Of a stretch of 64,000 bases of DNA, positions 1 to 64,000 are shown piece after piece. The stretch lies in IMG/VR virus record IMGVR_UViG_2778261503_000006; one strand, given 5' to 3'. How positions within the stretch are numbered: the first letter of the stretch is position 1; the number at the start of each line of letters is the position of its first letter. The position numbers and the translations under genes are program-made. A model generated the notes under the pieces. That model saw only the letters and a list, made by a program, of their open reading frames with translations. It was not told where the DNA came from and did not search any database. This stretch comes from a virus. Lineage: Duplodnaviria > Heunggongvirae > Uroviricota > Caudoviricetes.

Positions 1-141
1 GGAGGGTCGGGTAGGCTCTGGCCAGAACAGGATATTGTTCTTTTGTAAAGGCGCGCCCGTCGCACTTTAACCAGCCTGCTGGCGGTGTGGCGGTGGGCCA
101 CGGAACAGGCACACCAACGGGTAGCGCCGAGCCTTCTCCTA
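1..141 (-). CDS. tail-fibre C-terminal cassette, partial (conserved N-terminal segment of a third tandem copy; runs off the left edge)
   Basis: nt 1-152 is a near-identical copy of 441-592 and 912-1062, which encode the conserved first ~47 aa of the two complete cassettes. Confidence 0.35.
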
Positions 142-159
142 AACCAACGTTTCTATGCC
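134..159. other. candidate invertase crossover site (cix/gix-like)
   Basis: TTCTCCTAAACCAACGTTTCTATGCC resembles my recollection of gix (TTCC...AAACC...GTTTT); sits at a cassette junction. Confidence 0.3.
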
Positions 160-581
160 GCCCTTACGATGTAATTAAACGCAATGTTACGGGGACGAAT
201 GGTCACAAAATTAACCCCATCGCCTCGCGAAGGACCTGCAAATGAAAAACGGGAGAATCCAGGGTGGTTGTCAACGATTTGGTCATAGTTATTGATTGCA
301 TGACCAGACCCAATGTCAAAATTACCTGCGTAATGAGAAAAACTTGTACCATCCTGCCGTGAAAGCAGATCGCGCCCTGTATCCACTTTTCGCCCGTCGT
401 CCCATCCACGGATAAACTCACCGCGTAAATCGGGAAGACGGAGGGTCGGGTAGACTCTGGCCAGAACAGGATATTGTTCTTTTGTAAAGGTGCGCCCGTC
501 GCACTTTAACCAGCCTGCTGGCGGTGTGGCAGTGGGCCACGGAACAGGTACACCAACGGGCAGCGCCGAGCCTTCCCCCAA
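153..581 (-). CDS. phage tail-fibre C-terminal variable cassette with tail-collar-type motif; no ATG (the M in the track is a TTG artefact)
   Basis: 142-aa ORF; motif PWPTATPPAGWLKCDGR...YPxL...LPDLRGEFIRGWDDGR typical of phage tail collar domains; shares start and end (RPRNIAFNYIVRAA) with 592..1053 but differs in the middle. Confidence 0.6.
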   Translation of the reverse strand: MGEGSALPVGVPVPWPTATPPAGWLKCDGRTFTKEQYPVLARVYPTLRLPDLRGEFIRGWDDGRKVDTGRDLLSRQDGTSFSHYAGNFDIGSGHAINNYDQIVDNHPGFSRFSFAGPSRGDGVNFVTIRPRNIAFNYIVRAA

Positions 582-598
582 ACCAACGTTTTTATGCC
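395..598. repeat. direct repeat copy 2
   Basis: ccgcgtaaatcgggaagacggagggtcgggtag...aaaccaacgtt repeated; approximate left boundary. Confidence 0.8.
573..598. other. candidate invertase crossover site (cix/gix-like)
   Basis: TTCCCCCAAACCAACGTTTTTATGCC at the junction between the two cassettes. Confidence 0.3.
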
Positions 599-1053
599 GC
601 CCTTACGATATAATTAAAGGCAATATTACGAGGACGGTTTTCATTAGCTGTTGGCACGACACGAGAGGCGTCGAATCCAAGGTCATCGGTTTTGTCTATA
701 GTAGTTGTGTTATTCGGCATTCTCGCTGATCGTGTTCCTGCATCGTAAAAAGCCCCTCTGATTGCATCAAAAGACATACCGATCCCGCCATCTGCGAATC
801 CCTCAATATTTCTTATTGCATCCCCCTGTGAAGATAATAATTGTCGCCCGGCATCCACACCACGTCCGTCATCCCAGCCACGAATAAATTCACCGCGTAA
901 ATCGGGAAGACGGAGGGTCGGGTAGGCTCTGGCCAGAACAGGATATTGTTCTTTTGTAAAGGCGCGCCCGTCGCACTTTAACCAGCCTTCTGGCGGTGTG
1001 GCGGTGGGCCACGGAACCGGTACACCAACAGGCAATGCAGAGCCTTCCCCCAA
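592..1053 (-). CDS. phage tail-fibre C-terminal variable cassette (second variant)
   Basis: 153-aa ORF with the same conserved N-terminal ~60 aa and C-terminal 14 aa as 153..581 and a divergent central segment. Confidence 0.6.
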   Translation of the reverse strand: MGEGSALPVGVPVPWPTATPPEGWLKCDGRAFTKEQYPVLARAYPTLRLPDLRGEFIRGWDDGRGVDAGRQLLSSQGDAIRNIEGFADGGIGMSFDAIRGAFYDAGTRSARMPNNTTTIDKTDDLGFDASRVVPTANENRPRNIAFNYIVRAA

Positions 1054-1068
1054 ACCAACGTTTATCTC
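865..1068. repeat. direct repeat copy 3, adjacent to invertase gene
   Basis: same sequence as copies 1 and 2; approximate left boundary. Confidence 0.8.
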
Positions 1069-1070
1069 TC
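1045..1070. other. candidate invertase crossover site (cix/gix-like)
   Basis: TTCCCCCAAACCAACGTTTATCTCTC, 55 bp upstream of the invertase start. Confidence 0.3.
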
Positions 1071-1124
1071 AAATCCTCCCCACATTATCTCAGTACTTTA
1101 ACCACTCAAAAGGGAGTATTTTTA

Positions 1125-1697
1125 ATGCTGATTGGCTACATACGTGTGTCAACAAATGACCAAAACACAGATTTGCAACGCAATGCATTAATGTGCGCAG
1201 GATGTGAACAGATTTTTGAGGACAAAATGAGCGGAACCAAGTCGGAACGACCAGGCCTGAAACGCGCTTTAAAGTGCCTTAAAAGAGGGGATACATTGGT
1301 GGTCTGGAAGCTGGATCGGTTGGGTAGAAGAATGAAACACCTCATTGCTCTCACAGAAGAGTTACGCGCAAAAGGTGTCAATTTTCGCAGTCTGACGGAT
1401 TCAATCGATACCAGCACTCCGATGGGAAGGTTCTTTTTTCATATGATGGGTGCACTGGCAGAAATGGAGCGTGAACTGATAGTTGAGCGCACGCTGGCAG
1501 GACTGGCTGCTGCGCGAGCACAAGGAAGAGTTGGAGGACGTCGCCCGAAACTGACGAAGGAGCAGCATGAGCAGATCGCAAGATTGCTCCAGAAAGGGTA
1601 TGACAGAAAGCGGCTGGCAATTATCTATGATATTGGACTGTCAACGATCTACCGCTATCACCCTGTTGGGACTGTCATAACGCAACCTGAAATGTAA
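1125..1697 (+). CDS. cin: Cin/Gin/Pin/Hin-family serine DNA invertase
   Basis: 190 aa from ATG 1125 with AAGGGAG RBS; IGYIRVSTNDQ catalytic-Ser block, VVWKLDRLGR, C-terminal HTH; the track's longer ORF from 996 is an upstream extension. Confidence 0.9.
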   Translation: MLIGYIRVSTNDQNTDLQRNALMCAGCEQIFEDKMSGTKSERPGLKRALKCLKRGDTLVVWKLDRLGRRMKHLIALTEELRAKGVNFRSLTDSIDTSTPMGRFFFHMMGALAEMERELIVERTLAGLAAARAQGRVGGRRPKLTKEQHEQIARLLQKGYDRKRLAIIYDIGLSTIYRYHPVGTVITQPEM

Positions 1698-1913
1698 TTC
1701 TTTTTCAAATAATGAAACGCCGCGTGGATGCCATTTATCGCACAAGATAGAGTGCATTTATCGCGCGGCGCATCATCATTTGTTGATATGCGAATGTATC
1801 CAATAAGCATATGTCTCCCTTGTATGCTAAGGATACGATCCTAGAAGATGTCCTGTAAGGAAATAACAAACTGACTAAGTTAGTGGCGCATTAGATGTTA
1901 TTTCTGGAGGGGT

Positions 1914-2240
1914 ATGTTTGCAGATTATGAAAATCTGGCTGTAGTAGTCATAACATCCCTACTAAGTGGAACCGGCGTATTCCTTCTCGGAGTTAGAGAC
2001 GGGCGCATTTCTGCGTCCCTGCTCAATCTTGCGAGTGAATTGTTTACTGCGGTAACAGCCGGGCTTGCGGGGTATGGGGTGGCGGTTAGCCAAGAATGGC
2101 CTGAAGGTATCATTTTCTGCGTTGTTCTGATTGCCAGTAACAACGGTAGTGAAATTTTACAGGGCTTGAAGTCCAGAGCTAGTTACGTCTTGAATCTCTT
2201 AAGCGTAATAGCGAATGGGGGAAAAGGTGGAGAGAAATAA
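1914..2240 (+). CDS. holin-like small membrane protein (LydA-like by position and size)
   Basis: 108 aa with three hydrophobic segments; first gene of the operon after the invertase, as lydA in P1 (synteny from memory). Confidence 0.5.
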   Translation: MFADYENLAVVVITSLLSGTGVFLLGVRDGRISASLLNLASELFTAVTAGLAGYGVAVSQEWPEGIIFCVVLIASNNGSEILQGLKSRASYVLNLLSVIANGGKGGEK

Positions 2241-2686
2241 TGGGTAACTTTGGAAATTATTTCATTTTTATCATGGCATTTGTTGCCATCATTGACCGTT
2301 TCATTTTTCGTCGCAAGAGTGTTGAGATTTTGAGTATTGGTGACGCTGTAGTGAAAGAATCCGCTATAGCATTTCCTGTTTCGCTACGTGTTAAGCGAAG
2401 CTGGGTCAGCAATGCTCAAATCGAATATTGGTTGCAAGACCTGAAAAATCCATCTGTGGTTATTTCAGGGAAAACGCGACCAGTTGACGCCTCAAAACGC
2501 GGTGAGAGAGAAGAGTATTTGCTCATCGATACGAAATATCTTGAGCCAACGAAGTGGGATCTGAAAGTCACATTGACTAACGGTAACTGCCGACTGAATC
2601 CGCTTTATCGCATTTTCCCTATCAATGACTGCATAGAGCGCCAGTTTACGATCGAAAAGCGTAAAGGAGACTGGGATGTCAAATAA
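2240..2686 (+). CDS. hypothetical protein (LydB-like antiholin by position and size)
   Basis: 148 aa, start overlaps the stop of the previous gene; synteny only. Confidence 0.4.
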   Translation: MGNFGNYFIFIMAFVAIIDRFIFRRKSVEILSIGDAVVKESAIAFPVSLRVKRSWVSNAQIEYWLQDLKNPSVVISGKTRPVDASKRGEREEYLLIDTKYLEPTKWDLKVTLTNGNCRLNPLYRIFPINDCIERQFTIEKRKGDWDVK

Positions 2687-3296
2687 GAATAATTATGTTC
2701 TTCTTAATTATGATGAGTTAAACGAAAAGGGGCTGGCAAAACTCGTCAAAGAAATCAGCAAAGGTGGTTACAAGATAGCGAGGGTGATCCCTGCAAGTAA
2801 TGGCAGGAAGAAAGATGGGATCATGACGCGCACGTTTACCCTTATTGGTATTGATGAACAGACAATGGAAGTTCAGGTTAACGATACCGGTGATATATCT
2901 GGGATCAAACTGAATGGTAAAACAGTACCGTTCAAGCCAGTAAAAACAATGTCGGCTTTGGGGCAATCTCTTGCGGCTTTATTTAATCGCGGAGCAACTT
3001 CTTTCCAGAAGTCATTAGCTCGAAAACTTGCTCGTGCAGCAAAAAATATTGATGACGGAAATAAGAAGCGGCAGGGAGTTAAATCTAACGCTCAGAAATT
3101 AGCTGAAGCGAAAGAATCACGTGATGCACTCCGTGAAGATATCGCTAATGCTAACGACAAACTGTCTAAACTCCAGAGCAAGTCAGACAAAGTAATGCAA
3201 GATACGGGTAACGTTAAAGCTGCCTTGTCTCAGGAAGTAGCTAAGACACGTGCTCTTAAAGAAGAAATCGCGCGCCTGGAGGATGAGCATGATTAA
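2676..3296 (+). CDS. Hdf-like protein (shares a module with the following DarA-like protein)
   Basis: 206 aa; central segment resembles a segment of the 3283..5214 product (beta-rich stretch then K/R-rich helical stretch). Confidence 0.45.
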   Translation: MSNKNNYVLLNYDELNEKGLAKLVKEISKGGYKIARVIPASNGRKKDGIMTRTFTLIGIDEQTMEVQVNDTGDISGIKLNGKTVPFKPVKTMSALGQSLAALFNRGATSFQKSLARKLARAAKNIDDGNKKRQGVKSNAQKLAEAKESRDALREDIANANDKLSKLQSKSDKVMQDTGNVKAALSQEVAKTRALKEEIARLEDEHD

Positions 3297-5214
3297 CAAT
3301 CCTTTACGAATTAATATTCAGTCTACTTTTGCTGATACGATCCCCGGCTATGTGCCAAGTCGCTGGTCTTCAGAAGAATTAAGCGAAGATGACCTGATTT
3401 TTGAGGCGGCGACCTTAGAAGATATTGAGCTTGCCTATATGGGCAATGAAATTCTGGTTGTGTCTGACGAAGCTATGTTTGAGTCCATAACTACAACCAG
3501 AATTCGGTTAGCTCAAACAATGCGAGCTTTCGTCCGTGCGCTGAATCGTGGCCTGAATGGTACGAATATTATGGCAGGGACTGATGAAGCCGGGACCGAT
3601 GAAAATGGACGTAATTGTATTGGTGGTGCGATTATCGGTCGTGTACGTCGGGTAGCTAATATCCCTGTTTTGACCGCGCAGATACCGCTTACTGACGGGC
3701 AGAGTACAAGCATAATTTTCCACTCTCCAACAGCTGACGGGGCAAAAATAAAGAGTAACGACGAGCTTGTTGCATTTCAGTTTTTACTTAATAAGCGTAA
3801 CGTAACTCACGTTGTCGCCCCGATTGGTGGGAGAGATGTTTCTTTAAGCCAGGTATGCCAGGCGCTATCTAATTTGATTGAGCGTAACAGCGAAAAATTT
3901 AAGAAAGCAAAAGAGCGCCAGGACAAAATGAAGGCAGATATTGAGAGTTATCTCAATGAAGCAGATAAACTGGCAGAAGAACGGTCAATAATGATTGATC
4001 AGGTGGACGTTGCGCAACGTGGGCTGACTGAAAAGCGTGCTGCTCTTACGGAGATGCAAAAAAAACTTGATGCCCAGAAAGCCATCAACGAGGAATTACA
4101 AGAAAAACGCGATAAATTGTTGTCTGCTAAAGGTGAAAAAACGAAGGAACGAGCGTTTAGTGACCAGCTGCGACATGTAAAACATAATCTTGCCATTGAC
4201 GGAAAAACAGTGCTGGATAATGGCGCTGAAGTTAATTATATCACGTCCGGCAGTGACAATTTCGTTACGATAGTAGCACCTGAAGGTAAATTCAGTATTG
4301 ATGCCAGTGCTGTCAAAGGAGGCAGTTTGGCAGATGCTGCAACCAAATTACTTAAAGCCTACCGAGAGCATAACGCAGATAAATATAAAGTTGATGTGTT
4401 ACCAGGCCAGCAGGAAGACCCCGAACCACCACAGACAGACCCCGAGACGAACCCAGTATCACAACCAGAGAGCCAGGATGTAGGTAAATACCACTATGCA
4501 CTTCAATCTCGCCCGGCTGGTGTTGGTGCTGTGCCGGATGGAAATAAAGCCGTGCTTGATCGTCCTGACCAGGCTGATCAGTATTACGAATATGCTCGTC
4601 ACGGTATCATTACGTATGACCGTAAACTGACAGATGAAGAAGTCAGCCAGTACGAGTTGCTCTATCTTCCTGATGAAGATGAGCTGAAAGATTTTGCAGG
4701 CCAATTGGTTGTGTCCAGCATGTCGAAACATATTGATGGCTATGTAGACCTGTTTGGCAGTGACCTGAAAACATTCAAGGCGCAAGTGAAAATTCTTTTC
4801 CGCAAAGCGTTTCCAAACGTGGCGTATCCACTTGGTGATGGGGAGAACCTTTTCATTATGGACGTGTATAACGCCCTTCAAAATCATTCAAGCGAAGTAA
4901 AAACAGAGCATGTGGTTGAGCCGGAATCACAACCACAACCAGCACCAGAACAGGAGCCGGAGCCAGAAGAAGCTGGTGAATCAGCAAGTGAAGCTGATCA
5001 GGAGGCAGATAAAGCACTGGAGTACCTGAAATCCGTGCCGGAGCAGTTTACATCCCGCGATCTGACGGTCATCAGTGCTGAACTTGATCATGTGCAGGAA
5101 GCAGCAAACGCTCTAATCAGCGCAGGTCGATACGACGAGAACGAAGCCACTGTTGGTGCAGCAGTTGACTACCTGATCAACATTCTGGCTGAAATTCAGC
5201 AGGGAGGTGCTTAA
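3283..5214 (+). CDS. darA: DarA-like antirestriction/head-associated protein
   Basis: 643 aa from ATG 3283 with GGAGGA RBS; size and operon position match P1 DarA as I recall it; acidic Pro/Glu-rich linkers. Confidence 0.5.
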   Translation: MSMINNPLRINIQSTFADTIPGYVPSRWSSEELSEDDLIFEAATLEDIELAYMGNEILVVSDEAMFESITTTRIRLAQTMRAFVRALNRGLNGTNIMAGTDEAGTDENGRNCIGGAIIGRVRRVANIPVLTAQIPLTDGQSTSIIFHSPTADGAKIKSNDELVAFQFLLNKRNVTHVVAPIGGRDVSLSQVCQALSNLIERNSEKFKKAKERQDKMKADIESYLNEADKLAEERSIMIDQVDVAQRGLTEKRAALTEMQKKLDAQKAINEELQEKRDKLLSAKGEKTKERAFSDQLRHVKHNLAIDGKTVLDNGAEVNYITSGSDNFVTIVAPEGKFSIDASAVKGGSLADAATKLLKAYREHNADKYKVDVLPGQQEDPEPPQTDPETNPVSQPESQDVGKYHYALQSRPAGVGAVPDGNKAVLDRPDQADQYYEYARHGIITYDRKLTDEEVSQYELLYLPDEDELKDFAGQLVVSSMSKHIDGYVDLFGSDLKTFKAQVKILFRKAFPNVAYPLGDGENLFIMDVYNALQNHSSEVKTEHVVEPESQPQPAPEQEPEPEEAGESASEADQEADKALEYLKSVPEQFTSRDLTVISAELDHVQEAANALISAGRYDENEATVGAAVDYLINILAEIQQGGA

Positions 5215-5582
5215 TGACCATCTCTGTTTTAGACCGCCTGAAATTAGGTAAAGAGCTATCAGATCTAATGCAGGCGCAGAAAACGGCGCCAGTATTGCAA
5301 CGCGTCACCATTGGTAAGCAGATTGTTGATGTGATGCTGAAATTGGGCTTGGGGACTGCCGCGCAACCGGCAGCGGAACCGCAACAACAGACTGATCCTG
5401 TTGTAGATGAAGTTCCTAAGATAGTGACTGACTTCCTGGGCGGTGTGTTCACAAAGTCCACACAAATGGAATTTATTGATGCGCTGCGTGGGATCTCAAA
5501 CTATGTTGGCGAGTTCCTTACGTTGGAACAGGCAAAAGAGCAGACCATAAGCTGGGTGAAAGCCAACGGTTATGCAGGGTAA
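5214..5582 (+). CDS. small protein (DdrA-like by position)
   Basis: 122 aa, ATGA start/stop overlap with the DarA-like gene. Confidence 0.4.
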   Translation: MTISVLDRLKLGKELSDLMQAQKTAPVLQRVTIGKQIVDVMLKLGLGTAAQPAAEPQQQTDPVVDEVPKIVTDFLGGVFTKSTQMEFIDALRGISNYVGEFLTLEQAKEQTISWVKANGYAG

Positions 5583-5675
5583 TCAAAGGGGCTGAAATGC
5601 CCCTTTCACTTTCCTGTAAGTCCATAAATCACACACTTTTTACACTTCCTGCTTTCTATGTAAGGGGAGTGTATT

Positions 5676-8600
5676 TTGAACAAGTCAGTTACTTCCGCGC
5701 TATCCGAAGCAGCAGACATTAACAGTGTTATTGCGCTGGTTTCTTCATTAGAGAGGCGAGAAACACGCCAGGGGCGCAGTAGTTACGTAGTCACCAGTAA
5801 AGGGGCAGAGGTAAAGACGGCTTTTAAGGTCGTTGATGCCAGCAGTCTGATCATTTCGAACAACCTTGACGGTACGATTAATCCGGCCTTCCCGGAAGAA
5901 CTCCAGCCACGTGACCGTACACGGCTATCAAGCAAACTCCAGGTTAACCGTATTGCCTCCAATTTACGCCCGGCACAATTAACGGATTCCGGCATGAGCA
6001 GCCACGGAGCGCCGATAGTTGGTCCGGACAACGTTGTTGAATCCGGCAACGGAAGGAGCATGGGTATCTGGCGTGCCTATGAGCAAGGGCAGGCGGATGA
6101 ATATCGCCAGTACCTGATCGATCATGCAAAAGAGTTTGGTCTGAATCCTGACGACATTTCACAAATGTCTATGCCCGTATTGGTGCGAGAAAGACTCACA
6201 GATGTAGACCGCGCACAATTTGCCCGCGATTCAAACATCAGCGATCTGCAAGAGATGGCTGCAAGTGAAAAAGCGTATGCGGATGCGCAATTTCTCACTG
6301 AGAGCGTCATGGCGCTATTTAATCCTTCAGATGATGGAAATCTACTGGCGCGGTCCAATGATGCGTTTATTCGTGCGTTTTTGCGCGAAATAGGTGATAC
6401 GGCGACGGCAGGTTTGCTTACTGCCGATGGGCGTCCAACGAAACAACTTATCGACCGCATCCAGAATGCAATTTTTGCCAAAGCGTACAAGGATGAAAGG
6501 CTTGTTCGGCTGGTGGCGGAAGAGCCAGATCCGGAAATGCGTAACATTCTTACCGCATTAAATACGGCAGCCAGCGATTTTGCGCAAATGCAGTCGCTTT
6601 CAGGTGATGTTCACCATGACACGGTAACCGGACTGGTAGACGGTATAGAGCAATTGAATGGTCTGGATAAACAGGCTATTGCCGCGCTACAGGAAGCAAT
6701 TAACCTTGTTCGTGAAGCAAAAGATAACGGTCAGGCAGTAGAAGAGGTGATCGCACAGCGTGGATTGTTTGGAGATAGCACTCCGGAAGCAGAAGCGCTT
6801 GCTCTGTTTATTGTTGCCAACAACCGAAGCGCTAAGCGAATGGGGGCAGCTTTCAAGAAACTGGCGCAAAAAATTAACGATGAACTTATTCACCAGCAAC
6901 AAGCGTTAGGCGATATGTTCGGCGGCGGAGATGTCGATCTGCGTAGCATTTTATCTGCCGTTTCTGATGAAATTGAGGCTGAGTATGGCGAAGGTAAAGG
7001 GCTTAATTTCGCCATGTTTGAATCGGTTTCAGGAGAGGTCGAACCATACATTTCAAAGCTAATTGCTGATGCGACCAGCGTGGAGGACTTGATCCGAATC
7101 GTGAAGGTGTCAGAAAAAATTAAGGAGTCCGCAAAAAAAATAAAGCGCAATGTATTTTTGGAACTTGGTTTTTATATTCGCAATGTCACCGTTAATGAGA
7201 TTAAGGAGTGGGCTAAACGTTATGGATACAGCGACGCTGTGTTAACAACGATGTTATTGTCTTATCAACGCAGCAATTTTTATGCTAACGCACTGCGTGA
7301 CGCGATTGAAAAAGGAGATGAAGCTCCTTCGCTCGCAGATGAAAGAAATATTGATTGTGATATTGAAACGTTTTGCAACATATCAGAAGAAGGCGTGCCC
7401 GCTGAACAATTTATACGTGTTTTACATAATGCAGCAAAACATATTCCTGATGACTTTAGTATTGATGAATTGCGCAATGGTTGTCTTGTTTGGTTAGGTA
7501 ACTATTTAAAATCTCCAGCGTCTATTGCAGAGAAAACAGCTTTAAGATTTAGAAAGGAAATGAATAAAGCTGGAAGCGCAGAAGAGATGGTGTGCATAAT
7601 CCAAAATACTTTGAAGTTATTCAAAAAGAGCTTGCATAATATCGACGATATTATGGCGGCTGGTAGGAAAATAACAGCCAGTGTCGGAGTTAGCTCTGAA
7701 CTAACGGCAGAGGAGATCGCTGATGCGTATATTGAGACACTTGTCAGGCTTAAGGAGATAGTGGAATTAGCAGAGCATTCCTCATATTACGGAATCAAGG
7801 AGCGTGTTGACTTTACTATAGAACAAATCAATAAAGTTAGGTCAAATAAGGAAAAACTCACTGACTACCTTGCTGAGGTTTTGCACCAGAATGATCATGG
7901 GATTGGATATGATCTGAAAAAAATGCTTGTTTTTAATCTGGACATACCGGAAGACTTGCAAGCAGAACTATATGAAATAGCTTCATTAACACGTGGACAA
8001 AAAGCCTATCCTAATGCGCTTGAAAATGTAGTACATAAAAAAGTCAGAGCCGCATTTGACATGATTCTTGAATCGTCAAATGTGTCACATGACCAGTCTA
8101 AGGAATGGAGTCGTGGGATTGCTATTTCTGATGAAGCAGAGCAGTTAAGTGGTCACGATAATGAAACTTTCTCCCGTAAAGCATACAGTATTCGCGAGAC
8201 GATTGAAAAAGCCTATATTATTTCAGGAGGGACTTTATCTACATTAAAAAATATTAACCACAAGAACAATGTTCGTGCTTTTGCAAGTCGAAATGGGAAT
8301 ATAACAATTGATGCTAATAGTGATCACGAGCGTGTATTATGGCATGAAATAGGTCACCATATAGAACATTCAAATCCCCATCTATTGGAGAGGGCCAAAG
8401 CCTTCATTAAATCAAAAACTAACGGTAAAGTTTCTTATCATAATATTGGTAGCCGTGGCAGTGCTGAGTATTTGGTGCGAACCGACCTAAGTCATGGATA
8501 TATGTCTAAAATTTATATGGAAAATACGGTAAGTTCTGTCAGCGGCAGATTTATATCAAAGCCACCTGCATTAAGCAATTGCAGGGCGACTGAGATTTTT

Positions 8601-8717
8601 TCTATGGCCTTGCAGATGTATGCCGATCCGGAGCAGGCGACTAACTCTGTATTAAACAATGACGGCGTGCTGGAATTTTTCTTGGGATGTATGAAGGAGT
8701 TGCAAAATGAAGTATAG
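5676..8717 (+). CDS. large virion-associated protein (DdrB-like by position) with AT-rich C-terminal HExxH metallopeptidase-like module
   Basis: 1013 aa from TTG 5676 with AAGGGGA RBS; GC drops visibly after ~nt 7100; WHEIGHHIEH at nt 8339-8368. Confidence 0.6.
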   Translation: MNKSVTSALSEAADINSVIALVSSLERRETRQGRSSYVVTSKGAEVKTAFKVVDASSLIISNNLDGTINPAFPEELQPRDRTRLSSKLQVNRIASNLRPAQLTDSGMSSHGAPIVGPDNVVESGNGRSMGIWRAYEQGQADEYRQYLIDHAKEFGLNPDDISQMSMPVLVRERLTDVDRAQFARDSNISDLQEMAASEKAYADAQFLTESVMALFNPSDDGNLLARSNDAFIRAFLREIGDTATAGLLTADGRPTKQLIDRIQNAIFAKAYKDERLVRLVAEEPDPEMRNILTALNTAASDFAQMQSLSGDVHHDTVTGLVDGIEQLNGLDKQAIAALQEAINLVREAKDNGQAVEEVIAQRGLFGDSTPEAEALALFIVANNRSAKRMGAAFKKLAQKINDELIHQQQALGDMFGGGDVDLRSILSAVSDEIEAEYGEGKGLNFAMFESVSGEVEPYISKLIADATSVEDLIRIVKVSEKIKESAKKIKRNVFLELGFYIRNVTVNEIKEWAKRYGYSDAVLTTMLLSYQRSNFYANALRDAIEKGDEAPSLADERNIDCDIETFCNISEEGVPAEQFIRVLHNAAKHIPDDFSIDELRNGCLVWLGNYLKSPASIAEKTALRFRKEMNKAGSAEEMVCIIQNTLKLFKKSLHNIDDIMAAGRKITASVGVSSELTAEEIADAYIETLVRLKEIVELAEHSSYYGIKERVDFTIEQINKVRSNKEKLTDYLAEVLHQNDHGIGYDLKKMLVFNLDIPEDLQAELYEIASLTRGQKAYPNALENVVHKKVRAAFDMILESSNVSHDQSKEWSRGIAISDEAEQLSGHDNETFSRKAYSIRETIEKAYIISGGTLSTLKNINHKNNVRAFASRNGNITIDANSDHERVLWHEIGHHIEHSNPHLLERAKAFIKSKTNGKVSYHNIGSRGSAEYLVRTDLSHGYMSKIYMENTVSSVSGRFISKPPALSNCRATEIFSMALQMYADPEQATNSVLNNDGVLEFFLGCMKELQNEV

Positions 8718-9000
8718 CATTGTGAGTCCCGCTGGGATTAGAGGGATTGTTGAATGCTCTGATGACGGCACATTGCGTATATTTGAAGGCGATATTTCGG
8801 AAGAAAATATTGCGCAAGATTTACGCTTTATCAACACAAATTCCGCAATGGGGATCGTGAATACCATTCATGCCGATGGGGTGTTTGTTCTGCGGAGCCT
8901 GGAAACTGTTGGCTGGGAGGTTGAGTGGCCAGAGGTGGAAGGAGATCCTGACGACGAAGACGATACTGGCGAATCATATCAAGACATTGATGTGAATTGA
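8707..9000 (+). CDS. small acidic protein, possible partner of the upstream C-terminal module
   Basis: 97 aa, overlaps the stop of the 1013-aa gene, Asp/Glu-rich C-terminus, followed by a terminator. Confidence 0.5.
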   Translation: MKYSIVSPAGIRGIVECSDDGTLRIFEGDISEENIAQDLRFINTNSAMGIVNTIHADGVFVLRSLETVGWEVEWPEVEGDPDDEDDTGESYQDIDVN

Positions 9001-9013
9001 TATGATTGATAAT

Positions 9014-9036
9014 CCCGCCGTCAGGCGGGTTTTTTT
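9014..9036. terminator. rho-independent terminator (hairpin plus T-run), shared by convergent genes
   Basis: cccgccgtcaggcggg followed by ttttttt. Confidence 0.75.
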
Positions 9037-9298
9037 AGCGTGGTGTAAGAATAAATTCAGGATGCTCTCCAGCAAGCAATAACAGGTACTCAAATTCACC
9101 AGCCATAAGGCGTCTCGGTTTATTTCTATCTTCTTTGAATTGCCAAGCCCGGAGTTGATACCCCATTTTGTGGGCTAACTCCGTTTGCGTTAGCCCCATT
9201 CGCTGGCGGATTTCAATTATAGTTTCCGGGGTGTTTGGTGGGAGTTGTTTCACAATATGCCCTTTGCCAATGCTGTGATTCGCAACGAAGTATATCAT
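9035..9298 (-). CDS. XRE-family helix-turn-helix regulator
   Basis: 87 aa; RQRMGLTQTELAHKMGYQLRAWQFKE HTH signature. Confidence 0.7.
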   Translation of the reverse strand: MIYFVANHSIGKGHIVKQLPPNTPETIIEIRQRMGLTQTELAHKMGYQLRAWQFKEDRNKPRRLMAGEFEYLLLLAGEHPEFILTPR

Positions 9299-9310
9299 CG
9301 TTGAATCGAT

Positions 9311-9613
9311 TCACAGAGCTGCGCCGAATAGACCGCAGCATGGCATCCCTTCATCACAGTACCTGGCCCATTCTTTTTGGCATTCTTCTGTTTGCGCGTA
9401 TTGGCTTAACGCGTCATCCAGCATATCCCAGGCCTTATAGGAATCCTCTGCAACGCTAAACAAAGTCCTGCCTTCCCGGCTTAGAATTTGCAGATTGTAA
9501 ATGTTTTCATTGCTCAGACATGCGCGGCTGATATGCATGTAAACCGACCATGCAGGAACTCGATTTTTGATAGCAAGTTGGTGTAATTTGGAATTAATTA
9601 AAGAGCTTTTCAT
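9311..9613 (-). CDS. hypothetical protein co-transcribed with the downstream HTH gene (possible toxin-like partner)
   Basis: 100 aa from ATG 9613 with GGAGA RBS; 13-bp gap to the HTH gene. Confidence 0.45.
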   Translation of the reverse strand: MKSSLINSKLHQLAIKNRVPAWSVYMHISRACLSNENIYNLQILSREGRTLFSVAEDSYKAWDMLDDALSQYAQTEECQKEWARYCDEGMPCCGLFGAAL

Positions 9614-9796
9614 GGGATTTCTCCGCAGCAAAGTGGTCAACTTTTTCAATCTTAATGCGCACAATGTGCATATTCAAGTTTTATTCTTCACTTTGTTACG
9701 AGAGGGGCCAGCCAATATTTCTAGTTGAAAAGATCCATCATCAAAAATCACATACTGATTATGCTGCCGCAAACTGAAAACATTTCGCGGTGACTC

Positions 9797-11479
9797 ATGG
9801 CAACGAAAGACAAAAACAAAGGCTTTCTGTCGGCATTGAAGAAAGCCTTCAACAGTGGCGATGTCACGCCTGCCGATCCGGTCGTTTTTACGAGCGGTCA
9901 TAGTGTCGTTGCGCGTTCTGGTCTGTCCGCTTTACGTCCGGGGATACTGGGTGGCAATAGCGATGGCATGACAAGCGCGGCAGATACAGTATCAATTTCG
10001 GCAGAACTGCCCGGCGACCGCCTGCAAAAGTACAACATCCTGGAAACGATGGCTAAAAGCCCGACTATCTCGACGGCTTTAAATATTCACATTGCACATG
10101 CGCTTGCGCCTTCAAAAAAAACCGGACAAGCATTCATCCTTTCGCCAAAGGATGGTTCCGATGCCGAGGCAGTAAGTAGATGTGAAGAGTTAACCGCTGA
10201 TTTGGGGACGATGATTAATGACGGACTTCCTTCATGGGCCATGATTATGGCGATCTTTGGGGTGTCTTATGTCCGACCTTATGCTGAACAGGGCAGGGGG
10301 ATAACAGGCATTGAGTCCAGTTATTACACTCTGCCACACTTCGTCCAGGAGTTTTATCGTGGTAGCCAGCTGGTAGGTTTCAGTGGTGATTACATTCTGG
10401 ATACGCATAGTTTGCGCAGAGTAATAACCGAACCGTGGAATCTGGTTTCCATGAAAAATCCCTATTGGACGCCACAGCATAAAGTTATTCCGGTTAGCTA
10501 CGGCACAAAAGGGTACTCACTGTTAAGTGATCAGGCTGATAAGCCGTTAATGGAGACGCAGAATTACGGAACTTCATTCCTGGAATACAGCTATGAACCT
10601 TACCTTAATTTATGTGCTTCGCTCGCCGCGCTGAAATCAACGCGAAATAATGCAGCCAAAATTGACCGCCTGATTGCTCTTACGACGAACACACTGGACC
10701 CGGTTAATGCGGCGAACTATACGCGTGGCGTCAGCCAGGCATTGAAGCGTCATAGTGACCTGGTGGCGCAAAGGTCGATTAATGCCAACGCTATTCCGAC
10801 TGTGCTTAACCATCTGATACCTGTTATGGGAGACGGGAAGAACGGCATCACCATTGATACGCAATCCATACCCGCAGATATCAGTGGTATCGAAGACGTT
10901 ATGTTTCACCTCCGGCAGCTTGCTGCAAGCCTCGGCATTGACGCAACAATGCTTGGCTGGGCTGATCAGATGAGCGGAGGGCTTGGAGAAGGCGGCTGGC
11001 AGCAAACTGCTATCCAGGCTGCATTGCGTGCGAACTGGATCAGACAGGCCGCCCAGCGAACTATTTATCGGCTTCTGGACATTCACCTCGCTTATAAATA
11101 CGGCAAGGTTTACACCGAAACAAACCGCCCTTATGACGTGCAATTCAACTCAATGAACACAGCTATCCAGGAAGAGGAAAACCGAGAACTGGATGCACGC
11201 GCCAACTTTGTTGCTGTCATCTCCCAAATTATGGACCAGATCCAGAACAACCCGAAACTGGCTGGTAGCGACGCGTTTATGCGTTATCTGTTCACTGAGC
11301 AGTTGCACATCGACGATGACACTCTCAACACCATGATCAAAGAGTTTAAGGCGAATGAATCAGAGCAAAACAACGAGCATGGTATGTACGAATCCGCGCC
11401 GTTGTCGTCCGGTGACGATCCGGAAAACTGGACGCCAGAACAGTTAATAAACTTTGCAAAATTTGTGATGAGCAATTAA
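9797..11479 (+). CDS. large structural/morphogenesis protein (portal-like by size and context; not confirmed)
   Basis: 560-aa ORF with strong coding signal; no diagnostic motif recognised. Confidence 0.55.
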   Translation: MATKDKNKGFLSALKKAFNSGDVTPADPVVFTSGHSVVARSGLSALRPGILGGNSDGMTSAADTVSISAELPGDRLQKYNILETMAKSPTISTALNIHIAHALAPSKKTGQAFILSPKDGSDAEAVSRCEELTADLGTMINDGLPSWAMIMAIFGVSYVRPYAEQGRGITGIESSYYTLPHFVQEFYRGSQLVGFSGDYILDTHSLRRVITEPWNLVSMKNPYWTPQHKVIPVSYGTKGYSLLSDQADKPLMETQNYGTSFLEYSYEPYLNLCASLAALKSTRNNAAKIDRLIALTTNTLDPVNAANYTRGVSQALKRHSDLVAQRSINANAIPTVLNHLIPVMGDGKNGITIDTQSIPADISGIEDVMFHLRQLAASLGIDATMLGWADQMSGGLGEGGWQQTAIQAALRANWIRQAAQRTIYRLLDIHLAYKYGKVYTETNRPYDVQFNSMNTAIQEEENRELDARANFVAVISQIMDQIQNNPKLAGSDAFMRYLFTEQLHIDDDTLNTMIKEFKANESEQNNEHGMYESAPLSSGDDPENWTPEQLINFAKFVMSN

Positions 11480-11492
11480 CCGGAGGGAAATA

Positions 11493-12491
11493 ATGCAATC
11501 ACTGAATACTGTTACGGATCGCTTCTCCCTGGTAGAGAAAATCCGCAAACACACACCGCAGAACAACCGAAATTACGTCATTCAGTCGGTACGAGACACA
11601 TTCAACTCGCCAGAAACAAAAGAGCGTATCGCGCTGGGTGAGATGTATGGTTATTACGGTCATGGTCGCCGGGCGATGCACTATAACAAAACGAAAAGCC
11701 TGAACTTGCCGGAAGTCTCTGTTGTGATGGTAGATGGGAAGCCTGTTGTATTGGAGAACGTGCCGTCAAACAGGACTATCGACATTTCGATTGACGACAA
11801 CGGCATTGTTACTCATACGCAGGAAATACTGGATACAGACACCGGGCGTATTGTTCAGGGCATGATTAATTCTGGTGCTGGTGGTTGGTCGTGGGCTACA
11901 TCTGGTCCAGATTCATCGGTATCCCTGGTAAAGTCTTTCCACGGCTTTGATTACGTAACTGTGCCTAACTATATCAGCCTCGACAAGAAAAGCCTGATGC
12001 TTGAATCAGCAGAAGAGCGCGATGCGGCTATTCATGCAGCACTTATCGAACAAGGTTTTACCGATAACGCTGCTACGGATCTGGTTCACCACTTTTCAGC
12101 AATGAAAAATCAGCAAGCCATGCTCGAATCTGCACATCGTGAAGCCCTGGAATCAGAATTGATGCTCCTTGAAGTGGAAAACATACAGCTTCGAGATAAG
12201 CTGCGCGCTCAAACAGCGATGATGGAAAGCCAGGGGGAAAATGCAAAGCAATACCGCCGGATTTTGCGTGAAGCTATCCAGGAAATGCCTGTTTTTATCA
12301 GCGCAGAACAGCGCCGGGCGCTCTGCCGTATGCAGTCTGAAGATGATGCCCGCATAGTGGCTGCGATGCTTGAATCTCTTGGGGCAAATGCTACTTATGG
12401 CTTACCGGTATCAGGCAAGAAAGAACCAGAGTTATCACCGAAGGAGAACAAAAACACTACCCCGTTACTCTTCGTTTCCAGAAGGGGGTAA
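11493..12491 (+). CDS. hypothetical protein with C-terminal coiled coil (head protease/scaffold-like by context; not confirmed)
   Basis: 332 aa, 14 bp downstream of the previous gene. Confidence 0.5.
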   Translation: MQSLNTVTDRFSLVEKIRKHTPQNNRNYVIQSVRDTFNSPETKERIALGEMYGYYGHGRRAMHYNKTKSLNLPEVSVVMVDGKPVVLENVPSNRTIDISIDDNGIVTHTQEILDTDTGRIVQGMINSGAGGWSWATSGPDSSVSLVKSFHGFDYVTVPNYISLDKKSLMLESAEERDAAIHAALIEQGFTDNAATDLVHHFSAMKNQQAMLESAHREALESELMLLEVENIQLRDKLRAQTAMMESQGENAKQYRRILREAIQEMPVFISAEQRRALCRMQSEDDARIVAAMLESLGANATYGLPVSGKKEPELSPKENKNTTPLLFVSRRG

Positions 12492-12502
12492 TCGCCTTGT
12501 TA

Positions 12503-12520
12503 AGTTAAATTTCTAACATA
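12503..12520 (-). promoter_or_regulatory. operator-like motif (core TGTTAGAAA, reverse orientation)
   Basis: agttaaatttctaacata; member of the dispersed motif family. Confidence 0.4.
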
Positions 12521-12608
12521 GTGTATTTATATACACTGTTGATCCTGGTGGATGGGATCGAGTAGGATCGCGGTCACTGCTCCGGTAGCGACTGCCAAAA
12601 AAGCAAAA

Positions 12609-12629
12609 GCCGCTTCTCAGCGGCTTTTT
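12609..12629 (+). terminator. rho-independent terminator
   Basis: gccgcttctcagcggc followed by ttttt. Confidence 0.7.
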
Positions 12630-12781
12630 GGGTGTATAAATCCACTGCCATAGATTTATACGGTAGATAGATTTTTTCACGGAACTATCTGGCGAGTATT
12701 TTAAATTCAGTTTCAGTAACTTTCAACACTTCTGAGTATAAAAACAACACTGAATACCACAAAAAAATCAAAGGTCATCAG

Positions 12782-13654
12782 TTGAGTTTTTTTGCTCGTC
12801 ATAGCGGTCTTCTTTCCCCTTCACATAGCGCCATTATTGCCGAGTTCGCCAACCTGGCAGGGTCTACCGATGAATACATGATCCGTCGCTCATATGCTGA
12901 TATGTCCGAGATTACAGGACGCAGTATTTCTACTGTGCGCCGGGCATTTGCTGAAGCGACGAAGTGCGGAATGCTTGTTAAGCAACATCAGGTAGCGAAT
13001 AACAATGCCCAGGTGTGTAACGTATATCGGTTTACGACACAATTTCTCCACTTCATTCATGTAGCAATGGAGATAGGGGGTAAGCAGGGCATCAAATTTG
13101 CCAACGCCACAAAACTGGTTAAGCAGTTGATTTCAAAGGTTCGTTATTTTTTTGAAACTGGGAACCCCCTGTTCAAATTGAACAAGTCCCCCCATGTTCA
13201 AAATGAACAGCCAATAGAAAATAAGAGTCACTCTATAGCCAAAAGAAGAGAAAGATCATGCGCGGTTCAGCCAAAGGCTTCACCTGCAGATAGTTCTCAA
13301 ACGGATAACGGGGTACTGGATAAAAAACCAGTAATCAGGGAAGAACATACCAACCACTGCCTGGCGGCGGCAAAAGCGAGAGCTGCAAAGCGTCGTTCAG
13401 ACGAGGGGCACGCAAAACGGCAGGCTCTGTATCGTACCGCTGAAAATCTGGCAAAAAAATTTGCATGGATACGTAGTGCCGCTACCGCAGTGAATAAGCC
13501 TAAACAATCCAGTGCCCTAGATTTCTCAATGGATTATTCTGGCTCCCAGGGGTGTGCAACCATTGGTGAAGCCTTTGACCTGATGAAACAGCGTGGCTAT
13601 CGGTCTGAATTTGACCGTGAGGATTGGTCAATCCCTGCGGGATTTAGGGGATGA
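12782..13654 (+). CDS. DNA-binding protein, possible replication initiator (RepL-like by size and context)
   Basis: 290 aa from TTG 12782; HTH-like ITGRSISTVRRAFAEA; preceded by GATC cluster and palindrome. Confidence 0.4.
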   Translation: MSFFARHSGLLSPSHSAIIAEFANLAGSTDEYMIRRSYADMSEITGRSISTVRRAFAEATKCGMLVKQHQVANNNAQVCNVYRFTTQFLHFIHVAMEIGGKQGIKFANATKLVKQLISKVRYFFETGNPLFKLNKSPHVQNEQPIENKSHSIAKRRERSCAVQPKASPADSSQTDNGVLDKKPVIREEHTNHCLAAAKARAAKRRSDEGHAKRQALYRTAENLAKKFAWIRSAATAVNKPKQSSALDFSMDYSGSQGCATIGEAFDLMKQRGYRSEFDREDWSIPAGFRG

Positions 13655-13707
13655 CCTGTGTGTCTACAAAACATCCCAATGATCGGAAAATGCTCGGCCG
13701 ATTATTT

Positions 13708-13738
13708 ATGTTAGAAAATTAATTTGCTGTTTCTAAAA
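13708..13738 (+). promoter_or_regulatory. operator-like motif pair (atgttagaaaattaattt plus inverted partial gtttctaaaa)
   Basis: upstream of the icd-like/ant operon. Confidence 0.45.
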
Positions 13739-14067
13739 CGGAATGTATGATCTGCATCATCGACTGAAGTCATCCATTGCTGAAATTTTTAGTTGATCTT
13801 CCATGTTTTCAGGCTTATATTCATGCCGTCGTAGCAAATTCTGCGACCGGGTTTGACAGCCTGAATGTTAGTGCGGACAACCGCAGATTTCCGATATTGC
13901 GGTATTTTTGTGTCCGTAAACCGCGTTACGCCCGAATTATGGTGGGGCGTGATGGGGAGGCTTCGGCCTGCTGGTTTCACTAACGCCAGTCTGTCAACCC
14001 TGTCACGTCCTGCCACCTGTTTGACAGCGGGTGGCAGGTTGTTAAACCTGTTAGTGAGGCCGTAACT

Positions 14068-14292
14068 ATGGTTAATGCCAATCCTTGCTCACGTCCAGAA
14101 TTCATCTGGCGTTTCCACTCCCTGCAAAAACGCTGCGATCACTTCGCAATTGCCGCAACCGAAAAAGAAGCCCGTTCTCTGATCCCTGATCAGCATGGTG
14201 TTCTTACTGGTCGTTTCTCTACTTCCCCACAACCAAACACTAATCCCTGGTATCGCAATATTACCAATCCCGGCATTGCGGAGGCTCACTGA
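14068..14292 (+). CDS. icd: Icd-like host cell division inhibitor family small protein
   Basis: 74 aa; EFIWRF...AATEKEAR pattern; immediately precedes an antirepressor gene with TGATG overlap. Confidence 0.55.
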   Translation: MVNANPCSRPEFIWRFHSLQKRCDHFAIAATEKEARSLIPDQHGVLTGRFSTSPQPNTNPWYRNITNPGIAEAH

Positions 14293-14999
14293 TGGGTATC
14301 TGCATTCTCGAAAAACTATCAATGACCAGCATTGAGATTGCGGAGCTGGTGGGAAGCCAACACTCTGACGTTAAACGTAGTATTGAGCGTATGGTTGCTC
14401 GAAGCATTATCCGAAAACCGCCAATGGCTGTTTTCGAAAAAATCAATAACTTAGGATTGCGTCGTGGCGTTGAGGCTTACGTCTTCGAAGGCGAGCAAGG
14501 CAAACGAGACAGCATCATTGTCGTCGCGCAGCTCTCTCCCGAATTCACCGCCCGGCTGGTGGACCGCTGGCGCGAACTGGAAGAACAAGTACGCCAGCCG
14601 TTGACCGAAATAGAGATGATCGCTGCAATGGCTGCGAATGCAGTTCAGCAGCAAAAGCTGATTCATGCTGTTGAGTCAAAGGTTAGCCAGGTCGCTGAAA
14701 CCGTCGAGCAAATAAAGAAAGGCAATATTCCGGAAGGCTACATTGGCTACCGCCAGTTGGCGGCGAAATGCGGCCTGACTGAAGCCAAATGCCGAAACCT
14801 TGTCAACGCTTACCGGATTCCCACCGATACACATGAGTTTTTGACTCCAGAGGGGGTATTGTCGCGTCGTTCCATCGTGGCCTTATCTCCCTTCATGAAT
14901 GCTTTTAACCGGATGATGTCGGAGGCTGAACACCGAGGAAAACGCTGGTATCACCCCAAAATGGGGCAATTCCAGGTGATCGGTTGGGGAGGTGAGTGA
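14292..14999 (+). CDS. ant: phage antirepressor (Rha/Ant family)
   Basis: 235 aa; MTSIEIAELVGSQHSDVKRSIERM N-terminal Rha-type motif; C-terminal half near-identical to 52799..53740. Confidence 0.7.
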   Translation: MGICILEKLSMTSIEIAELVGSQHSDVKRSIERMVARSIIRKPPMAVFEKINNLGLRRGVEAYVFEGEQGKRDSIIVVAQLSPEFTARLVDRWRELEEQVRQPLTEIEMIAAMAANAVQQQKLIHAVESKVSQVAETVEQIKKGNIPEGYIGYRQLAAKCGLTEAKCRNLVNAYRIPTDTHEFLTPEGVLSRRSIVALSPFMNAFNRMMSEAEHRGKRWYHPKMGQFQVIGWGGE

Positions 15000-15196
15000 T
15001 GGACATCATGCAGGCGGTAAAAAAAATCAGGGAAGGACAGGCTGAAGTGTGCCGCCGTAAAGCATGGAGTGTTGGTGTATGGGCCTGGCCTGATAATTAC
15101 TCTACTACCGGATGGTTTTGTATTAATGGACTCCAGATCCGGGAAGTTGATTTATCGACGGCTGATATAGTCGGTAATGATTGGATCGTGACTTGA
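14996..15196 (+). CDS. DUF2829-like small protein (Tad2-like fold candidate)
   Basis: 66 aa; KKIREGQAEVCRRKAWSVGVWAWP...NDWIVT; homologous to the C-terminus of the fused 313-aa Ant at 52799..53740. Confidence 0.5.
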   Translation: MMDIMQAVKKIREGQAEVCRRKAWSVGVWAWPDNYSTTGWFCINGLQIREVDLSTADIVGNDWIVT

Positions 15197-15204
15197 AGCG
15201 TGAT

Positions 15205-15229
15205 GCCCCGGCCTGGCCGGGGCTTTTTT
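15205..15229. terminator. bidirectional rho-independent terminator between convergent genes
   Basis: gccccggcctggccggggc followed by tttttt. Confidence 0.7.
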
Positions 15230-15714
15230 CATGCCTCATTAGTTGAGGTTGCTGCGTCTCCGACTGGTAACAGGGCGGTATTGCGTGGTTCGCCAGCAGG
15301 CCAGCGATAGCCAGACACTCTTGATGTTGGGAATGCGCGAATATTAACCGCATCCCCCTGGTTCCCACCCAGGACAAGCAGATCGCCATTGGCGCGGCGT
15401 CCGACAACGAAGCCTACGTGCCCACCGCCTACGCGGGTAAATACAACGATACATCCGTATGCCGGTGTATCTAATTTCTCGCCCCAATCCAGATAGGATT
15501 TTGCCGACTCAAATCTTGTTGAGCGAATGCCTACACGTTCCAGCATTGCACCGACAAATGCTGCGCACCACGGCGTTTCATCGTCTTTAATTCCGCCGCG
15601 CTTGATGTCGCGCCAGAACTGAACGATTTCAGGGTTGTGTTTAGCGCCTTTTATTTCAGTCAAGCCAATGTGCTTACGGGCTTCAATTAGCCAGCGAGGT
15701 TCAATGTTTGCCAT
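15229..15714 (-). CDS. CHAP/NlpC-P60-like putative peptidoglycan hydrolase (TIGR02594-like)
   Basis: 161 aa; N-terminal Cys (PWCAAFVG) and downstream His (GGGHVGFVVG) spaced as in papain-fold amidases. Confidence 0.55.
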   Translation of the reverse strand: MANIEPRWLIEARKHIGLTEIKGAKHNPEIVQFWRDIKRGGIKDDETPWCAAFVGAMLERVGIRSTRFESAKSYLDWGEKLDTPAYGCIVVFTRVGGGHVGFVVGRRANGDLLVLGGNQGDAVNIRAFPTSRVSGYRWPAGEPRNTALLPVGDAATSTNEA

Positions 15715-15865
15715 ATTTTTCTCCCGGTCATGGGTTAATAAGTAGGCAAACTATGGGGAGTATGTGATTTTGACGGTAGTATCGTCCCCCTGAAAATAAC
15801 ATTCTCCATACCCTCTCAACCGTACCGCATAGCGGAATTTTTTACGGTTTAGAGGGGGAAATCCT

Positions 15866-18800
15866 TTGGACAAACTACTTCATTCAATCAGTGAAGCCTC
15901 CAGCTTAGGCGAACTGATTGAAATTGTTAGTCGGTTGCATAAATTACGTGCTGTTGCGACCTTTGGCGTCAGGAAAGCCGATGGCGTCAGTATTCAGAAA
16001 ACACGCCGGGCAGCAAACAATGCCGCAGTAAATCTTCTTAATTCCCTTCCGCCCGGCTTCGATGGGGCGAAATTAACTGACGAACAACGTCAGATTCTTG
16101 CTGGGTATACCGGTGAAGGCGGCCTGACAGATGGTGAGGGCAGCCAATACGAATACTACACGCCACAGTTTATGGCTGAAGGTATATGGGAGCTGTTTGC
16201 TGACTACGGTATTGATGGCGGTCACGTACTGGAACCATCAGCTGGCACGGGTATTTTCCAGGAGACAAAACGGCAGGGAATGATAATGACCAGCGCCGAG
16301 CTGTCTCCGATCTCCGGTCGAATCAACCAGCTGTTGCACCCGGAAGACGATGTGAACATTGGGGCGTTTGAGGCTCTGGCGGCGAAAGACGCAATGTATG
16401 ACCACGCTGTTGGTAACGTACCGTTTGGCGAAGGCCGTTCCGGCGTTGCAGGGCTTGATCCGGCATATGCAAACGAGAAGAACGTTGGCAATTACTTTGT
16501 GCTGCGCACGATCGACAAGGTTAAACCTGGTGGGCTTATCGTATTGGTGGTGCCGAATGGCATGACTGATGGTACGAAATACAAAAAATTGCGCGATAAA
16601 GTCAGCCGTAAAGCGGAATTTTTGGGCGCGCATCGTATGCCTTCCGGTACGTTCAGTGAATCAGGTACAGATACCGTGGTGGACGTATGGGTATTGCGTA
16701 AACACCCGGAAGCCTTCCTGGAGATGATCCCCGATACGGATGATTCGACGCTCAAATCGGCAAACGTCCTTTGGGTTACCTTCCTCAAAGGGAAATGGTT
16801 TACAACCGAAGGGAAGCGATTTGTTTACGGCGACATGGAACGTACCAGCTTCCGCAATACCCTAGTGGTGAAAAAAGACGGTCGTGTATCCAATGAGTCG
16901 ATGAAAACCGCGCTATCTCGTCGCTTTGATAGTCGCATCAATTGGGATTTGCTCGGCGTAACTACTCAGGCATGGCAGGGCGCGAAAGTGGGCGATAAAC
17001 GCCTTGTAGGCGGTATCTGGCATGAGTTTGATGGTCTGAAATGGGTTCAGGACACGACAACCAAATCCTCCGCGCTTGATGTAAGTCGATATGGTGTTTC
17101 GACGTTTGGCGATCTGCAGATCGCGTTCCAGTCAACAAACGGGATTCTGGCTTTGTCATGGGACCAGATATCGGCGATCGCGTCCGACTATCCATCGGTT
17201 GTCAGTGATGAAGTGGCAGCAATGATTCGCTTTGCTGGCAAGCAGCGAGAAAAAGACAGGGAGCGCGTTATGCGCGGTGCACTGATAGGTCAGTTGATCA
17301 ACAAGGCACTTGATTTGCGTAACCTGGGGGTGAACGTTGATGACAAACTGGCAGATGCATCCCGCTTGGCGGCAGCAGAAGTTGCGAAGTATGGACCACC
17401 GCACGCGATTAAGCTGAATGGGCTTGCTGAAGCTGGCGCTAAAAACTGGATGACGTTCACTGGCAATGTGAAACAGGATGGTTCCACTTCTGACCTTCTG
17501 GCAGGGCGACTTGATGTAACGGATGGTGCTGCCGGTATTGACTTTACGCGTCCTGAACAAGTGATAGCACATCTTTTTAGTGATGTAGCCCTTAATCCTA
17601 TAACGCTGGGCGACTTTCGTGAGGCGTTTGCTGGTGAACTGCCAGAGGACGACGACGCGGTCCTTGAATACCTGGCGAAATTTGATGATATCGCTATTGA
17701 TGGGTATGGCTGTCTGCTGCCGATGGACCGCGCCACCAGCGGCGATGTTGCAACCAAAACAGCACTGCTGGTGGGCTGGCGTGATGCGTCAACAGGTGAG
17801 CAGAAAGCGAACTTTGAGCGTCAGTTGGCGAAAATCGAAGAGAAACGCATTTTCACGCCACTAAATAAAGTCACCGTTAATCTGAATGCCCGCTGGCTGG
17901 ATCGCCGCTTGATAAAAGAGTTCCTGGCAGAGCAGGGCTATGACGAGTTTAAGTACACTGAACCTGATCTGAAGGTCGTCGATGGCATTCTGGTATCTCC
18001 GGACGATTACGAAGGTAAGGACGGGGTATTTACCGGCTATCAGCTACGAACCGTAAACGGCAAAAACGGGAATGAGTTCAAGAAGGCCAACAATAAAGAC
18101 GGCTTCCTGAACCAGTTAGAAAACTACCTGAACGGTGTTAAACCGCGTGGGCAGAACGCTAACGAGTACCTGGATAAAATTGCTCAACTGGAAGTTAGCT
18201 TTAACGACTGGTTACGCACCCACCCGCAGGCGGATCAGATAGCCCGTGACTATAACGACGCATTCAATGGTTTCATTCCGTTCACACATTCTGACGCACC
18301 GCTTGGCCTGGAAGGGATTAGTGGAAAGCGCATTCCTCTGACTTATCAGAATGAAGAAGTTCGGCGCTTGTCAGAAGATGGGCGTGGCATCATGGGATTT
18401 GGTACCGGGCTGGGTAAAACCACGACCGCGCTTGCGCTTGAGGCGTATAACTTCGAAACAGGTCGCACTAAACGCACGTGTATTGTTGTTCCGAAGGCGG
18501 TTTATCAGAACTGGTATCACGAGGCACAGAGTTTCTACAGTGCTGATGCCTTCGCCAATATGATGTTTATCGGTTTGGATGAAGTTCGTGATGACAGCGG
18601 AAATATTCTGACCGCGCCGGTGCTTGATGAAAATGGCGAACCACGCCTCGACAGTAACGGGCAGCCTCTTACCAGAAATGTTGTGAAAGAGTCCTCCAGC
18701 GCCGTTATCGTTCAGCGTATGAACATGATCCCGTCGTCAAATTGGCGAACGGTCATCATGACAAAAGAACAATTCGCGTCTATCCCGCTACGAGAAAAAA

Positions 18801-21800
18801 CCATCGAGGAGAACTCACAGCAAGCTGTCTTTAATGCTGTGGAAATGGGGCGTCTTGACCTGGCGTCCGGTAAACACCGTGATGCGCAGAAGAAGAACAA
18901 GATTAAGGATCAGGCCGCGAATACCGGTACAACGAAGAAGCAGAATATCCCTTACTTTGAGGATATGAACTTCGATAGCGTGATTGCCGACGAGGGGCAT
19001 AACTACCGCAACTCCTTTAATGCCGGGCGTGAAGCGGGACAACTGGCATATTTGCCTAACCCGGCAGTATCCAAGATGGCCCGCGACATGGCTGTAAAAG
19101 CTGCGTACATGATGAAACGCAACAACGGGCGTGGTGTAGTCATGCTGACGGCAACACCGCTGGTGAACAGTCCGATTGATGCCTTCAACATGCTGTCTAC
19201 TGTCATTCCGCAGGAAGAGTGGATGCGTATGGGCATCATTACGCCTGATGATTTCGTTCGTGTGTTTGGCAAAACAGCCACAGTTCAGGTCCAGAAAATT
19301 TCCGGGGAAGTGGAAGAGAAGCAGGGGCTGGTGGGCTTCCAGAACCTTGACGGCCTGCGTGGTATTTTCCATCGTTGGACCACTCTGAAGACTGCTGCAG
19401 ATGTCGGAGCGACGGTTAAAATTCCCGACATCATCGAGAACACCTTGCAGATCCCGATGACAGGGGAGCAGGAGACTGCTTATGAAGAGCTTCGTAAGCG
19501 TGCTCAGGAGTTAAGTCGCAATGATGAGCTGACAGTCGATGAAAACGGGCATATCACTAACGACAAACCGGATGATTTCATCTTCTCCATCATCCGTGAC
19601 ATGGATAAGGTTGCTATAGACCCGGATCTGTATGCCAGTGCGATTACATTCCAGTTCCCCGTTGAGCTTGCAGACCAGGTAAAAGCTATTGCTGATGCCT
19701 TGCCAAAAGTAGCTGGCGGTAAAGTGGCAGATGATGTTGATGAGGCCGAGGAAGACGGCGCTGGCGGGCTGGTCAGTACGCGTACCAGCAAGGTAGTGAA
19801 GACCGCTTTTAGTGAACATCCGACGCATGTTGAAATACGTGCCAGCATTGAACTGGAAGCTGAAATACTGAAGGCCATTGCGGCTGCCGGCATTGATATG
19901 CAGCAGGTGTCGCACCCCATCCCGCCGAAGTATGCCGCGCTGATCGAAAATCTTCGTGAAGGTCTGAAGAACGGTAAGCAGATCGTCTTTATTGATGAAA
20001 AAGCCCAGCACCAGAAGCTGCGCCGTATTATCGCCAGTGCACTGCAAATGCCGGAGCAGGAGATTGGCATTATCAATGCGACGACAGTTAGCCAGGCTGG
20101 TGGCATCAAGCTGAAGAAGGTGAATAAGCCGACCGAACCTACTCCAAACAAAAACGGTGAATACAAAGAAGGGGCATGGGAAACCTACTACAGCAAACTT
20201 GCCCAATATGAGGATTATCTCTCCGCTAAAAATGATGCTGGCCTTGAGGGCATGGAAGGTATTGCCGCCGACTATAACGAAGGTCGCACGCGCATCATAA
20301 TCTGTAACAAGAAGGCTGAAGTAGGTATTAACCTGCACATCGGGACAACCGATATCCACCACCTGACACTACCCTGGACACCAGCCAGTATCGACCAACG
20401 AAATGGGCGCGGTGCGCGCGTAGGTTCACCGCAAGAAAAGGTCAATGTTCACTACTATTGTGGCAAAGGCACATTCGACGACTTCCGTCTGGATACGCTG
20501 AAACGTAAGAAAGACTGGATCAAGATGGTGATGACATCCGACATGTCAGAGATCGCCAATGGTGATGCGGATGATGCTGATGAACGCGCCATTATGCTGG
20601 CGGCAAACCCGGAAGAACGCCGCGCAATCATGGCTCGCCAGGCGCAAGAGCGTGAAGAACGTCTGAAACTGAAAGCACAGCGCGAGGCCAACAATGCTCT
20701 CGATATCTACCTGAAAGCGGCAAACGCCGCCGGAAAAGATATCGGCATGATGGAGACAGAACTGAAAAGCGCGATGGAACAGATAGAGTATTACCAGCGC
20801 AATCTTGACGACCTGATAAAAGCGGGTACGAACAGGAATGGGCAAAAATACGCGCTTGAGCAGTTGAGTAGCTACAGAAAACGTGCGCGGGTGCTGCGGT
20901 TTGCGATCACCAGGGCAAAAGACGCGGATACCATAATGAAACGCTCTCGTGGTGATGTGGAGCGCGCTATTAAGTCTGGTGTGCTGGATATCAGTATCGA
21001 TGTTATTCAGAACCCACAGGAATATATGCGCACTGACAAGAATATCCTGTTGCATAAAGGTAGTTATTACCGTGCAGTCATTGATGATCGCGAAACAACA
21101 GCGATTGTCCGGGTGGAAAAAATTGACGGTGAAAAAGCACAATACCTCTGCCGTATCGCCTGGCTGGATAGAGCAAGTCGTTACGCTCGAGCACCGGGGT
21201 CAATCGTTACATTGCCGTTTGACTCTGTGATTGAAGCGGTAACTTTTGAAGAGGGGGTAGCTGAATCGCGCGCAACGGCTGCGCGTGGTGTTCAGTGCCA
21301 CCAGCTATCAACAATACTTACTCGCGATCAGTTCTATGATGCTATTCGCAATGGGGTAATGAATGTTATTGCTGGTAAACCTGGTAATGCATGGGGCGGT
21401 GGGTCAGCTATTAAATACTGGGCATATCGCACAGATGATGGTCAGATCGCGCTGTCATCGGCCTATGATGGCGTGATAGGCCAAAAAATCGGGCGAGCAT
21501 CGGATATAGCACCTGAGCGATGGATATATCCTGATGGCAACGACGAGGCGCTGAAGCGTGAAGTGGCAAAAATACAAGCCAGTGATAACCCGCTGAATAT
21601 CGTGGACGGCGAGGGATTCCTCCAGGCATTGTATGGGTATGATTACACCCAGGGAATGCAGGCATGGGGCGCACAGGCAACGATGGATGATGTTGCCCAT
21701 GAGTTCGAAAACTGGATGGCTGGGCGTGGTCTGTCAGGTCGTTCGCTTAATAAAGTCACTTCTGAAGATATTCTTAGCTTGTTCCGCAAACCGTCCGGAG

Positions 21801-22702
21801 AAGGTCTGGAATCATTCTGGAGGACCGTGCTGGCATACCGTTTATTCCAGGGCAGGATGAAAGCCTTTAGCAATATCGATGATATTGAACGGATGTTTAA
21901 TCAGGTCAAGATCGCGAAAATTAAGGCGAAGATCGAAAAAACACGTTCTGCGCTGGTGGCCTGGCGCGATGCATTGTTTGAGCAATATAAATCACTCAGT
22001 GATGCAGATGGATGGGCGGCATTGGAACAGCTGGCGAATAATGGGGTAGATGGAGCGAAACTCGCCATTGTTCAGGCTGATAACCCCCTGGAATCACCGG
22101 CAGCACAGTGGATTAAGGTGGGGGCTGTCATCAATGCATTTGATGAAAAACACATTAGTAAGGACGATTTTGCTGATGCTGTTTCTGTTAATCGCCTGGT
22201 AGAAATGGCTACCCGCCGCGCCCGTGAGTTGAAAGACGGCGACTATGTGAATGAGTTGCCGGATACGCTCAAATCGGCAACGTGGCAGGACTATGTATCG
22301 CTGAAAAACGGCGGGGCCACTGAATCAGAGATCGCGGAAAGGCTTGAGCAGGCTGAAAGCAAAAGAGAAGAGCAGGCGGCAGTGGCTGAAGCCAGAGCTG
22401 ATGAAGCGGCGAATGATGACTATATCATTGTGGTTAATGATAAGCCGATTCGCGCTAAGGCGCGTGTTCGCGGGCGCTGGTGGAGCGTCAGCGAGGACGT
22501 TGGCGCGGTTTATCTCATTGCCGACCAACCAGGTTCCTCGACAATACGGAACGCCAAAGACGCGATTAAGAAGATTGGCGGACGTTTCTGGAATTTTGAA
22601 GCAAACCCGGTTGCTGATGTGAACTTTGACCGTCCTGCATGGATGGTATCTACGCGTTACTCGGTAGATGAACTGCGTAAAATAATCGCCGATGCGGCCT
22701 AA
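15866..22702 (+). CDS. darB: DarB-like giant antirestriction protein: N-terminal N6-adenine-methyltransferase-like domain plus SF2 helicase domain
   Basis: 2278 aa from TTG 15866 with AGAGGGGGAA RBS; EPSAGTGIF (nt 16232-16258) and GNVPF MTase-like motifs; Walker A GFGTGLGKTT (nt ~18394-18423), DEGH box (nt ~18986-19000), motif VI QRNGRGAR. Confidence 0.75.
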   Translation: MDKLLHSISEASSLGELIEIVSRLHKLRAVATFGVRKADGVSIQKTRRAANNAAVNLLNSLPPGFDGAKLTDEQRQILAGYTGEGGLTDGEGSQYEYYTPQFMAEGIWELFADYGIDGGHVLEPSAGTGIFQETKRQGMIMTSAELSPISGRINQLLHPEDDVNIGAFEALAAKDAMYDHAVGNVPFGEGRSGVAGLDPAYANEKNVGNYFVLRTIDKVKPGGLIVLVVPNGMTDGTKYKKLRDKVSRKAEFLGAHRMPSGTFSESGTDTVVDVWVLRKHPEAFLEMIPDTDDSTLKSANVLWVTFLKGKWFTTEGKRFVYGDMERTSFRNTLVVKKDGRVSNESMKTALSRRFDSRINWDLLGVTTQAWQGAKVGDKRLVGGIWHEFDGLKWVQDTTTKSSALDVSRYGVSTFGDLQIAFQSTNGILALSWDQISAIASDYPSVVSDEVAAMIRFAGKQREKDRERVMRGALIGQLINKALDLRNLGVNVDDKLADASRLAAAEVAKYGPPHAIKLNGLAEAGAKNWMTFTGNVKQDGSTSDLLAGRLDVTDGAAGIDFTRPEQVIAHLFSDVALNPITLGDFREAFAGELPEDDDAVLEYLAKFDDIAIDGYGCLLPMDRATSGDVATKTALLVGWRDASTGEQKANFERQLAKIEEKRIFTPLNKVTVNLNARWLDRRLIKEFLAEQGYDEFKYTEPDLKVVDGILVSPDDYEGKDGVFTGYQLRTVNGKNGNEFKKANNKDGFLNQLENYLNGVKPRGQNANEYLDKIAQLEVSFNDWLRTHPQADQIARDYNDAFNGFIPFTHSDAPLGLEGISGKRIPLTYQNEEVRRLSEDGRGIMGFGTGLGKTTTALALEAYNFETGRTKRTCIVVPKAVYQNWYHEAQSFYSADAFANMMFIGLDEVRDDSGNILTAPVLDENGEPRLDSNGQPLTRNVVKESSSAVIVQRMNMIPSSNWRTVIMTKEQFASIPLREKTIEENSQQAVFNAVEMGRLDLASGKHRDAQKKNKIKDQAANTGTTKKQNIPYFEDMNFDSVIADEGHNYRNSFNAGREAGQLAYLPNPAVSKMARDMAVKAAYMMKRNNGRGVVMLTATPLVNSPIDAFNMLSTVIPQEEWMRMGIITPDDFVRVFGKTATVQVQKISGEVEEKQGLVGFQNLDGLRGIFHRWTTLKTAADVGATVKIPDIIENTLQIPMTGEQETAYEELRKRAQELSRNDELTVDENGHITNDKPDDFIFSIIRDMDKVAIDPDLYASAITFQFPVELADQVKAIADALPKVAGGKVADDVDEAEEDGAGGLVSTRTSKVVKTAFSEHPTHVEIRASIELEAEILKAIAAAGIDMQQVSHPIPPKYAALIENLREGLKNGKQIVFIDEKAQHQKLRRIIASALQMPEQEIGIINATTVSQAGGIKLKKVNKPTEPTPNKNGEYKEGAWETYYSKLAQYEDYLSAKNDAGLEGMEGIAADYNEGRTRIIICNKKAEVGINLHIGTTDIHHLTLPWTPASIDQRNGRGARVGSPQEKVNVHYYCGKGTFDDFRLDTLKRKKDWIKMVMTSDMSEIANGDADDADERAIMLAANPEERRAIMARQAQEREERLKLKAQREANNALDIYLKAANAAGKDIGMMETELKSAMEQIEYYQRNLDDLIKAGTNRNGQKYALEQLSSYRKRARVLRFAITRAKDADTIMKRSRGDVERAIKSGVLDISIDVIQNPQEYMRTDKNILLHKGSYYRAVIDDRETTAIVRVEKIDGEKAQYLCRIAWLDRASRYARAPGSIVTLPFDSVIEAVTFEEGVAESRATAARGVQCHQLSTILTRDQFYDAIRNGVMNVIAGKPGNAWGGGSAIKYWAYRTDDGQIALSSAYDGVIGQKIGRASDIAPERWIYPDGNDEALKREVAKIQASDNPLNIVDGEGFLQALYGYDYTQGMQAWGAQATMDDVAHEFENWMAGRGLSGRSLNKVTSEDILSLFRKPSGEGLESFWRTVLAYRLFQGRMKAFSNIDDIERMFNQVKIAKIKAKIEKTRSALVAWRDALFEQYKSLSDADGWAALEQLANNGVDGAKLAIVQADNPLESPAAQWIKVGAVINAFDEKHISKDDFADAVSVNRLVEMATRRARELKDGDYVNELPDTLKSATWQDYVSLKNGGATESEIAERLEQAESKREEQAAVAEARADEAANDDYIIVVNDKPIRAKARVRGRWWSVSEDVGAVYLIADQPGSSTIRNAKDAIKKIGGRFWNFEANPVADVNFDRPAWMVSTRYSVDELRKIIADAA

Positions 22703-22738
22703 CAGATAAGGAGCGGCCCCAACTGGGGCCGAATTTGA

Positions 22739-23173
22739 ATGACGACATTAATTGACACTGTAAAACCGACGGAATCCTACCTTGAGGACATTTTGCCGCA
22801 GGCGCTCAATGGCAGGAGTGAAGAGGCGTTTCTGGATGCATATCTGAATGGCATGGTGGAAAGGCTGAAACGAGATCCACAGCTTTATCACCTTTATGGG
22901 CCGTGGTGGCCTGCGCTTAAAACGTTATTGCTGGAGCGCGGCGACATATCATTTGGACAAGTTGTAGATAGTGATGTGGCAGAGATCTACAAAATGAGTC
23001 GCCCGGCGCTTACGGTTTTGGCTGGGCATCTGTATTCGAGCGATCGCCTGGAAAATGACGCGGTATACAATCCTGTTCATGCTCTGGAAGTCGCACCTTA
23101 TGCCGATGATACAGAGCCATACGTGTACACAAGTTACGACGAGTCTATAGAGAAATATCGAATTATGGGGTAG
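22739..23173 (+). CDS. hypothetical protein
   Basis: 144-aa ORF directly downstream of darB-like gene. Confidence 0.5.
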   Translation: MTTLIDTVKPTESYLEDILPQALNGRSEEAFLDAYLNGMVERLKRDPQLYHLYGPWWPALKTLLLERGDISFGQVVDSDVAEIYKMSRPALTVLAGHLYSSDRLENDAVYNPVHALEVAPYADDTEPYVYTSYDESIEKYRIMG

Positions 23174-23175
23174 CC

Positions 23176-23436
23176 ATGCGAAAGAATCGTAGGTTTACGG
23201 TCGAAGACCTAAAGGAATATTCCATATCGAAGGGGTATATCCTTGAGTTCCACCGATACAAGAAGGTTTTTACGCTGCGAAAAGCAGAAAACCCTGCGAA
23301 CTGGAGCTGGATATACTTTCCTCACACCGATGATAAGTTGGTAGAACTTGTTGATGATTTAACCTATGAAGGTTGGTTGATCGCAATCGACAAGACAATC
23401 AAAGAATTATCCGAACAGGATAAAATAACCCTTTAA
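23176..23436 (+). CDS. hypothetical protein
   Basis: 86-aa ORF, 3-bp gap from previous. Confidence 0.45.
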   Translation: MRKNRRFTVEDLKEYSISKGYILEFHRYKKVFTLRKAENPANWSWIYFPHTDDKLVELVDDLTYEGWLIAIDKTIKELSEQDKITL

Positions 23437-23572
23437 AAATAACAGGTTGGGTAAATGCCATGCGATTTACCCTCCTTGTTGATTAAGGTCACTCTTTACT
23501 CTAAAAGCAAATCCGACCTGTTGCATATAGACCATCCTTGAGTAGTATCTCTCTTGTTTTACAAATCTAACG

Positions 23573-24067
23573 TTGTTGTTATTATTTCGCATATTTACTA
23601 TCAATGGGTGTGTTAGAAAAATAGCGCGAAAGAGAAGGCGTCGCAGTGAATATTCTGAAACATCCCCACATGCCGCAGCTCTTAGAGAACTGGAGAAAAA
23701 CCCAGATCTAATCAAAAGGAACCATGAGCATTACGAGCAGGTTCGCGTCCTGGACTGGATGTATCGCAATATGCGTTATGTGTATGAGCATACTCACGCC
23801 ACTCCAAACGGTGGCCTGCGAGGCATAAGGACGGCAATAAAAATGGTGGCAGAGGGCCAAAAGAAGGGATATCCCGATCTTTCTATAGACCTTGCTTGTG
23901 GGGGATACCACGGAATGCGCATTGAGATGAAACATGGGAGAAATCGCCTGACTCCCGAACAACTCGTCTGGATGACTCGCCTCACAGAAGCCGGTTACTA
24001 CTGCTTTGAGGCGCGCAGTGCCGCTGAAGCCATAAAAGCTATCACGGAGTATGTTTGTCTTGATTAA
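23573..24067 (+). CDS. VRR-NUC domain nuclease (true start uncertain, probably internal)
   Basis: HEHYEQVRVLDWM...GYPDLSIDLACGGYHGMRIEMKHG: PD-(D/E)xK VRR-NUC pattern; operator-like motif lies inside the track's N-terminal extension. Confidence 0.55.
   Translation: MLLLFRIFTINGCVRKIARKRRRRSEYSETSPHAAALRELEKNPDLIKRNHEHYEQVRVLDWMYRNMRYVYEHTHATPNGGLRGIRTAIKMVAEGQKKGYPDLSIDLACGGYHGMRIEMKHGRNRLTPEQLVWMTRLTEAGYYCFEARSAAEAIKAITEYVCLD
23608..23625 (+). promoter_or_regulatory. operator-like motif (gtgtgttagaaaaatagc)
   Basis: core TGTTAGAAA. Confidence 0.4.
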
Positions 24068-24081
24068 ACGGAGAAATCGTT

Positions 24082-24282
24082 TTGCGGTTACTTAACGTGG
24101 CAGAACTTATCCCTGCAGGAACTAATGCTATCGCTCGTCGTCGCTCATGGCAGCAGGCTCTATGTATTGAGATCTCGAAACGTATCAATGGAAGTTTTGA
24201 AGCTCGCAATATTGTTACTGGCGATAAGGTTCACATAACCCCGGAAAGTGCAAGCGCTGATGATTGGGAGTTTGTACATTGA
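24082..24282 (+). CDS. hypothetical small protein
   Basis: 66-aa ORF. Confidence 0.3.
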   Translation: MRLLNVAELIPAGTNAIARRRSWQQALCIEISKRINGSFEARNIVTGDKVHITPESASADDWEFVH

Positions 24283-24578
24283 GCAAAAAATATTATGTGA
24301 GTCTGGCGTTCGCTGACGATGCGGGGAGGACGCGGAGTATCACGTTGAGCACACCGGTTAAGGCTGTGACAGCGCCGTTAATCCGTGAAGCTCTCAGAGA
24401 GCTGGAATTGGGGGAAAACTCGGCACTGTTGTCGGTTAGTTGGTTCGGGAAAATGTCAGAGAAACAATACGTGGATGGAGTTACCCCAATAACAGTAATG
24501 AGGCTACTTTCATTGCTGCAATGGGCCATCGTACCTGTATTTATCGCGTATCTTATTTATCAGGCTGCAACACAGTAA
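24264..24578 (+). CDS. small protein with C-terminal transmembrane anchor (start probably TTG 24279)
   Basis: C-terminal LLSLLQWAIVPVFIAYLIY hydrophobic helix; followed by terminator. Confidence 0.4.
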   Translation: MGVCTLSKKYYVSLAFADDAGRTRSITLSTPVKAVTAPLIREALRELELGENSALLSVSWFGKMSEKQYVDGVTPITVMRLLSLLQWAIVPVFIAYLIYQAATQ

Positions 24579-24588
24579 TTGCATAAAA

Positions 24589-24611
24589 ACCCGCCAATTA
24601 GCGGGTTTTTT
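24589..24611 (+). terminator. rho-independent terminator
   Basis: acccgccaattagcgggt followed by tttttt. Confidence 0.75.
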
Positions 24612-24650
24612 GTTTATTGCATCTTTCGATACTGTCATCAAACTAATAAA

Positions 24651-24670
24651 ATATGTTAGAAAAATAATTT
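24651..24670 (+). promoter_or_regulatory. operator-like motif (atatgttagaaaaataattt)
   Basis: 20 bp upstream region of 24692 gene. Confidence 0.45.
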
Positions 24671-24691
24671 AACAAAGTAACGGGAATAGCA

Positions 24692-25900
24692 ATGAGTCAA
24701 CACACTGATACTTCTAATCTGGAAATTATCTCGACAGCAATTGAAACGCTGCGCACACAAATCGCTCTTATACAGAAACGGAATCCGGGTGATGACCTGT
24801 CAAAGCGACTGCACGAGAGTGTCATTGCCACTACAGATAACCTGGTGGCGGAAATCAACAAGCTGCTTGATGATGGGGCAGTTGATTACAATAAGCTGGT
24901 GGATCAGTTTGAGGAATACCAACAAGCAGTTAATGATGGCTTGATCCGTTTTTCACAAGTCACAGGCGTATCAGCGACAGTTGAAAGCCTGGGTGATGCA
25001 GTTAATCAATTTGCCGCGAATATGCGTAATGAGATCGGCAATCTGGAAGCGCGTCTTGAACAGGCAAATACACTGCGTAAATCTGCCGAAGCCGATTTGA
25101 ACCGTTACAAAAAAGACTATCCGCCAAGCCTGACAAAGCGGCTGGATGTTGCGGAGAAGGATAACCGCACGCTGAAAAGAGAGCGCCGGGAACTAAAAGA
25201 GCGTTTAACCAAGCTCAATCAGCAATGCATTGATTATCAAGGCGAAGGCGTCACACTGCGTAAAAAGTTGGCTACAGCGCAGAGCATTATCGAAACATTA
25301 AAGCGAGAGTGCTCACAGCTTGGTCACGATCTGAACCGTGCTTGTGGCATGGGACAAAGACCAGAGACATTTCCACTTATGTATGATGGAAGGGATGCCA
25401 TTGCCTACATCCATGAGTATCCGCACGGCCTGGTTGCGGAAACTGGGCAGCGTGGCGAAGCACTGCTGACGGCTAATTACCATCAACAAATCAGAACCAA
25501 TCGCCTGTTAACGATGGATGTGATCCCATCGGTATGGGGAACGCCGCTTTACTATCGCCTGCCGGGCTTCGAAAAGGACTGGAATACCGACATAGACGAA
25601 TGTCTCGCAGATAAAATTATGGCGTATCTGGAGACGGATTTTCCGCGCTTATATCGCCGGATTATGGACTCTAAGGATGCGCCAATCGATGAATTAAAAA
25701 TGCGTCCGGAGACGCTGGAGGCAATCAAGCAGACGGAGTTTGATACTGTATTCAGTGTGGCCTGCATTCCAAGCTGTTTCCATGAAAGCATCCCGTTCAT
25801 GCAAGGAGATCGTCGTCAGGAAATCATTGACGCTTGCCGGGTATGGGCGAACGAATGGGATAAGAAGAATGGGGGTGTAGAAGATCTTTATGGGAAATAA
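24692..25900 (+). CDS. coiled-coil protein, function unknown
   Basis: 402 aa; long heptad-rich N-terminal half. Confidence 0.55.
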   Translation: MSQHTDTSNLEIISTAIETLRTQIALIQKRNPGDDLSKRLHESVIATTDNLVAEINKLLDDGAVDYNKLVDQFEEYQQAVNDGLIRFSQVTGVSATVESLGDAVNQFAANMRNEIGNLEARLEQANTLRKSAEADLNRYKKDYPPSLTKRLDVAEKDNRTLKRERRELKERLTKLNQQCIDYQGEGVTLRKKLATAQSIIETLKRECSQLGHDLNRACGMGQRPETFPLMYDGRDAIAYIHEYPHGLVAETGQRGEALLTANYHQQIRTNRLLTMDVIPSVWGTPLYYRLPGFEKDWNTDIDECLADKIMAYLETDFPRLYRRIMDSKDAPIDELKMRPETLEAIKQTEFDTVFSVACIPSCFHESIPFMQGDRRQEIIDACRVWANEWDKKNGGVEDLYGK

Positions 25901-25919
25901 TGTGTTAGAAATCTAAAAT
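25899..25919 (+). promoter_or_regulatory. operator-like motif (aatgtgttagaaatctaaaat)
   Basis: core TGTTAGAAA. Confidence 0.4.
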
Positions 25920-26055
25920 CACAATTCGAATGTATTGATTGTGAAGATAACTTAACATAGAATTTTCCTTGCTGGTGGGCGGTACCCACGTTTCGCTTGC
26001 TGGGCTTGATAGTCACTTATTGGTTATTGTTCGCCCACCAGCATTTAACAAATTA

Positions 26056-26074
26056 AAGTGTTAGAAATGTATAG
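26056..26074 (+). promoter_or_regulatory. operator-like motif (aagtgttagaaatgtatag)
   Basis: core TGTTAGAAA. Confidence 0.4.
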
Positions 26075-26650
26075 TAATGCAAGAGCACGCTTTGGCACCG
26101 TGCAGGCCAAAGTTCAGCAGGTTTAGTGCGGAAAGTGGTTTCAGAGAGAGCACTTTGCGGAGTAAACGACAATACATGTTGAGCCACGGAAGGTCTTTTT
26201 AAGGTGTTCATTGATGATGGTCCGGCAGAGAGTAACGGTACATGCTGCATCTAATCATCAATGCACATCTTCAACATTAAGGAGGCATAGGGATTTTTGT
26301 GGCGGTTACCTTTTGCCCTGAGTCTCCTTAATGTTGCGGTAATGCACCTATGCGGATGTGGCCTTGCATTGTGTCTTGAAAGAATGGGGTAAGGCCGGGG
26401 ATATCCCCAGGGGGAGGCACCCCCGCTGCAACGAACAGCCACAGACGGCAGTCGAGTGATGGAAACGTGTAAAGACTTTAAACCTCGTTACGGCTGGCGT
26501 GGCAAACGCGACAACCGAGACAGAGCGGTGACGGGCGGAGAGAGTGCCGCATCAAGAAAGAAGCCGACTTGTGATCCCTTTCAGCGGGCATTTGAAAGTG
26601 AATCCAGCTCAGGCAGTCGGCTTCTTTCTTGTGTGAGATGTAGCGTATTT

Positions 26651-26675
26651 GCCCATCTTCGGGTGGGCTTTTTTA
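26651..26675 (+). terminator. hairpin plus T-run
   Basis: gcccatcttcgggtgggc followed by tttttt. Confidence 0.5.
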
Positions 26676-27135
26676 GGGTTTTCGTCATGGTTAGCGACTT
26701 TGCGGCGGTTTAGAAACTGACCATTAAAGTAAATGCAAACGATGATCTGATGATGGTAGCGGCCTAAGAAGCCAGACGCCACGGGGTATGAGTCGTCCCC
26801 CGTCAAAAAAATCGACCGCAGAGTGTCCCCGTCTGTGTATTAGGGAACGGGGAGGCATAACAGGCAAGGGCGCTGGTGTGATTAACCAGATGAATGAGAA
26901 GGGTCAGGTCTTTCTGGTCAGCGCCCTTACCTGTTGCGTCCTTCCCGCGTAACAGCCATTGCTTAATGGCATCCTGGGAGAACTTCTTGTAACGGGTATA
27001 TCCCGTCATGCTGAAGGCGCTAATCACGCTGGAAGCCAGGGTTGTGCATCCCCTGTTACCGAATTGCAGCCAGGGCGCGGTGCGCCGAAAAGCATACGGA
27101 GGTGGAAGCCCTCGCCGGAGACGTACCCGGCAAGT

Positions 27136-27210
27136 GATGGTGTAGCTCAGCGGTAGAGCAGTTGGCTGTTAACCAACTGGTCGGTGGTTCGAATCCACCC
27201 ACCATCGCCA
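27136..27210 (+). tRNA. tRNA-Asn (anticodon GUU)
   Basis: manual cloverleaf: acceptor gatggtg/caccatc, D-arm gctc/gagc, anticodon loop ctGTTaa, T-loop ttcgaat, 3' CCA. Confidence 0.85.
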
Positions 27211-27215
27211 ATTTA

Positions 27216-27302
27216 GGGGAGTTAGTCCGTAGGGGTAGCGGGGTAGACTGTAAATCTACTGTCATTGCGACTCGGGTGGTTCGACTCCATCACTCCCCAC
27301 CA
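27216..27302 (+). tRNA. type II tRNA-like gene, anticodon GUA (Tyr) by manual fold; D-arm non-canonical
   Basis: acceptor ggggagt/actcccc, anticodon stem gtaga/tctac with loop ctGTAaa, long variable arm, T-loop ttcgact, 3' CCA. Confidence 0.55.
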
Positions 27303-27306
27303 AATT

Positions 27307-27382
27307 GCCGGTTTAGCTCAGTTGGTAGAGCAGTCGCTTTGTAAGCGAATGGTCAGCGGTTCGATCCCGTTAACCGGCACCA
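27307..27382 (+). tRNA. tRNA-Thr (anticodon UGU)
   Basis: acceptor gccggtt/aaccggc, D-arm gctc/gagc, anticodon loop ttTGTaa, T-loop ttcgatc, 3' CCA. Confidence 0.8.
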
Positions 27383-27836
27383 ACACAACAGGTAAGAGCA
27401 TTTGTAGAGTTCGACTCTCTACCGTGGGCTTTTTCCCGCGATGCGAGCCATAAATGCTCTTACCGTTGTGATGAAGTGCAGCTCTTTGAAGCAACCAGAA
27501 GATAAGCATCTGGCTTCACAACATAAACCGCAGGAACGACCAATAAACGGTAGTCCGTATGGAGAACACCCCGTTGAGGAAGAGGTCTGGCCGGAACCGT
27601 AACCGGCACTACAACGTTGAGAACACTGGCGTAACGGGGTCATATCCCAATCTACGAATAAATGTTGCGTTGCAGCGTGACAACCAGTGTTCTCAACATT
27701 GTGGTGAATGCGCAGGCTGATGCGCGAAAGACATTGCAGCTATTGCGGAAAAGAGCTGTTCGGCGGGGCAATTAAACGCCCGTGAGAGTCTGAAATAACC
27801 GCAAGCCGGAGATCAGCACCGGTCGCCACAATAACG

Positions 27837-27923
27837 GGAGAGTAGGGAGCATGGTGCTCAAGCGGTCTTGAAAACCGTCCCATTGCGCAAGCGATGATGG
27901 TTCGATTCCATTACTCTCCGCCA
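27837..27923 (+). tRNA. type II tRNA-Ser-like (anticodon UGA); D-arm short
   Basis: acceptor ggagagt/actctcc, anticodon arm gcggt-ctTGAaa-accgt (very like E. coli tRNA-Ser), 17-nt variable arm, T-loop ttcgatt, 3' CCA. Confidence 0.55.
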
Positions 27924-28214
27924 GTGCAACATTAAGGGTATTTGGCTAATTAAGCGAATGCCGGAAGCAGAACCGGATCACCAAATGCGTACAGGCGTCA
28001 TCGCCGCCCAGTCAGCCAAATGCTCTTACCATTGCGGTGAATGCGGCTAAGCGCACGCGGAACAGTTAAAACAGTAAAGGTGGTCTTTTTACTGGCGTAA
28101 CGAGAATCCATAAGTGATCCGGCGTTAATTGTTAACTGGTTAACGTCACCGGGAGGCGCCCGGCACCGCAACCTAACAGCAATGGCGTTTTGTCTTAAAA
28201 GGTGGCTGCAAGTG

Positions 28215-28343
28215 ATGGATTTTTGGGCGTTTGCCGATAAAAACCCGGAGTGGACATTATTGTTTCTGCTGGTGGTTGCATACGGGGTAGAGCAAGCGGC
28301 AAAAGCCTTACGCGGTTCTGGCAAAAAGCGTAAGCGTAATTAA
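28215..28343 (+). CDS. candidate 42-aa small membrane protein (below the track's size cut-off)
   Basis: ATG 28215 preceded by AAGGTGG; hydrophobic core TLLFLLVVAYGV and K/R-rich tail; ends 10 nt before a tRNA. Confidence 0.25.
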   Translation: MDFWAFADKNPEWTLLFLLVVAYGVEQAAKALRGSGKKRKRN

Positions 28344-28352
28344 CAGTAATCT

Positions 28353-28428
28353 GGCCCTTTAGCTCAGTGGTTAGAGCGGGCGACTCATAATCGCACGGTC
28401 ACCGGTTCAAGTCCGGTAGGGGCCACCA
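28353..28428 (+). tRNA. tRNA with anticodon CAU (elongator Met or Ile2/lysidine type)
   Basis: acceptor ggccctt/aggggcc with G1-C72, D-arm gctc/gagc, anticodon loop ctCATaa, T-loop ttcaagt, 3' CCA. Confidence 0.8.
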
Positions 28429-28880
28429 CATTTGGTTGTAACACGGCGTATGGCACATGCGTCGTTAGCGGTCTGGTGTAGCTGTTAGGTACCTTTTACT
28501 AACACTGCATGGGCACACCAGGTAGCCGGAATGTGCAAGCCCCGTTCATAGCGTCGGACTGCGGATTCACCATCCTGGCGATTCGGTGTGACAGCCGGAA
28601 GAGCACGGCGCACAACAGGAAAAGGCGTTTAATTAGCGTGAGCGCCGTTTCCGTTGTGGTAATTGCGGCTATGCGCTCGTGACGAAGCCATTTTCATTCA
28701 CTACGTTCTGATAAGTGACGTCGCCAGGAGTGGCTAACCTGGCAGGTGGAGGCACCACCGCCACAACTCCTTTCAATTCATCATATAGCCGCTCAGGCTG
28801 TACCCCTTAATTAATACGAAGTTACGACATCACTACCGGTACTTCCGGGGGATAGTCGCGCGTGTAAAAAAGGAAACGTT

Positions 28881-29456
28881 ATGTTAATGGCGAACGATAA
28901 CGCATATACAGAAGAAGATCTCATTTTGAGTGACTTCATAGGGAAGCGTGAACGCTGGACCCAAAAGCGAGAGGAAATTTACGCCTCATTAGTTCGCAAA
29001 GGCGTCAATATCGAAACCGCACAGAGCGGCGATATGACAGTGGTAAGCGTTGGATTGCACGGTGTAAGCGTGTCAGCAATCAATCATGAGCCATACGTTG
29101 CGTTATCCGAGTCAATGGTAAGGTTAGTTAAGTTCCTGAAATACACAGAAGCGAATAATGTAATCATTGGCAAAAAGAATATCCCTTTTTCCTCGGCTTT
29201 TTACTGGATGATGAAAGGGCTTGATGCCCGGCGGACATCATGGCCCAAAGGGAGCTATATATCGATGTTCCGTGGCAGTATTGGCAGCAAAGAAAAGCTC
29301 TTCGAATTCTTGCCGGAAGAGGCATTCGATATTGTGGAAGGGTGCGATGTGATGGTGATGCCTCGCCTGGTAATGATGAATGGGGATTTACAGGCGCAGA
29401 CAGACTGGTTTGCAACTGGTGTGGATATTATCGCGACTGACTGGGAGGCTTTCTGA
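28881..29456 (+). CDS. hypothetical protein with DUF2829-like C-terminal region
   Basis: 191 aa; C-terminal AFYWMMKGLDARRTSWPKGSYI...ATDWEAF resembles the DUF2829 pattern. Confidence 0.45.
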   Translation: MLMANDNAYTEEDLILSDFIGKRERWTQKREEIYASLVRKGVNIETAQSGDMTVVSVGLHGVSVSAINHEPYVALSESMVRLVKFLKYTEANNVIIGKKNIPFSSAFYWMMKGLDARRTSWPKGSYISMFRGSIGSKEKLFEFLPEEAFDIVEGCDVMVMPRLVMMNGDLQAQTDWFATGVDIIATDWEAF

Positions 29457-29848
29457 TGTACGGGACTACCAAATTAAGCACTCAACAGGCCACCAATATG
29501 GAGTGGTCTATCGCTAACTGTAAGATCGAGTCATGCAATGCCACGCGTACTGATGTGGGCCATAAAAGCACTATAACAGGCTATCTAGTAATGACCACCA
29601 GGGGGATAAGGGTTAGATTTCGCTGGAAAGCAGAGCAAGTAACCCCATTCAGAGAGCCATCAATGCCGCTGCAGGTTGAGCAGGATTATCTATGTTTACC
29701 AGAAATAGATGGAGGAATGCTGGTGGAGTCTGATGGTAGTAAGGCTGATTTTGAAGCCAATTTGAAGCTGGCACAGGCCGTAATCAATAGTTATCGCGGA
29801 CAGTGGATCGCAAAAGTGAAACATGTTGTTCGTTTGTCTCGCTGGTAG
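29456..29848 (+). CDS. hypothetical protein
   Basis: 130-aa ORF, start overlaps previous stop. Confidence 0.45.
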   Translation: MYGTTKLSTQQATNMEWSIANCKIESCNATRTDVGHKSTITGYLVMTTRGIRVRFRWKAEQVTPFREPSMPLQVEQDYLCLPEIDGGMLVESDGSKADFEANLKLAQAVINSYRGQWIAKVKHVVRLSRW

Positions 29849-29864
29849 CATTAGATATTTAGTA

Positions 29865-29883
29865 TTAATTTTCTAATACATTC
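29865..29883 (-). promoter_or_regulatory. operator-like motif, variant core (attaattttctaatacatt), reverse orientation
   Basis: upstream of Lpa-like gene; second variant ttagatatt at 29851-29859. Confidence 0.35.
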
Positions 29884-29956
29884 ATCTTTTTACCAGTCTA
29901 TACAGTTTTAACATTCTCATTATCATCCCCTCGGTCATTTCCTGCCCGGGGGATTA

Positions 29957-30349
29957 ATGGAACAAATCAGCAGCGCAGAAATTGCGGATATCATGATCAG
30001 GGCTGACTGCTATCTGACAGTCACTGAAATTACCACTCTCGCCAAAGAAAAATACCCTCATCTCCATGTTTCACGAGTAAGTGTAACTAACATCATTCGT
30101 CATTTTGTTCGTTCAAGCAGGGCAATCTGTGAGCTTGATGATCGTGTTTACCCACGAAAATACTGGTTGCATGGCCTGAACGGATATCAGTTCAAGGTGC
30201 GTGGGCGAACCCCTGAATATGGCAGTTTACTGGTTAAAAACTGTAGCAGGAAATCAGTCGAACAGGCGCGAAAAGAGCAACGAGAGCTGGTGGACATGGC
30301 GAATAAGCTGTGGAATGCCGCCGTTAAAAAGCGTGGTGTTGCTTTATGA
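29957..30349 (+). CDS. small regulatory protein (Lpa-like late promoter activator by position)
   Basis: 130 aa immediately upstream of terminase genes; synteny only. Confidence 0.4.
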   Translation: MEQISSAEIADIMIRADCYLTVTEITTLAKEKYPHLHVSRVSVTNIIRHFVRSSRAICELDDRVYPRKYWLHGLNGYQFKVRGRTPEYGSLLVKNCSRKSVEQARKEQRELVDMANKLWNAAVKKRGVAL

Positions 30350-31176
30350 GTCTGGTTAATTGGGAGGAGCACCGCGCCCGCTTTATAGCGTTGCGTGAAG
30401 AAAAAGGGATCACTGTAAAGGAATACTGTGAGGAGCATGGCCTTAGCTTCAATACAGCCAGAAAGCATCTCAATATGAAAAAAAATGAGGTGCGGTCGCA
30501 GGTAAAGACAACAAAAAAAAGCACCAAATCACCTGAAAAAAAACGGGCGGGAAGAGCAACAAAAAAGCTGGAAGAGGGTGCAGAAAAAACAAAATTTACA
30601 GAAATTGACAATTCGCAGGGCGCAGGTTCTTTCCGAAGTATGCCGAGAAAGAAAACTTCGGATCATGAAAATAATTCAAATAATAACAATGAGATAAAAG
30701 AATCTGTCAGGAGATCATTGCGCGAAAAAATGGCGAAAATGATCCCCGAAGAAGATAAAAACGCCCCAAAAATTGAGGGATCTTCTGCAATGATCCCTGA
30801 CGGTGCTGTGCAGCGTGCCACATTGCCAACTACGAATGTGGCTCGCGATATGATGAAGAACGGCGCAGAAGAACACCTGCGGTTAGCAATTCAAATGGCG
30901 CAAGAGCGCGCACTTCAGTATCAAAGCATTGTTGATCAGGAGGCCGAACGTCTACAGGCGGAAATAGACGCCTTGGGCGATAAAGAGCCAGAAGGAATGC
31001 ACCCTGGGCAGCGCCTTCTCGGTCTAATCAGTGACGCGGCCTACTACATTTTGGGATGTTCCCCTCCCACCAGCAGCAGCAGATCATTCAGTCAGTGCAG
31101 GAAACGGGGAGTAGGACGACCGTCACGTCCGGACACGGAACGGGGAAGTCGTCCCTTACCGCGATGTTGCTGTTGA
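30346..31176 (+). CDS. terminase small-subunit-like protein (PacA-like); 3' end probably not as in the track
   Basis: N-terminal HTH-like region; last ~40 aa (PPTSSSRSFSQCRKRG...) look like out-of-frame read of the next gene; overlaps 31056..32456 by 121 nt. Confidence 0.45.
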   Translation: MSLVNWEEHRARFIALREEKGITVKEYCEEHGLSFNTARKHLNMKKNEVRSQVKTTKKSTKSPEKKRAGRATKKLEEGAEKTKFTEIDNSQGAGSFRSMPRKKTSDHENNSNNNNEIKESVRRSLREKMAKMIPEEDKNAPKIEGSSAMIPDGAVQRATLPTTNVARDMMKNGAEEHLRLAIQMAQERALQYQSIVDQEAERLQAEIDALGDKEPEGMHPGQRLLGLISDAAYYILGCSPPTSSSRSFSQCRKRGVGRPSRPDTERGSRPLPRCCC

Positions 31177-32456
31177 TTTTTATGATCCTGTTCCCCGATG
31201 CCCGTGTCATCATTGTTGCTAACAAGATAGGCCAGGTAAAAACAGGCGTATTCAAATACGTTAAACAGTATTGGGCGAATGCAGTTAAGCGTCATGGGTG
31301 GTTGCAGACCTATTTTGTCCTCTCTGACACCATGTTTTATGAGCGCTCCCGTAAGGGGATTTGGGAAGTTCTCTGCAAAGGTTATCGACTCGGCAACGAA
31401 GAAGCGCTGGCGGGGGAACACGCGGCACATTTGCTTCTAATTCTGGATGAAGCATCTGGTATATCTGATAAGGCGATCGGCGTAATGACCGGTGCTCTTA
31501 CTGAAGAAGATAACCGGATGTTGATGCTATCCCAGCCAACAAGGCCAAGTGGTTATTTCTACGATTCGCACCATTCTCGAGCAAAAACCCCAGACAACCC
31601 GAAAGGGATCTGGACAGCAATTGTTCTTAACTCGGAAGAATCACCGTTCGTCACACCACAATTCATCAAGGAGAAGCTTCTGGAATATGGTGGGCGCGAT
31701 TCTATTGAGTACATGGTCAAGGTGCTTGGTCAGTTCCCACGAGAAATTAACGGCTATTTGCTTGGTCGTGATGAATGCGATCGCTCTGCTCGCCGCAAGG
31801 TGTTGTTGGAGAAAAACTGGGGATGGGTGGCAACGGCTGACGTTGGTAATGGGCGAGATAAGTCGGTCCTCAACATCTGCAAGGTATCAGGTCACAGGGA
31901 TAAGCGGCGCGTTGTTAACTTTAAGGTAATGGAGATGCCTGGCACTATGGACCCATTGGCCTTTGCTGACTTCATATATAACGAATGTACGCCGGAAAAA
32001 TACCCGAATATAACAATCGCGGTTGATGCTGATGGTTTTGGTTCTGATACGTGTGCGCAGTTGGTGCGTCGTGGTGCGAACCCGGTACGTATTCGGTGGG
32101 GAAAACCCATGTTTGCGAACAAAGACAGGGAGCGATTTGTTAATCAGCGTGCCTACGCAAATATTATGGCGCGAGATGCCATAAAGTCAGGGCGTATGCG
32201 GATAGACAGTGACCCTAAAACGGCAGAGCAAGCGTCAAAAATCCCCTTTTTACTGAATGAAGAAGGGAAAATGGCGATGATGCGCAAAGAGCACATGCGG
32301 CAAAAGCTAAACATCAAATCGCCTGACCGATGGGATACCTACTGCTTCACTATGCTGGTGGACTATGTGCCTGCTAATGAAGATATTGGTGCCGAAATGG
32401 CAACTTTCCGAGATCAGGTTCTGGCGGATATCGAAATGCCGGATCTGGATATATAA
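31056..32456 (+). CDS. terminase large subunit (PacB-like ATPase-nuclease)
   Basis: 466 aa; Walker A GHGTGKSS, Walker B LLLILDEASG, conserved GYFYDSHH block. Confidence 0.7.
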   Translation: MFPSHQQQQIIQSVQETGSRTTVTSGHGTGKSSLTAMLLLIFMILFPDARVIIVANKIGQVKTGVFKYVKQYWANAVKRHGWLQTYFVLSDTMFYERSRKGIWEVLCKGYRLGNEEALAGEHAAHLLLILDEASGISDKAIGVMTGALTEEDNRMLMLSQPTRPSGYFYDSHHSRAKTPDNPKGIWTAIVLNSEESPFVTPQFIKEKLLEYGGRDSIEYMVKVLGQFPREINGYLLGRDECDRSARRKVLLEKNWGWVATADVGNGRDKSVLNICKVSGHRDKRRVVNFKVMEMPGTMDPLAFADFIYNECTPEKYPNITIAVDADGFGSDTCAQLVRRGANPVRIRWGKPMFANKDRERFVNQRAYANIMARDAIKSGRMRIDSDPKTAEQASKIPFLLNEEGKMAMMRKEHMRQKLNIKSPDRWDTYCFTMLVDYVPANEDIGAEMATFRDQVLADIEMPDLDI

Positions 32457-32483
32457 AGCCCCGCGATGCGGGGCCGGTTGTGA

Positions 32484-33521
32484 TTACCAGAGCTTCGCGG
32501 CGTACTGCGTTTGGGGGAATGTGTATCCGTAACGTTCTTCGATTGCTTTGCCGTATTTTTTACGAGCTTCATTCAGTTTTATGCCGGTCAGGTCGTCTCC
32601 AGAGGCCATCATTACGTCTAACAATTCCAGATCCATTTTATCCAGCCTTGCCATTGCTTCACGTGATGTACGTATCTTACGCTCAATGATATGGCGAATA
32701 GCCGGATCGGCATCCTCCAGCATCTTAGCGGATTTCTGCTTAAGGCTTTCATTGCGAATATCGATGTTCCTTAAGATGTACGACTTCGCAACGTAGCTTG
32801 GCTGGTGTTTTTCCAGGTCACGAACACGATATAAGTTAAAATCGCCGAGAAGGCTGCAAGGTACCGATTCGACGCCAGAATAAATTGTAATGCTCCGGCG
32901 CTCACCAACATTATTGACAACGGGGATCGTTGTCTTCGGTAGTCTTGCGAAAACCAATGCGCCATGTGCGCCAACTCTAAAGCGAGAAAGGGCATTGCTG
33001 CCTTCGATGTTTGTTGTCAGCACAACATCTGTATATGCCTCTTTACGCGCCCGGTAGATCTCGCCTTCAGGCTCAGCTTCAAAGAAGCGCTGTTCTTCTT
33101 CAAGAGCACCTACGATTTGAGAAAAAACCCTATTTTTCAGGCTTTTCTTTATGATTTTGTCGTATTTTTTGAGCAATTGTTCACGTGTAAATGTACGTGT
33201 TGTTGTAGCGCTTTGCACAACAACATGCGTGCTTTGATTGGTGTCCTCAATGATGAATGGGATCGGAGAATATACAGACTCAACAATGTTCGACGCTTTG
33301 CCGTCGGCATCGCGGCACATGTCAACGAAGGCTTTCCATTCAGCAAGACATTTTTCAGCTTCTTCTAATATGTTTTGGTCATGCGTTAATGCAACATGGC
33401 GGAATTCCTCGCCAGCATAACTGGTATCATGGAAAACAGAGTTTGCGACCACCAGCTCTTTCCACCGTTCAGCGGTTTGCAGGAACCGTTTGTACTCTTT
33501 CTCGATCGACTTCTTACTCAT
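32484..33521 (-). CDS. hypothetical protein divergent from the recombinase locus (candidate immunity repressor by position only)
   Basis: 345 aa; operator-like motif 14-37 bp upstream of its start; no motif recognised. Confidence 0.5.
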   Translation of the reverse strand: MSKKSIEKEYKRFLQTAERWKELVVANSVFHDTSYAGEEFRHVALTHDQNILEEAEKCLAEWKAFVDMCRDADGKASNIVESVYSPIPFIIEDTNQSTHVVVQSATTTRTFTREQLLKKYDKIIKKSLKNRVFSQIVGALEEEQRFFEAEPEGEIYRARKEAYTDVVLTTNIEGSNALSRFRVGAHGALVFARLPKTTIPVVNNVGERRSITIYSGVESVPCSLLGDFNLYRVRDLEKHQPSYVAKSYILRNIDIRNESLKQKSAKMLEDADPAIRHIIERKIRTSREAMARLDKMDLELLDVMMASGDDLTGIKLNEARKKYGKAIEERYGYTFPQTQYAAKLW

Positions 33522-33534
33522 TATTCCTACTCGA

Positions 33535-33558
33535 TTTAGTTTTCTAACATAAAATTAC
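33535..33558 (-). promoter_or_regulatory. operator-like motif overlapping the promoter region of the 32484..33521 gene
   Basis: tttagttttctaacataaaattac; core TGTTAGAAA on minus strand. Confidence 0.45.
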
Positions 33559-33731
33559 TATGACAAATTTATGTCGAATAACAGAGTGAGTAAAGGATCG
33601 AACTGTGATTTTTTGTCATCAAATTTAGAAAACCAACTGTATAAACCACGCTTCGCAAATTAAAGACCATGAAGGCAACGTGTTACTGGTCAGAATCAAT
33701 CTGTGATGGATTAAAAAAAATCGCCATTTTA

Positions 33732-33763
33732 TAACTTTAAATAATTGGCATTATTTAAAGTTA
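33732..33763. other. rox-like 32-bp recombination site (14-bp inverted arms, 4-bp spacer)
   Basis: taactttaaataat tggc attatttaaagtta is a perfect 14-4-14 palindrome; its reverse complement matches the rox site of the Dre recombinase as I recall it; ~150 bp upstream of the recombinase gene. Confidence 0.8.
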
Positions 33764-33915
33764 GGCTATAATTATGGGTAGATGATCAGTATTGACATCA
33801 CTGAAAATACGCGCCTCGAATCAAAGGCTTGAATCTTGAAAATTAACTTATAGCTACCCTGTCATTTTTATATTTTTCGCGTAGCGTTATCTGTATATAG
33901 AGGTTAAATAGTTTC

Positions 33916-34944
33916 ATGAGTGAATTAATTATCTCTGGCAGCTCCGGTGGTTTTCTGCGCAACATTGGCAAAGAGTACCAGGAGGCCGCAGAAAACTTTA
34001 TGCGGTTCATGAATGACCAGGGGGCTTATGCGCCGAATACTCTGCGCGACCTCCGGTTGGTGTTTCATTCATGGGCGCGCTGGTGTCACGCTCGCCAGCT
34101 TGCCTGGTTTCCGATCTCACCAGAAATGGCCCGCGAGTATTTTCTTCAGCTGCATGATGCCGATCTGGCTTCGACCACCATTGATAAGCACTACGCCATG
34201 CTGAATATGCTGCTTTCGCATTGTGGCCTTCCGCCACTTTCGGATGATAAAAGTGTTTCTCTGGCTATGCGGCGCATCCGGCGCGAAGCGGCAACTGAAA
34301 AAGGCGAACGAACAGGCCAGGCTATACCGCTTCGGTGGGACGATCTGAAACTGCTCGACGTCCTGTTGTCCAGGTCAGAACGGCTGGTGGACCTGCGCAA
34401 CCGGGCTTTTCTCTTTGTTGCATACAATACGCTGATGCGTATGTCGGAAATCTCGCGTATTCGTGTAGGAGATCTGGATCAAACAGGTGACACTGTCACG
34501 CTACATATTTCACACACGAAGACAATAACGACCGCCGCCGGGCTTGATAAGGTGCTTTCCCGTCGCACTACCGCTGTGCTGAATGACTGGCTGGATGTTT
34601 CCGGGCTTCGCGAACATCCTGACGCAGTGCTGTTCCCGCCGATACACCGTAGCAATAAGGCCAGGATCACGACAACGCCCCTTACTGCACCTGCAATGGA
34701 GAAAATATTCAGCGACGCCTGGGTGTTGCTGAATAAAAGAGATGCTACGCCAAACAAAGGAAGATACCGGACGTGGACCGGGCATAGTGCACGCGTCGGG
34801 GCCGCTATTGATATGGCTGAAAAGCAGGTGTCTATGGTGGAGATCATGCAGGAAGGAACCTGGAAGAAACCGGAAACACTTATGCGGTATCTTCGCCGTG
34901 GCGGCGTGTCTGTGGGGGCTAATAGCCGCCTGATGGATTCGTAA
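33916..34944 (+). CDS. dre: Cre-family tyrosine recombinase (Dre-like)
   Basis: 342 aa; SVSLAMRRIRRE, LRNRAFLFVAYNTLMRMSEISRIRVGDL and WTGHSARVGAAIDMAEKQVSMVEIMQEGTW align block-for-block with P1 Cre. Confidence 0.85.
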   Translation: MSELIISGSSGGFLRNIGKEYQEAAENFMRFMNDQGAYAPNTLRDLRLVFHSWARWCHARQLAWFPISPEMAREYFLQLHDADLASTTIDKHYAMLNMLLSHCGLPPLSDDKSVSLAMRRIRREAATEKGERTGQAIPLRWDDLKLLDVLLSRSERLVDLRNRAFLFVAYNTLMRMSEISRIRVGDLDQTGDTVTLHISHTKTITTAAGLDKVLSRRTTAVLNDWLDVSGLREHPDAVLFPPIHRSNKARITTTPLTAPAMEKIFSDAWVLLNKRDATPNKGRYRTWTGHSARVGAAIDMAEKQVSMVEIMQEGTWKKPETLMRYLRRGGVSVGANSRLMDS

Positions 34945-34963
34945 ATTAAATTTCTAACACATC
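34943..34963 (-). promoter_or_regulatory. operator-like motif (aaattaaatttctaacacatc)
   Basis: starts within the recombinase stop codon. Confidence 0.4.
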
Positions 34964-35017
34964 TTTTTAGATTAACGCCTTTGCTGTAAAGTACCCTCGC
35001 CTATTTAGGAGGGTGCT

Positions 35018-35362
35018 TTGCAGAGTCAAATCACGGAATCAAGACGCTTCAAGGTGGATGGTTACACCGTAACCTTCGCCGCTGGTGTTAAGAACAGTCA
35101 TGCTGTCGTTGTGTTCGGCATCATGACCGGGCTTGAGGCCGTCCCTGTGTTTACCCTCGAAAAAAACTGGCGAAATCTGGAGGAAGCAGAAAGCTACGTC
35201 CGGAAAGTAACCATCATTGCCGCCGAAAAACTCCTGGCCCACTATCAGGAAAATTATCGCACTATGGTCGAGAAGATTAATCTCGCTTTCACTCGCCCCA
35301 CTACCGGCTTTATTGCACCGGATACTAATGCCGGTCGATATCCTGCAAGGGGGTGTCGGTGA
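35018..35362 (+). CDS. hypothetical protein downstream of recombinase
   Basis: 114 aa from TTG 35018 with AGGAGGG RBS. Confidence 0.4.
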   Translation: MQSQITESRRFKVDGYTVTFAAGVKNSHAVVVFGIMTGLEAVPVFTLEKNWRNLEEAESYVRKVTIIAAEKLLAHYQENYRTMVEKINLAFTRPTTGFIAPDTNAGRYPARGCR

Positions 35363-35835
35363 AAACTTATTACCCATCTCTGAATTGTTACCCGTCTTCC
35401 TATCCAGAATTATCCGGGAAGCTGTTAGCTCTATTAGCTAAAGCACCTACGGAATGGTTTAAGCCAGTCGTTATCAATCCACACTTCCTGGGTTACGGAT
35501 CTGTTCGCACTCGTAACGAACTCAAAAACCTACTGGCGCATGGATTCATTCGACACCGTGCCGGGAAAGGCTATCAGTTAGCGATTGCGCCAGAAGAGGC
35601 CGTGCGGCTATTCGCATATCGTGACAGCCAGACAAAAACTCGGGTAATAGCTCAAATACTTCATAACGGCAGCACCTATGCCCGCCAGTTTGGCGGCGAC
35701 ACGTCGCAGTTCTTGCGGGCGGTGCGATCGCTGGATGAGCAAGGAGTTATTGAAAGTTCCTGTCTTCCTGTTCCTACCGTTCCACATATCAAACGTCGGG
35801 TTTACACCTTCACGCAGAGAGCTAAAAAACAATGA
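35353..35835 (+). CDS. hypothetical protein
   Basis: 160-aa ORF from GTG 35353. Confidence 0.4.
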   Translation: MSVKTYYPSLNCYPSSYPELSGKLLALLAKAPTEWFKPVVINPHFLGYGSVRTRNELKNLLAHGFIRHRAGKGYQLAIAPEEAVRLFAYRDSQTKTRVIAQILHNGSTYARQFGGDTSQFLRAVRSLDEQGVIESSCLPVPTVPHIKRRVYTFTQRAKKQ

Positions 35836-36326
35836 TTTACGTAAAAGTGAAACGCCTACATCCGGCAGCAAAACTTCCAGCTTATGCCACCTCCGGATCG
35901 GCGGCGATGGATTTTGAGGCTGTTGAAATAAAACCATGCGTCGATAGCAATGGTGCAATTTCCTCAAGCTGGTGGGTGTATACCGGACTGGCTATGGAGA
36001 TCCCGCCCGGCTGGTGTCTGAAACTCTATCCGCGATCAGGATTGGGCTGCAAAAAACATACTCGCCTGGCTAACTGCGTAGGAATTATCGACTCCGATTA
36101 TCGCGGCGAAATCATGGCAAAACTGATTACTGATCCCGGCGGGGAAGGCGTTTGTCTCAAGCCTGGAATGGCTGTCATGCAAGGAATTTTTGAGCGTGTT
36201 GAACAAGTCTCACTAGTCGAGGTTGAGGAACTCAACGAAACGGAGCGTGGTGCTGGTGGCTTTGGTAGCACATCGGAAGGCCACTTTGAAATTAAGCGTT
36301 CACCGCTTCAGTACGAAAAGTTATAA
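35832..36326 (+). CDS. dut: dUTP diphosphatase (dUTPase)
   Basis: 164 aa; GIIDSDYRGEI and C-terminal RGAGGFGSTS motifs. Confidence 0.8.
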   Translation: MIYVKVKRLHPAAKLPAYATSGSAAMDFEAVEIKPCVDSNGAISSSWWVYTGLAMEIPPGWCLKLYPRSGLGCKKHTRLANCVGIIDSDYRGEIMAKLITDPGGEGVCLKPGMAVMQGIFERVEQVSLVEVEELNETERGAGGFGSTSEGHFEIKRSPLQYEKL

Positions 36327-36340
36327 GCAGAGAAAAGACT

Positions 36341-36781
36341 ATGAATAACATGGCAACGAAAGAGCTTTTTAAGTTCCGTCCCAAATACAAAGCTCACAAA
36401 AAAAATGGAACCACGGTCATCATTACGGATGACAACGGCGTGATGATTAATCTTACCGGGAGCGTAACTATTTCTGCTGGTGGCATCACCACCCAGCAAG
36501 AAGAAATCGACCTTGAAGCAGCCGACTTTTCAGACGCGCTGATGTGGCTGAAGGAAGGCAAGAAAGTTGCTCGACGCGGGTGGAACGGCGAAAACCAATT
36601 CTGCTGGCTGGTTCCTGAAGGACAGTACCCGGCACGAATGGAAGCCATTAAGGGATATTTCCCCGGCGACCTCGTTCCGTATGGTGCTTATTTCGCCTTA
36701 AAAAATGCACAAGGTGTAGTTGTTCCGTGGGTGCCTTCAGTTGGCGACCTGCTGGCCTGTGACTGGTTTGTTGTGGAGTGA
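36341..36781 (+). CDS. DUF2829-domain protein (Tad2-like fold candidate)
   Basis: 146 aa; FSDALMWLKEGKKVARRGWNGENQF...ACDWFVVE matches the DUF2829 hallmark as I recall it. Confidence 0.6.
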   Translation: MNNMATKELFKFRPKYKAHKKNGTTVIITDDNGVMINLTGSVTISAGGITTQQEEIDLEAADFSDALMWLKEGKKVARRGWNGENQFCWLVPEGQYPARMEAIKGYFPGDLVPYGAYFALKNAQGVVVPWVPSVGDLLACDWFVVE

Positions 36782-36787
36782 TTTGAC

Positions 36788-37555
36788 ATGGAAAGCACTA
36801 AAACAATTCAATACCGCTTGCGTAATGGCCTGCTGGTGGCTGTTAACGCCGACATGTCACTGCCGTTTGACACGATTGAACGCACTATCATGACGTATCT
36901 CGGCTTTAATGAAGAGCTGAATGAAGAGCATGGCGTAGCTATATGGAGTGATGCAGACAGCGGCGTTCGTCGTTACATCACCGCCAGGGGCAAAGACTAC
37001 TCTCTGGAAGAACTGTTTGCCCTTGCGCAGTCTTTCGAATGTGTAGCATTAGACCTGTTTAATGATCCTGCTATAGCGCAACGACTTATACGCGAGCTTG
37101 GGCTATCCGTTACACCAATTATATTTAAAAATGGCAGCCTGACTGGCACATGGCGCGTAGAACGCATCTCAAACTACCTTCCATATAACCGACAGTTAAA
37201 TGGAGTAATCTCCGGCGTTAACCAGCCCGTAGCGTGTGAAAATGTAAACCTAGTTGTCGCTGTTTTGGCAACCGCATGTCGTGTTATCGGTTTGGCTAAA
37301 CAGGCATTTATTCATTTCCCAAATGGTGCAGAAGGTAGCGCAGAGATTATCGCGTGTGATTTCGAATTTACCTGGATGCTACGCGAATATCTGGACCAAA
37401 CAGTATTCCGTGCCGAAGAACTGGATATGTATATCACGTCAACGATTCCAGACGATGTGCGAGCTGAAGCAATCGCTACAGCCAGGGCGAAATGCCGTGC
37501 GGCGATTGCAGAACAGGCCAAAGAAGAAGTTAAGGAAGTGGCAGATGGCGACTAA
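36788..37555 (+). CDS. hypothetical protein
   Basis: 255-aa ORF. Confidence 0.45.
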   Translation: MESTKTIQYRLRNGLLVAVNADMSLPFDTIERTIMTYLGFNEELNEEHGVAIWSDADSGVRRYITARGKDYSLEELFALAQSFECVALDLFNDPAIAQRLIRELGLSVTPIIFKNGSLTGTWRVERISNYLPYNRQLNGVISGVNQPVACENVNLVVAVLATACRVIGLAKQAFIHFPNGAEGSAEIIACDFEFTWMLREYLDQTVFRAEELDMYITSTIPDDVRAEAIATARAKCRAAIAEQAKEEVKEVADGD

Positions 37556-38639
37556 GAGCAATATTTATAAAGATCCGCGCTGGCTGTCGCTGGTGGAGAA
37601 ATATAAAGACAATTGGGTACTGGCAGCAAAAGAATTGTTTGATATTGATTTAAGCCACCAGCAACAACAAATTGTTGAAGCTATACAGCCCAATAATGCA
37701 AAAGCTACTGTCACCACTCCGTATGGGATCGGACGACCGCAAGTGCTTGCTGTTATTAGTACCCTTTATACGATTATGTATCCTGATTCCCGGACAGTAA
37801 TTGTTTATCCAAAATCAAATGTTTGCAAAAGAGGAATTGTTGCATATGTGTGGCAATGTTGGGAGGCATTGCTGAAAAAACAACCTTTTATCATTGAGTA
37901 TTTTAAGGTCGGTGATAGCGGTCTGATGTTCAATGAATTTTGGGGAATGTGCTTTTGTAACTTCCGCCTTAACTATGAAGATAGCATTGCAGGTCACTAC
38001 GCCGACCATCTTTTATTCATTATTGTGGATTCCGCACATATCAGCGATCGGGCATACAGCATTGTGTGGGCAAGCATGACTAGTGGTGATTCACGCATAT
38101 TGCTCACTTCAATTCCGTCACCAGAGGAAATAGGCTTTTTTTATGATTCACATCATGGACGTGCTTTAGCTGAAGATAATCCGAGTGGTGTATATAAAGC
38201 CATTAAGCTGAGTGCGGAGGATTCACCATTTATTACCCAAGAATATCTTGATCATTTTGCCGAAAGGTATGGCGGGCGAAATAGTGATGACTATCGTCGT
38301 ATGATTCTTGGTGAGTTCCCTGGTATTAGGGAGGCTGTTCTTGAATCAGATATGCCGAAGACAATGCGCTTTTCGATGCCTGATGGTAGTGAATGGACAA
38401 TACCATTACGAGTGATAGCCCGGCATCATGCGCAGCACCACGCCAAAAAACATGGCGTCACGACATTAGAATGGTTGAAATCGCACACCATTCCACTCTT
38501 CACTGCAGATCACAATGCTATCGTTGAGTGGGCAAAAACAATTCCGTGGGAGAATGTCGCTGAATACGCCCACATGCTAAAACCGCCGAAAGACAGGCAA
38601 GAAATTAGCTGGCTGACAGCAGAAAAAATCATTGAGTGA
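37545..38639 (+). CDS. terminase large-subunit ATPase-domain paralogue with degenerate catalytic motifs
   Basis: 365 aa from ATG 37545; aligns with 31056..32456 (SHQQQQI, HLLFIIVDSAH vs HLLLILDEASG, GFFYDSHHGRA vs GYFYDSHHSRA) but Walker A is TTPYGIGRP and no nuclease domain follows. Confidence 0.6.
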   Translation: MATKSNIYKDPRWLSLVEKYKDNWVLAAKELFDIDLSHQQQQIVEAIQPNNAKATVTTPYGIGRPQVLAVISTLYTIMYPDSRTVIVYPKSNVCKRGIVAYVWQCWEALLKKQPFIIEYFKVGDSGLMFNEFWGMCFCNFRLNYEDSIAGHYADHLLFIIVDSAHISDRAYSIVWASMTSGDSRILLTSIPSPEEIGFFYDSHHGRALAEDNPSGVYKAIKLSAEDSPFITQEYLDHFAERYGGRNSDDYRRMILGEFPGIREAVLESDMPKTMRFSMPDGSEWTIPLRVIARHHAQHHAKKHGVTTLEWLKSHTIPLFTADHNAIVEWAKTIPWENVAEYAHMLKPPKDRQEISWLTAEKIIE

Positions 38640-38645
38640 TAGTAA

Positions 38646-38675
38646 GAAGCCCGCCTGGTTGAGCGGGCTTCTTTT
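38646..38675. terminator. bidirectional terminator between convergent genes
   Basis: gaagcccgc...gcgggcttc hairpin followed by tttt. Confidence 0.7.
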
Positions 38676-39055
38676 CAAATATTGGAACCATATAGTTCAC
38701 GTAGTTTTTTCGCTACTGAAGATACGGGGATTTCACCAGTTGCAGCCCCCACTGCAAGCTCCACCAGCACGGGATCATCATATACCTGTATACCGTTACG
38801 GCGTAGAAATAGCAGCGCACTGTTTAGCGCGGTACGCTTATTGGCATCATTGAATATATGCCCTCTCGCCGTAGCCACCAGGTAGGTGGCGGAGACTTCG
38901 AAAAGGTCGGTGATCTCTTCGTAGGCAACTCTGGCCTGAACTCTCCCGATAATGGCCTCTGCCCTACCCGGATCTGACATTCCCGGCAGGCCGCCGTAGC
39001 GGCTTATATTCGCATCATGAAGCGCAATAAGTTCTTCCGGTGATATATGCCTCAT
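38675..39055 (-). CDS. doc: Doc toxin (Fic-fold kinase, death on curing)
   Basis: 126 aa; [22 protein letters not shown]... and Fic motif HIFNDANKR; matches P1 Doc as I recall it. Confidence 0.9.
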
Positions 39056-39276
39056 TATCGGTTAACCAGTTCCTTGTTGGTGGAGTCCAGGGTGTCAAAC
39101 AGGGATGCAAATTCGGCATCCAGCGCCGCTTTTTTGTAGGCTTCAAAAGTAGCCTTGCTGACAATTACTGCTGGCTCACGGCCTCTGCGGGTGATTTCAA
39201 CCTCTTCCCCGGCTTCAACATTGTTGAGCACTTCAGAAAGGTTGCCGCGCGCGGTACGGAAGTTAATGGATTGCAT
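39055..39276 (-). CDS. phd: Phd antitoxin
   Basis: 73 aa from ATG 39276 ([49 protein letters not shown]...); track's start at 39282 is an upstream GTG. Confidence 0.9.
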
Positions 39277-39384
39277 AAACACCTCGTGTGCTCGTTATGT
39301 GTACGCAATTATAGGTTTTAATGATGCTGAATACCACTTCTTGGTGCCTTAAATCCTCGAGATGCAGTCTTGCAATTGCTGGGA

Positions 39385-39807
39385 TTAAGCAGAATAAGTG
39401 GTTGGAATTCTGAGCAGTAATCCAATCTTGGCTATGTGCTCATATGGCAGCTCTCCGGTTTTACCATCATGTATCGAGGCTATCAGATTCAATTCTTGCG
39501 CCGCTTTACGAATTTCAGTTTCTGATGGAACAAGGCGAAAACCGATGTGTAACATTTTGATATAGAAAGGTAATAGTTCGTACTTCACCCGTAACTGTGC
39601 TGCCGCATCTTTCAAATCATGGATGATTTCTTGTTTTAAGTCAGAGCGGGGATTCGATAGCTTTGCTTGGTTAGACAATAACAGATGCGATATTTCCCCC
39701 AACTGTTCCTTGAATGAAATGTAAGACTCAACCCCCTTGATGATGAGTCGACCTAGGACAAAAACGCTTACTCCAGTGACAACAGTGACAAAAGCAGACG
39801 AACTCAT
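39385..39807 (-). CDS. hypothetical protein with N-terminal membrane anchor
   Basis: 140 aa; N-terminal FVTVVTGVSVFVLGRLII hydrophobic segment. Confidence 0.45.
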   Translation of the reverse strand: MSSSAFVTVVTGVSVFVLGRLIIKGVESYISFKEQLGEISHLLLSNQAKLSNPRSDLKQEIIHDLKDAAAQLRVKYELLPFYIKMLHIGFRLVPSETEIRKAAQELNLIASIHDGKTGELPYEHIAKIGLLLRIPTTYSA

Positions 39808-39941
39808 TCGCGTACCTAAAAAGAGAATTATAACCTCATCTTATCTTCAAGTGAGTAACCGCGTCTAATGGGAGGAATCATTTAAATGGCCAGGGCGATA
39901 TAGATCCAGTCATGCCTCTCTATGGTTTCTCTGAAAACAAA

Positions 39942-40331
39942 TCATATAGCAGGACTATCATCAAATTCACCGCCCCTGGCGTCATTGATAATGTGGGTGA
40001 TCACACCAAAAACAGCATTACTACCCGTGTAACCATCGTCATCTACTGGTAACGCCTCTTTCTTCCCGGTGCTTAAATCCTCCAGGTGCTGGCGCGGATA
40101 CTTCCGGTATCTTTTTACGCGATATTCTCCCTCCATAGCGCACACAAGCAGCGAACCATCAACTGGAGTAAGCGAAGAATCAACCACCAGCAAAGCACCC
40201 TGCAATATTCCCTCACGGTGATGGCTGTCTGCCGCCCGCATGAAGTATGTCGCTGATGGATGCCTGATTAGTTGCTGATCAAGAGAAATTCGGCTTTCAA
40301 CATAGTCCGCCGCAGGAGAAGGGAAGCCCAT
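39942..40331 (-). CDS. humD: UmuD-like S24 peptidase-fold protein (HumD-like)
   Basis: 129 aa; GFPSPAADYVE start typical of UmuD-prime-like proteins; sits upstream of phd-doc as humD does in P1. Confidence 0.65.
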   Translation of the reverse strand: MGFPSPAADYVESRISLDQQLIRHPSATYFMRAADSHHREGILQGALLVVDSSLTPVDGSLLVCAMEGEYRVKRYRKYPRQHLEDLSTGKKEALPVDDDGYTGSNAVFGVITHIINDARGGEFDDSPAI

Positions 40332-40578
40332 AGCGTTTTCACCTCAATAATACTGTTCATTTATACAGTATACATTAAAGAGACACATTTGGTGCAAACG
40401 CGTTACGTACATCAACCACCGCAGATGATTTTGTGCGCTTTGCTACTATTCATCACCAACGAATCAGCGTAACCTCGTTGCCCGGATTAGAGAAATGCAA
40501 AACGATAATAAAGGCTAAATCGAGGTAGAAAACACATTGTTTAAGGCCACTAATTGTGACCTCAAAGGGGAGAGATGC

Positions 40579-41130
40579 TTATTGGCTATGGCTAAAAATC
40601 AAATGAGACACTTCATGTGGTTGTAGCTCGTCAAGATCCGGGGCCACAAAACCTTTTCCGAAAGACTTCACAAGTGATTCACCAGCCGCATCATTGTCAC
40701 CTATTACGCGAAAGTCATACGGCAGCATCGCAAGTTGACGGCGTAATCCTGCGGAGAAAGTTGAACCTAACAGCGCCCACGAATTGCCGCCCGCGTTGTG
40801 TACAGCTGCGCTCTTAAAAATAGACTCAGTTATCCATATTGGGCCATCTTTTAAAGGAAGATAGGTTCCCCAAAGTAACTGTCTGCCGTGTGATCGCGTG
40901 AAATACCGGGCCATCTTCGGATTGCTATGCTGCTTAGGTGCACCTGGTCTATATGTCTGATACCCAGCCAACATCCCATCAAACCTGTAGAGAGGGAATG
41001 TAACTACTCCTTCGCTTTCATCGATCCACTGTCTATATGGGTGTATATCATGGCGGTAGTTGCGAGTTAGCAAATGAGCTTCCAGCTTTCCAAATTTTGT
41101 CATATTCCGTTCTTCCTGCATACTGGGCAT
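40579..41130 (-). CDS. hypothetical protein
   Basis: 183-aa ORF. Confidence 0.45.
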   Translation of the reverse strand: MPSMQEERNMTKFGKLEAHLLTRNYRHDIHPYRQWIDESEGVVTFPLYRFDGMLAGYQTYRPGAPKQHSNPKMARYFTRSHGRQLLWGTYLPLKDGPIWITESIFKSAAVHNAGGNSWALLGSTFSAGLRRQLAMLPYDFRVIGDNDAAGESLVKSFGKGFVAPDLDELQPHEVSHLIFSHSQ

Positions 41131-41405
41131 GTGTTCTCTGTGAAATATGGGAAACTATTATCCAGCTCATCTACCCACTGTTTATGGTCGAAGCAGAAAA
41201 ATATCTCCCACGGCATTCCATATTCTTCCATCCATAGGCGGATCTGCATTTCTATTGGAATCGGCGGTATTGCAGACACCATATCAACAGGATAACAGTT
41301 CAGACGACGTTCCAGTTCTTCTACTCTCTTCTGGAGATGAAATATCCGATCCAGATGCACACGCCGCTCCCGTGCCATTTTAAAATAAAGCTCGCCGGTC
41401 ATCAT
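41100..41405 (-). CDS. small coiled-coil protein with C-terminal Cys motif (paralogue of 41405..41689)
   Basis: C-terminal FFCFDHKQWVDELDNSFPYFTENTCPVCRK parallels AFWCYDHRRWCDELDSSFPYFAEGNSCPECRR. Confidence 0.4.
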   Translation of the reverse strand: MMTGELYFKMARERRVHLDRIFHLQKRVEELERRLNCYPVDMVSAIPPIPIEMQIRLWMEEYGMPWEIFFCFDHKQWVDELDNSFPYFTENTCPVCRKNGI

Positions 41406-41689
41406 TAACGCCTACATTCAGGGCAAGAGTTCCCTTCTGCAAAATAGGGGAAACTGCTATCAAGCTCATCACACCATCTGCGATGGTCGTAGCACCAAAA
41501 CGCCTCCCACGGTGCACGGAAATACTTCATCCACCAGGACACTCGATCAGGTATATCTGCTGGTGGCAGTTCTTCTGGCAATAATTTGCCTGATAATTCC
41601 CTTTCCGCCCGCGACAGCATTTTTTTGAGGCTCGCGTTCTCTTTTTCAAGCTCATCTACGCGCACCTGTAATTCAGCTTTCGTTGGCAT
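41405..41689 (-). CDS. small coiled-coil protein with C-terminal Cys motif (paralogue of 41100..41405)
   Basis: start set at internal ATG 41689 (MPTKAELQ...); track's longer ORF overlaps the upstream gene. Confidence 0.4.
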   Translation of the reverse strand: MPTKAELQVRVDELEKENASLKKMLSRAERELSGKLLPEELPPADIPDRVSWWMKYFRAPWEAFWCYDHRRWCDELDSSFPYFAEGNSCPECRR

Positions 41690-43193
41690 GGTCCACCTCA
41701 TGCTTTTCAGCCACCAGCGGCAATAAAGCCCTGGCCATCTTATGAACCAATAGTGCATCAATAATGCCAAGCGTATGCCCCGGCTTAATGTTTAATGCCG
41801 CCTCAAGGCGACACCTTTCCAGGCCACTTTTCTCGGCTTGTTTATGATGATCTGGTGTAATAACGTCGCCCAAAACACGGCTAATTCTTTCTCGTAATTG
41901 CTGGGTGCCAGCACACTTGATCGCTGTATCGTGGAGACGGTTAACCAGTTCGCGATAAACATGCGGCTTAATGCGGATACGTTCACCGGTGACGCCCTTT
42001 CCTGGCGCTGGCACCGAACTATCCGGAATATCCGGATAGTTGCCTGCCAGTCTACGCAACACAGCCTTAACGGCCTCAATACGGTCATCATCGCAACTTT
42101 CCGCCGTATCTATGCGGTCGAGCATGATGATGGCGTTATCAATATCAGGATTGCCGGTCCACTCATTACCGCGATTGGATTCGGCAGACTGGTTACCAGA
42201 TGCGGGTTGATTGTCGGCCTTACCCAGCCTGTCGTCGCTGCATGAATGCCCTTCCAGCCAGGCCAATGCTTGTCGCATGAAATACGCAATATGCTTGCCG
42301 TGGTAATCGTCTTCATCGATGTGAAAAGCGATACTGCGGATATATTCAATTGCGTTTTCAATGGCCTCCGGCGTTACCGGTGCTGACATATTTTGATTTT
42401 GGAGTGCCAAGACGCGGCTGGCATCCTCTACGCCTTTAACTGCATCTGCGCAGTAGTTATAGCGATTGCATTCCACTAACTTCTGCTTGAGATTTTCAAT
42501 TGCTTGCGCGACATCAGCCTGTATTGGCGGAACGGCTGTTTGCTCTCGAACGTCATTAGTCGCTATCGGTTCTGCTGCCAACTGACTGGCATATTTGTTA
42601 ATGGTAACGATAAGCTCTTGCTCGGCCTCATCCAGACAATCACCGATACCTCGCCTGTCACCGTCAAAATCATCGAAATCGGCACGAACTCTGGCAAACT
42701 TCAGGATTGCTGACAACACCTCACTAGGAATTACCGGATAGTTGGTTGACGTTTCCGCGATTTCCCGAAAATTATTGGTTGACGAATTCTTGCTTTCCCG
42801 AAAGTTTCCGGACTGAAGCATGGCGGTGCGGCAGGCGTTCCATATTTCGGCAGCAATATCGCGCTCGCTATCGGTTAATTTGTACGTGGAAACATAGCCA
42901 GAGAGCATTTCTACGTTTTCCGGAGTTGCTTCTTCCGGCACTACCGGCGCTGGCGGGGCGATGCGTCCAAGCAACTTATTTACCTCTTTCGCCATCGCGT
43001 CATATTTATCTAAATGGCGATTAGCTTCTAAGCAGACTCGGCGCATCTGATCTGAGTTAACTCGTTTAACTGGATCTGCTTCCAGCGATGCCAGCGCAAT
43101 CCGTGCCAGTTCCATTTGTTCACCACGGGTAAGCCCGTTTTCAAGCGGATTTTTAATGAACAATTCAATACGTTCTTTGGTAATAGTGGTCAT
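41673..43193 (-). CDS. large hypothetical early protein
   Basis: 506 aa; N-terminal MTTITKERIELFIKNPLENGLTRGEQMELARIALASLEA shared with 43469..43879; C-terminal segment resembles that of 50310..50921. Confidence 0.5.
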   Translation of the reverse strand: MTTITKERIELFIKNPLENGLTRGEQMELARIALASLEADPVKRVNSDQMRRVCLEANRHLDKYDAMAKEVNKLLGRIAPPAPVVPEEATPENVEMLSGYVSTYKLTDSERDIAAEIWNACRTAMLQSGNFRESKNSSTNNFREIAETSTNYPVIPSEVLSAILKFARVRADFDDFDGDRRGIGDCLDEAEQELIVTINKYASQLAAEPIATNDVREQTAVPPIQADVAQAIENLKQKLVECNRYNYCADAVKGVEDASRVLALQNQNMSAPVTPEAIENAIEYIRSIAFHIDEDDYHGKHIAYFMRQALAWLEGHSCSDDRLGKADNQPASGNQSAESNRGNEWTGNPDIDNAIIMLDRIDTAESCDDDRIEAVKAVLRRLAGNYPDIPDSSVPAPGKGVTGERIRIKPHVYRELVNRLHDTAIKCAGTQQLRERISRVLGDVITPDHHKQAEKSGLERCRLEAALNIKPGHTLGIIDALLVHKMARALLPLVAEKHEVDHANES

Positions 43194-43203
43194 GTGTTAC
43201 TCC

Positions 43204-43467
43204 TTAACCCGCAGTGCTTTCAACTGATGAGGGGAACAAAATCTTTTCATCAAACCCTGCATTCATATCATGAACAGCAACACACCAATCCATCGACGAA
43301 CGATTATCAAGAGTCTCCATGATTTCATCCATGCGGCGCAGGTCATACAGGTAAATGCTTTTATCGCCAATGGTGTAAAAACCAATTTTTTTCGGTGATG
43401 GACAGCGATCAAGAACGTCCTGTAATTCGTTCAACCATGCCCGTTCTTTTTTTGTTAAAGTTGCCAT
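43204..43467 (-). CDS. hypothetical small protein
   Basis: 87 aa from ATG 43467 (MATLTKKERAWLNELQ...) with AGGAGA RBS. Confidence 0.4.
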   Translation of the reverse strand: MATLTKKERAWLNELQDVLDRCPSPKKIGFYTIGDKSIYLYDLRRMDEIMETLDNRSSMDWCVAVHDMNAGFDEKILFPSSVESTAG

Positions 43468-43468
43468 A

Positions 43469-43879
43469 TCACTCTCCTTTCCCATGAAGCATAGCGGCGC
43501 GGCAGGCGTTCCAGCCTGTAGCGTATGCAGCCGCTTTGCTGCTGCCTTCAACTGGCGCATCCTGCCAATACATTTCATCCGGCACTACCGGCGCTGGCAA
43601 GGCAGCGTGATAGTAGAGTGGCATAGTTTTGTACAGTGGTTCGCCAGGACTTCCGTCAACCTGATTCCATTCTTCAACCCAGGCATCAACAACCGCTTTG
43701 CTGGTTGATACATGTTCTTCTGAATCTACATTTTGTCCTGATATACAGAACATAACTGCCTCTGCTTCCAGCGATGCCAGAGCAATTCGTGCCAGTTCCA
43801 TTTGTTCGCCACGAGTAAGTCCGTTATCAAGCGGATTTTTAATGAATAATTTGATACGTTCTTTGGTTATAGCGTTCAT
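43469..43879 (-). CDS. hypothetical protein sharing the N-terminal module of 41673..43193
   Basis: 136 aa from ATG 43879 (MNAITKERIKLFIKNPLDNGLTRGEQMELARIALASLEA). Confidence 0.45.
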   Translation of the reverse strand: MNAITKERIKLFIKNPLDNGLTRGEQMELARIALASLEAEAVMFCISGQNVDSEEHVSTSKAVVDAWVEEWNQVDGSPGEPLYKTMPLYYHAALPAPVVPDEMYWQDAPVEGSSKAAAYATGWNACRAAMLHGKGE

Positions 43880-43880
43880 C

Positions 43881-44636
43881 TCACTCTCCTTTGATGCGAA
43901 TGCCAGTAGCGCGGATTGCATCGATGACTTCAGAAACTTTGTATGCCATTACCGTTTGGTAATCATCGTGAAAATCTGTTCGATGAAGCATGCTGCTACG
44001 TTCCGGGAGCGATATTTCCCGAGCATCCAGTTCCTTAACGCGCTCCTCCAGTTCGTAGACCCTGCATTGTTCTCTATCATCAATCAGATATAACCCAAGA
44101 CATTCGCTTTCTACCCAACCGCCAAAATCATGATCGTAACGCTCACATGAAAACTCACCGTCACCGTCCTTTGTTGGAATGGTGTAACTATCTAATGGGC
44201 CACCATATGTCGGCACATTTCCCAATGTTGGATGCTCAATCCACATGAAAAATGCACGTCCGGTTATTGGGCAAATATCTGGCCGCCATTGGTTACGAAC
44301 AGCCTTGGTTTCGGATAATTCTTCAGCGTGTTGTTTTACTTCCTCAAGCTCAACTCTCAGCTTCCCAACCGTAAGAGCAATATCCTCGTTCTTCTGGTCG
44401 CGGCGTTTGATGTATTGCTGGTTTCTTTCCAGTTCATCCAGTAATGCCAAAGCAACCTTTGGATTAAAGGCAGCAATAAATTCAGCGTTGTTTTTCAGAA
44501 CGTGTTGCGCAATGGCCTGACCACTTAGTCGGACCTTATAACCACGTGCGCCACGGTGTGGTTTATATGAGTCCCAGTCTCCCCACGTTGCTTTCTCTGC
44601 CGCCTCACGCAGTGCCTGGTAATTAATTTTGCTCAC
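43881..44636 (-). CDS. Ead/Ea22-like family protein
   Basis: 251 aa; N-terminal YQALREAAEKATWGDW...AAFNPKVALALLDELE pattern. Confidence 0.5.
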   Translation of the reverse strand: MSKINYQALREAAEKATWGDWDSYKPHRGARGYKVRLSGQAIAQHVLKNNAEFIAAFNPKVALALLDELERNQQYIKRRDQKNEDIALTVGKLRVELEEVKQHAEELSETKAVRNQWRPDICPITGRAFFMWIEHPTLGNVPTYGGPLDSYTIPTKDGDGEFSCERYDHDFGGWVESECLGLYLIDDREQCRVYELEERVKELDAREISLPERSSMLHRTDFHDDYQTVMAYKVSEVIDAIRATGIRIKGE

Positions 44637-45072
44637 TGACTGCCTCCTTCTTAATCAGTTTACACAGGTGCTCCACAGCCACAGAGAGTGCATCCACCGC
44701 TCGTTTATCCAGACGCGGGGCCAGAGCAAGCAGTTCATTTATTGCAATCTGAATACCATGCTCCGCCGCCAGCGCCGCGCGATTGCTCTCCAGCTCTGCA
44801 ATGCGCTGTTTTGCGGTATCAAGTTCAATCGATAATTTTTCCAACTGCTCTTTATGCTTCTTGTATTCCTGATATGCGTGCCAGGACTGACCTTTGCGCA
44901 CACTATCAGTAATATCAGTAATCTGTTCTGGTGTTAGAGTGGTCAGTGGCTGTGCTGGGAAAATCAGCACTTTCCCGGAATCCCAATCAAAACCAGCGTG
45001 AATTGACTGAACCTCAACTGAGGGTGTTGAACCAATGCTGCCAGGCGAATGAACAACGATCGTTACATCCAT
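44623..45072 (-). CDS. hypothetical coiled-coil protein (start uncertain)
   Basis: ORF in track 44623..45168; internal ATG 45072 (MDVTIVVHSP...) preferred. Confidence 0.4.
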   Translation of the reverse strand: MDVTIVVHSPGSIGSTPSVEVQSIHAGFDWDSGKVLIFPAQPLTTLTPEQITDITDSVRKGQSWHAYQEYKKHKEQLEKLSIELDTAKQRIAELESNRAALAAEHGIQIAINELLALAPRLDKRAVDALSVAVEHLCKLIKKEAVSEQN

Positions 45073-45164
45073 ATCGCGACGATGGCTGTGGTTGTTGGAC
45101 AAAATACGATTCAACAAAATACGATTCACCAACTCAGAAAATTTGGAGAATTTCATGCGGAGCC

Positions 45165-45575
45165 TCAATATGCAAAATAGACCGTTGCCACGCCGTTATA
45201 GTGATCAAACGATACGGCGTTTACTTCATAACTGGCCGGGAGCTTCGAGCCAAGAACGTATCCGGGCCACGTTTTCCATGGAATTTCTCTATTCTCACTA
45301 CCCCCATATACCGTACATCCAAGTGAACCTACAGCTTCATTAGAACGCGTGCCGCACGTTATGAATCCCAGATTTTGCTTACTGCTCTTAATGGTGATTG
45401 AGTGAACGCTGGCTGATGCATTAGCAGCACGCTGTGCCTGTTGGTTTGCGATATTCGCAGAGTTCGCAGCAGCTACAGCAGCCGTAGTCGCGGCGGTAGA
45501 GGCTACAATAGCTGCTGAAGCATGCACTTGTTGGATATTCACCAACAATGCCGCGATAAAAATCATCTTCTTCAC
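45165..45575 (-). CDS. secreted Ala-rich protein with signal peptide
   Basis: 136 aa; MKKMIFIAALLVNIQQVHA signal-like N-terminus. Confidence 0.45.
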   Translation of the reverse strand: MKKMIFIAALLVNIQQVHASAAIVASTAATTAAVAAANSANIANQQAQRAANASASVHSITIKSSKQNLGFITCGTRSNEAVGSLGCTVYGGSENREIPWKTWPGYVLGSKLPASYEVNAVSFDHYNGVATVYFAY

Positions 45576-46294
45576 TTGTCAGCTCCTTTGCGAATCTGTT
45601 CCGCCCATTCTTCAAGGGATTTCTCCGCATATTCACCAGACAGGCCATCAATCGGATGCGCTTCATTAGCCAACTCTTCTTTCGCTGACAAAATCATGCG
45701 TGTAACGTCGAAAACTTCACGCAAAGACTTATTGATAAATCCGTGATTGAACGCAGCAGCAAGACGGCTGGCGGTATAGTTAACTCCCTCGTTGCGTGCT
45801 TCCGCACGAATTTCAGCCAGAAAAGCATCGGTGGCTGGCATATTTCCTGTTGCCTTCATGGCCTCCAAAATAACCAGAACGCCATCTCGCCCAACCTCCT
45901 CAGCGATAACCTCGGTGTTGTCGCCAACAACATCGCAGAATGCCTGAACTGCCTTACGAGCCAGTTCATTCTCCGCCGCCAGCGCCGCGAGATTAGTCTC
46001 AAGCTCTGCAATTCGACACATAGCATCAATATTTGTGTCCTCCAGGCGCTTAATTTCACCAAGAAGCTCCAGTGCAACCTTTGGGTTGAACGCGGCAACA
46101 TAACGAGCGTTGTTCTCTGCATTTTTCTGTCCATCAAAGCCGGTCCATTTGATAACGTCTTCACATCGTTCATCACCGGGCGTGTGCACCGCATAAGTAC
46201 CAGTATCCGTCGAAATAAATGCGACCCATTCGTCTGGTGTTGCCTTTTCTGCCGCCTCACGCAGTACCTGATAGTCAATTGTCATTCTCGCCAT
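45572..46294 (-). CDS. Ead/Ea22-like family protein
   Basis: 240 aa; YQVLREAAEKATPDEW...AAFNPKVALELLGEIKRLE; C-terminal region paralogous to 49503..50006. Confidence 0.5.
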   Translation of the reverse strand: MARMTIDYQVLREAAEKATPDEWVAFISTDTGTYAVHTPGDERCEDVIKWTGFDGQKNAENNARYVAAFNPKVALELLGEIKRLEDTNIDAMCRIAELETNLAALAAENELARKAVQAFCDVVGDNTEVIAEEVGRDGVLVILEAMKATGNMPATDAFLAEIRAEARNEGVNYTASRLAAAFNHGFINKSLREVFDVTRMILSAKEELANEAHPIDGLSGEYAEKSLEEWAEQIRKGADK

Positions 46295-46926
46295 CCTTCA
46301 CAGTTGTAATCACGACAGCCTTCAAAATCATATGGGCTGTACTGCCAGGTTATTTTTCCGCAATGCGGACAATTCCAACGCACCTTCCCGCTTCGCGACT
46401 TCTTTCTTCTGTTCTGCTCTTTCAACCAGTCAGGCATGACCAAACCTGCGCCCTGAACCATTGTTCTGCGGTTAAAGTTATTGATATTGAACGTCCGGCG
46501 CTTTGCTGCATCAGCAATGGAAAATGGCAACCAAACTATTCCTGGTTCGTTTTTGTTGGCGAAGCTAAAGATGGTCGCTTTACTGAAGTCATCTGTTGGC
46601 AATCCACCGTGTTGAAGCCAGTAAACATCGTTGCCGTTCCAGCTACCTTTTTTGTAGGCCACATACTCAGTGCAATCTGACTCAATCAGGCTTTCTGTAG
46701 GGATGTACTGGCAATCAACGTGCCACACAGCCATTGCATCCACACTATCGGCACAAACAGGCTGATCGATATCTCGCCCACAATTCCAGGCTTTTTGGGC
46801 TTCTTCCAGCGTGTAAATATGAGCGCGATCGATATCAGAACTGTAACCATTGCCGTTATGGCAATGGAATGAGGCGTTATTACCCACAGTTTCACGCAAG
46901 CACATCATGTAAAAGCGGTTATTCAC
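46282..46926 (-). CDS. hypothetical protein with C-terminal zinc-ribbon-like Cys cluster
   Basis: 214 aa; WNCPHCGK...CRDYNCEG. Confidence 0.45.
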   Translation of the reverse strand: MNNRFYMMCLRETVGNNASFHCHNGNGYSSDIDRAHIYTLEEAQKAWNCGRDIDQPVCADSVDAMAVWHVDCQYIPTESLIESDCTEYVAYKKGSWNGNDVYWLQHGGLPTDDFSKATIFSFANKNEPGIVWLPFSIADAAKRRTFNINNFNRRTMVQGAGLVMPDWLKEQNRRKKSRSGKVRWNCPHCGKITWQYSPYDFEGCRDYNCEGWRE

Positions 46927-47212
46927 TGGTTGCCTCCGCTTCCCACGTTTTCAGACTTTCACCACAGAATGGGCAAAATGAAACTCGAATAGGCGATTTA
47001 GAAAATTCACCAGACCGCAGCATGATCAGGTCTTGTGAATGAATTAATTCATGGTTATAGATTTTGTATTTCAGCAGACCTTTCCGCGTCGTGTATTCAG
47101 CATCCTGCTCCAGAGATTGTGCCAACGCCGCGCACGGTTCTATTTTTTTGTCATTAATCAAACAAGTGGAGATTCTGCACTTTGCAGCTCCGTCACCATT
47201 ACCTTGACTCAT
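46919..47212 (-). CDS. hypothetical small Cys-rich protein
   Basis: 97 aa; CPFCGES motif. Confidence 0.4.
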   Translation of the reverse strand: MSQGNGDGAAKCRISTCLINDKKIEPCAALAQSLEQDAEYTTRKGLLKYKIYNHELIHSQDLIMLRSGEFSKSPIRVSFCPFCGESLKTWEAEATSE

Positions 47213-47225
47213 TGCATTGCTCCCA

Positions 47226-48221
47226 TCAGTTATTGAACGTGATCACTCCGCGCTCAATGGCGAAGTCGAAAAGCTGGTTAGCGGCTACGTAAAGGCGTAT
47301 GCCATGTGCTTTTTCCCATGCCCGGACATCGTTTTCTGCGCTTCTGGCGCAGTCATCGCAAAGAGGAACAGTCCAGCGGTCGTGTTCGTTTAACGAGCGG
47401 GCGCGGTACATGAATGGGTGATTAACCTTGCCGCCGCAGCCTACACACGGGCGAGACACCACAAACCGGAGATAAGCCGGGCTTTTTCCGAGTAAGGTTT
47501 TTGGACGGCGCATATATAGGAGGCCAGAATCTTCATCGACGGACAGATTGACGATCTGCTCTGCGGAAATATCCACCAGCTCGCGGGTACTATGCTCCCA
47601 AGTAATATCCGACTCTTTCAGAGTGCCGGTAGGGATTTCAGTTTTTGGCTGACAAAATGCAATGCGACCAGCTTCATCAGGCAGTTCGTCTTTAAGATTC
47701 CGGCGAATGGCCCAAAAGGTGAGTTCAACCATGCTCAGATCGCGATCTGGCGGAAGTTTTAACTCGCTGGCAGCCCAGTTCATAATCCAGTTGGCGCGAT
47801 TCAGTGACAGTTGGTCTTCCAGCTTGCCGTATCCCTTCATCATGTATTCCGCATCATGCTTCCAGCACAGGCGAACGGCAGAACCGTTATAGAAATGGGT
47901 GGTTAGCTGGTGGCTGCAATCGCGCTTATCATGCACCTGGCAATCGTGAATGTTGGTGCTAACCCAGTGAACGAGAGAATCCTCACCACCTAACGCGTTA
48001 AATACGCGCTCACTTTGAAAAAAGGGTGCCAGTGACTGGTTGGCAACCAGTGAATAATTCAGGTCAACGACACCATCAGGGGTGTTTTCAGCCTGTTCAC
48101 GCGGCAATGGGGATATAAGAAAACGGCGTCCTGCGCCGATGTAATTGCTGGTGGGCTTATCTACAGGAAAGACAGCCACACCAGTTTCATTTACGACATA
48201 TGGGGTGATTATTGCACTCAT
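47226..48221 (-). CDS. hypothetical protein with C-terminal Cys/His zinc-finger-like motifs (DUF968-like impression)
   Basis: 331 aa; CVGCGGKVNHPFMYRARS...DRWTVPLCDDCA; operator-like motif pair upstream. Confidence 0.5.
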   Translation of the reverse strand: MSAIITPYVVNETGVAVFPVDKPTSNYIGAGRRFLISPLPREQAENTPDGVVDLNYSLVANQSLAPFFQSERVFNALGGEDSLVHWVSTNIHDCQVHDKRDCSHQLTTHFYNGSAVRLCWKHDAEYMMKGYGKLEDQLSLNRANWIMNWAASELKLPPDRDLSMVELTFWAIRRNLKDELPDEAGRIAFCQPKTEIPTGTLKESDITWEHSTRELVDISAEQIVNLSVDEDSGLLYMRRPKTLLGKSPAYLRFVVSRPCVGCGGKVNHPFMYRARSLNEHDRWTVPLCDDCARSAENDVRAWEKAHGIRLYVAANQLFDFAIERGVITFNN

Positions 48222-48260
48222 AATGCATACCGACTCTGTTTTGTTCCGATCGGTAAAATA

Positions 48261-48293
48261 ATATGTTAGAAAACTAAAATCAATGTTCTAACG
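48261..48293 (+). promoter_or_regulatory. operator-like motif pair in inverted orientation (atatgttagaaaactaaaatc / aatgttctaacg)
   Basis: 40-70 bp upstream of minus-strand gene starting at 48221. Confidence 0.45.
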
Positions 48294-48449
48294 TGATTTT
48301 GAGTGCGTAAATGATTTGATCAGACTTTAAGCTGCCCTCCCTTCACCTGCATTAGCGTCAGATTTCCGCTAAAAACCGCGCCCGTGTCTAGTTTCTATAG
48401 CCAGAACCATCAATACGGCTATATAAATTCACTTCATGCAGAGCCTGGG

Positions 48450-48761
48450 TCATGCGGCAACCTTCTCACGCAGCCAGATACAAACCGGACCATCTTCAGT
48501 GTCATGAATAGAGCCAACAAACCAGCCTTCACCCTCTGGTCGCTCCGGTTCCCAGGCGGCAATATCGGGACCAGCTGCGTCCAGATCAAAATCATCTTCA
48601 TCCATACTGCGAATAGTCCACTGAAGATTATTTTCCTTCATCCAGGCGTCAAATTCCTCAGTGGAAATATATTCACGACCTGCGCAAAACTTCTCATACT
48701 CCGGATGTGTCCAGCAGCCATATTCATCACGTTCTACCGGCATTTCTTTAATTGTGTTCAC
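48450..48761 (-). CDS. hypothetical acidic protein
   Basis: 103-aa ORF. Confidence 0.4.
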   Translation of the reverse strand: MNTIKEMPVERDEYGCWTHPEYEKFCAGREYISTEEFDAWMKENNLQWTIRSMDEDDFDLDAAGPDIAAWEPERPEGEGWFVGSIHDTEDGPVCIWLREKVAA

Positions 48762-48982
48762 TCTTCATCCTCCAAATCAGCAACCGCGTCCATCACATCA
48801 GAACCGCGAATAACTTCAAAAGCGCGGCAGGCCATTTGAAATACCCGTTGCTCTTGCGGGTGCGGAGACTCCCAATATTTGAAGCCTGGGCGATGCGTGT
48901 ACCCCATCATGGAATAAAAATCGCCAGCAAGTTCAATCGCGGCATCAACAAGTTCGCGATTTGTCATCGTCTGTTCTGTCAT
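48758..48982 (-). CDS. hypothetical small protein
   Basis: 74-aa ORF, overlapping stop/start with neighbours. Confidence 0.4.
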   Translation of the reverse strand: MTEQTMTNRELVDAAIELAGDFYSMMGYTHRPGFKYWESPHPQEQRVFQMACRAFEVIRGSDVMDAVADLEDEE

Positions 48983-49254
48983 TTGGTTTTCTCCTGTCTG
49001 AACATCACTATCATCAGGTCGCCTTTTGTCGCTATTCTGGCTGTTGTGCCTGGTTCAATGCGGCTAAGTTCAAATGCGTCATAGAACGCTTCTAATGCCT
49101 TCTGGCGTAGTTCCTGTTTGCGCCGTTTTTTCCACTCTTTTAGGAAAATGGAACCCAGCCATCGCCAGGTACGGGACATGATGTAAAGCCAACCAAGAAG
49201 TGCCAGACCGGTATTTAGGGCCGTATCGAGCGTTATCGTGGTGTCGATATTCAC
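48979..49254 (-). CDS. hypothetical small membrane-anchored protein
   Basis: 91 aa; LALLGWLYIM hydrophobic segment. Confidence 0.4.
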   Translation of the reverse strand: MNIDTTITLDTALNTGLALLGWLYIMSRTWRWLGSIFLKEWKKRRKQELRQKALEAFYDAFELSRIEPGTTARIATKGDLMIVMFRQEKTK

Positions 49255-49499
49255 TGTGGTGGTTCCTGCTTTTCTGCCTTCAATACCATGCGAGAACCAT
49301 CATCCAGCTCCCAATTAATTTCACCGCCTTCTGCCATGACCAGATGCCAGACGAGTTGAGCGGCCTCGTTGGTTACATCACGACCGCGATCATTGCCAAC
49401 ACGACGTTTTGTTCCATCCCCTAAGTCACGCATTTTTGCCAACACGATGGTTTTTGATAGCGGTGAAAAACCAAGCTGTAGTCGTGCGGTATTACTCAC
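49251..49499 (-). CDS. hypothetical small protein
   Basis: 82-aa ORF. Confidence 0.4.
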   Translation of the reverse strand: MSNTARLQLGFSPLSKTIVLAKMRDLGDGTKRRVGNDRGRDVTNEAAQLVWHLVMAEGGEINWELDDGSRMVLKAEKQEPPQ

Positions 49500-49502
49500 T
49501 GT

Positions 49503-50006
49503 TTACCTTCCTTTTCTAAGCTGTTCGGCGATATCTTCGAGAACGCCATCAGAGAATGAGCGGTCAAAATCGCCTTCCCGCGCATTAGCCATAAACTCAG
49601 TAGAGGTAAGAATCATCCGGGCAATATCCGCGGCGTTCTTCGCAGTATCATCAATAAAACCAGCTTCCCAAGCAGCCAGCATCCTGTTCGCCACAAAGTA
49701 AGCGCCCTCCTTGCGTGCTTCAGTCTTCACTTCATCCAGGAAAGTGTCGGTCGCAGGAGTGGTTTTTTGTGGTGATAGGGCGAGACGAATTGTTTCGAGA
49801 GCTGGATCTATTTCCACTGTTGGCACCTTGATAAAGCCAAGCTGCACGCCATTCATAATGAACGTGCGGCGATCCTCACATATCGCATTCAGTCTCGCAT
49901 TCTCCGCCGCCAGCGCAGCACACGCTTTCTCAAGTCGGGAAATTTCCGTTACATACTCAGCGTTACGCTCTGCCAGTTGTGCTGGCGTTAAACCTTCAGA
50001 CTTCAT
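49503..50006 (-). CDS. Ea22-like C-terminal-module protein
   Basis: 167 aa; DTFLDEVKTEARKEGAYFVANRMLAAWEAGFID parallels the C-terminus of 45572..46294. Confidence 0.45.
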   Translation of the reverse strand: MKSEGLTPAQLAERNAEYVTEISRLEKACAALAAENARLNAICEDRRTFIMNGVQLGFIKVPTVEIDPALETIRLALSPQKTTPATDTFLDEVKTEARKEGAYFVANRMLAAWEAGFIDDTAKNAADIARMILTSTEFMANAREGDFDRSFSDGVLEDIAEQLRKGR

Positions 50007-50313
50007 GTACTCTCCTTTCGAAATAAACGTACTGATTAATCATGCCCAGGGGCATTTCGAGTTTTTCCGCGATCTCACGGCGGGGAACACCACACTGATG
50101 AAGCTGCCGCGCCAGTTCTATATCGCTCTGCCGGAATTTGGCTGACGGATGAAAGTCTCCTTTCAGAATCATGCTGATCCCCAACTCCCGCGCTTTAGTC
50201 CTGACGGCATCACCGGTACGACCGATCAGCTTCCCAATACTCTCGACCGTCATAGTTCCGGCGCACTGGCGGAGTATCATGATTTCTGCCCTTCCCCATC
50301 CCCGCCAGCTCAC
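49996..50313 (-). CDS. small DNA-binding protein (HTH-like)
   Basis: 105 aa; IGKLIGRTGDAVRTKAREL and RREIAEKLEM helix-turn-helix-like segments. Confidence 0.4.
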   Translation of the reverse strand: MSWRGWGRAEIMILRQCAGTMTVESIGKLIGRTGDAVRTKARELGISMILKGDFHPSAKFRQSDIELARQLHQCGVPRREIAEKLEMPLGMINQYVYFERRVHEV

Positions 50314-50921
50314 GCAGAACTCCTTCTAACCAAAAGAACGCCATCTTCAGAAACAACGTTGCAGGACTTCAGGTAATTCATTGCCTCTTTCGGTAATGGA
50401 TTCTTTGGATCGGCGTTTGCCAGGGATTTCGATAACCTCATGATAAATTTGATCATTACCTTCTGGCGGAGCTTGTGCTCATGAGATAAAGACAGGTAAT
50501 AGGAAATGGTATGGGCTAAACGCTCACGAAGCTGTTCTGTGCCGTGATATACAGCAGCGATATCACGCAGTGCATTGACCAGTTCCCGGTAAATATGCGG
50601 AGCAACCTGGCATTCAATGTTGGTTGGTGACTCATAAATTACAGTCAGCCCCAGCTTTTCAGCCAGCGCGTGCTCTGCGCGAGCACCAACCGATTCTTCC
50701 CATCGATTGAGCAAGTAGATCGCATCAGCAGAACGCACCATTGCCAGGCAAATATCCATGTATTCACTCTGACAAAGGCCACCAGGTAACATAGCTGGAT
50801 TCAGAACGATATGCCCTTCAGCCATCAACTCGCTCGCTTTCGCATTAAACGCCGCACGGTTGTAATCTGGATAACCAGTCATCGGCCCCGCGATGTAAAT
50901 TTTCAAAACACGTTTCACCAT
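50310..50921 (-). CDS. DUF4406-like (nucleoside 2-deoxyribosyltransferase-like) N-terminal domain protein
   Basis: start set at ATG 50921 (MVKRVLKIYIAGPMTG...); KIYIAGPMTG motif. Confidence 0.5.
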   Translation of the reverse strand: MVKRVLKIYIAGPMTGYPDYNRAAFNAKASELMAEGHIVLNPAMLPGGLCQSEYMDICLAMVRSADAIYLLNRWEESVGARAEHALAEKLGLTVIYESPTNIECQVAPHIYRELVNALRDIAAVYHGTEQLRERLAHTISYYLSLSHEHKLRQKVMIKFIMRLSKSLANADPKNPLPKEAMNYLKSCNVVSEDGVLLVRRSSA

Positions 50922-51073
50922 CAAAATTTCCCCAGAATCGTGACGCAAAACATAAGCACTGCGAAAAGCTCAATACCAAGCTCAAGTAGCGCCAACGCCC
51001 CGAAAAACAACACATAGAACAGGCCAATCTCATTCACAGATGGCTGGTGGATCGCACTTAAAGCTATAAGCAT
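50921..51073 (-). CDS. candidate 50-aa hydrophobic peptide (below the track's size cut-off)
   Basis: manual translation MMLIALSAIHQPSVNEIGLFYVLFFGALALLELGIELFAVLMFCVTILGKF; GGAGGA RBS; stop overlaps next ATG (TGATG). Confidence 0.25.
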   Translation of the reverse strand: MLIALSAIHQPSVNEIGLFYVLFFGALALLELGIELFAVLMFCVTILGKF

Positions 51074-51113
51074 CATGTCCTCCAAACAGTTATCAGGAAT
51101 GATATTAATGTTT

Positions 51114-51146
51114 TGTGTTAGAAAATCAATTTTGAATATCTAACCA
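51114..51146 (+). promoter_or_regulatory. operator-like motif pair (tgtgttagaaaatcaatttt plus inverted variant atatctaacc) in a divergent promoter region
   Basis: between minus-strand operon ending 51073 and plus-strand gene at 51194. Confidence 0.45.
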
Positions 51147-51193
51147 TTTTGATCAATCATAGAAAAATCGTTGAAAAGTAAGAGACTGCCATC

Positions 51194-51772
51194 ATGCAGA
51201 AACAGAGTTATTGGGAGAAACAGAGACAAAAAGCCATGCAAAAATTGGCTGACCCGGCCTGGCGAGAGGAACAAAGGGCAAAGCGCCTTCAACAAGCTCA
51301 ACGCCAGCAGCAGCGAGCGAGAGAAAAAGCCGCATCGCCTGAATATCGGCAAAAGAAAATTGAAAAAGCAAAGCAATATGAACAGCGGAGAAAAGATAAA
51401 GCTGTATCCGCTCCGTCCAAAAAAACACGCACGTCACGCGGCCTGAAAGGCAGATCACTCACAGCCGATGAACGCCGGATACAGACCGCTATCGGTGCTC
51501 TCCCCTGCATTGCCTGCCATATTCACGGGCAACATAGCCCAGTGGTATCCCTGCACCATATCTTCGGGAGAACGGCAGAGAACGCGCATAAATATGTCCT
51601 CCCTTTGTGTAAATGGCACCACCAGTACGCAGCGCCAGCCGAGGTCAGAGAACAATATCCCTGGCTGGTCCCTGTTCATGCTGACGGAAAAATAGGCGGA
51701 AAAGCAGATTTCATGCGGCACAATGCCGATGAAATGACGTTGTATCAGATGGCGATTGAGTTGATAAATTAG
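51194..51772 (+). CDS. ref: Ref-like HNH-family nuclease with basic disordered N-terminus
   Basis: 192 aa; K/R/Q-rich first ~80 aa then Cys/His cluster LPCIACHIHG...SLHHIFGR...LPLCKWHHQ. Confidence 0.55.
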   Translation: MQKQSYWEKQRQKAMQKLADPAWREEQRAKRLQQAQRQQQRAREKAASPEYRQKKIEKAKQYEQRRKDKAVSAPSKKTRTSRGLKGRSLTADERRIQTAIGALPCIACHIHGQHSPVVSLHHIFGRTAENAHKYVLPLCKWHHQYAAPAEVREQYPWLVPVHADGKIGGKADFMRHNADEMTLYQMAIELIN

Positions 51773-51787
51773 TTTTCTAACATTTTA
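51767..51787 (-). promoter_or_regulatory. operator-like motif (aaattagttttctaacatttt)
   Basis: overlaps the Ref-like gene stop. Confidence 0.4.
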
Positions 51788-52103
51788 AGTTGAATTGAAA
51801 AACTCTCCGATGTACATTCACTACCGATTGGCACACCGGTCAACTTTTTGAGACAAACTGTTTAGTTTTTCGTATTATTGCCTCCGCCATACCTATGGCG
51901 GTGCAATATAGGTGGCTGAAAAGCCCCCGTTGACTCACGGTGTTCCAGCCTTTATTGCGCCGCCACCAGACCGTGGAACAGTCGATGGCGGCTCCGAAAG
52001 CAAGGAGTCACAACACTATGAACAACTACAGTCTTTTCCCATCACTCGTCTTCCACCACTCACGCGATAATCTGCATTCTTTACTCGCGCTGGAGGTGTC
52101 AAA

Positions 52104-52271
52104 ATGACGGTTCGCTACCTCAACTTTCAAATCAAGAACATTACTGGCGGTTGCTATGACTGGTTTGTCACTCTCGGAAAAGAAGTGATCACCGGGAAGC
52201 TGGATGAAGTGAAAGCTAAAGCAATGGCCTACGCCTGCAAGCAAGCCCGGAAGAAATCCGCCAAAGCATAA
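52104..52271 (+). CDS. candidate 55-aa small protein
   Basis: ATG 52104 with GGAGGTG RBS; below track size cut-off. Confidence 0.3.
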   Translation: MTVRYLNFQIKNITGGCYDWFVTLGKEVITGKLDEVKAKAMAYACKQARKKSAKA

Positions 52272-52376
52272 AATACTGACTGTTGCGCCCTGGCATTATC
52301 GTGGGGTATATTTCTACGGCACCTTAGAAAAACGGGTGCCGGGATTGAGACCCCGGATAATGCAAAAGGCGACACA

Positions 52377-52398
52377 GACGCCGAAAGCGTCTTTTTTT
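52377..52398 (+). terminator. rho-independent terminator
   Basis: gacgccgaaagcgtc followed by ttttttt. Confidence 0.7.
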
Positions 52399-52447
52399 GT
52401 GTCATGCCATCGCACAGCCATACGTAGCGTATAGCTCCAAGATCAAT

Positions 52448-52523
52448 GGTAGTGCTGGCTGGGCTGCCGAAAGGCAGGCCGGTTCCCTTTTGCGCCGGTA
52501 GTCTCAACCCAGCCAGTGCTACC
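52448..52523 (+). ncRNA. candidate structured antisense-type RNA upstream of the icd-like gene (c4-like by analogy); unverified
   Basis: 16-bp outer stem ggtagtgctggctggg/cccagccagtgctacc enclosing two hairpins. Confidence 0.3.
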
Positions 52524-52583
52524 GCCATTGAGATTGAGACCTCACGCGGTAGCTCCTTAAATTAGCAAAAGGAGGCTGCCAAT

Positions 52584-52799
52584 ATGGCTACTATCCCTAC
52601 CCCAACTCATTCTGAATTTATCTGGCGTTTCTATTCCTGCCAAAAGCACCTGTATATCTGCGTCATGGCTGCTACCGAATCAGAGGCGCGCTCATACCTT
52701 CCCGAAGAACCCTGCATTTTTGCTGCTCGCTTCACTCTTGATGCGATGGAGATCCTCAATTACTGGAATCTGCCGATGAACTGCGTGGAGGTGCGCTGA
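52584..52799 (+). CDS. icd: Icd-like small protein (second copy)
   Basis: 71 aa; SEFIWRFYSCQKH...AATESEARSYLPEEPCIFAARF; TGATG overlap with the ant gene. Confidence 0.55.
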   Translation: MATIPTPTHSEFIWRFYSCQKHLYICVMAATESEARSYLPEEPCIFAARFTLDAMEILNYWNLPMNCVEVR

Positions 52800-53740
52800 T
52801 GAATCTGTCCATCTCTCAAAAAGCGACAATGACCAGCATTGAGATCGCGGAGCTGGTAGGAAGTCGCCCAGATAGTGTGAAGAGAACTATCGAAACACTG
52901 GCTAAAAAGAGTGTGATCCAATTTCCACAATCTGTGGAAATTGAAAATAAACAATCAGTTGGCCCTCGTCGATTTTCCAAGGCTTACATCTTTGAAGGCG
53001 AACAAGGAAAACGAGACAGCATCATTGTCGTCGCGCAGCTCTCTCCGGAATTCACCGCCCGGCTGGTGGACCGCTGGCGCGAACTGGAGAATGCCCGGGT
53101 ACAGTTAAAATCAAAAGCCGAAATCCTGGCTGAAATGGCGCAAATGCATCTTGAGCATGAACGCCGGATCAACGCCGTAAATGCCCAGGTAGCCGAGGTA
53201 TCAGCACAAGTATCGATGGTCGCTGAAACCGTCGAGCAAATAAAGAAAGGCAATATTCCGGAAGGCTACATTGGCTACCGCCAGTTGGCGGCGAAATGTG
53301 GCCTGACTGAAGCCAAATGTCGCAACCTGGTTAACGCTTACCGGATTCCCACCGATACGCATGAGTTTTTAACTCCAGATGGTTTGCTTGCGCGACGCTC
53401 CATTGTGGCCCTGGCCCCCTTCCGGAAAGCCTTTAAGCAGGTGATGTCAGAGGCAGAACCACGCAATAAACGCTGGTATCATCCAAAGATGGGGATGTTT
53501 CAGGCAATCCACCATCCTGTGCCTGAAAGTCCAAAGGCAAACCTGTCGTTGCATACCGCCAGAGAGAGGATTAAAACAGGCTATGCAATCGTATGCCGTC
53601 GAGCATCCTGGCCTGAAGGTGTATGGGTGTGGCCCGAAGGTGGATCACGAAAGCACTGGCGCACTATCCGGGATGGGAAAATCCATGCGATTGATTTAGC
53701 TCCAGAGGATGTTGTTGCTACGGACTGGATTGTTAGTTAA
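52799..53740 (+). CDS. ant: phage antirepressor (Rha/Ant family) fused to a C-terminal DUF2829-like domain
   Basis: 313 aa; N-terminal MTSIEIAELVGSRPDSVKRTIE; C-terminal YAIVCRRASWPEGVWVWPE...ATDWIVS equals the separate 66-aa ORF of the first copy. Confidence 0.7.
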   Translation: MNLSISQKATMTSIEIAELVGSRPDSVKRTIETLAKKSVIQFPQSVEIENKQSVGPRRFSKAYIFEGEQGKRDSIIVVAQLSPEFTARLVDRWRELENARVQLKSKAEILAEMAQMHLEHERRINAVNAQVAEVSAQVSMVAETVEQIKKGNIPEGYIGYRQLAAKCGLTEAKCRNLVNAYRIPTDTHEFLTPDGLLARRSIVALAPFRKAFKQVMSEAEPRNKRWYHPKMGMFQAIHHPVPESPKANLSLHTARERIKTGYAIVCRRASWPEGVWVWPEGGSRKHWRTIRDGKIHAIDLAPEDVVATDWIVS

Positions 53741-53799
53741 TTACTGTTGCCCCGGCCTGTCCGGGGCTTTAACTACTAAATAACCGGATTCTCCGCACG

Positions 53800-54087
53800 A
53801 TGAAGAAAATAGATTTCACTTACTCTGCTGCCACAATCCAGCGACGTTTCAGTCTCATAAGGGAAGTGGAACTATCAAAAAACTGCTATCAAATTCTACT
53901 GGATGAAGAGTTTTCACTGATGGTTATAGCAGAAAAATTGGCTATGCCGAATGACCGACACAAGGTCATAGCCAGCCTCGATCTGGTGACAAACAGATAC
54001 TGGGAGACAGAGGAACTACATGAAGCGGGAGTAATTCGTGGCCTGATGGAGAATTCCGTTCCCCGTCGTTATAGTGTGATGAGCTAA
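53800..54087 (+). CDS. hypothetical protein
   Basis: 95-aa ORF. Confidence 0.4.
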   Translation: MKKIDFTYSAATIQRRFSLIREVELSKNCYQILLDEEFSLMVIAEKLAMPNDRHKVIASLDLVTNRYWETEELHEAGVIRGLMENSVPRRYSVMS

Positions 54088-54413
54088 AACTCACCTGCAC
54101 ACCGTCAGGCCCAACGCAAATAAATGAAACATCCCGCTCTTGGTGTTTCAGTGAAATAGCTCATTTTTAGCTTGGAAGCAACTTGATTATGAGCTAAGCC
54201 TGACATACACTTCAGCGAGAAAATGATCAAGTTAAAGACACAAAAGCTCTGTTTTAACAGAGCTTTTGTGTCTTTAAAACATAGATATCATGCCATATAT
54301 AGTGCCAAAATTAGTTTTAGACACTATATATATTATAAAAGGTAAAAACCGCTTCTACTTTTAACATCCACAGAAAAAAGAAAGCGGTTATAGATAAGGG
54401 AAAAGGAGGGGTT

Positions 54414-54719
54414 ATGCTCTATGCGGTTCCTCAGCAAGCTTCTGATTCTTTGAAGTTAATCAAGACTGTACTTCAGCTTATAGCATCTCAACAAGAAGTG
54501 TCACAGCAGTTAAAGTTACGGGTTTATGAGGTGATCAGAGAAGCCTCAAACTTAAGTGTAGATAAAGGTGATCAATTACAGATTCCTTCTCACAGAGAGT
54601 CCATCTCGCTCGCGGTAGAGATACGCCACACTAAGGCGCTCGCCCAGGTGCTAACCAAAGTAACTAGCGAAGATATGTTAGAACCCGTAATGGCCCGGAA
54701 TGTATTAGAGTACATTTAA
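54414..54719 (+). CDS. small helical protein, first gene of AT-rich three-gene operon
   Basis: 101 aa; ATG 54414 with AAAAGGAGGGG RBS. Confidence 0.5.
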   Translation: MLYAVPQQASDSLKLIKTVLQLIASQQEVSQQLKLRVYEVIREASNLSVDKGDQLQIPSHRESISLAVEIRHTKALAQVLTKVTSEDMLEPVMARNVLEYI

Positions 54720-55792
54720 TGCTTGCATTTACACAACTTACATTAGTTCGAAATAAGCTAAGGGAGATATCAGAATCTCCCTATTTTTCTAAAGACATGC
54801 ATGAATATCTTGCTGTTCTACAAGAAGCGGTAGATAAGCTCTATGAAAACCATGTGAATGTTGCTGATAAAATAATTGCGGATTGTACTTTTTTTATCAC
54901 CGATGCAGTTAATTTTTTCACTGGCAGTACTACAAAGAAAATTCCCTACGAGATTGTTTATTGCTTAAATGATGCCTGTAAAAAATGGATAAGTGAAAAA
55001 ACACTTATAACCACAGCCCTATCTCCAGATATGCATGGGTTTTATTTTAAGTCTGTAAACAAGAATTTGTATTCTTTATTTGATGAAGTTTTAAATGTCA
55101 AATTCGAGGTCGAATTAATTCAGATTTCATTACCTGAAATGTACAGAAGACGACCATTATGCTCTATACCTTTATATCACGAATTGGGACATTTCGTTGA
55201 TATTAGCAAAGGTATTTCTGAGCTTGCCTGTCTTAACTATCGTTCCAAGGACAAAGGCACACTTCCAGGACCAGAATGGAGTAATCTACCTGATGTTATT
55301 TGGATAAATCATTGCAGAGAATATTTTGCAGATCTATTTAGTGCCCAATTTATTGGAAAAAGTGGGGTAGATTTCTTATACAAATTAGCTGGCTCTCATC
55401 CTGCAAGCTATACTCACCCATCCACAGAAGATAGAGTTAAAATTGTAAGCGACTTTTTGAACAAAGTGGAAAATCCAGTTGTTGGCATGTTCAATGCTGT
55501 GATATCAGCCTTACATAAGGGTGGGCAGATTATTTCTCCTTGTTTGACATTGCCGACACCTTTGCTTGATGTGAAATCAGCTTTTGATAATGTGCGTCCT
55601 TTTGTTATTCGCGACCACAATGAAATGCATGCTTTTATTAACAGCAGCTGGCAGTACTTATGCTCTGAATGGGAAAAACCTACGGGTATATGGTCTGGGT
55701 TGTCAAAAGAAGCCATAGAAAAAACTATAAATGATTTGGTTGAAAAATCGATTCGAAACGTAATGATTCTTGAAAAATGGAGTGCACAATGA
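54719..55792 (+). CDS. HExxH zinc-metallopeptidase-like protein
   Basis: 357 aa; HELGH at nt 55178-55192; AT-rich; translationally coupled to both neighbours. Confidence 0.6.
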   Translation: MLAFTQLTLVRNKLREISESPYFSKDMHEYLAVLQEAVDKLYENHVNVADKIIADCTFFITDAVNFFTGSTTKKIPYEIVYCLNDACKKWISEKTLITTALSPDMHGFYFKSVNKNLYSLFDEVLNVKFEVELIQISLPEMYRRRPLCSIPLYHELGHFVDISKGISELACLNYRSKDKGTLPGPEWSNLPDVIWINHCREYFADLFSAQFIGKSGVDFLYKLAGSHPASYTHPSTEDRVKIVSDFLNKVENPVVGMFNAVISALHKGGQIISPCLTLPTPLLDVKSAFDNVRPFVIRDHNEMHAFINSSWQYLCSEWEKPTGIWSGLSKEAIEKTINDLVEKSIRNVMILEKWSAQ

Positions 55793-56406
55793 ATCTCCTA
55801 AGCAAAGCTGAATTGCTGCAATATTATGAATCAGAAGAACCTGAGTCGTTGTTCATTGAACCTCTTCTAAATAAAAACCAAATTGGAAACTTCACCATAG
55901 ACCTTAGACTTGGTTACGATTTTTTAGTGTCTATTATGACAAGGAAGCCGTCAATAGAGTTAATTCCCTCAAAAAACAATGATACTCATCAACCAATCAG
56001 AACATTTTTCCAGGAAACAAGGAGAGATCTTGGGGATAGGTTCATTGTTTACCCGAATCAAGTGGTACTGGCAACAACATTAGAATATGTTTGTTTGCCA
56101 CCAGATTGCTACGCTGATGTATTGTCCAGAAGCAGCTATACAAGGCTTGGTCTTTCATTAAATACCATGATACAACCAGGGTACAGAGGCTGTATATCTT
56201 TAGAGTTATTTAATCATGGGAATAGCCCTGTAGAACTTATTGTTGGATCTCGCATATGTCAAATTCGTATATTCAAGAATGAAACTGTCGGTGAATACAT
56301 AAGTCATGAGTCTCACAGGAAATATTTCGGAAATGTGAGGCCAACCGTCTCAGCAGCAGAAAGTGATAATGAATTAAATATGCTGGAAAAGATCCGACAA
56401 AAATGA
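55777..56406 (+). CDS. dCTP deaminase / dUTPase-fold enzyme (Dcd-like); alternative start ATG 55789
   Basis: IDLRLG, SSYTRLGL, PGYRGCISLELFN, GSRICQIRIF blocks align with E. coli Dcd. Confidence 0.7.
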   Translation: MECTMNLLSKAELLQYYESEEPESLFIEPLLNKNQIGNFTIDLRLGYDFLVSIMTRKPSIELIPSKNNDTHQPIRTFFQETRRDLGDRFIVYPNQVVLATTLEYVCLPPDCYADVLSRSSYTRLGLSLNTMIQPGYRGCISLELFNHGNSPVELIVGSRICQIRIFKNETVGEYISHESHRKYFGNVRPTVSAAESDNELNMLEKIRQK

Positions 56407-56494
56407 AAACTTTAATGCTTTATATTATAAAAACATACAGCGACAACGCAGCCACCAAGATGTGTTGTCGCCATGTTCAAAGTGCTAACACAGT

Positions 56495-56887
56495 TTAAAA
56501 ATCACCTGCGCGCTGTTTTTCAAGCACAGATTTAACATTTGGCACTTTCCCTTTAAAAGAATGGAAAGTGCCACATTTTTCTGTTTTAACTTCGCGCAGA
56601 GCTTCGCCATCGGCGTTCTGCCATTGATGGGATAATGTCATATCACCGCGAGAAGGAACATCCAGCGAGTACAGCGTGTAAGTTCCCCCCATCTCCGCAT
56701 ACTCCTGGAACACATAGCTCATTACGTCAGATTCAGTTTTTCGGTGTACGTTATCAACCTTATTCCCATTCAGAAATATGGCATCTGGATAGATTTTTAT
56801 ATCAAACCGACCGCACTTAACTTGTAAATTTCCGGCGCTCGCGATCAAAGGGAAAGACGCCAGTAAAGCAATTGTCAATCTTTTCAA
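56495..56887 (-). CDS. secreted small protein with signal peptide
   Basis: 130 aa; MKRLTIALLASFPLIASA signal peptide. Confidence 0.5.
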   Translation of the reverse strand: MKRLTIALLASFPLIASAGNLQVKCGRFDIKIYPDAIFLNGNKVDNVHRKTESDVMSYVFQEYAEMGGTYTLYSLDVPSRGDMTLSHQWQNADGEALREVKTEKCGTFHSFKGKVPNVKSVLEKQRAGDF

Positions 56888-56907
56888 TTCTGCCTCCGCT
56901 GCGTAAC

Positions 56908-57531
56908 TTATTGCCCGTATTTTTTACACCATTGCTCTGCCATTTGTTTGGCTAAAGGCCCGGCTACTGCACTGTATTCTGCTGTTTTACTTTGCACACA
57001 TGAAGCAGATGGTTTTTTATTTCGCTGCTCGGTTAGTTTGCGCTCATAAGCCATCATGCTATCGAACCCGGCAATATCACTTTGGCGAAGCATTCCCTTT
57101 TTAACCAAAAATTGCTGCCCCTCGGGCACCAACGCAAGCATAAAAAGTGGTTGCAATAACTCACCTAATCCTTGCTGGCGATACACTTCGAATTGCTGCC
57201 ATCCCTGACTTAATCTGGAAAGAGTATCTTTGGTTGAATAACCTGTTTTTGTTATAGCTTTGTCCGTCAGATATGCTGTATATGCAAAAACGCAAAAGTC
57301 AGTTTTACCAATAAACTGAGTTCCAACAGGCCGTAATGGAATGCCCTCCCTCTTGCAAAAGTCCATAATGGCCGCTTGTGAATGATCCCCACCAGCATTA
57401 TTCATAACCTGCTGCCCTGCCCTGAATTGTGCAGGTAACGCAGTTGCATTGGCAGTATTAGCAGATACGCATCCCAACATAGCCGCGAGCGCGGCCCCTA
57501 AAACCCTTAACTTCACTACACCATCCTTCAT
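56908..57531 (-). CDS. secreted/periplasmic protein with signal peptide
   Basis: 207 aa; LRVLGAALAAMLGCVSANTANA N-terminus. Confidence 0.5.
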   Translation of the reverse strand: MKDGVVKLRVLGAALAAMLGCVSANTANATALPAQFRAGQQVMNNAGGDHSQAAIMDFCKREGIPLRPVGTQFIGKTDFCVFAYTAYLTDKAITKTGYSTKDTLSRLSQGWQQFEVYRQQGLGELLQPLFMLALVPEGQQFLVKKGMLRQSDIAGFDSMMAYERKLTEQRNKKPSASCVQSKTAEYSAVAGPLAKQMAEQWCKKYGQ

Positions 57532-57799
57532 GTAAACAAAATGAAGTTTTATGTTATAAAAACAATTAACTACATCAACATGATTTAGGCCAAATTTCGG
57601 TCAAAAAATAAAATCCACAAAAAGTGGTTGACACTATTTTGGAAATCACAAACTGCACATAATCCATCGCGCTAACGGCTCCCGTTGAAGGTTCTTTTGA
57701 CGATTAACTTTCAGCCGAAGCGCGGTAGGGAGTCATAACGCCAAAGCAGGCCGCCATGTGCGGCCTTTTTTTGTATCCGTCATCCGTGGAGGAAGGAAA

Positions 57800-58453
57800 A
57801 TGGAAAAGATCGCAATATTCAGCCTGACCACCAGCAAGCCTCAAATGCTCACTGCAATACTGAAAGACGGTGCTCTCATTATTAACGAAGTAAAACCCCT
57901 TCCCGCGTCAGCATTGGAGCAAAAGCAAAAAATTCCTCCAGCTATAGCAGCCCTGCGGAAAAGCAAATTTAAGGTTCTAGTAGACGAAATTACGCCAACG
58001 ATCTCCGCTGGCACCGGAGCAAGCCAGGTGACTCTCAAGACCCGTCATGCCGATGGTAGAGCAGCAATCATCGTTGGGATGGAAAGATACAGAGAGTTAA
58101 AACTCCAGAAACTATTATCCCTGCCGCAAAATAACAAAGGTGCTTTCGAAATCCCCGACTCTATCGTTGATACCGAATACAACGGTAACGGAGAAGAAGT
58201 CTACAGGGTGAACTGGCAGGATATCAGGCCGGAGCATATTTTGATGATCCTGTGTTGCTACGCGACCGTATACCACAACGTTGCCAGTGCAGATTATGTA
58301 GAGCAGATGACCGGTACAGTCGAGAAAGAGCAAAAAACAGGCATACTCGCTTCGTTCCTGTCCATTATTGGGCATGAAAAAGTTAAAGCAGGCACCTCCC
58401 AGCCAAAGTCACTGGCTGGGAAAGAAGTTGATGAAGATACCGTGATACTTTGA
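57800..58453 (+). CDS. hypothetical protein
   Basis: 217 aa from ATG 57800 with GGAGGAAGG RBS. Confidence 0.45.
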   Translation: MEKIAIFSLTTSKPQMLTAILKDGALIINEVKPLPASALEQKQKIPPAIAALRKSKFKVLVDEITPTISAGTGASQVTLKTRHADGRAAIIVGMERYRELKLQKLLSLPQNNKGAFEIPDSIVDTEYNGNGEEVYRVNWQDIRPEHILMILCCYATVYHNVASADYVEQMTGTVEKEQKTGILASFLSIIGHEKVKAGTSQPKSLAGKEVDEDTVIL

Positions 58454-58781
58454 TCACATTAGTAGCTTTGTTAACTCCCTCAATACCAGGTAGAAGAGTA
58501 ACAAAAATATTGACGCGAGTATTTGAGTGGTCAATGAAGCGTTCATAAACAGATCAATTAGCATTAATAATTCGAATATAACATCCATGTCATTCACTCC
58601 GTTTAATTTTTAATCTAATGCCAGCAAATGAAGCTGGCCCCCGCACAAAGATTAATGAAAGTCACTTGTCACCAGTGAGGGGATTTATGAACCACATCCC
58701 CCTGAACTGGTGGCCTGTCTGTTTCTCACATTTCACACCCTGCATACAGTTTCCCCCAGGTTATGACTGAGAGGCTTTGTT

Positions 58782-59111
58782 ATGGGCTATAGCAGACTCG
58801 ACGACAGGTACATTGAAGACGATATTTTTCGTGCGCTGTTTCACCAGGAAATGATTAAGCGGGTATCGGAGTATCACTCTGATAATTTCCAGTACACGAT
58901 AAAGATTGATGAAGTATATCGTTCAGACCTTGCAGCCTACCGGGCGTATGGCAATGCAGATTTGCGCTGGGTATTCCGGGTGCTGGTGGGCCATGAGTCA
59001 GAAATGGAAGAAATGCCCGCCGGGACCACGTTAACTCTTCCTGATGTGGCATGGCTGAGGAACAAGATCCGTGATTACGCGAGCGCGGAACCGGAGATAG
59101 AAAATGCCTGA
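58782..59111 (+). CDS. hypothetical protein
   Basis: 109-aa ORF. Confidence 0.4.
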   Translation: MGYSRLDDRYIEDDIFRALFHQEMIKRVSEYHSDNFQYTIKIDEVYRSDLAAYRAYGNADLRWVFRVLVGHESEMEEMPAGTTLTLPDVAWLRNKIRDYASAEPEIENA

Positions 59112-60297
59112 TTTCCTGAAAAACCAGGACGGGCGCTATATCACTGACGGCCTGTCCTCTAAGGACTTCACGCGTTTATTCGACCTTATCAGGAAAGAAC
59201 AAACCCGTAAGCGCCGACAAGCTCACCGGACGCTGACGCCAGGTAGACTGAGGAACAAATCCGCCGAAGATATTCTCAAGTTAGGGAAGAAAAAAGGCGG
59301 CACGTTCTTCACGCGAGACGACCTGAAAGGTTTCGAAAAGCTACGGAGTAAAACACGCGAAAAATATGACAGCAAGACGGCTGGCATCACATACGCCCAG
59401 CTGGTGGCATCCAGCCAGGCAATCGATATTAAGCGTGCAAATAACGCCGTGGATGACGGATCTGGTATCAAAAGAGCTACACCCGTATCTCTTCGCCACA
59501 ACGTGATTAATATCCGCGTAGAAGCATCGGATATATCCGTCCACCAGCACCATATCGTCCGGATACGCTTTGAAGAATGGGATCAGATGGTTGATGACAT
59601 CGCAGAAGACGATAAATCAGCTCTGAAAATCACTAAATCACTGTGCGCCGGGCGAGTGTCTTTCGATTGTGACTGTGGTCGTCATCAATACTGGTATCGT
59701 TACATCGCTACTGCGGGTAACTTTGCCCTGGCCCCGCCAAAAGAATACGCCTATCCAAAAGTTCGTAACCCTAAGCTACAAGGCGTCGCCTGTAAACACG
59801 TGATCCACTCAATGACGCGGTTACAGTCCGCAAGTTGGCAAATGAGTATTGCTCGTGCACTACAAAAGGCTGCAACGCAAATTGCATTTGGTGACGATCG
59901 CCGACGTACAACCAAACACTTCTCAAAAGAAGACGAGAAGGAGTTTAATCGCAATCGTAGCAGTAAAACGAACGTTGAAGCCGCCAAACGCGAATGGAGA
60001 CTCTATCAGAAGCGCCAGGCAGCTTTAAGTACAAAACTGGCAAAGGACAACGGCAAGATCGACAAACTACGTGACCAATTGACCAAGGCCAGAAAGTTGT
60101 CAGATGCACAGAAAAAACGGGCGGCAGCAAAAGAAGCGGCCTTGCAACGTGAGAAACAGAAAAACAAGGAGCTTCAGCAACGCCTTGCCGATCAGTTCGC
60201 ACTGAAGAAGCAGGCGTTCATTGATGCGCTTGTCATGGCTGGAACACCACCAGCACAAGCTGAAAAAATGTTCATGGAGTATGTAAAAAAAGCATAA
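59104..60297 (+). CDS. SWIM-type zinc-finger protein with K/R-rich coiled-coil tail
   Basis: 397 aa; FDCDCGRHQYW...(x30)...CKHVIH fits CxCxnCxH. Confidence 0.5.
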   Translation: MPDFLKNQDGRYITDGLSSKDFTRLFDLIRKEQTRKRRQAHRTLTPGRLRNKSAEDILKLGKKKGGTFFTRDDLKGFEKLRSKTREKYDSKTAGITYAQLVASSQAIDIKRANNAVDDGSGIKRATPVSLRHNVINIRVEASDISVHQHHIVRIRFEEWDQMVDDIAEDDKSALKITKSLCAGRVSFDCDCGRHQYWYRYIATAGNFALAPPKEYAYPKVRNPKLQGVACKHVIHSMTRLQSASWQMSIARALQKAATQIAFGDDRRRTTKHFSKEDEKEFNRNRSSKTNVEAAKREWRLYQKRQAALSTKLAKDNGKIDKLRDQLTKARKLSDAQKKRAAAKEAALQREKQKNKELQQRLADQFALKKQAFIDALVMAGTPPAQAEKMFMEYVKKA

Positions 60298-60330
60298 ACC
60301 ACACATAGCCTAGCTGCCTAGGCTAGGCTT

Positions 60331-61059
60331 TCATCTTTTTGAAAAATCAATTTCCGTTTTATCAAATAAATTTGAAATATCAGCAACCAATTTATTAAAA
60401 TCATGATCGCCATTATAAAGCGAAGTCTTCTTTATTGCCATTACAAAATCATATAACTTTTCTGGGGAGTCAATACCAACCCCTCTACTTTTAAAAAGCT
60501 CAATGATAACTCCAACATCATCATATAATAATTTTATTGCCGCCATAATCTCTTTTTGCTGCCTAAGCAATCTCTCAAGTTCATTTTTATTTTCATCCAT
60601 AATTCTTTTGTTGAATTGTGTATCATTAATACTTTTTATTATTTCAGTCTCTTTTATTTGCAACGCCTTTCTTTTATTTTGATCCATGTCGGCATCCAAA
60701 TACCTTATCTCTGTATATATTTTACTTGTTAGCTTTGATACGCAAAGAGTGACAATCGGAGCTGCAATTGATGCAATAATTCCAAAAATAAATGGCAAGC
60801 AAAAATGATAAAACCAAGGAGACAAAACGCCTTCATAAACTAGAGGAATCTTACCTCCAACAAATGTTACAGATAAAGTATATAGGATATCATCCTTTGA
60901 CTTCATCAATATTAGTATATCTTTCCAATTAATAATTAGAAAAGAAATGAATATATATGCAAACACTTTATTAAAAAGCTTGTCTTTTATGGCATCTCCA
61001 AAAGATACTTTGATTAGATCATTTTCAGTCAATTTTTCTGTTGATGAATCTGTATTCAT
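60331..61059 (-). CDS. AT-rich membrane protein, candidate abortive-infection/exclusion protein
   Basis: 242 aa; two hydrophobic helices (VFAYIFISFLIINW; FCLPFIFGIIASIAAPIVTLCV) then coiled-coil tail; very low GC. Confidence 0.5.
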   Translation of the reverse strand: MNTDSSTEKLTENDLIKVSFGDAIKDKLFNKVFAYIFISFLIINWKDILILMKSKDDILYTLSVTFVGGKIPLVYEGVLSPWFYHFCLPFIFGIIASIAAPIVTLCVSKLTSKIYTEIRYLDADMDQNKRKALQIKETEIIKSINDTQFNKRIMDENKNELERLLRQQKEIMAAIKLLYDDVGVIIELFKSRGVGIDSPEKLYDFVMAIKKTSLYNGDHDFNKLVADISNLFDKTEIDFSKR

Positions 61060-61198
61060 ATAAACTACCGTGATTTCTAATATCTATTTTATGAAAATTC
61101 ATTTCCGGTTCGTTATCGAACATCGGTTCGACCGCACGCAGTGCGGCCTCATAATCTTGTTCTGTACGGATAGATTTAATGTTCATTAATTACAAAGG

Positions 61199-61225
61199 AA
61201 AGCCCACTTGCTAAGTGGGCTTTTT
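61199..61225. terminator. hairpin plus T-run between minus-strand genes
   Basis: aaagcccacttgctaagtgggcttt followed by tttt. Confidence 0.6.
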
Positions 61226-61242
61226 GTATGTGTTTTACTATA

Positions 61243-61581
61243 TCAGGCTGCTTTTTTATTCAGGTTCCGCTGAGAAATAAATTTTTCAGCAGTATTGATA
61301 CGACTTAACTCTTCCTGAACGCGCATATCATTTTCGACTTCCCACAGGTCTACTGCGGTCTGAAGATTAATCCAAAAATCTACAGAAGTATCGAATGCTT
61401 TTGCCAGGCGATATGCCATATCCATCGTTAGCTTACGATTATTATTAACAAGAGCACTTACGGTGTTACGATGAACATGAAGTATTTCTGCTAACTCGTT
61501 GATCTTCAGCTCTAACGGCTCCAGGTATTCGTACAGCAGGATATCACCTACGGTCGTCGGTTTTCTGGTTGCCTGTTTCAT
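61243..61581 (-). CDS. higA: HigA-family antitoxin (HTH)
   Basis: 112 aa; ILLYEYLEPLELKINELAEILHVHRNTVSALVNN HTH. Confidence 0.8.
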   Translation of the reverse strand: MKQATRKPTTVGDILLYEYLEPLELKINELAEILHVHRNTVSALVNNNRKLTMDMAYRLAKAFDTSVDFWINLQTAVDLWEVENDMRVQEELSRINTAEKFISQRNLNKKAA

Positions 61582-61651
61582 TTTTTGCCCTTACTAGCGT
61601 GCGTATTAAGTGGACTCTGGTCAGAACCCGGTCCGTAACCGGGTATCTGTT

Positions 61652-61954
61652 TTAGTATTTGTGAGGGTCGAGATACAAGTCCTCGGCCTTTCCGTTAACC
61701 CACCTAAAAATTAACCTATATTGCTTATTCACCCTTACTGATGAATAGCCATTTAGCTTCCCTGACAGTTCCTCATACCGATTACCTGGTGGTGATCTTA
61801 AATCCTTACAGGTAGTTGCGGCATTGATAATGTCCAACTTCCGTGACAATGTCATATGAATATCAGGAGGTATCTTTCTATGTGGTGTTGAAAATTCAAA
61901 AAAATCATCAAGCCACGCATCCCTGAAATCCTTTATGTTAATTTTTTTGGTCAT
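61652..61954 (-). CDS. higB: HigB-family toxin (RelE/ParE superfamily)
   Basis: 100 aa; GNRYEELSGKLNGYSSVRVNKQYRLIFRWVNGKAEDLYLDPHKY matches HigB C-terminal pattern; toxin-first order. Confidence 0.8.
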   Translation of the reverse strand: MTKKINIKDFRDAWLDDFFEFSTPHRKIPPDIHMTLSRKLDIINAATTCKDLRSPPGNRYEELSGKLNGYSSVRVNKQYRLIFRWVNGKAEDLYLDPHKY

Positions 61955-62116
61955 TAGTCATTTGATCCTCCGTGATGATTACCGAATGCCATAACTATAG
62001 CGCACCGTTGCACTGTGCGCAAGTGCATTTTATGAATTCCCCCTCCTTCATCCAAAATCACAATCTCCAGAAAATCTTCCTTTCGATACCTGACAGATCG
62101 ACCTTTGAGGATGCTT

Positions 62117-62908
62117 ATGGGCCGTTTTGACGAATGGTTTGCTGACGATGCAAACCTGGCAAGTAAGGAGTCAGAACATGACAGCACGCAGAGAGAAACG
62201 CCAGCGCCGATTGAAGCGAATGCAGGAGGCGCGCCGGAACATGGCAATACCGGTTCGGATTCATTCAGCATTCTGGAAGAGCAACCCGCCGCCAAAGCTG
62301 ATAGCCATGATAATTTTGCTGATAGCAACGGTGGCCTTACTCCGGATGCTGGCGAATCAGATATAGCCATACTTCCATCTTCCCTGGCTGGCAGAGAACC
62401 GACTCCACAGTTAAAAGCACGCTATAACGGGCATAAAGCCTTTAACGACCAAATCCGCGCAGACTGGATGCTGATTATTGAATCCAGCCCAGACGCGTTT
62501 CAGGCTCTCTTATATCGACCAGATGTTGGCACATATGGGGTAGTCAGCGACGAAACAGGAGAAGAGTCATTCACCGAACTGGATAACAACCAACGCGAAC
62601 TGACTTACCAGGAACCTGAAATCGTTTATGTGCTGGATAACCCTGACGGGCGTGACTCTTTCCATGCGATTGACGCAGACGGTGAGCAGGATGGCTTAAC
62701 CGATGATGTTCTGATTCTGCGTATTGCAGCAAATAACGTCCCCGTCGGCTCAATTCTTGAATGGAATGAAGAGATGGTAAACGGCGTAGCGCGCCGCTGG
62801 TGGTACGTGCACCGTATTTTTAGCTACGGCACACAGCATGTTGGTTCGCTTTACTACTGCATACCTGCCAGGAATTTTGATACGACTCAAAACGGAGTGA
62901 TCGAATGA
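62117..62908 (+). CDS. hypothetical acidic protein (possible virion protein)
   Basis: 263 aa from ATG 62117 with GAGG RBS. Confidence 0.45.
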   Translation: MGRFDEWFADDANLASKESEHDSTQRETPAPIEANAGGAPEHGNTGSDSFSILEEQPAAKADSHDNFADSNGGLTPDAGESDIAILPSSLAGREPTPQLKARYNGHKAFNDQIRADWMLIIESSPDAFQALLYRPDVGTYGVVSDETGEESFTELDNNQRELTYQEPEIVYVLDNPDGRDSFHAIDADGEQDGLTDDVLILRIAANNVPVGSILEWNEEMVNGVARRWWYVHRIFSYGTQHVGSLYYCIPARNFDTTQNGVIE

Positions 62909-63672
62909 CTTCAAATAAAACCCTCCTGGCGCGAACAGGTGAATGGCAAACCTCACGCACAGGAAAATTCCAGACCACGGGCTTTGAAAACGTGGATAAC
63001 GCGTTTGCGACGCTAATCAGCAACATTTTTTCTGATATCTTACTGGTGGCCCCCGCGCCGGAAGAAAAACGCTTTGCGTCATTCCTGAATCGTCCACCAG
63101 CAGAGCGTGTCTATGTGGCCCGTTTCGACAATGCGATCGAGTTTCTTAAAGCAGTTCGTCGCGCAAATGCCGGGCAAGGGAGAAAACCTGAAAACCAGAA
63201 CATTAACCGGGATGCTCTCCCCCTGGTCAATATCTCACGCAATATGGATATCAATTATATCAACGATGATCAGCAGATTGACCGCAAAAAAGTAGCCAGT
63301 TTTTGCGAACCGGATACCGGAATGCCTTTAGCAGAACTGGAATACACCCAGGCCATTCTGACGTATGACGTTACGTTAATGGCAACTGATAAAGCGACCA
63401 TGAGTCTGATGTGTAATTCGCTGGGCGCACGGCTTCGCCTGATGACAGGTACACAATTTGAAGCAACCACTCACCTTGTTCGTGTCCCGGTCCCGCTGAT
63501 TTGCTCGATACAGGATGCCAAAGAAGTCGGCTTTACGGATGTTTCAGCACCAATTGGAGAAGAGCGTATTTATGCCACACAAGCGCCGATAAGTGTGATT
63601 GCAGACGTGATCACAGCATGGGAGTTGGACGCAAAACGTATTATTACCGAAACCTCGATATCTATGGGGTGA
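62905..63672 (+). CDS. hypothetical protein (possible virion protein)
   Basis: 255-aa ORF with overlapping start. Confidence 0.45.
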   Translation: MTSNKTLLARTGEWQTSRTGKFQTTGFENVDNAFATLISNIFSDILLVAPAPEEKRFASFLNRPPAERVYVARFDNAIEFLKAVRRANAGQGRKPENQNINRDALPLVNISRNMDINYINDDQQIDRKKVASFCEPDTGMPLAELEYTQAILTYDVTLMATDKATMSLMCNSLGARLRLMTGTQFEATTHLVRVPVPLICSIQDAKEVGFTDVSAPIGEERIYATQAPISVIADVITAWELDAKRIITETSISMG

Positions 63673-63675
63673 TAA

Positions 63676-64000
63676 GTGGCCCAGGAGTTACAACAATATT
63701 TTCTACAGTCAGTGCTCATTAACGATAACAAAGTGCCACGAGACTGGATTTTTACCGCAGTATATGTAGAAAAAACCAGCCTCAAAGCCCCTTTGCTAAA
63801 ACTGGAAATTCATGACGCTACCGGCACCGTAATTGATGACTGGAAAGCCAAATACGGTGCATCGCTGGTGGCTGAAATGGGCGATCCAAACGGTAATGCA
63901 GGCACTTTTAAAACAGATTTCTTTGTTACGTCTGCAATGCTGGCTGGTGATGTTGTTACCGTTATTGCTGTCAGTGAAGACGTGCGCAGGTTTAAGATCC
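63676..64000 (+). CDS. hypothetical protein, partial (runs off the right edge)
   Basis: open frame from GTG 63676 to window end; not in the track because no stop is reached. Confidence 0.35.
   Translation, partial: MAQELQQYFLQSVLINDNKVPRDWIFTAVYVEKTSLKAPLLKLEIHDATGTVIDDWKAKYGASLVAEMGDPNGNAGTFKTDFFVTSAMLAGDVVTVIAVSEDVRRFKI

What the first reader, a model, noticed from the sequence alone, without database searches (positions are those of the whole stretch)
1..1697. Tandem promoterless tail-fibre C-terminal cassettes with 150-200 bp direct repeats beside a Cin-family invertase
Seen: two complete and one edge-truncated cassette on the minus strand, each starting with the same ~47-60 codons (tail-collar-type motif) and ending with the same 14 codons but with different central segments; none has its own ATG. 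Each cassette junction carries a 26-bp TTCCnnnAAACCnnnGTTTT-like sequence (134-159, 573-598, 1045-1070) resembling invertase crossover sites; the invertase gene starts 55 bp from the third. All three visible sites are in direct orientation, which Gin/Hin-type invertases do not normally recombine, so either inverted partners lie left of the window (a multiple-inversion system) or the cassettes are a silent reservoir.
Basis: partly seen in the sequence, partly recalled or inferred. Interest (0 to 1): 0.55.

Follow-up and report, generated by a model that had tools for sequence, protein, structure and literature searches.

The report
Multi-inversion tail-fibre tip switch (Min-type)
The left end of this window is the invertase-proximal part of a known kind of DNA "shuffling" switch in a P1-like phage-plasmid of E. 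coli, in which a serine invertase flips DNA to join one of several stored receptor-binding tail-fibre tips to a constant fibre gene; it is real but ordinary.

Summary
On the minus strand there are three head-to-tail tail-fibre tip cassettes: one cut by the window edge, one of 142 aa and one of 153 aa. Each starts at a 26-bp invertase crossover site, next to an intact 190-aa serine invertase. In every related P1-like plasmid the constant part of the fibre gene ends in the same site in the opposite orientation. Near-identical plasmids differ only by inversions bounded by these sites: WCHEC96200 vs WCHEC000837, and Ec-050 T5 vs T20 from one person. pKY1497_2 carries the window's own three-cassette block flipped, with homology ending in site 3. 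A one-site-per-cassette, inversion-only model gives 2(n-1)! isomers, which is 240 for six sites, the number published for the Min system of plasmid p15B. A plasmid reported as 99% identical to the p15B min region has the same tandem architecture and a 190-aa invertase 84% identical to this one. Each cassette is a complete T4 gp37-like tip, which explains the shared start and shared last 14 codons. Verdict: a new member of a known kind, of low interest. The supply of the single flipping chaperone gene remains unexplained.

The parts
1..145 (-). 5' part (48 codons) of a third silent tip cassette, cut by the window edge; most likely the T7 type, which carries the tail-fibre assembly gene behind it
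   Evidence: It reads GLGEGSALPVGVPVPWPTATPPAGWLKCDGRAFTKEQYPVLARAYPTL from site 1. Window 1-150 is 99.3% identical to the head of the expressed T7 cassette of L094 and L003, in reverse orientation. Its TTCTCCT half-site is the variant that travels with T7.
134..159 (+). crossover site 1 (TTCTCCTAAACC AA CGTTTCTATGCC)
   Evidence: the same half-site variant is exchanged in the WCHEC isomer pair
153..584 (-). silent tip cassette of type T9 (143 codons read from the site, stop at 153-155)
   Evidence: Pfam Collar 3.2e-16. It matches the T4 gp37 tip (PDB 2XGF) at E 8e-15, plus the C-terminal NIAFNYIVR. The same cassette is found fused to the constant part in L004 and LL83.
573..598 (+). crossover site 2 (TTCCCCCAAACC AA CGTTTTTATGCC)
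592..1056 (-). silent tip cassette of type T8 (154 codons read from the site, stop at 592-594)
   Evidence: Pfam Collar 2.5e-16. The same cassette is fused to the constant part in pKY1497_2 and L099. The identical protein is common in chromosomal P2-like prophages.
1045..1070 (+). crossover site 3, the fixed invertase-side end of the invertible region (TTCCCCCAAACC AA CGTTTATCTCTC)
   Evidence: Homology of window 1-1061 to the flipped block of pKY1497_2 ends inside this site. The right half CGTTTATCTCTC is always next to the invertase in relatives.
1125..1697 (+). serine DNA invertase, 190 aa, Ser9 in MLIGYIRVSTNDQ
   Evidence: Resolvase plus HTH_7. It is 84% identical to the invertase of the p15B-min-like region of pMCR_SCKP-LL83 and 73% to P1 Cin. 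It is 100% identical to the invertase of plasmids that occur as isomers.
1776..1810 (-). remnant of the 5' end of a second invertase gene (pseudo-invertase)
   Evidence: It forms an inverted repeat with 1125-1159, 83% complementary. Relatives keep a longer truncated copy at this position.

Best explanation
Window 1-1697 is the invertase-proximal end of a Min-type multiple-inversion region of a P1-family phage-plasmid. Each cassette encodes a complete T4 gp37-like receptor-binding tip: a collar, a variable distal part, and a return strand to the collar. Each cassette is preceded by one 26-bp crossover site that lies in the codons for G-L-G-E-G. The constant 5' part of the tail-fibre gene lies left of the window and ends in the same site in the opposite orientation. 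The invertase at 1125-1697 pairs two inverted sites and exchanges strands at or next to the central AA. This fuses any minus-strand cassette in frame to the constant part and sends the previously expressed tip into the silent stack. Sites of cassettes lying on the same strand are direct repeats and are not recombined. The stack is therefore reshuffled rather than deleted, and n cassettes give 2(n-1)! arrangements. In the arrangement captured here, the three visible cassettes (T8 next to the invertase, then T9, then a T7-like one) are silent, and a further cassette should be the one expressed. What is shown: the anatomy, the inverted site in relatives, isomers bounded by the sites, and half-site exchange. 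What is inferred: the sequence left of this window, dependence on Fis and an enhancer, and a change of host range.
For: Context is a P1-like plasmid. Neighbours are the transglycosylase (P1 sit-like), baseplate, R, the tail fibre, Tfa, the invertase, then lydA/lydB, darA, ddrB, portal, pro and repL, with C4 RNA and tRNAs further on. The inverted site at the end of the constant part is seen in every complete relative. Isomers: WCHEC96200 vs WCHEC000837 have collinear flanks at 99.4-99.6% and a 1,623-bp segment between two sites inverted at 99.88%. Ec-050 T5-ESBL vs T20 come from the same person and are both 89,996 bp; a 1,932-bp segment is inverted between two sites and each flank differs by one mismatch. 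Three of the four predicted arrangements of the set {T7,T4,T9} are seen among loci with a 99-100% identical invertase. In each pair the left half-site moves with the cassette and the right half stays, which places the exchange within positions 8-14 of the 26-mer. pKY1497_2 carries T8-T9-T7 on the plus strand; window 1-1061 is its reverse complement at 97.5%, and the match ends in site 3. The model gives 240 isomers for 6 sites, equal to the published number for p15B Min (PMC2481393). pMCR_SCKP-LL83, reported as 99% identical to the p15B min region (PMC5786510), has 9 such sites, 7 of them in tandem, and a 190-aa invertase. P1 cix sites share the half-site and the AA core.
Against: The constant part and its site are not in the window, and the source record was not found. 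The nearest backbone, L094, is 99.97% identical over window 1101-12000 but has a different cassette set. No read-level data exist for this genome. The Fis enhancer could not be shown. The right halves of the internal sites keep only AAAC(G) of the half-site consensus. The single Tfa gene would be antisense to the fibre operon in this arrangement.
Confidence: 0.88

Rival explanations
1. The system is a frozen relic. The cassettes and sites are left over from a once-active system, and in this plasmid they no longer invert because of a weak site, a missing enhancer, or a lost or damaged constant-part site.
For: Nothing in the window itself proves activity. Site 1 differs at 2 of 19 positions from sites 2 and 3. 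The second invertase copy has decayed. Some relatives have frameshifted cassettes (L087; L009).
Against: The invertase ORF is intact and 100% identical to that of plasmids found as isomers. The TTCTCCT variant of site 1 is itself exchanged in those isomers. All three cassettes are open to their conserved stop.
Confidence: 0.06
2. The cassettes are a reservoir used mainly by homologous recombination. The roughly 200-bp shared heads and the shared tails would serve RecA-dependent exchange or gene conversion, as in pilin-type antigenic variation, rather than invertase action.
For: Heads within one locus are more alike than heads of different tip types between loci (0.89 vs 0.80). Cassette content differs between backbones that are 99.97% identical. 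The same cassettes occur in P2-like chromosomal prophages. Homologous exchange therefore clearly happens over evolutionary time.
Against: The isomer pairs differ by clean inversions whose ends fall inside the 26-bp sites, with reciprocal half-site exchange. Homologous recombination between direct repeats would delete or convert, not invert. This process explains cassette turnover, not the switching.
Confidence: 0.04
3. The tandem array is an assembly artefact, with the 200-bp repeats collapsed or mis-joined.
For: Many short-read contigs of relatives end 50-140 bp upstream of the invertase, inside the repeat.
Against: The same T7-T9-T8 block is present, flipped, in an independent complete plasmid. 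Tandem stacks of 2-9 sites are seen in 26 complete loci.
Confidence: 0.02

Closest known systems
Min multiple DNA inversion system of plasmid p15B (E. coli 15T-)
   Same: The host is a P1-related plasmid prophage. A 190-aa serine invertase is transcribed away from the invertible region. Several crossover sites each sit at the 5' end of a promoterless 3' gene segment that can be fused to one constant 5' part. Silent segments lie in tandem. The constant part is built of repeats. A truncated second invertase lies next to the invertase gene. The isomer count of my model equals the published 240 for six sites.
   Different: The invertase is only 84% identical to that of the p15B-min-like region of pMCR_SCKP-LL83. 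The invertase-side flank of the end site differs (CGTTTATCTCTC vs CGTTTTAGTCTT). The cassette heads belong to a different sequence family (TATPPAGWLKCDGR.. vs SATPPTGWLKCNGA..). This lineage has fewer cassettes, mostly 3-4 against 6 in p15B and 9 in LL83. The pseudo-invertase is reduced to 35 nt. I could not read the original p15B sequence or papers.
Cin / C segment of phage P1 (and Gin / G segment of Mu)
   Same: The same enzyme family, at 73% identity. The same half-site and AA core, as in P1 TTCTCTTAAACC AA GG.... The same logic of fusing a constant fibre 5' part to alternative 3' parts, and the same genome neighbourhood.
   Different: P1 has two sites and one invertible segment with two large alternatives of about 500 codons. 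Each alternative has its own assembly gene (U, U'). In P1, cin lies on the other side of the lyd genes and is read towards the segment. Here there are at least three sites, tips of about 145-170 codons, one assembly gene per stack, and the invertase is read away from the stack.
R64 / IncI shufflon (Rci, pilV)
   Same: Multiple overlapping inversions that select one of several 3' ends for a constant 5' gene part (PMC2481393).
   Different: The shufflon uses a tyrosine recombinase and different sites, and the gene is a pilus adhesin rather than a phage fibre. The resemblance is functional only, not homology.
T4 gp37 distal tail-fibre tip (PDB 2XGF)
   Same: The cassette aligns to the collar region at E 8e-15, and its last 13 residues align to the gp37 C terminus (PRNIAFNYIVRAA vs VKNIAFNYIVRLA). 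[quoted passage not shown] This explains why both ends of every cassette are conserved and the middle varies.
   Different: The cassettes are much shorter, at 142-171 aa against about 215. The two cassettes in the window lack the HxH iron-binding motifs that other cassette types of this family have. No structure was predicted here.
Invertible tail-fibre modules of chromosomal P2-like prophages of E. coli
   Same: The identical invertase protein (WP_000904922.1), the T4/T7/T9 cassettes and TfaA sit beside aroA in strain AR_0055. The window's T8 protein is found mostly on such prophages, again in two arrangements.
   Different: The phage backbone (P2-like) and the constant fibre part (P2 gpH-like) are different. 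This shows the module moves between phage types.

Membership tests
Gin/Hin/Cin/Pin/Min ('Din') serine DNA invertases | Small (about 185-190 aa) serine recombinase with an N-terminal catalytic domain carrying the Ser nucleophile near residue 9-10 and a C-terminal helix-turn-helix | tested here: met
   PF00239 at 8e-51 over residues 3-135 and PF02796 at 1e-12 over residues 138-180. MLIGYIRVSTNDQ aligns with P1 Cin MLIGYVRVSTNEQ. Identity to Cin is 73%.
Gin/Hin/Cin/Pin/Min ('Din') serine DNA invertases | 26-bp crossover sites made of two 12-bp half-sites around a 2-bp core, with exchange at the core | tested here: met
   The sites share TTCYCCYAAACC AA with the P1 cix sites. In isomer pairs the left half moves and the right half stays, which places the exchange in positions 8-14. 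The right halves of internal sites are degenerate.
Gin/Hin/Cin/Pin/Min ('Din') serine DNA invertases | Recombines inverted sites only; direct repeats are not resolved | tested here: inconclusive
   All observed differences between near-identical relatives are inversions between inverted sites. The inversion-only model reproduces the published isomer number. Rare deletions cannot be excluded from static assemblies.
Gin/Hin/Cin/Pin/Min ('Din') serine DNA invertases | Fis-dependent recombinational enhancer in cis, usually inside the 5' part of the invertase gene | tested here: inconclusive
   Synonymous variation dips at codons 21-35 (0.13 against a mean of 0.26) but not sharply. Only one strict Fis-consensus match was found, at 1195-1209. 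This needs an experiment.
Min-type multiple inversion region (p15B) | More than two crossover sites, each at the 5' end of a promoterless variable 3' segment of one tail-fibre gene | tested here: met
   There are three sites and cassettes in the window. Complete relatives have 2-9 sites per locus, most often 3.
Min-type multiple inversion region (p15B) | A constant 5' gene part outside the region that ends in an inverted site | not testable with these tools
   This part lies left of the window and the source record was not found. The feature is met in every complete relative.
Min-type multiple inversion region (p15B) | Carried by a P1-related plasmid prophage, with the invertase gene adjacent to the region | tested here: met
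Min-type multiple inversion region (p15B) | Sequence identity with the Min invertase of p15B | tested here: inconclusive
   Identity is 84% to the invertase of pMCR_SCKP-LL83, whose region is reported as 99% identical to p15B min. The p15B record itself (X62121) was not available. At 84% this is a related allele, not Min itself.

The most novel reading that the evidence does not exclude
Each stack of 3-9 gp37-like tips has only one tail-fibre assembly (Tfa) gene. It is attached behind one cassette and flips with it. In about half of the arrangements, including by inference the one in this window, it lies antisense to the late fibre operon. If these tips need that chaperone, as T4 gp37 needs gp38 or Tfa, the inversion system would switch fibre assembly on and off as well as switching specificity. 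Alternatively, the conserved C-terminal strand may make these short tips independent of a chaperone. Neither possibility has been described for Min-type systems, as far as I could find.
Probability: 0.15. Interest if true: 0.5.

Novelty: new member of a known kind. Interest (0 to 1): 0.25.

Why it matters
P1-like phage-plasmids are common in E. coli and often carry resistance genes. Their host range as transducing particles depends on which tip is fused to the fibre gene. This analysis gives a simple rule (one site per cassette, inversions only, 2(n-1)! arrangements) and a catalogue of about 27 collar-type tip families from about 100 loci. Both help in annotating these loci correctly: RefSeq calls the cassettes 'phage tail protein' or pseudogenes 'missing N-terminus'. 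They also help in understanding why assemblies break at this locus and in choosing tips for fibre engineering. The work does not open a new biological question.

Tried and rejected
A 19-mer search with up to 3 mismatches found no inverted site in three relatives. The cause was the different right half of the constant-part site (GGTAATTGAGGA). Reading the protein junction fixed this. I looked for an enhancer through synonymous-site conservation over 33 distinct invertase genes and through Fis consensus scans; both were inconclusive. A promoter and terminator scan of 1-2300 found nothing relevant and no terminator inside the cassettes. I tried to find the source record or an identical arrangement with BLAST against plasmids, phages and E. 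coli genomes and with exact-protein look-ups. The closest backbone, L094 at 99.97%, has another cassette set, and the exact T7-T9-T8-invertase order was seen only flipped, in pKY1497_2. The original p15B papers (PMC329034, PMC206102, PMC53420) are not held, so details such as the pseudo-pin gene rest on my memory of the abstract of Nucleic Acids Res 19:5831. I did not run a structure prediction, because the sequence match to 2XGF at both ends was enough for the point made. The idea that the three direct sites are a problem for an invertase was rejected, since that is the expected layout.

Full report
**Observation**

The sequence is as described. Window 1-1108 holds a 197-nt direct-repeat family (1-197, 440-636, 912-1108) and a 219-nt pair (373-591, 845-1063). 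Three copies of a 26-bp sequence lie at 134-159, 573-598 and 1045-1070, all on the same strand. The 19-nt core occurs 3 times in 64 kb where 0.02 are expected by chance.

Read on the minus strand from each site, the frames are GLGEGSALPVGVPVPWP...: a 143-codon cassette (stop at 153-155), a 154-codon cassette (stop at 592-594), and a third cut by the window edge. I call these types T9 and T8, and the truncated one T7-like. Both complete cassettes match Pfam Collar, share about 72-75 head codons, and share the last 14 codons RPRNIAFNYIVRAA. Neither has an ATG at its head.

The gene at 1125-1697 encodes an intact 190-aa serine recombinase with a C-terminal HTH.

**Context**

The window is part of a P1-family phage-plasmid of E. 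coli. Close relatives of 92-96 kb, up to 99.97% identical over 10.9 kb, show this order: transglycosylase, baseplate, R, tail fibre, tail-fibre assembly gene, cassettes, invertase, holin/LydB, DarA, DdrB, portal, protease, RepL. The window also carries C4 antisense RNAs and a tRNA cluster.

**The missing partner site**

In every relative with a complete locus the expressed fibre gene reads ...IKDVLNYLGLGEGSALPVGVPVPWP.... The junction DNA is TCAATTACCTTGGTTTAGGAGAA, the reverse complement of TTCTCCTAAACC AA GGTAATTGA. This is the same left half-site and AA core as the cassette sites, in the opposite orientation. My first search missed it because its right half differs. All silent minus-strand cassettes are therefore inverted relative to this site. 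That is why the three sites in the window are direct repeats of each other.

**Evidence that the sites are used**

- Plasmids p1_000200 (WCHEC96200) and p1_000837 (WCHEC000837) are both 92,538 bp and come from the same hospital. They are collinear at 99.4-99.6% on both sides and differ by a 1,623-bp segment inverted at 99.88%, running from site to site.
- Plasmids from stool isolates of one person (Ec-050 T5-ESBL vs T20-MAC and T20-ESBL) are all 89,996 bp. They differ by a 1,932-bp inversion between two sites, with one mismatch in each flank.
- Among loci with a 99-100% identical invertase, the cassette set {T7,T4,T9} is seen as +T7 -T4 -T9 (L003, L005, L011, L012, L094), +T4 -T7 -T9 (L001, L091) and +T9 +T7 -T4 (L004).
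- In each comparison the left half-site (TTCTCCT or TTCCCCC) travels with its cassette. The right half stays in place: GGTAATTGAGGA at the constant part, CGTTTATCTCTC at the invertase, CGTTTCTATGCC after a cassette stop. The exchange therefore lies within positions 8-14 of the 26-mer, which include the core.
- For the window itself, pKY1497_2 has the constant part fused to T8, followed by T9, T7 and the assembly gene on the plus strand, with one minus-strand cassette before the invertase. Window 1-1061 is the reverse complement of that block at 97.5%, and the match ends inside site 3.
- Window 1-150 is 99.3% identical to the head of the expressed T7 cassette of L094, so the truncated cassette is most likely T7.

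**Model**

If each cassette has one site at its 5' end and only inverted sites recombine, a breadth-first enumeration gives 2, 4, 12, 48, 240 and 1440 arrangements for 2 to 7 cassettes. The first cassette is always fused and the last is always antisense. The value for six sites, 240, is the number published for the Min system of p15B (PMC2481393). The arrangement in the window (-T7 -T9 -T8 next to the invertase) can be reached from the order seen in L098 by four inversions. It is one inversion away from a pKY1497_2-like order.

**Comparison with known systems**

pMCR_SCKP-LL83 has an invertible region reported as 99% identical to the p15B min region (PMC5786510). It contains nine such sites, seven in tandem on one strand and two on the other. 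It has one Tfa gene and a 190-aa invertase 84% identical to the window's.

P1 Cin is 73% identical. The two P1 cix sites share TTCTCTTAAACC AA, but P1 has only two sites and two large alternatives, each with its own assembly gene, and cin is placed differently.

A truncated second invertase lies after the invertase in relatives and survives as 35 nt in the window. The constant part of the fibre gene is made of 300-bp tandem repeats in relatives. As I recall, both traits were also described for p15B (Nucleic Acids Res 19:5831, not readable here). The system is thus Min-type in architecture, with a diverged invertase allele and a different cassette repertoire.

**Why both ends of each cassette are conserved**

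The cassette matches the T4 gp37 tip (PDB 2XGF) in the collar region (E 8e-15) and again in its last 13 residues. In gp37 the chain runs from the collar to the head domain and doubles back to the collar (PMC12609058; PMC9659904). A cassette is therefore a whole tip: the shared head and tail form the collar that docks on the constant shaft, and the variable middle is the receptor-binding end.

Across about 100 loci I found 150 distinct cassette peptides in 32 types, 27 of them collar-type and many with HxH motifs like the gp37 needle.

**Open points**

- The region left of the window was not seen, and the source record was not found.
- The Fis enhancer expected for this enzyme family could not be demonstrated by sequence.
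- There is only one Tfa gene per stack. It flips with its cassette, so in the arrangement inferred here it is antisense to the fibre operon, and no leftward sigma-70-like promoter was found.
- Cassette content differs between backbones that are 99.97% identical. The same invertase and cassettes occur in chromosomal P2-like prophages. Homologous exchange through the shared heads therefore also shapes these loci.

**Verdict**

This is a further member of the Min-type multiple-inversion tail-fibre systems known since 1990. It is common in E. coli: the exact invertase protein is recorded on the look-up's maximum of 1000 contigs, and matches to the cassette region occur in 1,608 of 5,426 complete genomes. 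Interest is low.

Noticed in passing
window 1776-1810 (minus strand), with 1698-1913 as its surroundings: A 35-nt inverted copy of the invertase 5' end, the remnant of a second invertase gene. Relatives p98222 and pMCR_SCKP-LL83 keep a longer truncated copy at the same place; the window has an internal deletion relative to them.
   Followed up: partly
L091 (E. coli AR_0055 chromosome, beside aroA/serC); L106-L115: The identical invertase protein (WP_000904922.1), the T4/T7/T9 cassettes and TfaA sit in a chromosomal P2-like prophage. The window's T8 protein is found mostly on such prophages, in two arrangements (L106 vs L107). The module moves between P2-like and P1-like elements.
   Followed up: partly
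L093-L102 (contigs encoding the identical 641-aa DarA of window 3289-5214): Backbones with the same DarA protein carry one of three fibre modules: a Min-type module (190-aa invertase), a P1 Cin-type module (186-aa invertase on the other strand, Gp34_trimer/gp37_C fibres), or a long fibre gene with no invertase. The tail-fibre and invertase block is a swappable unit.
   Followed up: no
L094 vs window 1-12000: L094 is 99.97% identical to window 1101-12000 (3 mismatches in 10.9 kb), yet its cassette set is {T7,T4,T9} and lacks T8. Cassette content changes faster than point mutations accumulate.
   Followed up: partly
L003 5835-7378 (pB2C_96), and the fibre genes of L001, L002 and L094: The constant part of the fibre gene is a 300-bp tandem repeat, with 5.1 copies at 99% identity. 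Copy number varies between plasmids, giving fibres of 528 to 929 aa, so fibre length varies as well as the tip.
   Followed up: no
all collar-cassette loci, e.g. L001, L098, WCHEC000837: There is only one TfaA/TfaC-class assembly gene per stack of 3-9 tips. It flips with one cassette and is antisense to the fibre operon in many arrangements.
   Followed up: partly
window 13815-14020 and 52319-52529: There are two C4 antisense RNA loci. The first has its a1/b1 target element; the second lies next to an isrK-like sRNA. This suggests two immunity-I-type regions in one element.
   Followed up: no
window 27136-28428: A cluster of five tRNA genes (Asn, Tyr, Thr, Ser, Met).
   Followed up: no
L007, L013, L014, L017, L102 (contig ends): Many short-read contigs of relatives end 50-140 bp upstream of the invertase, inside the shared cassette head. 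The locus is a systematic assembly break point.
   Followed up: no
L010 6898-10570: One IMG/VR contig has the cassette stack flanked by invertase genes on both sides: an 86%-identical 184-aa type on the left and the 190-aa type on the right. No constant fibre part lies next to it, and the left end site has a different flank (CGTTTTCGTTTT).
   Followed up: no

What the first reader, a model, noticed from the sequence alone, without database searches (positions are those of the whole stretch)
1914..8717. P1-type Dar antirestriction/lysis operon recognised by synteny
Seen: six co-directional, tightly packed ORFs of 108, 148, 206, 643, 122 and 1013 aa directly after the invertase; the 206-aa product resembles a segment of the 643-aa product. 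Established (from memory): P1 has lydA, lydB, hdf, darA, ddrA, ddrB in this relative order next to cin, with matching sizes, encoding holin/antiholin and head-packaged proteins that protect injected DNA from type I restriction. Inference: this is the homologous operon.
Basis: partly seen in the sequence, partly recalled or inferred. Interest (0 to 1): 0.45.

Follow-up and report, generated by a model that had tools for sequence, protein, structure and literature searches.

The report
P1-type Dar/lysis operon, D6-like prophage
This is the known lysis-plus-antirestriction (dar) operon of a D6/P1-type plasmid prophage of E. coli, encoding a holin pair and head-packaged proteins that shield injected phage DNA from host restriction; it is ordinary and already in the databases.

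Summary
Window 1914-8717 holds six intact, co-directional genes. Each is the homologue, in the same order, of P1 lydA, lydB, hdf, darA, ddrA and ddrB (33-44% protein identity, E from 2e-23 to 0). The DNA is 100% identical to E. coli plasmid pB2C_96. It is 96% identical to phage D6 up to window 7021; D6's copy of this operon is annotated gene by gene as P1-like.

Corrections:
- The unit has a seventh gene, 8707-9000. It is a homologue of P1 hxr, overlaps the ddrB stop by 11 nt as in P1, and is followed by a strong terminator at 9014-9036.
- The most likely darA start is 3289 (641 aa), not 3283.
- Hdf and DarA resemble each other only at profile level; both match Pfam DarA_N.
- The invertase is co-directional and only 69% identical to cin. 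There is no lydC.
- No P1-type late promoter precedes lydA. A different motif, AATMACAWACTG-N2-YANNNT, sits there and at the positions of three other P1 late promoters.
- DdrB is full length (1013 aa, ParB-like domain plus HEIGH motif), whereas D6 has a 454-aa truncation.

darB and ulx lie downstream, so all six Dar components are present. Function is inferred from homology, not tested. Novelty: already known. Interest: low.

The parts
1125..1697 (+). Serine DNA invertase of the tail-fibre inversion system. This is context, not part of the operon. It is co-directional with the operon.
   Evidence: Pfam Resolvase (E 8e-51) plus HTH_7 and PHROG DNA invertase. It is 73% identical in protein to P1 Cin but only 69% identical in DNA to cin of D6 and P1. 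In D6 and P1, cin is divergent from lydA.
1776..1810 (-). Remnant of the first ~12 codons (MLIGYIRISTND) of a D6-type divergent cin gene. It marks the left edge of homology with D6.
   Evidence: The ORF at 1658-1810(-) begins MLIGYIRISTND. The blastn match to D6 starts at window 1776, which corresponds to D6 locus 7861, inside the cin 5' end.
1862..1881 (+). Candidate late promoter of the operon: AATAACAAACTG-AC-TAAGTT. The -10-like hexamer ends 32 nt before the lydA ATG.
   Evidence: The motif AATMACAWACTG-N2-YANNNT also lies 31 nt before prt (9746-9765), before ORF 57758 (57644-57663) and, with one mismatch, 35 nt before the putative endolysin gene (15769-15750, -). That is 4 hits against 0.02 expected, though the pattern was derived post hoc from three of them. 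An independent exact match lies before the R homologue in D6 and pB2C_96. The block is invariant in D6-like plasmids that are only 69-88% identical overall. Promoter activity is inferred, not shown.
1914..2240 (+). lydA: holin (108 aa).
   Evidence: BLASTP to P1 LydA gives 43% identity, E 2e-24. PHROG 1527 holin gives E 2e-38. Pfam Phage_holin_3_3 scores only 18 bits, below the 28.4-bit cut-off. Hydrophobic stretches lie at aa 6-29 and 55-74. P1 LydA is reported to have two predicted TM helices (PMC9025707).
2240..2686 (+). lydB: LydA antagonist or antiholin (148 aa). Its ATG overlaps the lydA stop codon.
   Evidence: Pfam LydB scores 87.5 bits against a cut-off of 28. BLASTP to P1 LydB gives 34% identity, E 2e-30. 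PHROG 1898 gives E 6e-69. An N-terminal hydrophobic stretch lies at aa 4-25.
2676..3296 (+). hdf: head-internal partner of DarA (206 aa), made of a DarA_N-like domain plus a C-terminal helical region.
   Evidence: BLASTP to P1 Hdf gives 40% identity, E 4e-32. Pfam DarA_N matches aa 11-106, E 8e-18. It matches PDB chain 9ukm_H 'Hdf', E 3e-25. PHROG 'Hdf-like antirestriction' gives E 1e-76.
3289..5214 (+). darA: antirestriction phage head protein (641 aa). Alternative starts are ATG 3283 (643 aa) and GTG 3250 (654 aa).
   Evidence: BLASTP to P1 DarA gives 39% identity over 620 aa, E 5e-142. Pfam DarA_N (E 5e-40) and DarA_C (E 9e-19) both match. NCBIfam NF052326 anti_RE_DarA scores 1152 bits against a cut-off of 350. 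It matches PDB 9ukm_I, E 6.5e-124. The start is supported by RBS spacing and by the RefSeq annotation.
5214..5582 (+). ddrA (122 aa).
   Evidence: BLASTP to P1 DdrA gives 33% identity, E 2e-23. PHROG 1855 'DdrA-like anti-restriction protein' gives E 5e-50. No Pfam or NCBIfam model matches.
5585..5606 (+). Hairpin in the 93-nt ddrA-ddrB spacer (AAAGGGGC-UGAAAU-GCCCCUUU). P1 has only a 12-nt gap here. It may be an attenuator or an RNA-stability element; its role is unknown.
   Evidence: The fold of 5575-5680 gives -33.4 kcal/mol, z = -3.8, with 0 of 200 shuffles folding as well. It lacks a proper U-run and was not called by the terminator scan.
5676..8717 (+). ddrB (1013 aa, TTG start). It has an N-terminal DdrB-type ParB/Srx domain (aa 42-173, GNGR at aa 124), a variable middle (aa ~451-850) and a conserved C-terminal domain with HEIGH at aa 890 (nt 8343-8357).
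   Evidence: BLASTP to P1 DdrB gives 44% identity end to end, E 0. Pfam ddrB-ParB gives E 1e-41. The identity profile against P1 is 42-84%, then 16-30%, then 44-50%, and the motif is conserved as HELGH in P1. Iyer et al. 2017 (PMC5512222) define the ParB-like plus zincin peptidase architecture for P1 DdrB. There is no solved relative. The fold of the C-terminal domain could not be tested.
7022..9744 (+). Module absent from phage D6: DdrB aa 450-1013, the hxr-like gene, an XRE-like gene (-) and orf117 (-). Its G+C content is lower than that of the rest of the operon.
   Evidence: blastn to D6 stops at 7021 and resumes at 9745. D6 has a 454-aa DdrB followed by a DUF4145 gene and orf23; another plasmid type has a 461-aa DdrB followed directly by prt. 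Only 4 of 120 related PLSDB plasmids carry this module. Even so, the same arrangement is on record in many assemblies: the 97-aa protein is in 1906 index blocks, and 8 of 8 places shown have the same gene order, with a 1013-aa DdrB called next to it in 7. G+C is 0.39 in the C half against 0.49 in the N half of ddrB.
8707..9000 (+). Seventh gene: a homologue of P1 hxr (97 aa, acidic C-terminal tail), translationally coupled to ddrB by an 11-nt overlap.
   Evidence: BLASTP to P1 Hxr gives 41% identity, E 3e-16. The same 11-nt overlap with ddrB is seen in P1 and in a third lineage, L017, where Hxr is 55% and the DdrB C-terminal part 49% identical. No HTH hit appears in Pfam for it or for P1 Hxr, even at E <= 1. 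The AF2 model has pLDDT 76.5 and a beta3-alpha3-beta order of elements, with no significant PDB fold match.
9014..9036 (+). Intrinsic terminator (CCCGCC-GTCA-GGCGGG followed by T7) that ends the transcription unit.
   Evidence: It is the top hit of the terminator scan.
15866..22702 (+). darB: methyltransferase/helicase antirestriction protein (2278 aa). It is a separate locus of the same Dar system.
   Evidence: BLASTP to P1 DarB gives 40% identity, 1523 bits. D6 orf15 is annotated as similar to P1 darB.
22739..23173 (+). ulx (144 aa), immediately downstream of darB as in P1.
   Evidence: BLASTP to P1 Ulx gives 46% identity, E 7e-45.

Best explanation
The region is the dar (darA) late operon of a D6-like, P1-type plasmid prophage. 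It is a single transcription unit of seven genes, lydA-lydB-hdf-darA-ddrA-ddrB-hxr-like, spanning 1914-9000.

Inferred transcription: the unit is read late in lytic growth from a lineage-specific late promoter at 1862-1881 and ends at the terminator at 9014-9036.

Inferred from P1 genetics: LydA is a membrane holin. LydB delays its triggering. Together they time the release or activation of an endolysin encoded elsewhere.

Shown by homology to proteins with solved structures in P1: Hdf and DarA are built into the procapsid as pairs on the inner capsid surface. There they contact the DNA, influence head size, and are needed to recruit the other Dar proteins.

Inferred from P1: DdrA and DdrB from this operon, and DarB and Ulx encoded 7 kb downstream, are packaged with them. 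On infection these proteins leave the head with the DNA and protect that DNA, in cis, from type I restriction systems.

Predicted only: DdrB carries a ParB/Srx-like domain and a C-terminal HExxH domain that may process the protein before packaging. The role of the coupled Hxr-like protein is unknown.
For: - Homology and synteny with P1 hold for all seven genes.
- The family models match: Pfam LydB, DarA_N (twice), DarA_C and ddrB-ParB; the NCBIfam DarA equivalog; PHROGs holin, lysis determining protein, Hdf-like and DdrA-like.
- DarA and Hdf match PDB chains 9ukm_I and 9ukm_H of the P1 virion. That structure shows 55 DarA-Hdf pairs on the inner capsid surface in contact with DNA (PMC12810830).
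- darB and ulx are present. The portal gene is present, and so is a gene 96.8% identical in DNA to the D6 gene annotated as similar to P1 pro.
- The P1 virion proteome contains Hdf, DarA, DdrA, DdrB, DarB and Ulx (PMC9024508). Cis-acting protection against type I systems and BREX is reviewed in PMC12707154. The holin and antiholin roles are described in PMC9025707.
- Every gene is intact, with overlapping or near-adjacent junctions and good ribosome-binding sites.
- The candidate promoter motif recurs at the positions equivalent to P1 LPdar, LPpro, LPs and LPlyz.
- A clean terminator follows the seventh gene.
- The DNA is 96% identical to the phage D6 operon, which is annotated the same way.
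Against: - Nothing here is experimental. Function rests on 33-46% protein identity to P1.
- The P1-type Lpa box (ACAAGTNACTT-N4-TANNNT) is absent upstream of lydA, and the alternative motif was partly defined post hoc.
- P1 Lyz, LydC, LydD and LydE have no homologue in the window. The endolysin partner is therefore unidentified; one candidate is the TIGR02594-type gene at 15229-15714(-).
- LydA is below the Pfam cut-off (18 against 28.4 bits).
- The peptidase fold of the DdrB C-terminus could not be verified.
- Which restriction systems are countered cannot be read from sequence.
Confidence: 0.9

Rival explanations
1. In this lineage the hdf-darA-ddrA-ddrB genes act essentially as capsid-morphogenesis or scaffold-accessory proteins that determine head size. 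They have little or no antirestriction role, or they counter other defences such as BREX rather than type I R-M.
For: In P1, Hdf and DarA are head-size determinants bound to the capsid (PMC12810830; table in PMC9024508). Interpretation of dar mutant phenotypes is complicated because some Dar proteins are needed to load others (PMC12707154). Identity to P1 is only 33-46%. Many D6-like relatives carry a DdrB cut to 454-461 aa, which shows that part of the system is dispensable.
Against: The two roles are not exclusive in P1. All six Dar components, including the DarB methyltransferase/helicase and Ulx, are retained intact, which is hard to explain by morphogenesis alone. The NCBIfam equivalog for antirestriction DarA is met three-fold over its cut-off.
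Confidence: 0.08
2. The operon belongs to a defective or decaying plasmid prophage, and its genes are no longer expressed or functional.
For: Defective D6-like variants that lack the lysis and antirestriction modules exist (PMC6799933). The tail-fibre and invertase region next to the operon is rearranged and carries a cin remnant.
Against: All seven ORFs are full length with no frameshifts. The proteins are identical to sequences seen on tens to about a thousand contigs. Portal, the pro-like gene, terminase, tail, darB and ulx genes are present in the window.
Confidence: 0.02

Closest known systems
Bacteriophage P1 darA (dar) operon: lydA-lydB-hdf-darA-ddrA-ddrB-hxr, next to cin (NC_005856, 24.2-31.2 kb)
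   Same: The gene content, order, sizes and domain architectures are the same, including the 11-nt ddrB/hxr overlap. Both sit next to the tail-fibre invertase. The partner genes darB-ulx lie elsewhere, and prt and a pro-like gene are present.
   Different: - Protein identity is only 33-46%, and DNA similarity is barely detectable (one 66% stretch in ddrB).
- There is no lydC. The invertase is co-directional rather than divergent.
- A 93-nt hairpin-containing spacer precedes ddrB, against 12 nt in P1.
- The late-promoter box differs: AATMACAWACTG-N2-(-10) here, AAGTNACTT-N4-(-10) in P1.
- The downstream neighbours are an XRE-like gene, orf117 and then prt, rather than isaB, IS1 and ssb.
- P1 Lyz, LydD and LydE are absent from the window.
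Escherichia phage D6 orf30-orf25 (NC_050154; Gilcrease & Casjens 2018) and D6-like plasmid prophages such as pYU39_89
   Same: The DNA is 96.4% identical from 35 nt inside the cin 5' end to DdrB codon ~449, and again from just before prt onward. The genes are annotated as similar to P1 lydA, lydB, hdf, darA, ddrA and ddrB. The promoter-like motif is the same.
   Different: - D6 DdrB is truncated at 454 aa and followed by a DUF4145 gene and orf23. D6 has no hxr-like gene, XRE-like gene or orf117.
- Here DdrB is full length, as in P1.
- D6 cin is divergent and of a different allele, and the tail-fibre cassettes differ.
Polyvalent, virion-delivered effector proteins with a DdrB-like ParB domain and a zincin metallopeptidase domain (Iyer et al. 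2017, PMC5512222)
   Same: DdrB here has the DdrB-ParB domain (Pfam E 1e-41) with the conserved GNGR arginine and a C-terminal HEIGH motif aligned with HELGH of P1. It sits among late virion genes.
   Different: It has only two recognisable domains. Neither peptidase activity nor fold was verified here.
Other packaged antirestriction proteins, for example phage T4 internal protein I
   Same: The concept is the same: proteins packed in the head and co-injected with the DNA to defeat restriction (PMC12810830 introduction).
   Different: There is no sequence relationship. According to the literature, Dar acts in cis and uses six interdependent components tied to capsid assembly.

Membership tests
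P1-type Dar antirestriction system / darA operon | Co-directional gene order lydA-lydB-hdf-darA-ddrA-ddrB(-hxr) beside the tail-fibre invertase | tested here: met
   ORF map, P1 annotation and pairwise BLASTP of each gene.
P1-type Dar antirestriction system / darA operon | DarA with DarA_N and DarA_C domains, meeting the NCBIfam equivalog NF052326 | tested here: met
   Pfam E 5e-40 and 9e-19. NF052326 scores 1152 bits against a cut-off of 350. P1 DarA gives E 5e-142. PDB 9ukm_I gives E 6.5e-124.
P1-type Dar antirestriction system / darA operon | Hdf: a small paralogue that carries the DarA_N domain | tested here: met
   Pfam DarA_N matches aa 11-106, E 8e-18. P1 Hdf gives E 4e-32. PDB 9ukm_H gives E 3e-25. 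Direct Hdf-DarA BLASTP is negative.
P1-type Dar antirestriction system / darA operon | DdrA and DdrB homologues | tested here: met
   DdrA gives E 2e-23. DdrB gives 777 bits, E 0, over the full length.
P1-type Dar antirestriction system / darA operon | Partner genes darB and ulx present in the same genome | tested here: met
   darB at 15866-22702 is 40% identical. ulx at 22739-23173 is 46% identical, E 7e-45.
P1-type Dar antirestriction system / darA operon | P1-type Lpa-dependent late promoter (AAGTNACTT box, 4 nt, TANNNT) in front of lydA | tested here: not met
   No match lies upstream of lydA, and only one perfect P1-type site exists in the window, at 58669(-). A different conserved motif occupies the position. 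This is a regulatory difference; it does not define the protein families.
P1-type Dar antirestriction system / darA operon | Proteins packaged in the head, processed by Pro, ejected with the DNA; cis protection from type I R-M | not testable with these tools
   This is known for P1 only (PMC9024508, PMC12810830, PMC12707154). A gene 96.8% identical in DNA to the D6 gene annotated as similar to P1 pro is present at 11493-12491.
LydA holin / LydB antiholin | Small membrane protein homologous to LydA with at least 2 hydrophobic helices | tested here: met
   P1 LydA gives E 2e-24. PHROG holin gives E 2e-38. Hydrophobic stretches lie at aa 6-29 and 55-74. The Pfam PF16083 score is below its cut-off (18 against 28.4 bits).
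LydA holin / LydB antiholin | LydB family protein encoded immediately downstream | tested here: met
   Pfam PF16084 scores 87.5 bits against a cut-off of 28. P1 LydB gives E 2e-30. The start codon overlaps the lydA stop.
LydA holin / LydB antiholin | Works with the P1 SAR-endolysin Lyz (and LydC/LydD) | tested here: not met
   tblastn of P1 Lyz, LydC, LydD and LydE against the window finds nothing. The window covers 64 of about 96 kb. A TIGR02594-type muramidase-like gene at 15229-15714(-) is a candidate partner.
Zincin-like metallopeptidase domain of polyvalent proteins (DdrB C-terminus) | HExxH zinc-binding motif in a conserved C-terminal domain | tested here: met
   HEIGH at aa 890 aligns with HELGH at aa 872 of P1. 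The surrounding 160 aa are 44-50% identical.
Zincin-like metallopeptidase domain of polyvalent proteins (DdrB C-terminus) | Zincin fold | tested here: inconclusive
   The single-sequence AF2 model has pLDDT 36 and is unusable. There is no Pfam model and no PDB relative. The homologue search for a deep alignment returned nothing.
Xre-type HTH repressor (the label carried by P1 Hxr) | Helix-turn-helix DNA-binding domain | tested here: not met
   No HTH family appears in Pfam for the 97-aa product or for P1 Hxr at E <= 1. The AF2 model (pLDDT 76.5) has three strands, three helices and one strand. No significant PDB match exists and no repressors are among the hits. The model rests on only 4 sequences.

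The most novel reading that the evidence does not exclude
Two small points may not have been described before.

1. The Hxr-like protein may not be an Xre-type repressor. It may instead be a conserved, translationally coupled partner of the peptidase-bearing C-terminal half of DdrB. The 11-nt overlap is kept in three lineages that are 31-49% identical in that half, and both parts are missing together in D6-type truncations. Natural D6-like variants with 454-, 461- or 1013-aa DdrB would then be a ready-made experiment on what that half of DdrB does.

2. The D6 lineage may use its own late-promoter box (AATMACAWACTG-N2-(-10)) in place of the P1 Lpa box. That would imply a late activator with diverged specificity.
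Probability: 0.3. Interest if true: 0.3.

Novelty: already known. Interest (0 to 1): 0.1.

Why it matters
It matters little beyond annotation. The result confirms that this E. coli phage-plasmid (pB2C_96 type, D6-like) carries a complete P1-style Dar system with a full-length DdrB. RefSeq labels most of these genes 'hypothetical protein', so they could be named. Dar systems affect how well P1-like phages and phage-plasmids cross restriction barriers. This is relevant to transduction, to the spread of phage-plasmids (some of which carry resistance genes), and to P1-based delivery tools. The natural DdrB length variants and the lineage-specific late-promoter motif are modest leads for specialists.

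Tried and rejected
- Direct Hdf against DarA comparison. BLASTP found nothing and the Smith-Waterman score had z = 1.7. Only the shared Pfam DarA_N domain links the two.
- P1-type late promoter upstream of lydA. The 9-mer AAGTTAGTG that looked promising occurs at chance frequency (12 hits against 11.8 expected). Its second half is not conserved in relatives. A consensus scan found no P1-type site there. Rejected in favour of the conserved AATMACAWACTG motif.
- Sigma-70 scan of 1000-10000. It found fewer sites than in shuffles and none in front of lydA.
- The search for homologous proteins with the DdrB C-terminal half returned nothing. The 90% cluster is represented by a 461-aa truncated protein, and the word index misses relatives at 31% identity.
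- AF2 of DdrB aa 841-1013 without an alignment gave pLDDT 36 and was not used.
- Foldseek of the Hxr-like model against the PDB gave no significant match.
- The iddB-like antisense ORF at 6122-6547(-) is 64% identical to P1 IddB. It lies opposite the most conserved part of ddrB, where the sense protein is 56-84% identical. I take it to be a by-product of sense-strand conservation, not evidence of a gene.
- I first assumed the window is pB2C_96 throughout. Window 1-1900 is only 96-98% identical to it and is arranged differently.
- The primary papers on D6 (PMC5800970) and on the multicomponent Dar system (PMC6011833) are not held in the library. Their content is cited only through later papers.

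Full report
**What is in the sequence**

- 1914-2240, 108 aa.
- 2240-2686, 148 aa.
- 2676-3296, 206 aa.
- 3250, 3283 or 3289 to 5214, giving 654, 643 or 641 aa depending on the start codon.
- 5214-5582, 122 aa.
- 5676-8717, 1013 aa, with a TTG start.

They follow a serine invertase at 1125-1697 (Pfam Resolvase plus HTH_7). The junctions overlap by 1, 11, 8-14 and 1 nt. The exception is a 93-nt gap before the last gene, which contains an 8-bp G+C-rich hairpin at 5585-5606. A seventh ORF (8707-9000, 97 aa) overlaps the stop of the 1013-aa gene by 11 nt. A textbook intrinsic terminator (CCCGCC-GTCA-GGCGGG-T7) follows at 9014-9036. The unit is therefore 1914-9000, not 1914-8717.

**Where the window comes from**

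- Megablast of 1914-8717 gives 100% identity to E. coli plasmid pB2C_96 (NZ_CP035876, human stool, Vietnam). It matches 120 non-mobilizable Escherichia, Salmonella and Shigella plasmids in all.
- It is 96.5% identical over its first 75% to phage D6.
- In the D6 RefSeq record the corresponding genes are annotated as similar to P1 lydA, lydB, hdf, darA, ddrA and ddrB.
- All seven proteins exist as exact sequences in public collections. The 1013-aa one is already named 'ddrB' in E. coli B2C, and relatives of the 641-aa one are named 'antirestriction phage head protein DarA'.

**Test of the interpretation against P1 itself**

I used the annotated P1 record. BLASTP of each product against the P1 protein of the same rank gave the following:
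- LydA: 43% identity, E 2e-24.
- LydB: 34%, E 2e-30.
- Hdf: 40%, E 4e-32.
- DarA: 39% over 620 aa, E 5e-142.
- DdrA: 33%, E 2e-23.
- DdrB: 44% end to end, E 0.

The 97-aa product is 41% identical to P1 Hxr (E 3e-16). In P1, hxr also overlaps the end of ddrB by 11 nt.

The family models agree:
- Pfam matches LydB, DarA_N plus DarA_C in DarA, DarA_N in Hdf, and ddrB-ParB in DdrB.
- PHROGs matches holin, lysis determining protein, Hdf-like and DdrA-like.
- The NCBIfam equivalog 'antirestriction phage head protein DarA' scores 1152 bits against a cut-off of 350.
- DarA and Hdf match chains I and H of the P1 virion structure 9ukm. DdrB has no solved relative.

The other two Dar components are also in the window: darB at 15866-22702 (40% identity to P1 DarB) and ulx directly after it at 22739-23173 (46%, E 7e-45). 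The portal gene lies just downstream, followed by a gene 96.8% identical in DNA to the D6 gene annotated as similar to P1 pro.

- Hdf and DarA do not resemble each other detectably in a direct comparison. The relationship is visible only because both match the DarA_N profile. That part of the 'seen' observation probably came from memory of the name 'homolog of DarA fragment'.
- The most likely darA start is ATG 3289 (641 aa). It has GGAGG 6 nt upstream and is the start used by RefSeq.
- In P1 and D6, cin is divergent from lydA, and P1 has lydC between them. Here the invertase is co-directional and only 69% identical in DNA to either cin. A 35-nt remnant of a D6-type cin 5' end lies at 1810-1776 on the minus strand, and there is no lydC.

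**DdrB**

Compared with P1, identity is 42-84% in aa 1-450. This part holds the ParB/Srx-like domain at aa 42-173 and the GNGR motif at aa 124. Identity falls to 16-30% in aa 451-850 and rises to 44-50% in aa 851-1013, where HEIGH (aa 890) aligns with HELGH of P1. This is the architecture described for P1 DdrB by Iyer et al. (PMC5512222): a DdrB-like ParB domain plus a C-terminal zincin-type peptidase proposed to process the protein before packaging. I could confirm the motif but not the fold.

Homology with D6 stops at window 7021 (DdrB codon ~449) and resumes at 9745. D6-like elements therefore come in at least three states:
- Full-length DdrB plus the hxr-like gene, an XRE-like gene and orf117. 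This window is of this type, as are 4 of 120 PLSDB plasmids. The arrangement is nevertheless common in wider assembly collections: the 97-aa protein is on record in 1906 index blocks, and all 8 places shown have the same gene order, with a 1013-aa DdrB called beside it in 7 of them.
- A 454-aa DdrB followed by a DUF4145 gene and orf23, as in D6.
- A 461-aa DdrB followed directly by prt.

Full-length DdrB is shared with P1, with Cronobacter phage JK004 and with a third lineage, L017. The truncations are therefore the derived state. The full-length half has a lower G+C content (0.39 against 0.49).

**The Hxr-like gene**

The 11-nt overlap with ddrB is kept in P1, in this window and in L017, where the protein is 55% identical. 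Neither this protein nor P1 Hxr has any HTH hit in Pfam, even at E <= 1. A moderately confident AF2 model (pLDDT 76.5, from only four sequences) has three strands, three helices and one strand, and finds no significant match in the PDB. The 'Xre homologue' label therefore looks doubtful, but the function stays open.

**Transcription signals**

The P1 late promoters annotated in the record share ACAAGTNACTT, a 4-nt spacer and TANNNT. No such site precedes lydA, and the window has only one perfect P1-type site, at 58669 on the minus strand.

An alignment of the lydA upstream region from the window, D6 and two plasmids that are 88% and 69% identical shows an invariant block, GGAAATAACAAACTG-NN-TAAGTT. 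The derived pattern AATMACAWACTG-N2-YANNNT occurs at four places in the window (4 hits against 0.02 expected):
- 32 nt before lydA, at 1862-1881.
- 31 nt before prt, at 9746-9765.
- Before ORF 57758, at 57644-57663.
- With one mismatch, 35 nt before the putative endolysin gene, at 15769-15750 on the minus strand.

As an independent exact match, it also lies 38 nt before the R homologue in D6 and pB2C_96. P1 has late promoters before lydA, prt, R and its endolysin gene lyz (LPdar, LPpro, LPs and LPlyz).

The pattern was built from three of these sites, so the enrichment figure is inflated. The site before R and the site with one mismatch are the independent support. I read the motif as the late-promoter type of the D6 lineage. 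It is a candidate, and it may already be described in the D6 paper, which I could not read.

**Mechanism**

The mechanism is inferred from P1. LydA is the holin and LydB its antagonist (PMC9025707). Here LydA has hydrophobic stretches at aa 6-29 and 55-74, and LydB has an N-terminal hydrophobic stretch. P1 Lyz, LydC, LydD and LydE have no homologue in the window, so the endolysin partner differs or lies outside it. The TIGR02594-type gene at 15229-15714(-) carries the same promoter-like motif and is a candidate.

In P1, 55 DarA-Hdf pairs sit on the inner capsid surface and contact the DNA. They are absent from heads that have ejected their DNA, and deleting either protein removes all the other Dar proteins from the virion (PMC12810830). 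Hdf, DarA, DdrA, DdrB, DarB and Ulx are all found in the P1 virion proteome (PMC9024508). The system protects only the co-packaged DNA against several type I systems and BREX (PMC12707154). The same is the most likely function here, with the caveat that nothing has been tested in this lineage.

**Verdict**

This is a correct identification of a known operon in a known group of phage-plasmids. It is ordinary and already in the databases, so interest is low. The only mildly new points are the conserved hxr-like seventh gene, the natural DdrB length polymorphism and the lineage-specific late-promoter motif.

Noticed in passing
window 1-1125 and L006:3800-9000: There is a multi-cassette tail-fibre inversion system. 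Two minus-strand cassettes for alternative fibre C-termini (153-581 and 592-1053, Phage Tail Collar domain) each begin with a conserved segment of about 230 nt. That segment is an inverted repeat (85-93%) of a stretch inside the expressed S gene. Window 1-1900 is arranged differently from the otherwise identical plasmid pB2C_96, as expected for inversion isomers or recombinants.
   Followed up: partly
L006:4391-5890 (pB2C_96, just outside the window): The tail-fibre gene S contains five tandem 300-nt repeats that are 99% identical, each with an internal 132/168-nt sub-repeat.
   Followed up: no
window 1125-1697 and 1776-1810: The invertase is co-directional with the dar operon and only 69% identical in DNA to cin of P1 or D6. 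A 35-nt remnant of a divergent D6-type cin 5' end remains next to it. This suggests the whole fibre/invertase module was swapped by recombination inside cin.
   Followed up: partly
window 1862-1881, 9746-9765, 15750-15769(-), 57644-57663; L001:1345-1364: A shared motif, AATMACAWACTG-N2-YANNNT, lies 31-38 nt upstream of lydA, prt, the putative endolysin gene and R. P1 has late promoters before lydA, prt, R and its endolysin gene lyz. The motif is not found in the P1 stretches examined here, which hold LPdar, LPs, LPsit, LPlyz and LPpro. A single perfect P1-type box lies at 58669(-).
   Followed up: yes
window 9035-9664 (-): Two small minus-strand genes lie between the operon terminator and prt: a weak-HTH XRE-like gene (9035-9298, annotated shorter in RefSeq) and orf117 (9311-9664, no family hit). 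Both are absent from D6, and their function is unknown.
   Followed up: partly
window 6122-6547 (-): A 141-aa antisense ORF inside ddrB is 64% identical to P1 'IddB' and lies at the equivalent position. It sits opposite the best-conserved part of ddrB, so it is probably a by-product of sense-strand conservation.
   Followed up: partly
window 13815-14999 and 52319-53740: There are two immunity-I-type modules. Each has a C4 antisense RNA (Rfam 68.8 and 76 bits), an icd-like ORF and an Ant-type antirepressor. The second also has an isrK-like RNA. P1 has one such module.
   Followed up: no
window 27136-28428: A cluster of five tRNA genes (Asn-GTT, Tyr-GTA, Thr-TGT, Ser-TGA, Met-CAT). The related plasmid pYU39_89 is reported to have four.
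   Followed up: no
window 15229-15714 (-): A TIGR02594-family, tail-lysozyme-like protein is a candidate endolysin. P1 Lyz, LydC, LydD and LydE have no homologue in the window.
   Followed up: partly
L001:13272-13829 (phage D6 orf24): The gene that replaces the DdrB C-terminal half in D6 has weak DUF4145 and HEPN (RiboL-PSP) hits, both below the Pfam cut-offs. It could be a defence-type cargo gene.
   Followed up: no

Follow-up and report, generated by a model that had tools for sequence, protein, structure and literature searches.

The region described here lies in a window of 64,000 nucleotides, by which we mean the whole stretch of viral DNA analysed (IMG/VR record IMGVR_UViG_2778261503_000006). 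It contains a long ddrB gene, a small acidic open reading frame (ORF) that overlaps its end, a terminator and two further ORFs on the other strand:

5676 to 8717, plus strand: ddrB, full-length, 1013 aa, TTG start, orthologue of P1 DdrB
5799 to 6194, plus strand: DdrB-like ParB superfamily domain, aa 42-173 (Pfam PF18763, E 1e-41)
7022 to 9745: segment present or absent relative to D6-type phage-plasmids, made up of the ddrB C-half, hxr and two minus-strand ORFs
7023 to 8009, plus strand: hypervariable, AT-rich middle region, aa 450-778 (GC 0.37-0.40)
8010 to 8714, plus strand: zincin-like metallopeptidase (MPTase) domain, aa 779-1013
8340 to 8369, plus strand: WHEIGHHIEH, an HExxH motif at residues 889-898, with predicted zinc-binding/catalytic H890, E891 and H894 and a near-invariant E897
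8514 to 8594, plus strand: invariant Tyr947 (8514-8516) and Glu973 (8592-8594), from alignment A2
8694 to 8699, plus strand: Shine-Dalgarno sequence AAGGAG for the hxr-like ORF, within the 3' end of ddrB, with a 7-nt spacer to the ATG at 8707
8707 to 9000, plus strand: hxr homologue, 97 aa, pI 4.05, globular over aa 1-78 and with a disordered acidic tail
9014 to 9036, plus strand: intrinsic terminator at the end of the darA-ddrB-hxr transcription unit, CCCGCC-GTCA-GGCGGG followed by T7
9035 to 9298 (XRE-like) and 9311 to 9664, minus strand: ORFs of the segment

The ORFs at 5676-8717 and 8707-9000 are the same two CDSs that RefSeq gives on plasmid pB2C_96, which is 100% identical. BLASTP aligns the larger product with P1 DdrB (995 aa) at 44% identity (residues 4-1011 against 2-993), and gp116 of the Cronobacter phage JK004 is 45% identical to it and collinear over its full length. 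Likewise, positions 10-994 of 995 in the phrog_2299 profile cover residues 12-1012 (E = 0). The gene is located 3' of hdf, darA and ddrA homologues, the place it takes in the late lydA-lydB-darA operon; the ORF order matches the annotations of D6 and pB2C_96, and Pfam matches to DarA_N and DarA_C fall at 3250-5214. A preliminary description of this DNA had called the protein DdrB-like, and the full-length match to P1 DdrB within an hdf-darA-ddrA-ddrB operon bears this out: the window protein is a divergent member of the already known P1-type DdrB. The P1 protein was described in 2017 as a DdrB-ParB domain joined to a zincin peptidase at the C-terminus (Iyer, Burroughs, Anand, de Souza and Aravind; PMC5512222), and its record (P1_gp022), as annotated by Lobocka et al., reads 'possible metallopeptidase'.

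Within the protein two parts of very different character can be distinguished. The conserved N-half (aa 1-449, nt 5676-7022) encloses the ParB domain and shares about 95% nucleotide identity with phage D6 and 65% amino acid identity with P1. The C-half matches no family in Pfam, NCBIfam or PADLOC; a Pfam match to SRP19 at aa 661-738 scored below the gathering threshold and was dismissed. GC content is 0.494 at 5676-7021 against 0.391 at 7022-8717, and the best single change point within the ORF is nt 7114 (z = 6.0), so that the AT-rich shift from about 7100 noticed earlier within the single 1013-aa ORF is confirmed. Equally AT-rich windows of equal length make up 4.5% of the 64 kb. The C-half has the lower GC in every lineage examined, with a drop of 0.105 in the window against 0.03-0.08 in relatives; since the drop here exceeds that of the relatives, this C-half may have some horizontal history in a lower-GC lineage. 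The module boundary in ddrB lies near nt 7022-7114, at about aa 449.

Homologues of the C-half (565 aa) were gathered by a full phmmer scan. Among IMG/VR records, 80 loci carry the DdrB C-terminal domain, representing 29 distinct variants that all belong to the same MPTase family; unrelated toxin domains from a shared pool were not found among the 29. The arrangement of N-half, peptidase C-half and subsequent Hxr homologue is shared by P1, P7, the JK004 gp116 locus and all 80 IMG/VR relatives. Divergence is distributed very unevenly along these proteins. Identity between P1 and JK004 DdrB is 90% in the N-half, 30% in the middle region and 45% in the peptidase, and for another pair (L014 and L016) the corresponding values are 91, 48 and 60%. 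The middle region of the window protein is only 19-38% identical to that of other long DdrBs, though the N-halves are 65-86% identical. Ranking the relatives by C-half or by N-half identity nonetheless gives almost the same order, consistent with two halves that share their history while the C-half evolves at a higher rate. We conclude that beyond about aa 449 the linker, the peptidase and Hxr accumulate change several-fold faster, and that they are acquired or lost together. The AT-rich C-half and hxr probably form a rapidly evolving unit, recombining as a block and common to all long DdrBs.

The picture is different for the D6-type relatives. In D6 and about 114 further plasmids homology to the window ends at about 7021 and returns at about 9745, and the segment in between is present in only 4 PLSDB plasmids (4 of about 118 D6-like plasmids). 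Most D6-like relatives encode a short DdrB of 454-461 aa and lack Hxr, so a mosaic boundary does exist at nt ~7022. The D6 counterpart, orf25 (454 aa), resembles the window gene in its operon and in about 95% nucleotide identity over 5676-7021, but middle region, peptidase and Hxr are all missing from D6, which has orf24 and orf23 in their place. On a near-identical plasmid the counterpart of orf24 is annotated as DUF4145, and in other short-form plasmids a portal gene directly follows the short ddrB. Over 1900-12250, plasmid pTB423 departs from the window only at 5501-6750, where it carries a D6-type patch, and D6 itself shows more than 99% identity to the window in the flanks and about 6% divergence at 4751-6900. 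The pTB423 patch and the D6 divergence are direct evidence of recombination at ddrB, and the 'halo' of divergence at 4751-6900 indicates that the whole patch has a history different from that of the D6 backbone.

Such observations could be taken to mean that a short, ParB-only DdrB recently acquired a foreign, AT-rich HExxH effector by grafting, along with the acidic gene for that effector's chaperone or inhibitor, much as the preliminary description had proposed. The sharp loss of D6 homology close to the GC change point, the rarity of the segment and a patch (4751-9745) with a history unlike that of the D6 backbone all agree with this. A recent graft is nevertheless largely refuted by the collinearity with P1 DdrB, and the architecture shared with P1, JK004 and every one of the 80 IMG/VR relatives, the near-equal ranking by both halves and the family-wide GC drop also speak against it. 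In addition, the short DdrBs carry three different end sequences directly after the same 'MFE', a pattern that looks like repeated truncation or replacement. A C-half common to all DdrB homologues, named beforehand as a finding that would count against a graft, is seen in the P1-type long forms and not in the truncated D6-type ones. Most simply, the truncated D6-type DdrB is the derived state: most D6-like relatives would have lost the C-half and hxr, with a ParB-only DdrB of 454-461 aa left. We therefore give the graft little credence, and consider it likely that the locus is a canonical late-operon ddrB-hxr pair in its full-length form, carried by a D6-like, P1-related phage-plasmid, and not a recent foreign graft.

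The WHEIGHHIEH motif reported before is present, one base downstream of the position first given (8339-8368). An alignment of 33 sequences shows no variation at H890, E891 or H894, and the motif lies within helix 107-121 of the structure model. E973 is likewise invariant, within 'TEVFSM' where the following core helix begins (model helix 196-205), and in the model it is likely the third zinc ligand; such an arrangement fits the HExxH plus helix-Glu definition of the polyvalent-protein MPTases (PMC5512222). The roles of Tyr947 and Glu973 are inferred. Since the model also shows a zincin core, with a beta-sheet and flanking helices, and the catalytic residues are invariant, the suspected HExxH metallopeptidase is upheld: as modelled, the region is a genuine zincin peptidase fold with an intact predicted site, H890-E891-x-x-H894...Y947...E973. 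The window DdrB has no peptidase family match in Pfam, and the alignment profiles of the peptidase and Hxr gave no meaningful match to PDB sequences. Iyer et al. placed the polyvalent-protein MPTases in clades of their own (PMC5512222). A kinship with the 357-aa protein at 54719 had also been suggested; its LYHELGH motif is indeed present, but the relationship does not hold, as just 12 residues are shared (BLASTP E 0.084, two-sequence comparison) and the motif alone is in common.

The hxr ORF overlaps the ddrB stop (TAG 8715-8717) by 11 nt and encodes 23 D/E against 5 K/R. The terminator behind it (six G-C pairs, a 4-nt loop, T7) is the best terminator-like site in 5400-9900, so the acidic 97-aa ORF across the stop and the strong terminator at 9014-9036 were both correctly recognized at the outset. 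The two minus-strand ORFs that follow hxr match no Pfam, NCBIfam or PADLOC family. At all 80 IMG/VR loci with the peptidase C-half, ddrB is overlapped at its end by an Hxr homologue of 96-107 aa. Among phage records, Hxr occurs in those of P1 type, which match the DdrB C-half as well; D6 has neither. Hxr identity correlates with that of the peptidase at r = 0.93 and with that of the N-half at r = 0.65, values that come from 8 lineages with non-independent pairs and are driven by few close pairs. Overlap, co-variation and joint absence from D6 agree with the tight coupling proposed earlier for the small ORF and the C-half, and Hxr behaves as though obligately tied to the peptidase half. That it is a dedicated partner of this half is inferred, and we put the chance slightly below even.

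Two other functions for Hxr have to be weighed. In the P1 GenBank record Hxr is noted, from 28% identity over about 58 aa, as 'possible repressor; homolog of Xre', and it could accordingly be an Xre-like transcriptional repressor placed after ddrB by chance. The model of Hxr shows a beta3-alpha-alpha-beta fold, no HTH protein occurs among its structural neighbours, and Pfam, NCBIfam and PADLOC assign it to no family, HTH or otherwise; an identity as an Xre-type HTH repressor is thus not borne out and is very unlikely, with a probability close to negligible. As a small, very acidic protein within an anti-restriction operon, Hxr might also be a DNA mimic or another direct anti-restriction protein of Dar, independent of the peptidase. 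In the model, however, the charge resides mainly in the disordered tail and not on a rigid DNA-like surface, and structural similarity to Ocr- or ArdA-type mimics is absent. Hxr is moreover lost along with the peptidase half while the remaining Dar proteins are kept, and it is unmentioned in the text of the P1 virion proteome paper, which detected DdrB in heads by 39 peptides (PMC9024508). We consider such an independent role quite improbable.

A companion role for Hxr can be accommodated in the following scheme. P1 DdrB is packaged into the head in a DarA/Hdf-dependent manner and aids the incorporation of DarB (PMC9024508, PMC12810830), as is known for P1 only; by analogy, the window DdrB would be made late and loaded into the head with dependence on DarA and Hdf. 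Translation of Hxr would be coupled to that of the ddrB 3' end, and Hxr most likely acts as an inhibitor or chaperone restraining the peptidase within the producing cell. Targets of the peptidase would most likely be DdrB itself or Dar proteins packaged with it, at assembly or after injection, along the lines put forward by Iyer et al. (2017). P1 DdrB is reportedly processed to 76 kDa, and the MPTase has been proposed as an autoprotease (PMC5512222); by analogy, the window DdrB would occur in virions in such a processed form of ~76 kDa. Autoprocessing by the window peptidase, suggested by this analogy, is a possibility to which we assign nearly even chances.

Relatives of this MPTase occur together with ddrB-ParB, MuF, portal, InPase, DarA_N or ART domains. 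In MuF and portal fusions ending in a peptidase of this family, the next gene is an ORF of 85-135 aa in 27 of 30 cases, and 22 of these 27 belong to one mostly acidic family. Hxr, the small proteins of Vibrio phages and the IMG/VR small-protein family show no significant homology to one another in hhalign and hmmsearch comparisons (probability about 1%), and a tail of about 150 aa after internal peptidase domains, tried as a fused partner, gave no match. The DdrB peptidase half and Hxr could be a co-evolving enzyme-inhibitor (effector-immunity-like) pair and one case of a wider, undescribed rule, by which peptidases of this family, where they form the C-terminus of head-packaged proteins, almost invariably have a translationally coupled protein of some 85-135 aa encoded next to them, downstream; we offer this tentatively and regard it as somewhat doubtful. 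The carriers may include ParB-like DdrB, MuF and portal fusions and large Vibrio phage proteins.

A rival reading would have the injected peptidase cleave a target in the host, for example a component of its defence or restriction systems, with Hxr as the cognate inhibitor protecting the producer; the hypervariability of both would then be due to an arms race. The layout is that of toxin-immunity loci: the delivery part at the N-terminus is conserved, the enzyme at the C-terminus is hypervariable, and the stop is overlapped by a small ORF whose product varies with the enzyme. The small ORFs beside the MuF and portal fusions point the same way. All alleles, however, belong to one peptidase family and not to unrelated toxin folds, the small-partner families lack detectable homology among themselves, and the role reported for P1 DdrB is to help with DarB incorporation. 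Furthermore, ddrB and hxr are non-essential, and their knock-downs plate without defect (PMC10695390). We judge cleavage of a host target to be unlikely.

Taken together, the reading of the locus as a mosaic effector is corrected to the standard DdrB-Hxr architecture of P1, already annotated as a possible metallopeptidase. For those working on Dar and on phage-plasmids, the analysis provides a sharp DdrB boundary at about aa 449 and Hxr as the companion of the peptidase. If the wider rule is true, Hxr is a peptidase partner and not a repressor. Because a small gene also stands beside the same peptidase in unrelated head fusions, the partner idea becomes testable in P1, a tractable model phage.

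Comparison with known systems places the pair closest to P1, even though the window backbone is D6-like and unlike that of P1. P1 DdrB agrees in operon position, N-terminal DdrB-ParB domain, length class, the 11-nt overlap with the next gene and the C-terminal HExxH zincin (LWHELGHHLEYSNP in P1 against LWHEIGHHIEHSNP in the window protein). It differs in sequence (65% amino acid identity in the N-half, 19% in the middle and 40% in the peptidase) and in the GC content of the C-half (0.48 in P1 against 0.39 in the window). P1 Hxr (P1_gp021, 102 aa; phrog_2292) is 41% identical (E 3e-16), with the same gene position and the same overlap with the ddrB stop; it shares the acidic tail and a GW..WP motif, but the tail sequence is different. 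Structural neighbours of the DdrB peptidase are gluzincins of the anthrax lethal factor, PPEP and MtfA type, at 9-15% sequence identity. The MuF polymorphic toxins of temperate phages carry C-terminal enzymes, 20% of them metallopeptidases (Jamet et al. 2017, PMC5576092). As with DdrB, the carrier is head-packaged, the enzyme C-terminal and a small ORF directly downstream, and relatives of the DdrB peptidase are themselves fused to MuF; the DdrB carrier, in contrast, is ParB-like, and its alleles represent one enzyme family instead of many.

D6-like and related to P1, the window is a phage-plasmid whose gene order (holin, LydB-like, Hdf, DarA, DdrA, DdrB, ..., portal) agrees with that of phages D6 and P1. 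Recomputing each feature of the ddrB region bore out the preliminary description of a long ORF with a drop in GC content, an HExxH motif, an acidic overlapping ORF and a terminator; the motif itself stood, but its position had been given one base off. GC content is 0.494 at 5676-7021 against 0.391 at 7022-8717, with the best change point within the 1013-aa ORF at nt 7114 (z = 6.0), and only 4.5% of windows of the same length across the 64 kb are equally AT-rich. The 97-aa ORF has a pI of 4.05 and overlaps the TAG of the 1013-aa ORF by 11 nt. E. coli plasmid pB2C_96 is 100% identical to the window.

Features of the ddrB region
5676-8717, plus strand: ddrB ORF, 1013 aa (ORF call; CDS annotated identically on pB2C_96)
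8340-8369, plus strand: HExxH block WHEIGHHIEH, residues 889-898 (translation)
7 nt upstream of the 97-aa ORF's ATG, plus strand: AAGGAG (read from sequence)
8707-9000, plus strand: hxr-like ORF, 97 aa (ORF call; CDS annotated identically on pB2C_96)
9014-9036, plus strand: clean terminator 3' of the 97-aa ORF (terminator scan)

A module boundary inside ddrB is real, since the match to phage D6, like that to about 114 of the 118 related plasmids, covers only nt 5676 to ~7021 and three different short DdrB forms part right after the same "...MFE". In these D6-type relatives DdrB measures 454-461 aa, Hxr is missing, and the next gene(s) are either portal or two unrelated genes; homology restarts at ~nt 9745, just ahead of the portal gene. 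The preliminary description had attributed the C-half to grafting of a foreign domain onto DdrB. This is contradicted by the 80 IMG/VR loci encoding the C-terminal domain (29 distinct variants), all of which show the long architecture with an overlapping Hxr homologue. Also, the identities of the N-half (aa 1-449, nt 5676-7022) and of the AT-rich remainder rank the relatives in nearly the same order, and GC content falls from N-half to C-half in each lineage (by 0.03-0.08, and by 0.105 in the window).

Identity of long-DdrB relatives to the window
L011: N-half 86%, C-half 46%
L016: N-half 77%, C-half 42%
L014: N-half 78%, C-half 40%
L015: N-half 66%, C-half 32%
L017: N-half 62%, C-half 30%
P1 type: N-half 64%, C-half 28.5%

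The C-half is hypervariable across all lineages compared. P1 and Cronobacter phage JK004 share 90% identity in the N-half against 30% in the middle (aa 450-778) and 45% in the peptidase (aa 779-1013); for L014 and L016 these values are 91%, 48% and 60%. The simplest reading takes the long DdrB, with its fast-evolving rear half, as ancestral and the short D6-type forms as derived.

Recombination has nevertheless acted here. Compared to the window, D6 shows >99% identity in the flanks and ~6% divergence at 4751-6900, a stretch spanning the darA 3' end, ddrA and the ddrB N-half; this halo adjoins the indel relative to D6. Across 1900-12250, plasmid pTB423 (NZ_CP034790.1) differs from the window only in a D6-type patch at 5501-6750 (72 differences), which is a recent homologous-recombination tract within the ddrB N-half. 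Together, the patch and the D6 divergence indicate that homologous exchange has carried the segment between D6-like elements, which is not grafting of a foreign domain. The halo next to the indel suggests that the entire patch 4751-9745 derives from a different D6-like lineage.

A phmmer search with aa 779-1013 against 1.84 billion representative proteins yielded 164 peptidase relatives. These carry ddrB-ParB, MuF, portal, InPase, DarA_N or ADP-ribosyltransferase domains, the polyvalent-protein setting of the literature. R867, H890, E891, H894, E931, Y942, Y947, E973 and S976 are invariant in a 33-sequence alignment, and therefore the alternative that the HExxH region is a non-peptidase helical repeat is refuted. 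Judged from the intact residues, the peptidase is probably catalytically competent.

The Hxr family is small (40 clusters among 5.8 billion proteins), and its named matches and phage records, all from Enterobacterales P1-like elements, carry no Pfam domain. Every member is acidic and has a poly-D/E tail. Hxr is always present where the peptidase half is, and absent from D6. Its pairwise identities track the peptidase (r = 0.93) over the N-half (r = 0.65), in a small sample of non-independent pairs. The P1 virion proteome paper has DdrB as abundant and leaves Hxr unmentioned (PMC9024508), and both ddrB and hxr are dispensable for plating (PMC10695390). As proposed earlier, Hxr is a candidate partner (inhibitor or chaperone) of the peptidase.

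Small genes also follow the same peptidase family elsewhere. In BFVD, gp181 of Vibrio phage VAP7 ranks third among the structural matches to Hxr (TM ~0.5, not significant). The gp181 gene, whose product is mis-annotated as 'tetraspanin-15', lies directly after that for a 1207-aa protein with a C-terminal relative of the DdrB peptidase. Homologous small genes occupy the same place in three further Vibrio phages (88-130 aa across all four phages), and in Bakedbeans the overlap is 11 nt, as at ddrB-hxr.

Small genes after large proteins ending in a DdrB-type peptidase
L089 4010-4282: VAP7
L090 2997-3263: Bakedbeans
L091 2913-3305: YC
L093 2431-2823: GR28A

Among 79 more distant IMG/VR loci, the peptidase ends 30 proteins, and in 27 of these cases an 85-135-aa ORF abuts downstream. 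Twenty-two of these 27 ORFs belong to one mostly acidic family (86-135 aa), found in 35 loci among L094-L173 immediately after MuF, portal or unassigned-domain proteins with the peptidase, and commonest where the peptidase is C-terminal (22/30). No significant sequence homology connects the Hxr, Vibrio-phage and IMG/VR small-protein families. A peptidase with a small downstream partner across carriers is a lead, not a finding. The concept of carrier, C-terminal enzyme and small partner is not new (Jamet et al., PMC5576092); no mention of DdrB-Hxr as such a pair was found in the literature.

Other ORFs of the window
6122-6547, minus strand: antisense ORF within the ddrB N-half, 141 aa, P1 iddB counterpart (64% identity over 98 aa)
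9035-9298, minus strand: weak XRE/HTH_3-like ORF (RefSeq: 9035-9199, XRE family regulator)
within 9035-9664, minus strand: 100-117-aa hypothetical upstream of the XRE-like ORF
54414-56406, plus strand: AT-rich cassette of a 101-aa ORF, a 357-aa HExxH protein (at 54719) and a 209-aa dCTP-deaminase-like protein (PF22769, E 1e-30)

Conservation of the iddB-like ORF may merely be a by-product of the conserved ddrB coding sequence on the other strand. The minus-strand pair at 9035-9664 occurs only in the four plasmids with the long DdrB and resembles a toxin-antitoxin layout; the true XRE-like gene of the locus is the ORF at 9035-9298, not hxr. The parallel drawn earlier between DdrB and the 357-aa protein did not hold, as only the HExxH stretch is common to both, and no family match was found for the latter. 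Its cassette, separate from the ddrB region, has overlapping or abutting genes and resembles a module of accessory or defence type, without a matching PADLOC model. AT content across the whole window peaks at 59301-62400 (minimum GC 0.356 over 1.7 kb).

Summarizing, the feature is real but amounts to a divergent allele of the known DdrB-Hxr module. Only side observations are new: the module boundary and hypervariability, Hxr as a non-repressor, and a possible general small-partner rule for the peptidase. The 1013-aa ORF is collinear from end to end with P1 DdrB (995 aa, 44% identity) and JK004 gp116 (45%), matches phrog_2299 along its entire length and starts with the Pfam ddrB-ParB domain (E 1e-41). 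DdrB is a "possible metallopeptidase" in the P1 GenBank record, and Iyer et al. 2017 (PMC5512222) resolve it into DdrB-ParB and a C-terminal zincin-like MPTase, the latter proposed to autoprocess DdrB to the 76-kDa virion form. The HExxH block is kept in P1 DdrB (LWHELGHHLEYSNP) and in JK004 gp116 (LWHEVGHHLEFSNP). Likewise, the 97-aa ORF is homologous to P1 Hxr (41% identity, E 3e-16) and JK004 gp115 (50%), and in P1 the overlap of hxr with the ddrB stop is 11 nt, as in the window.
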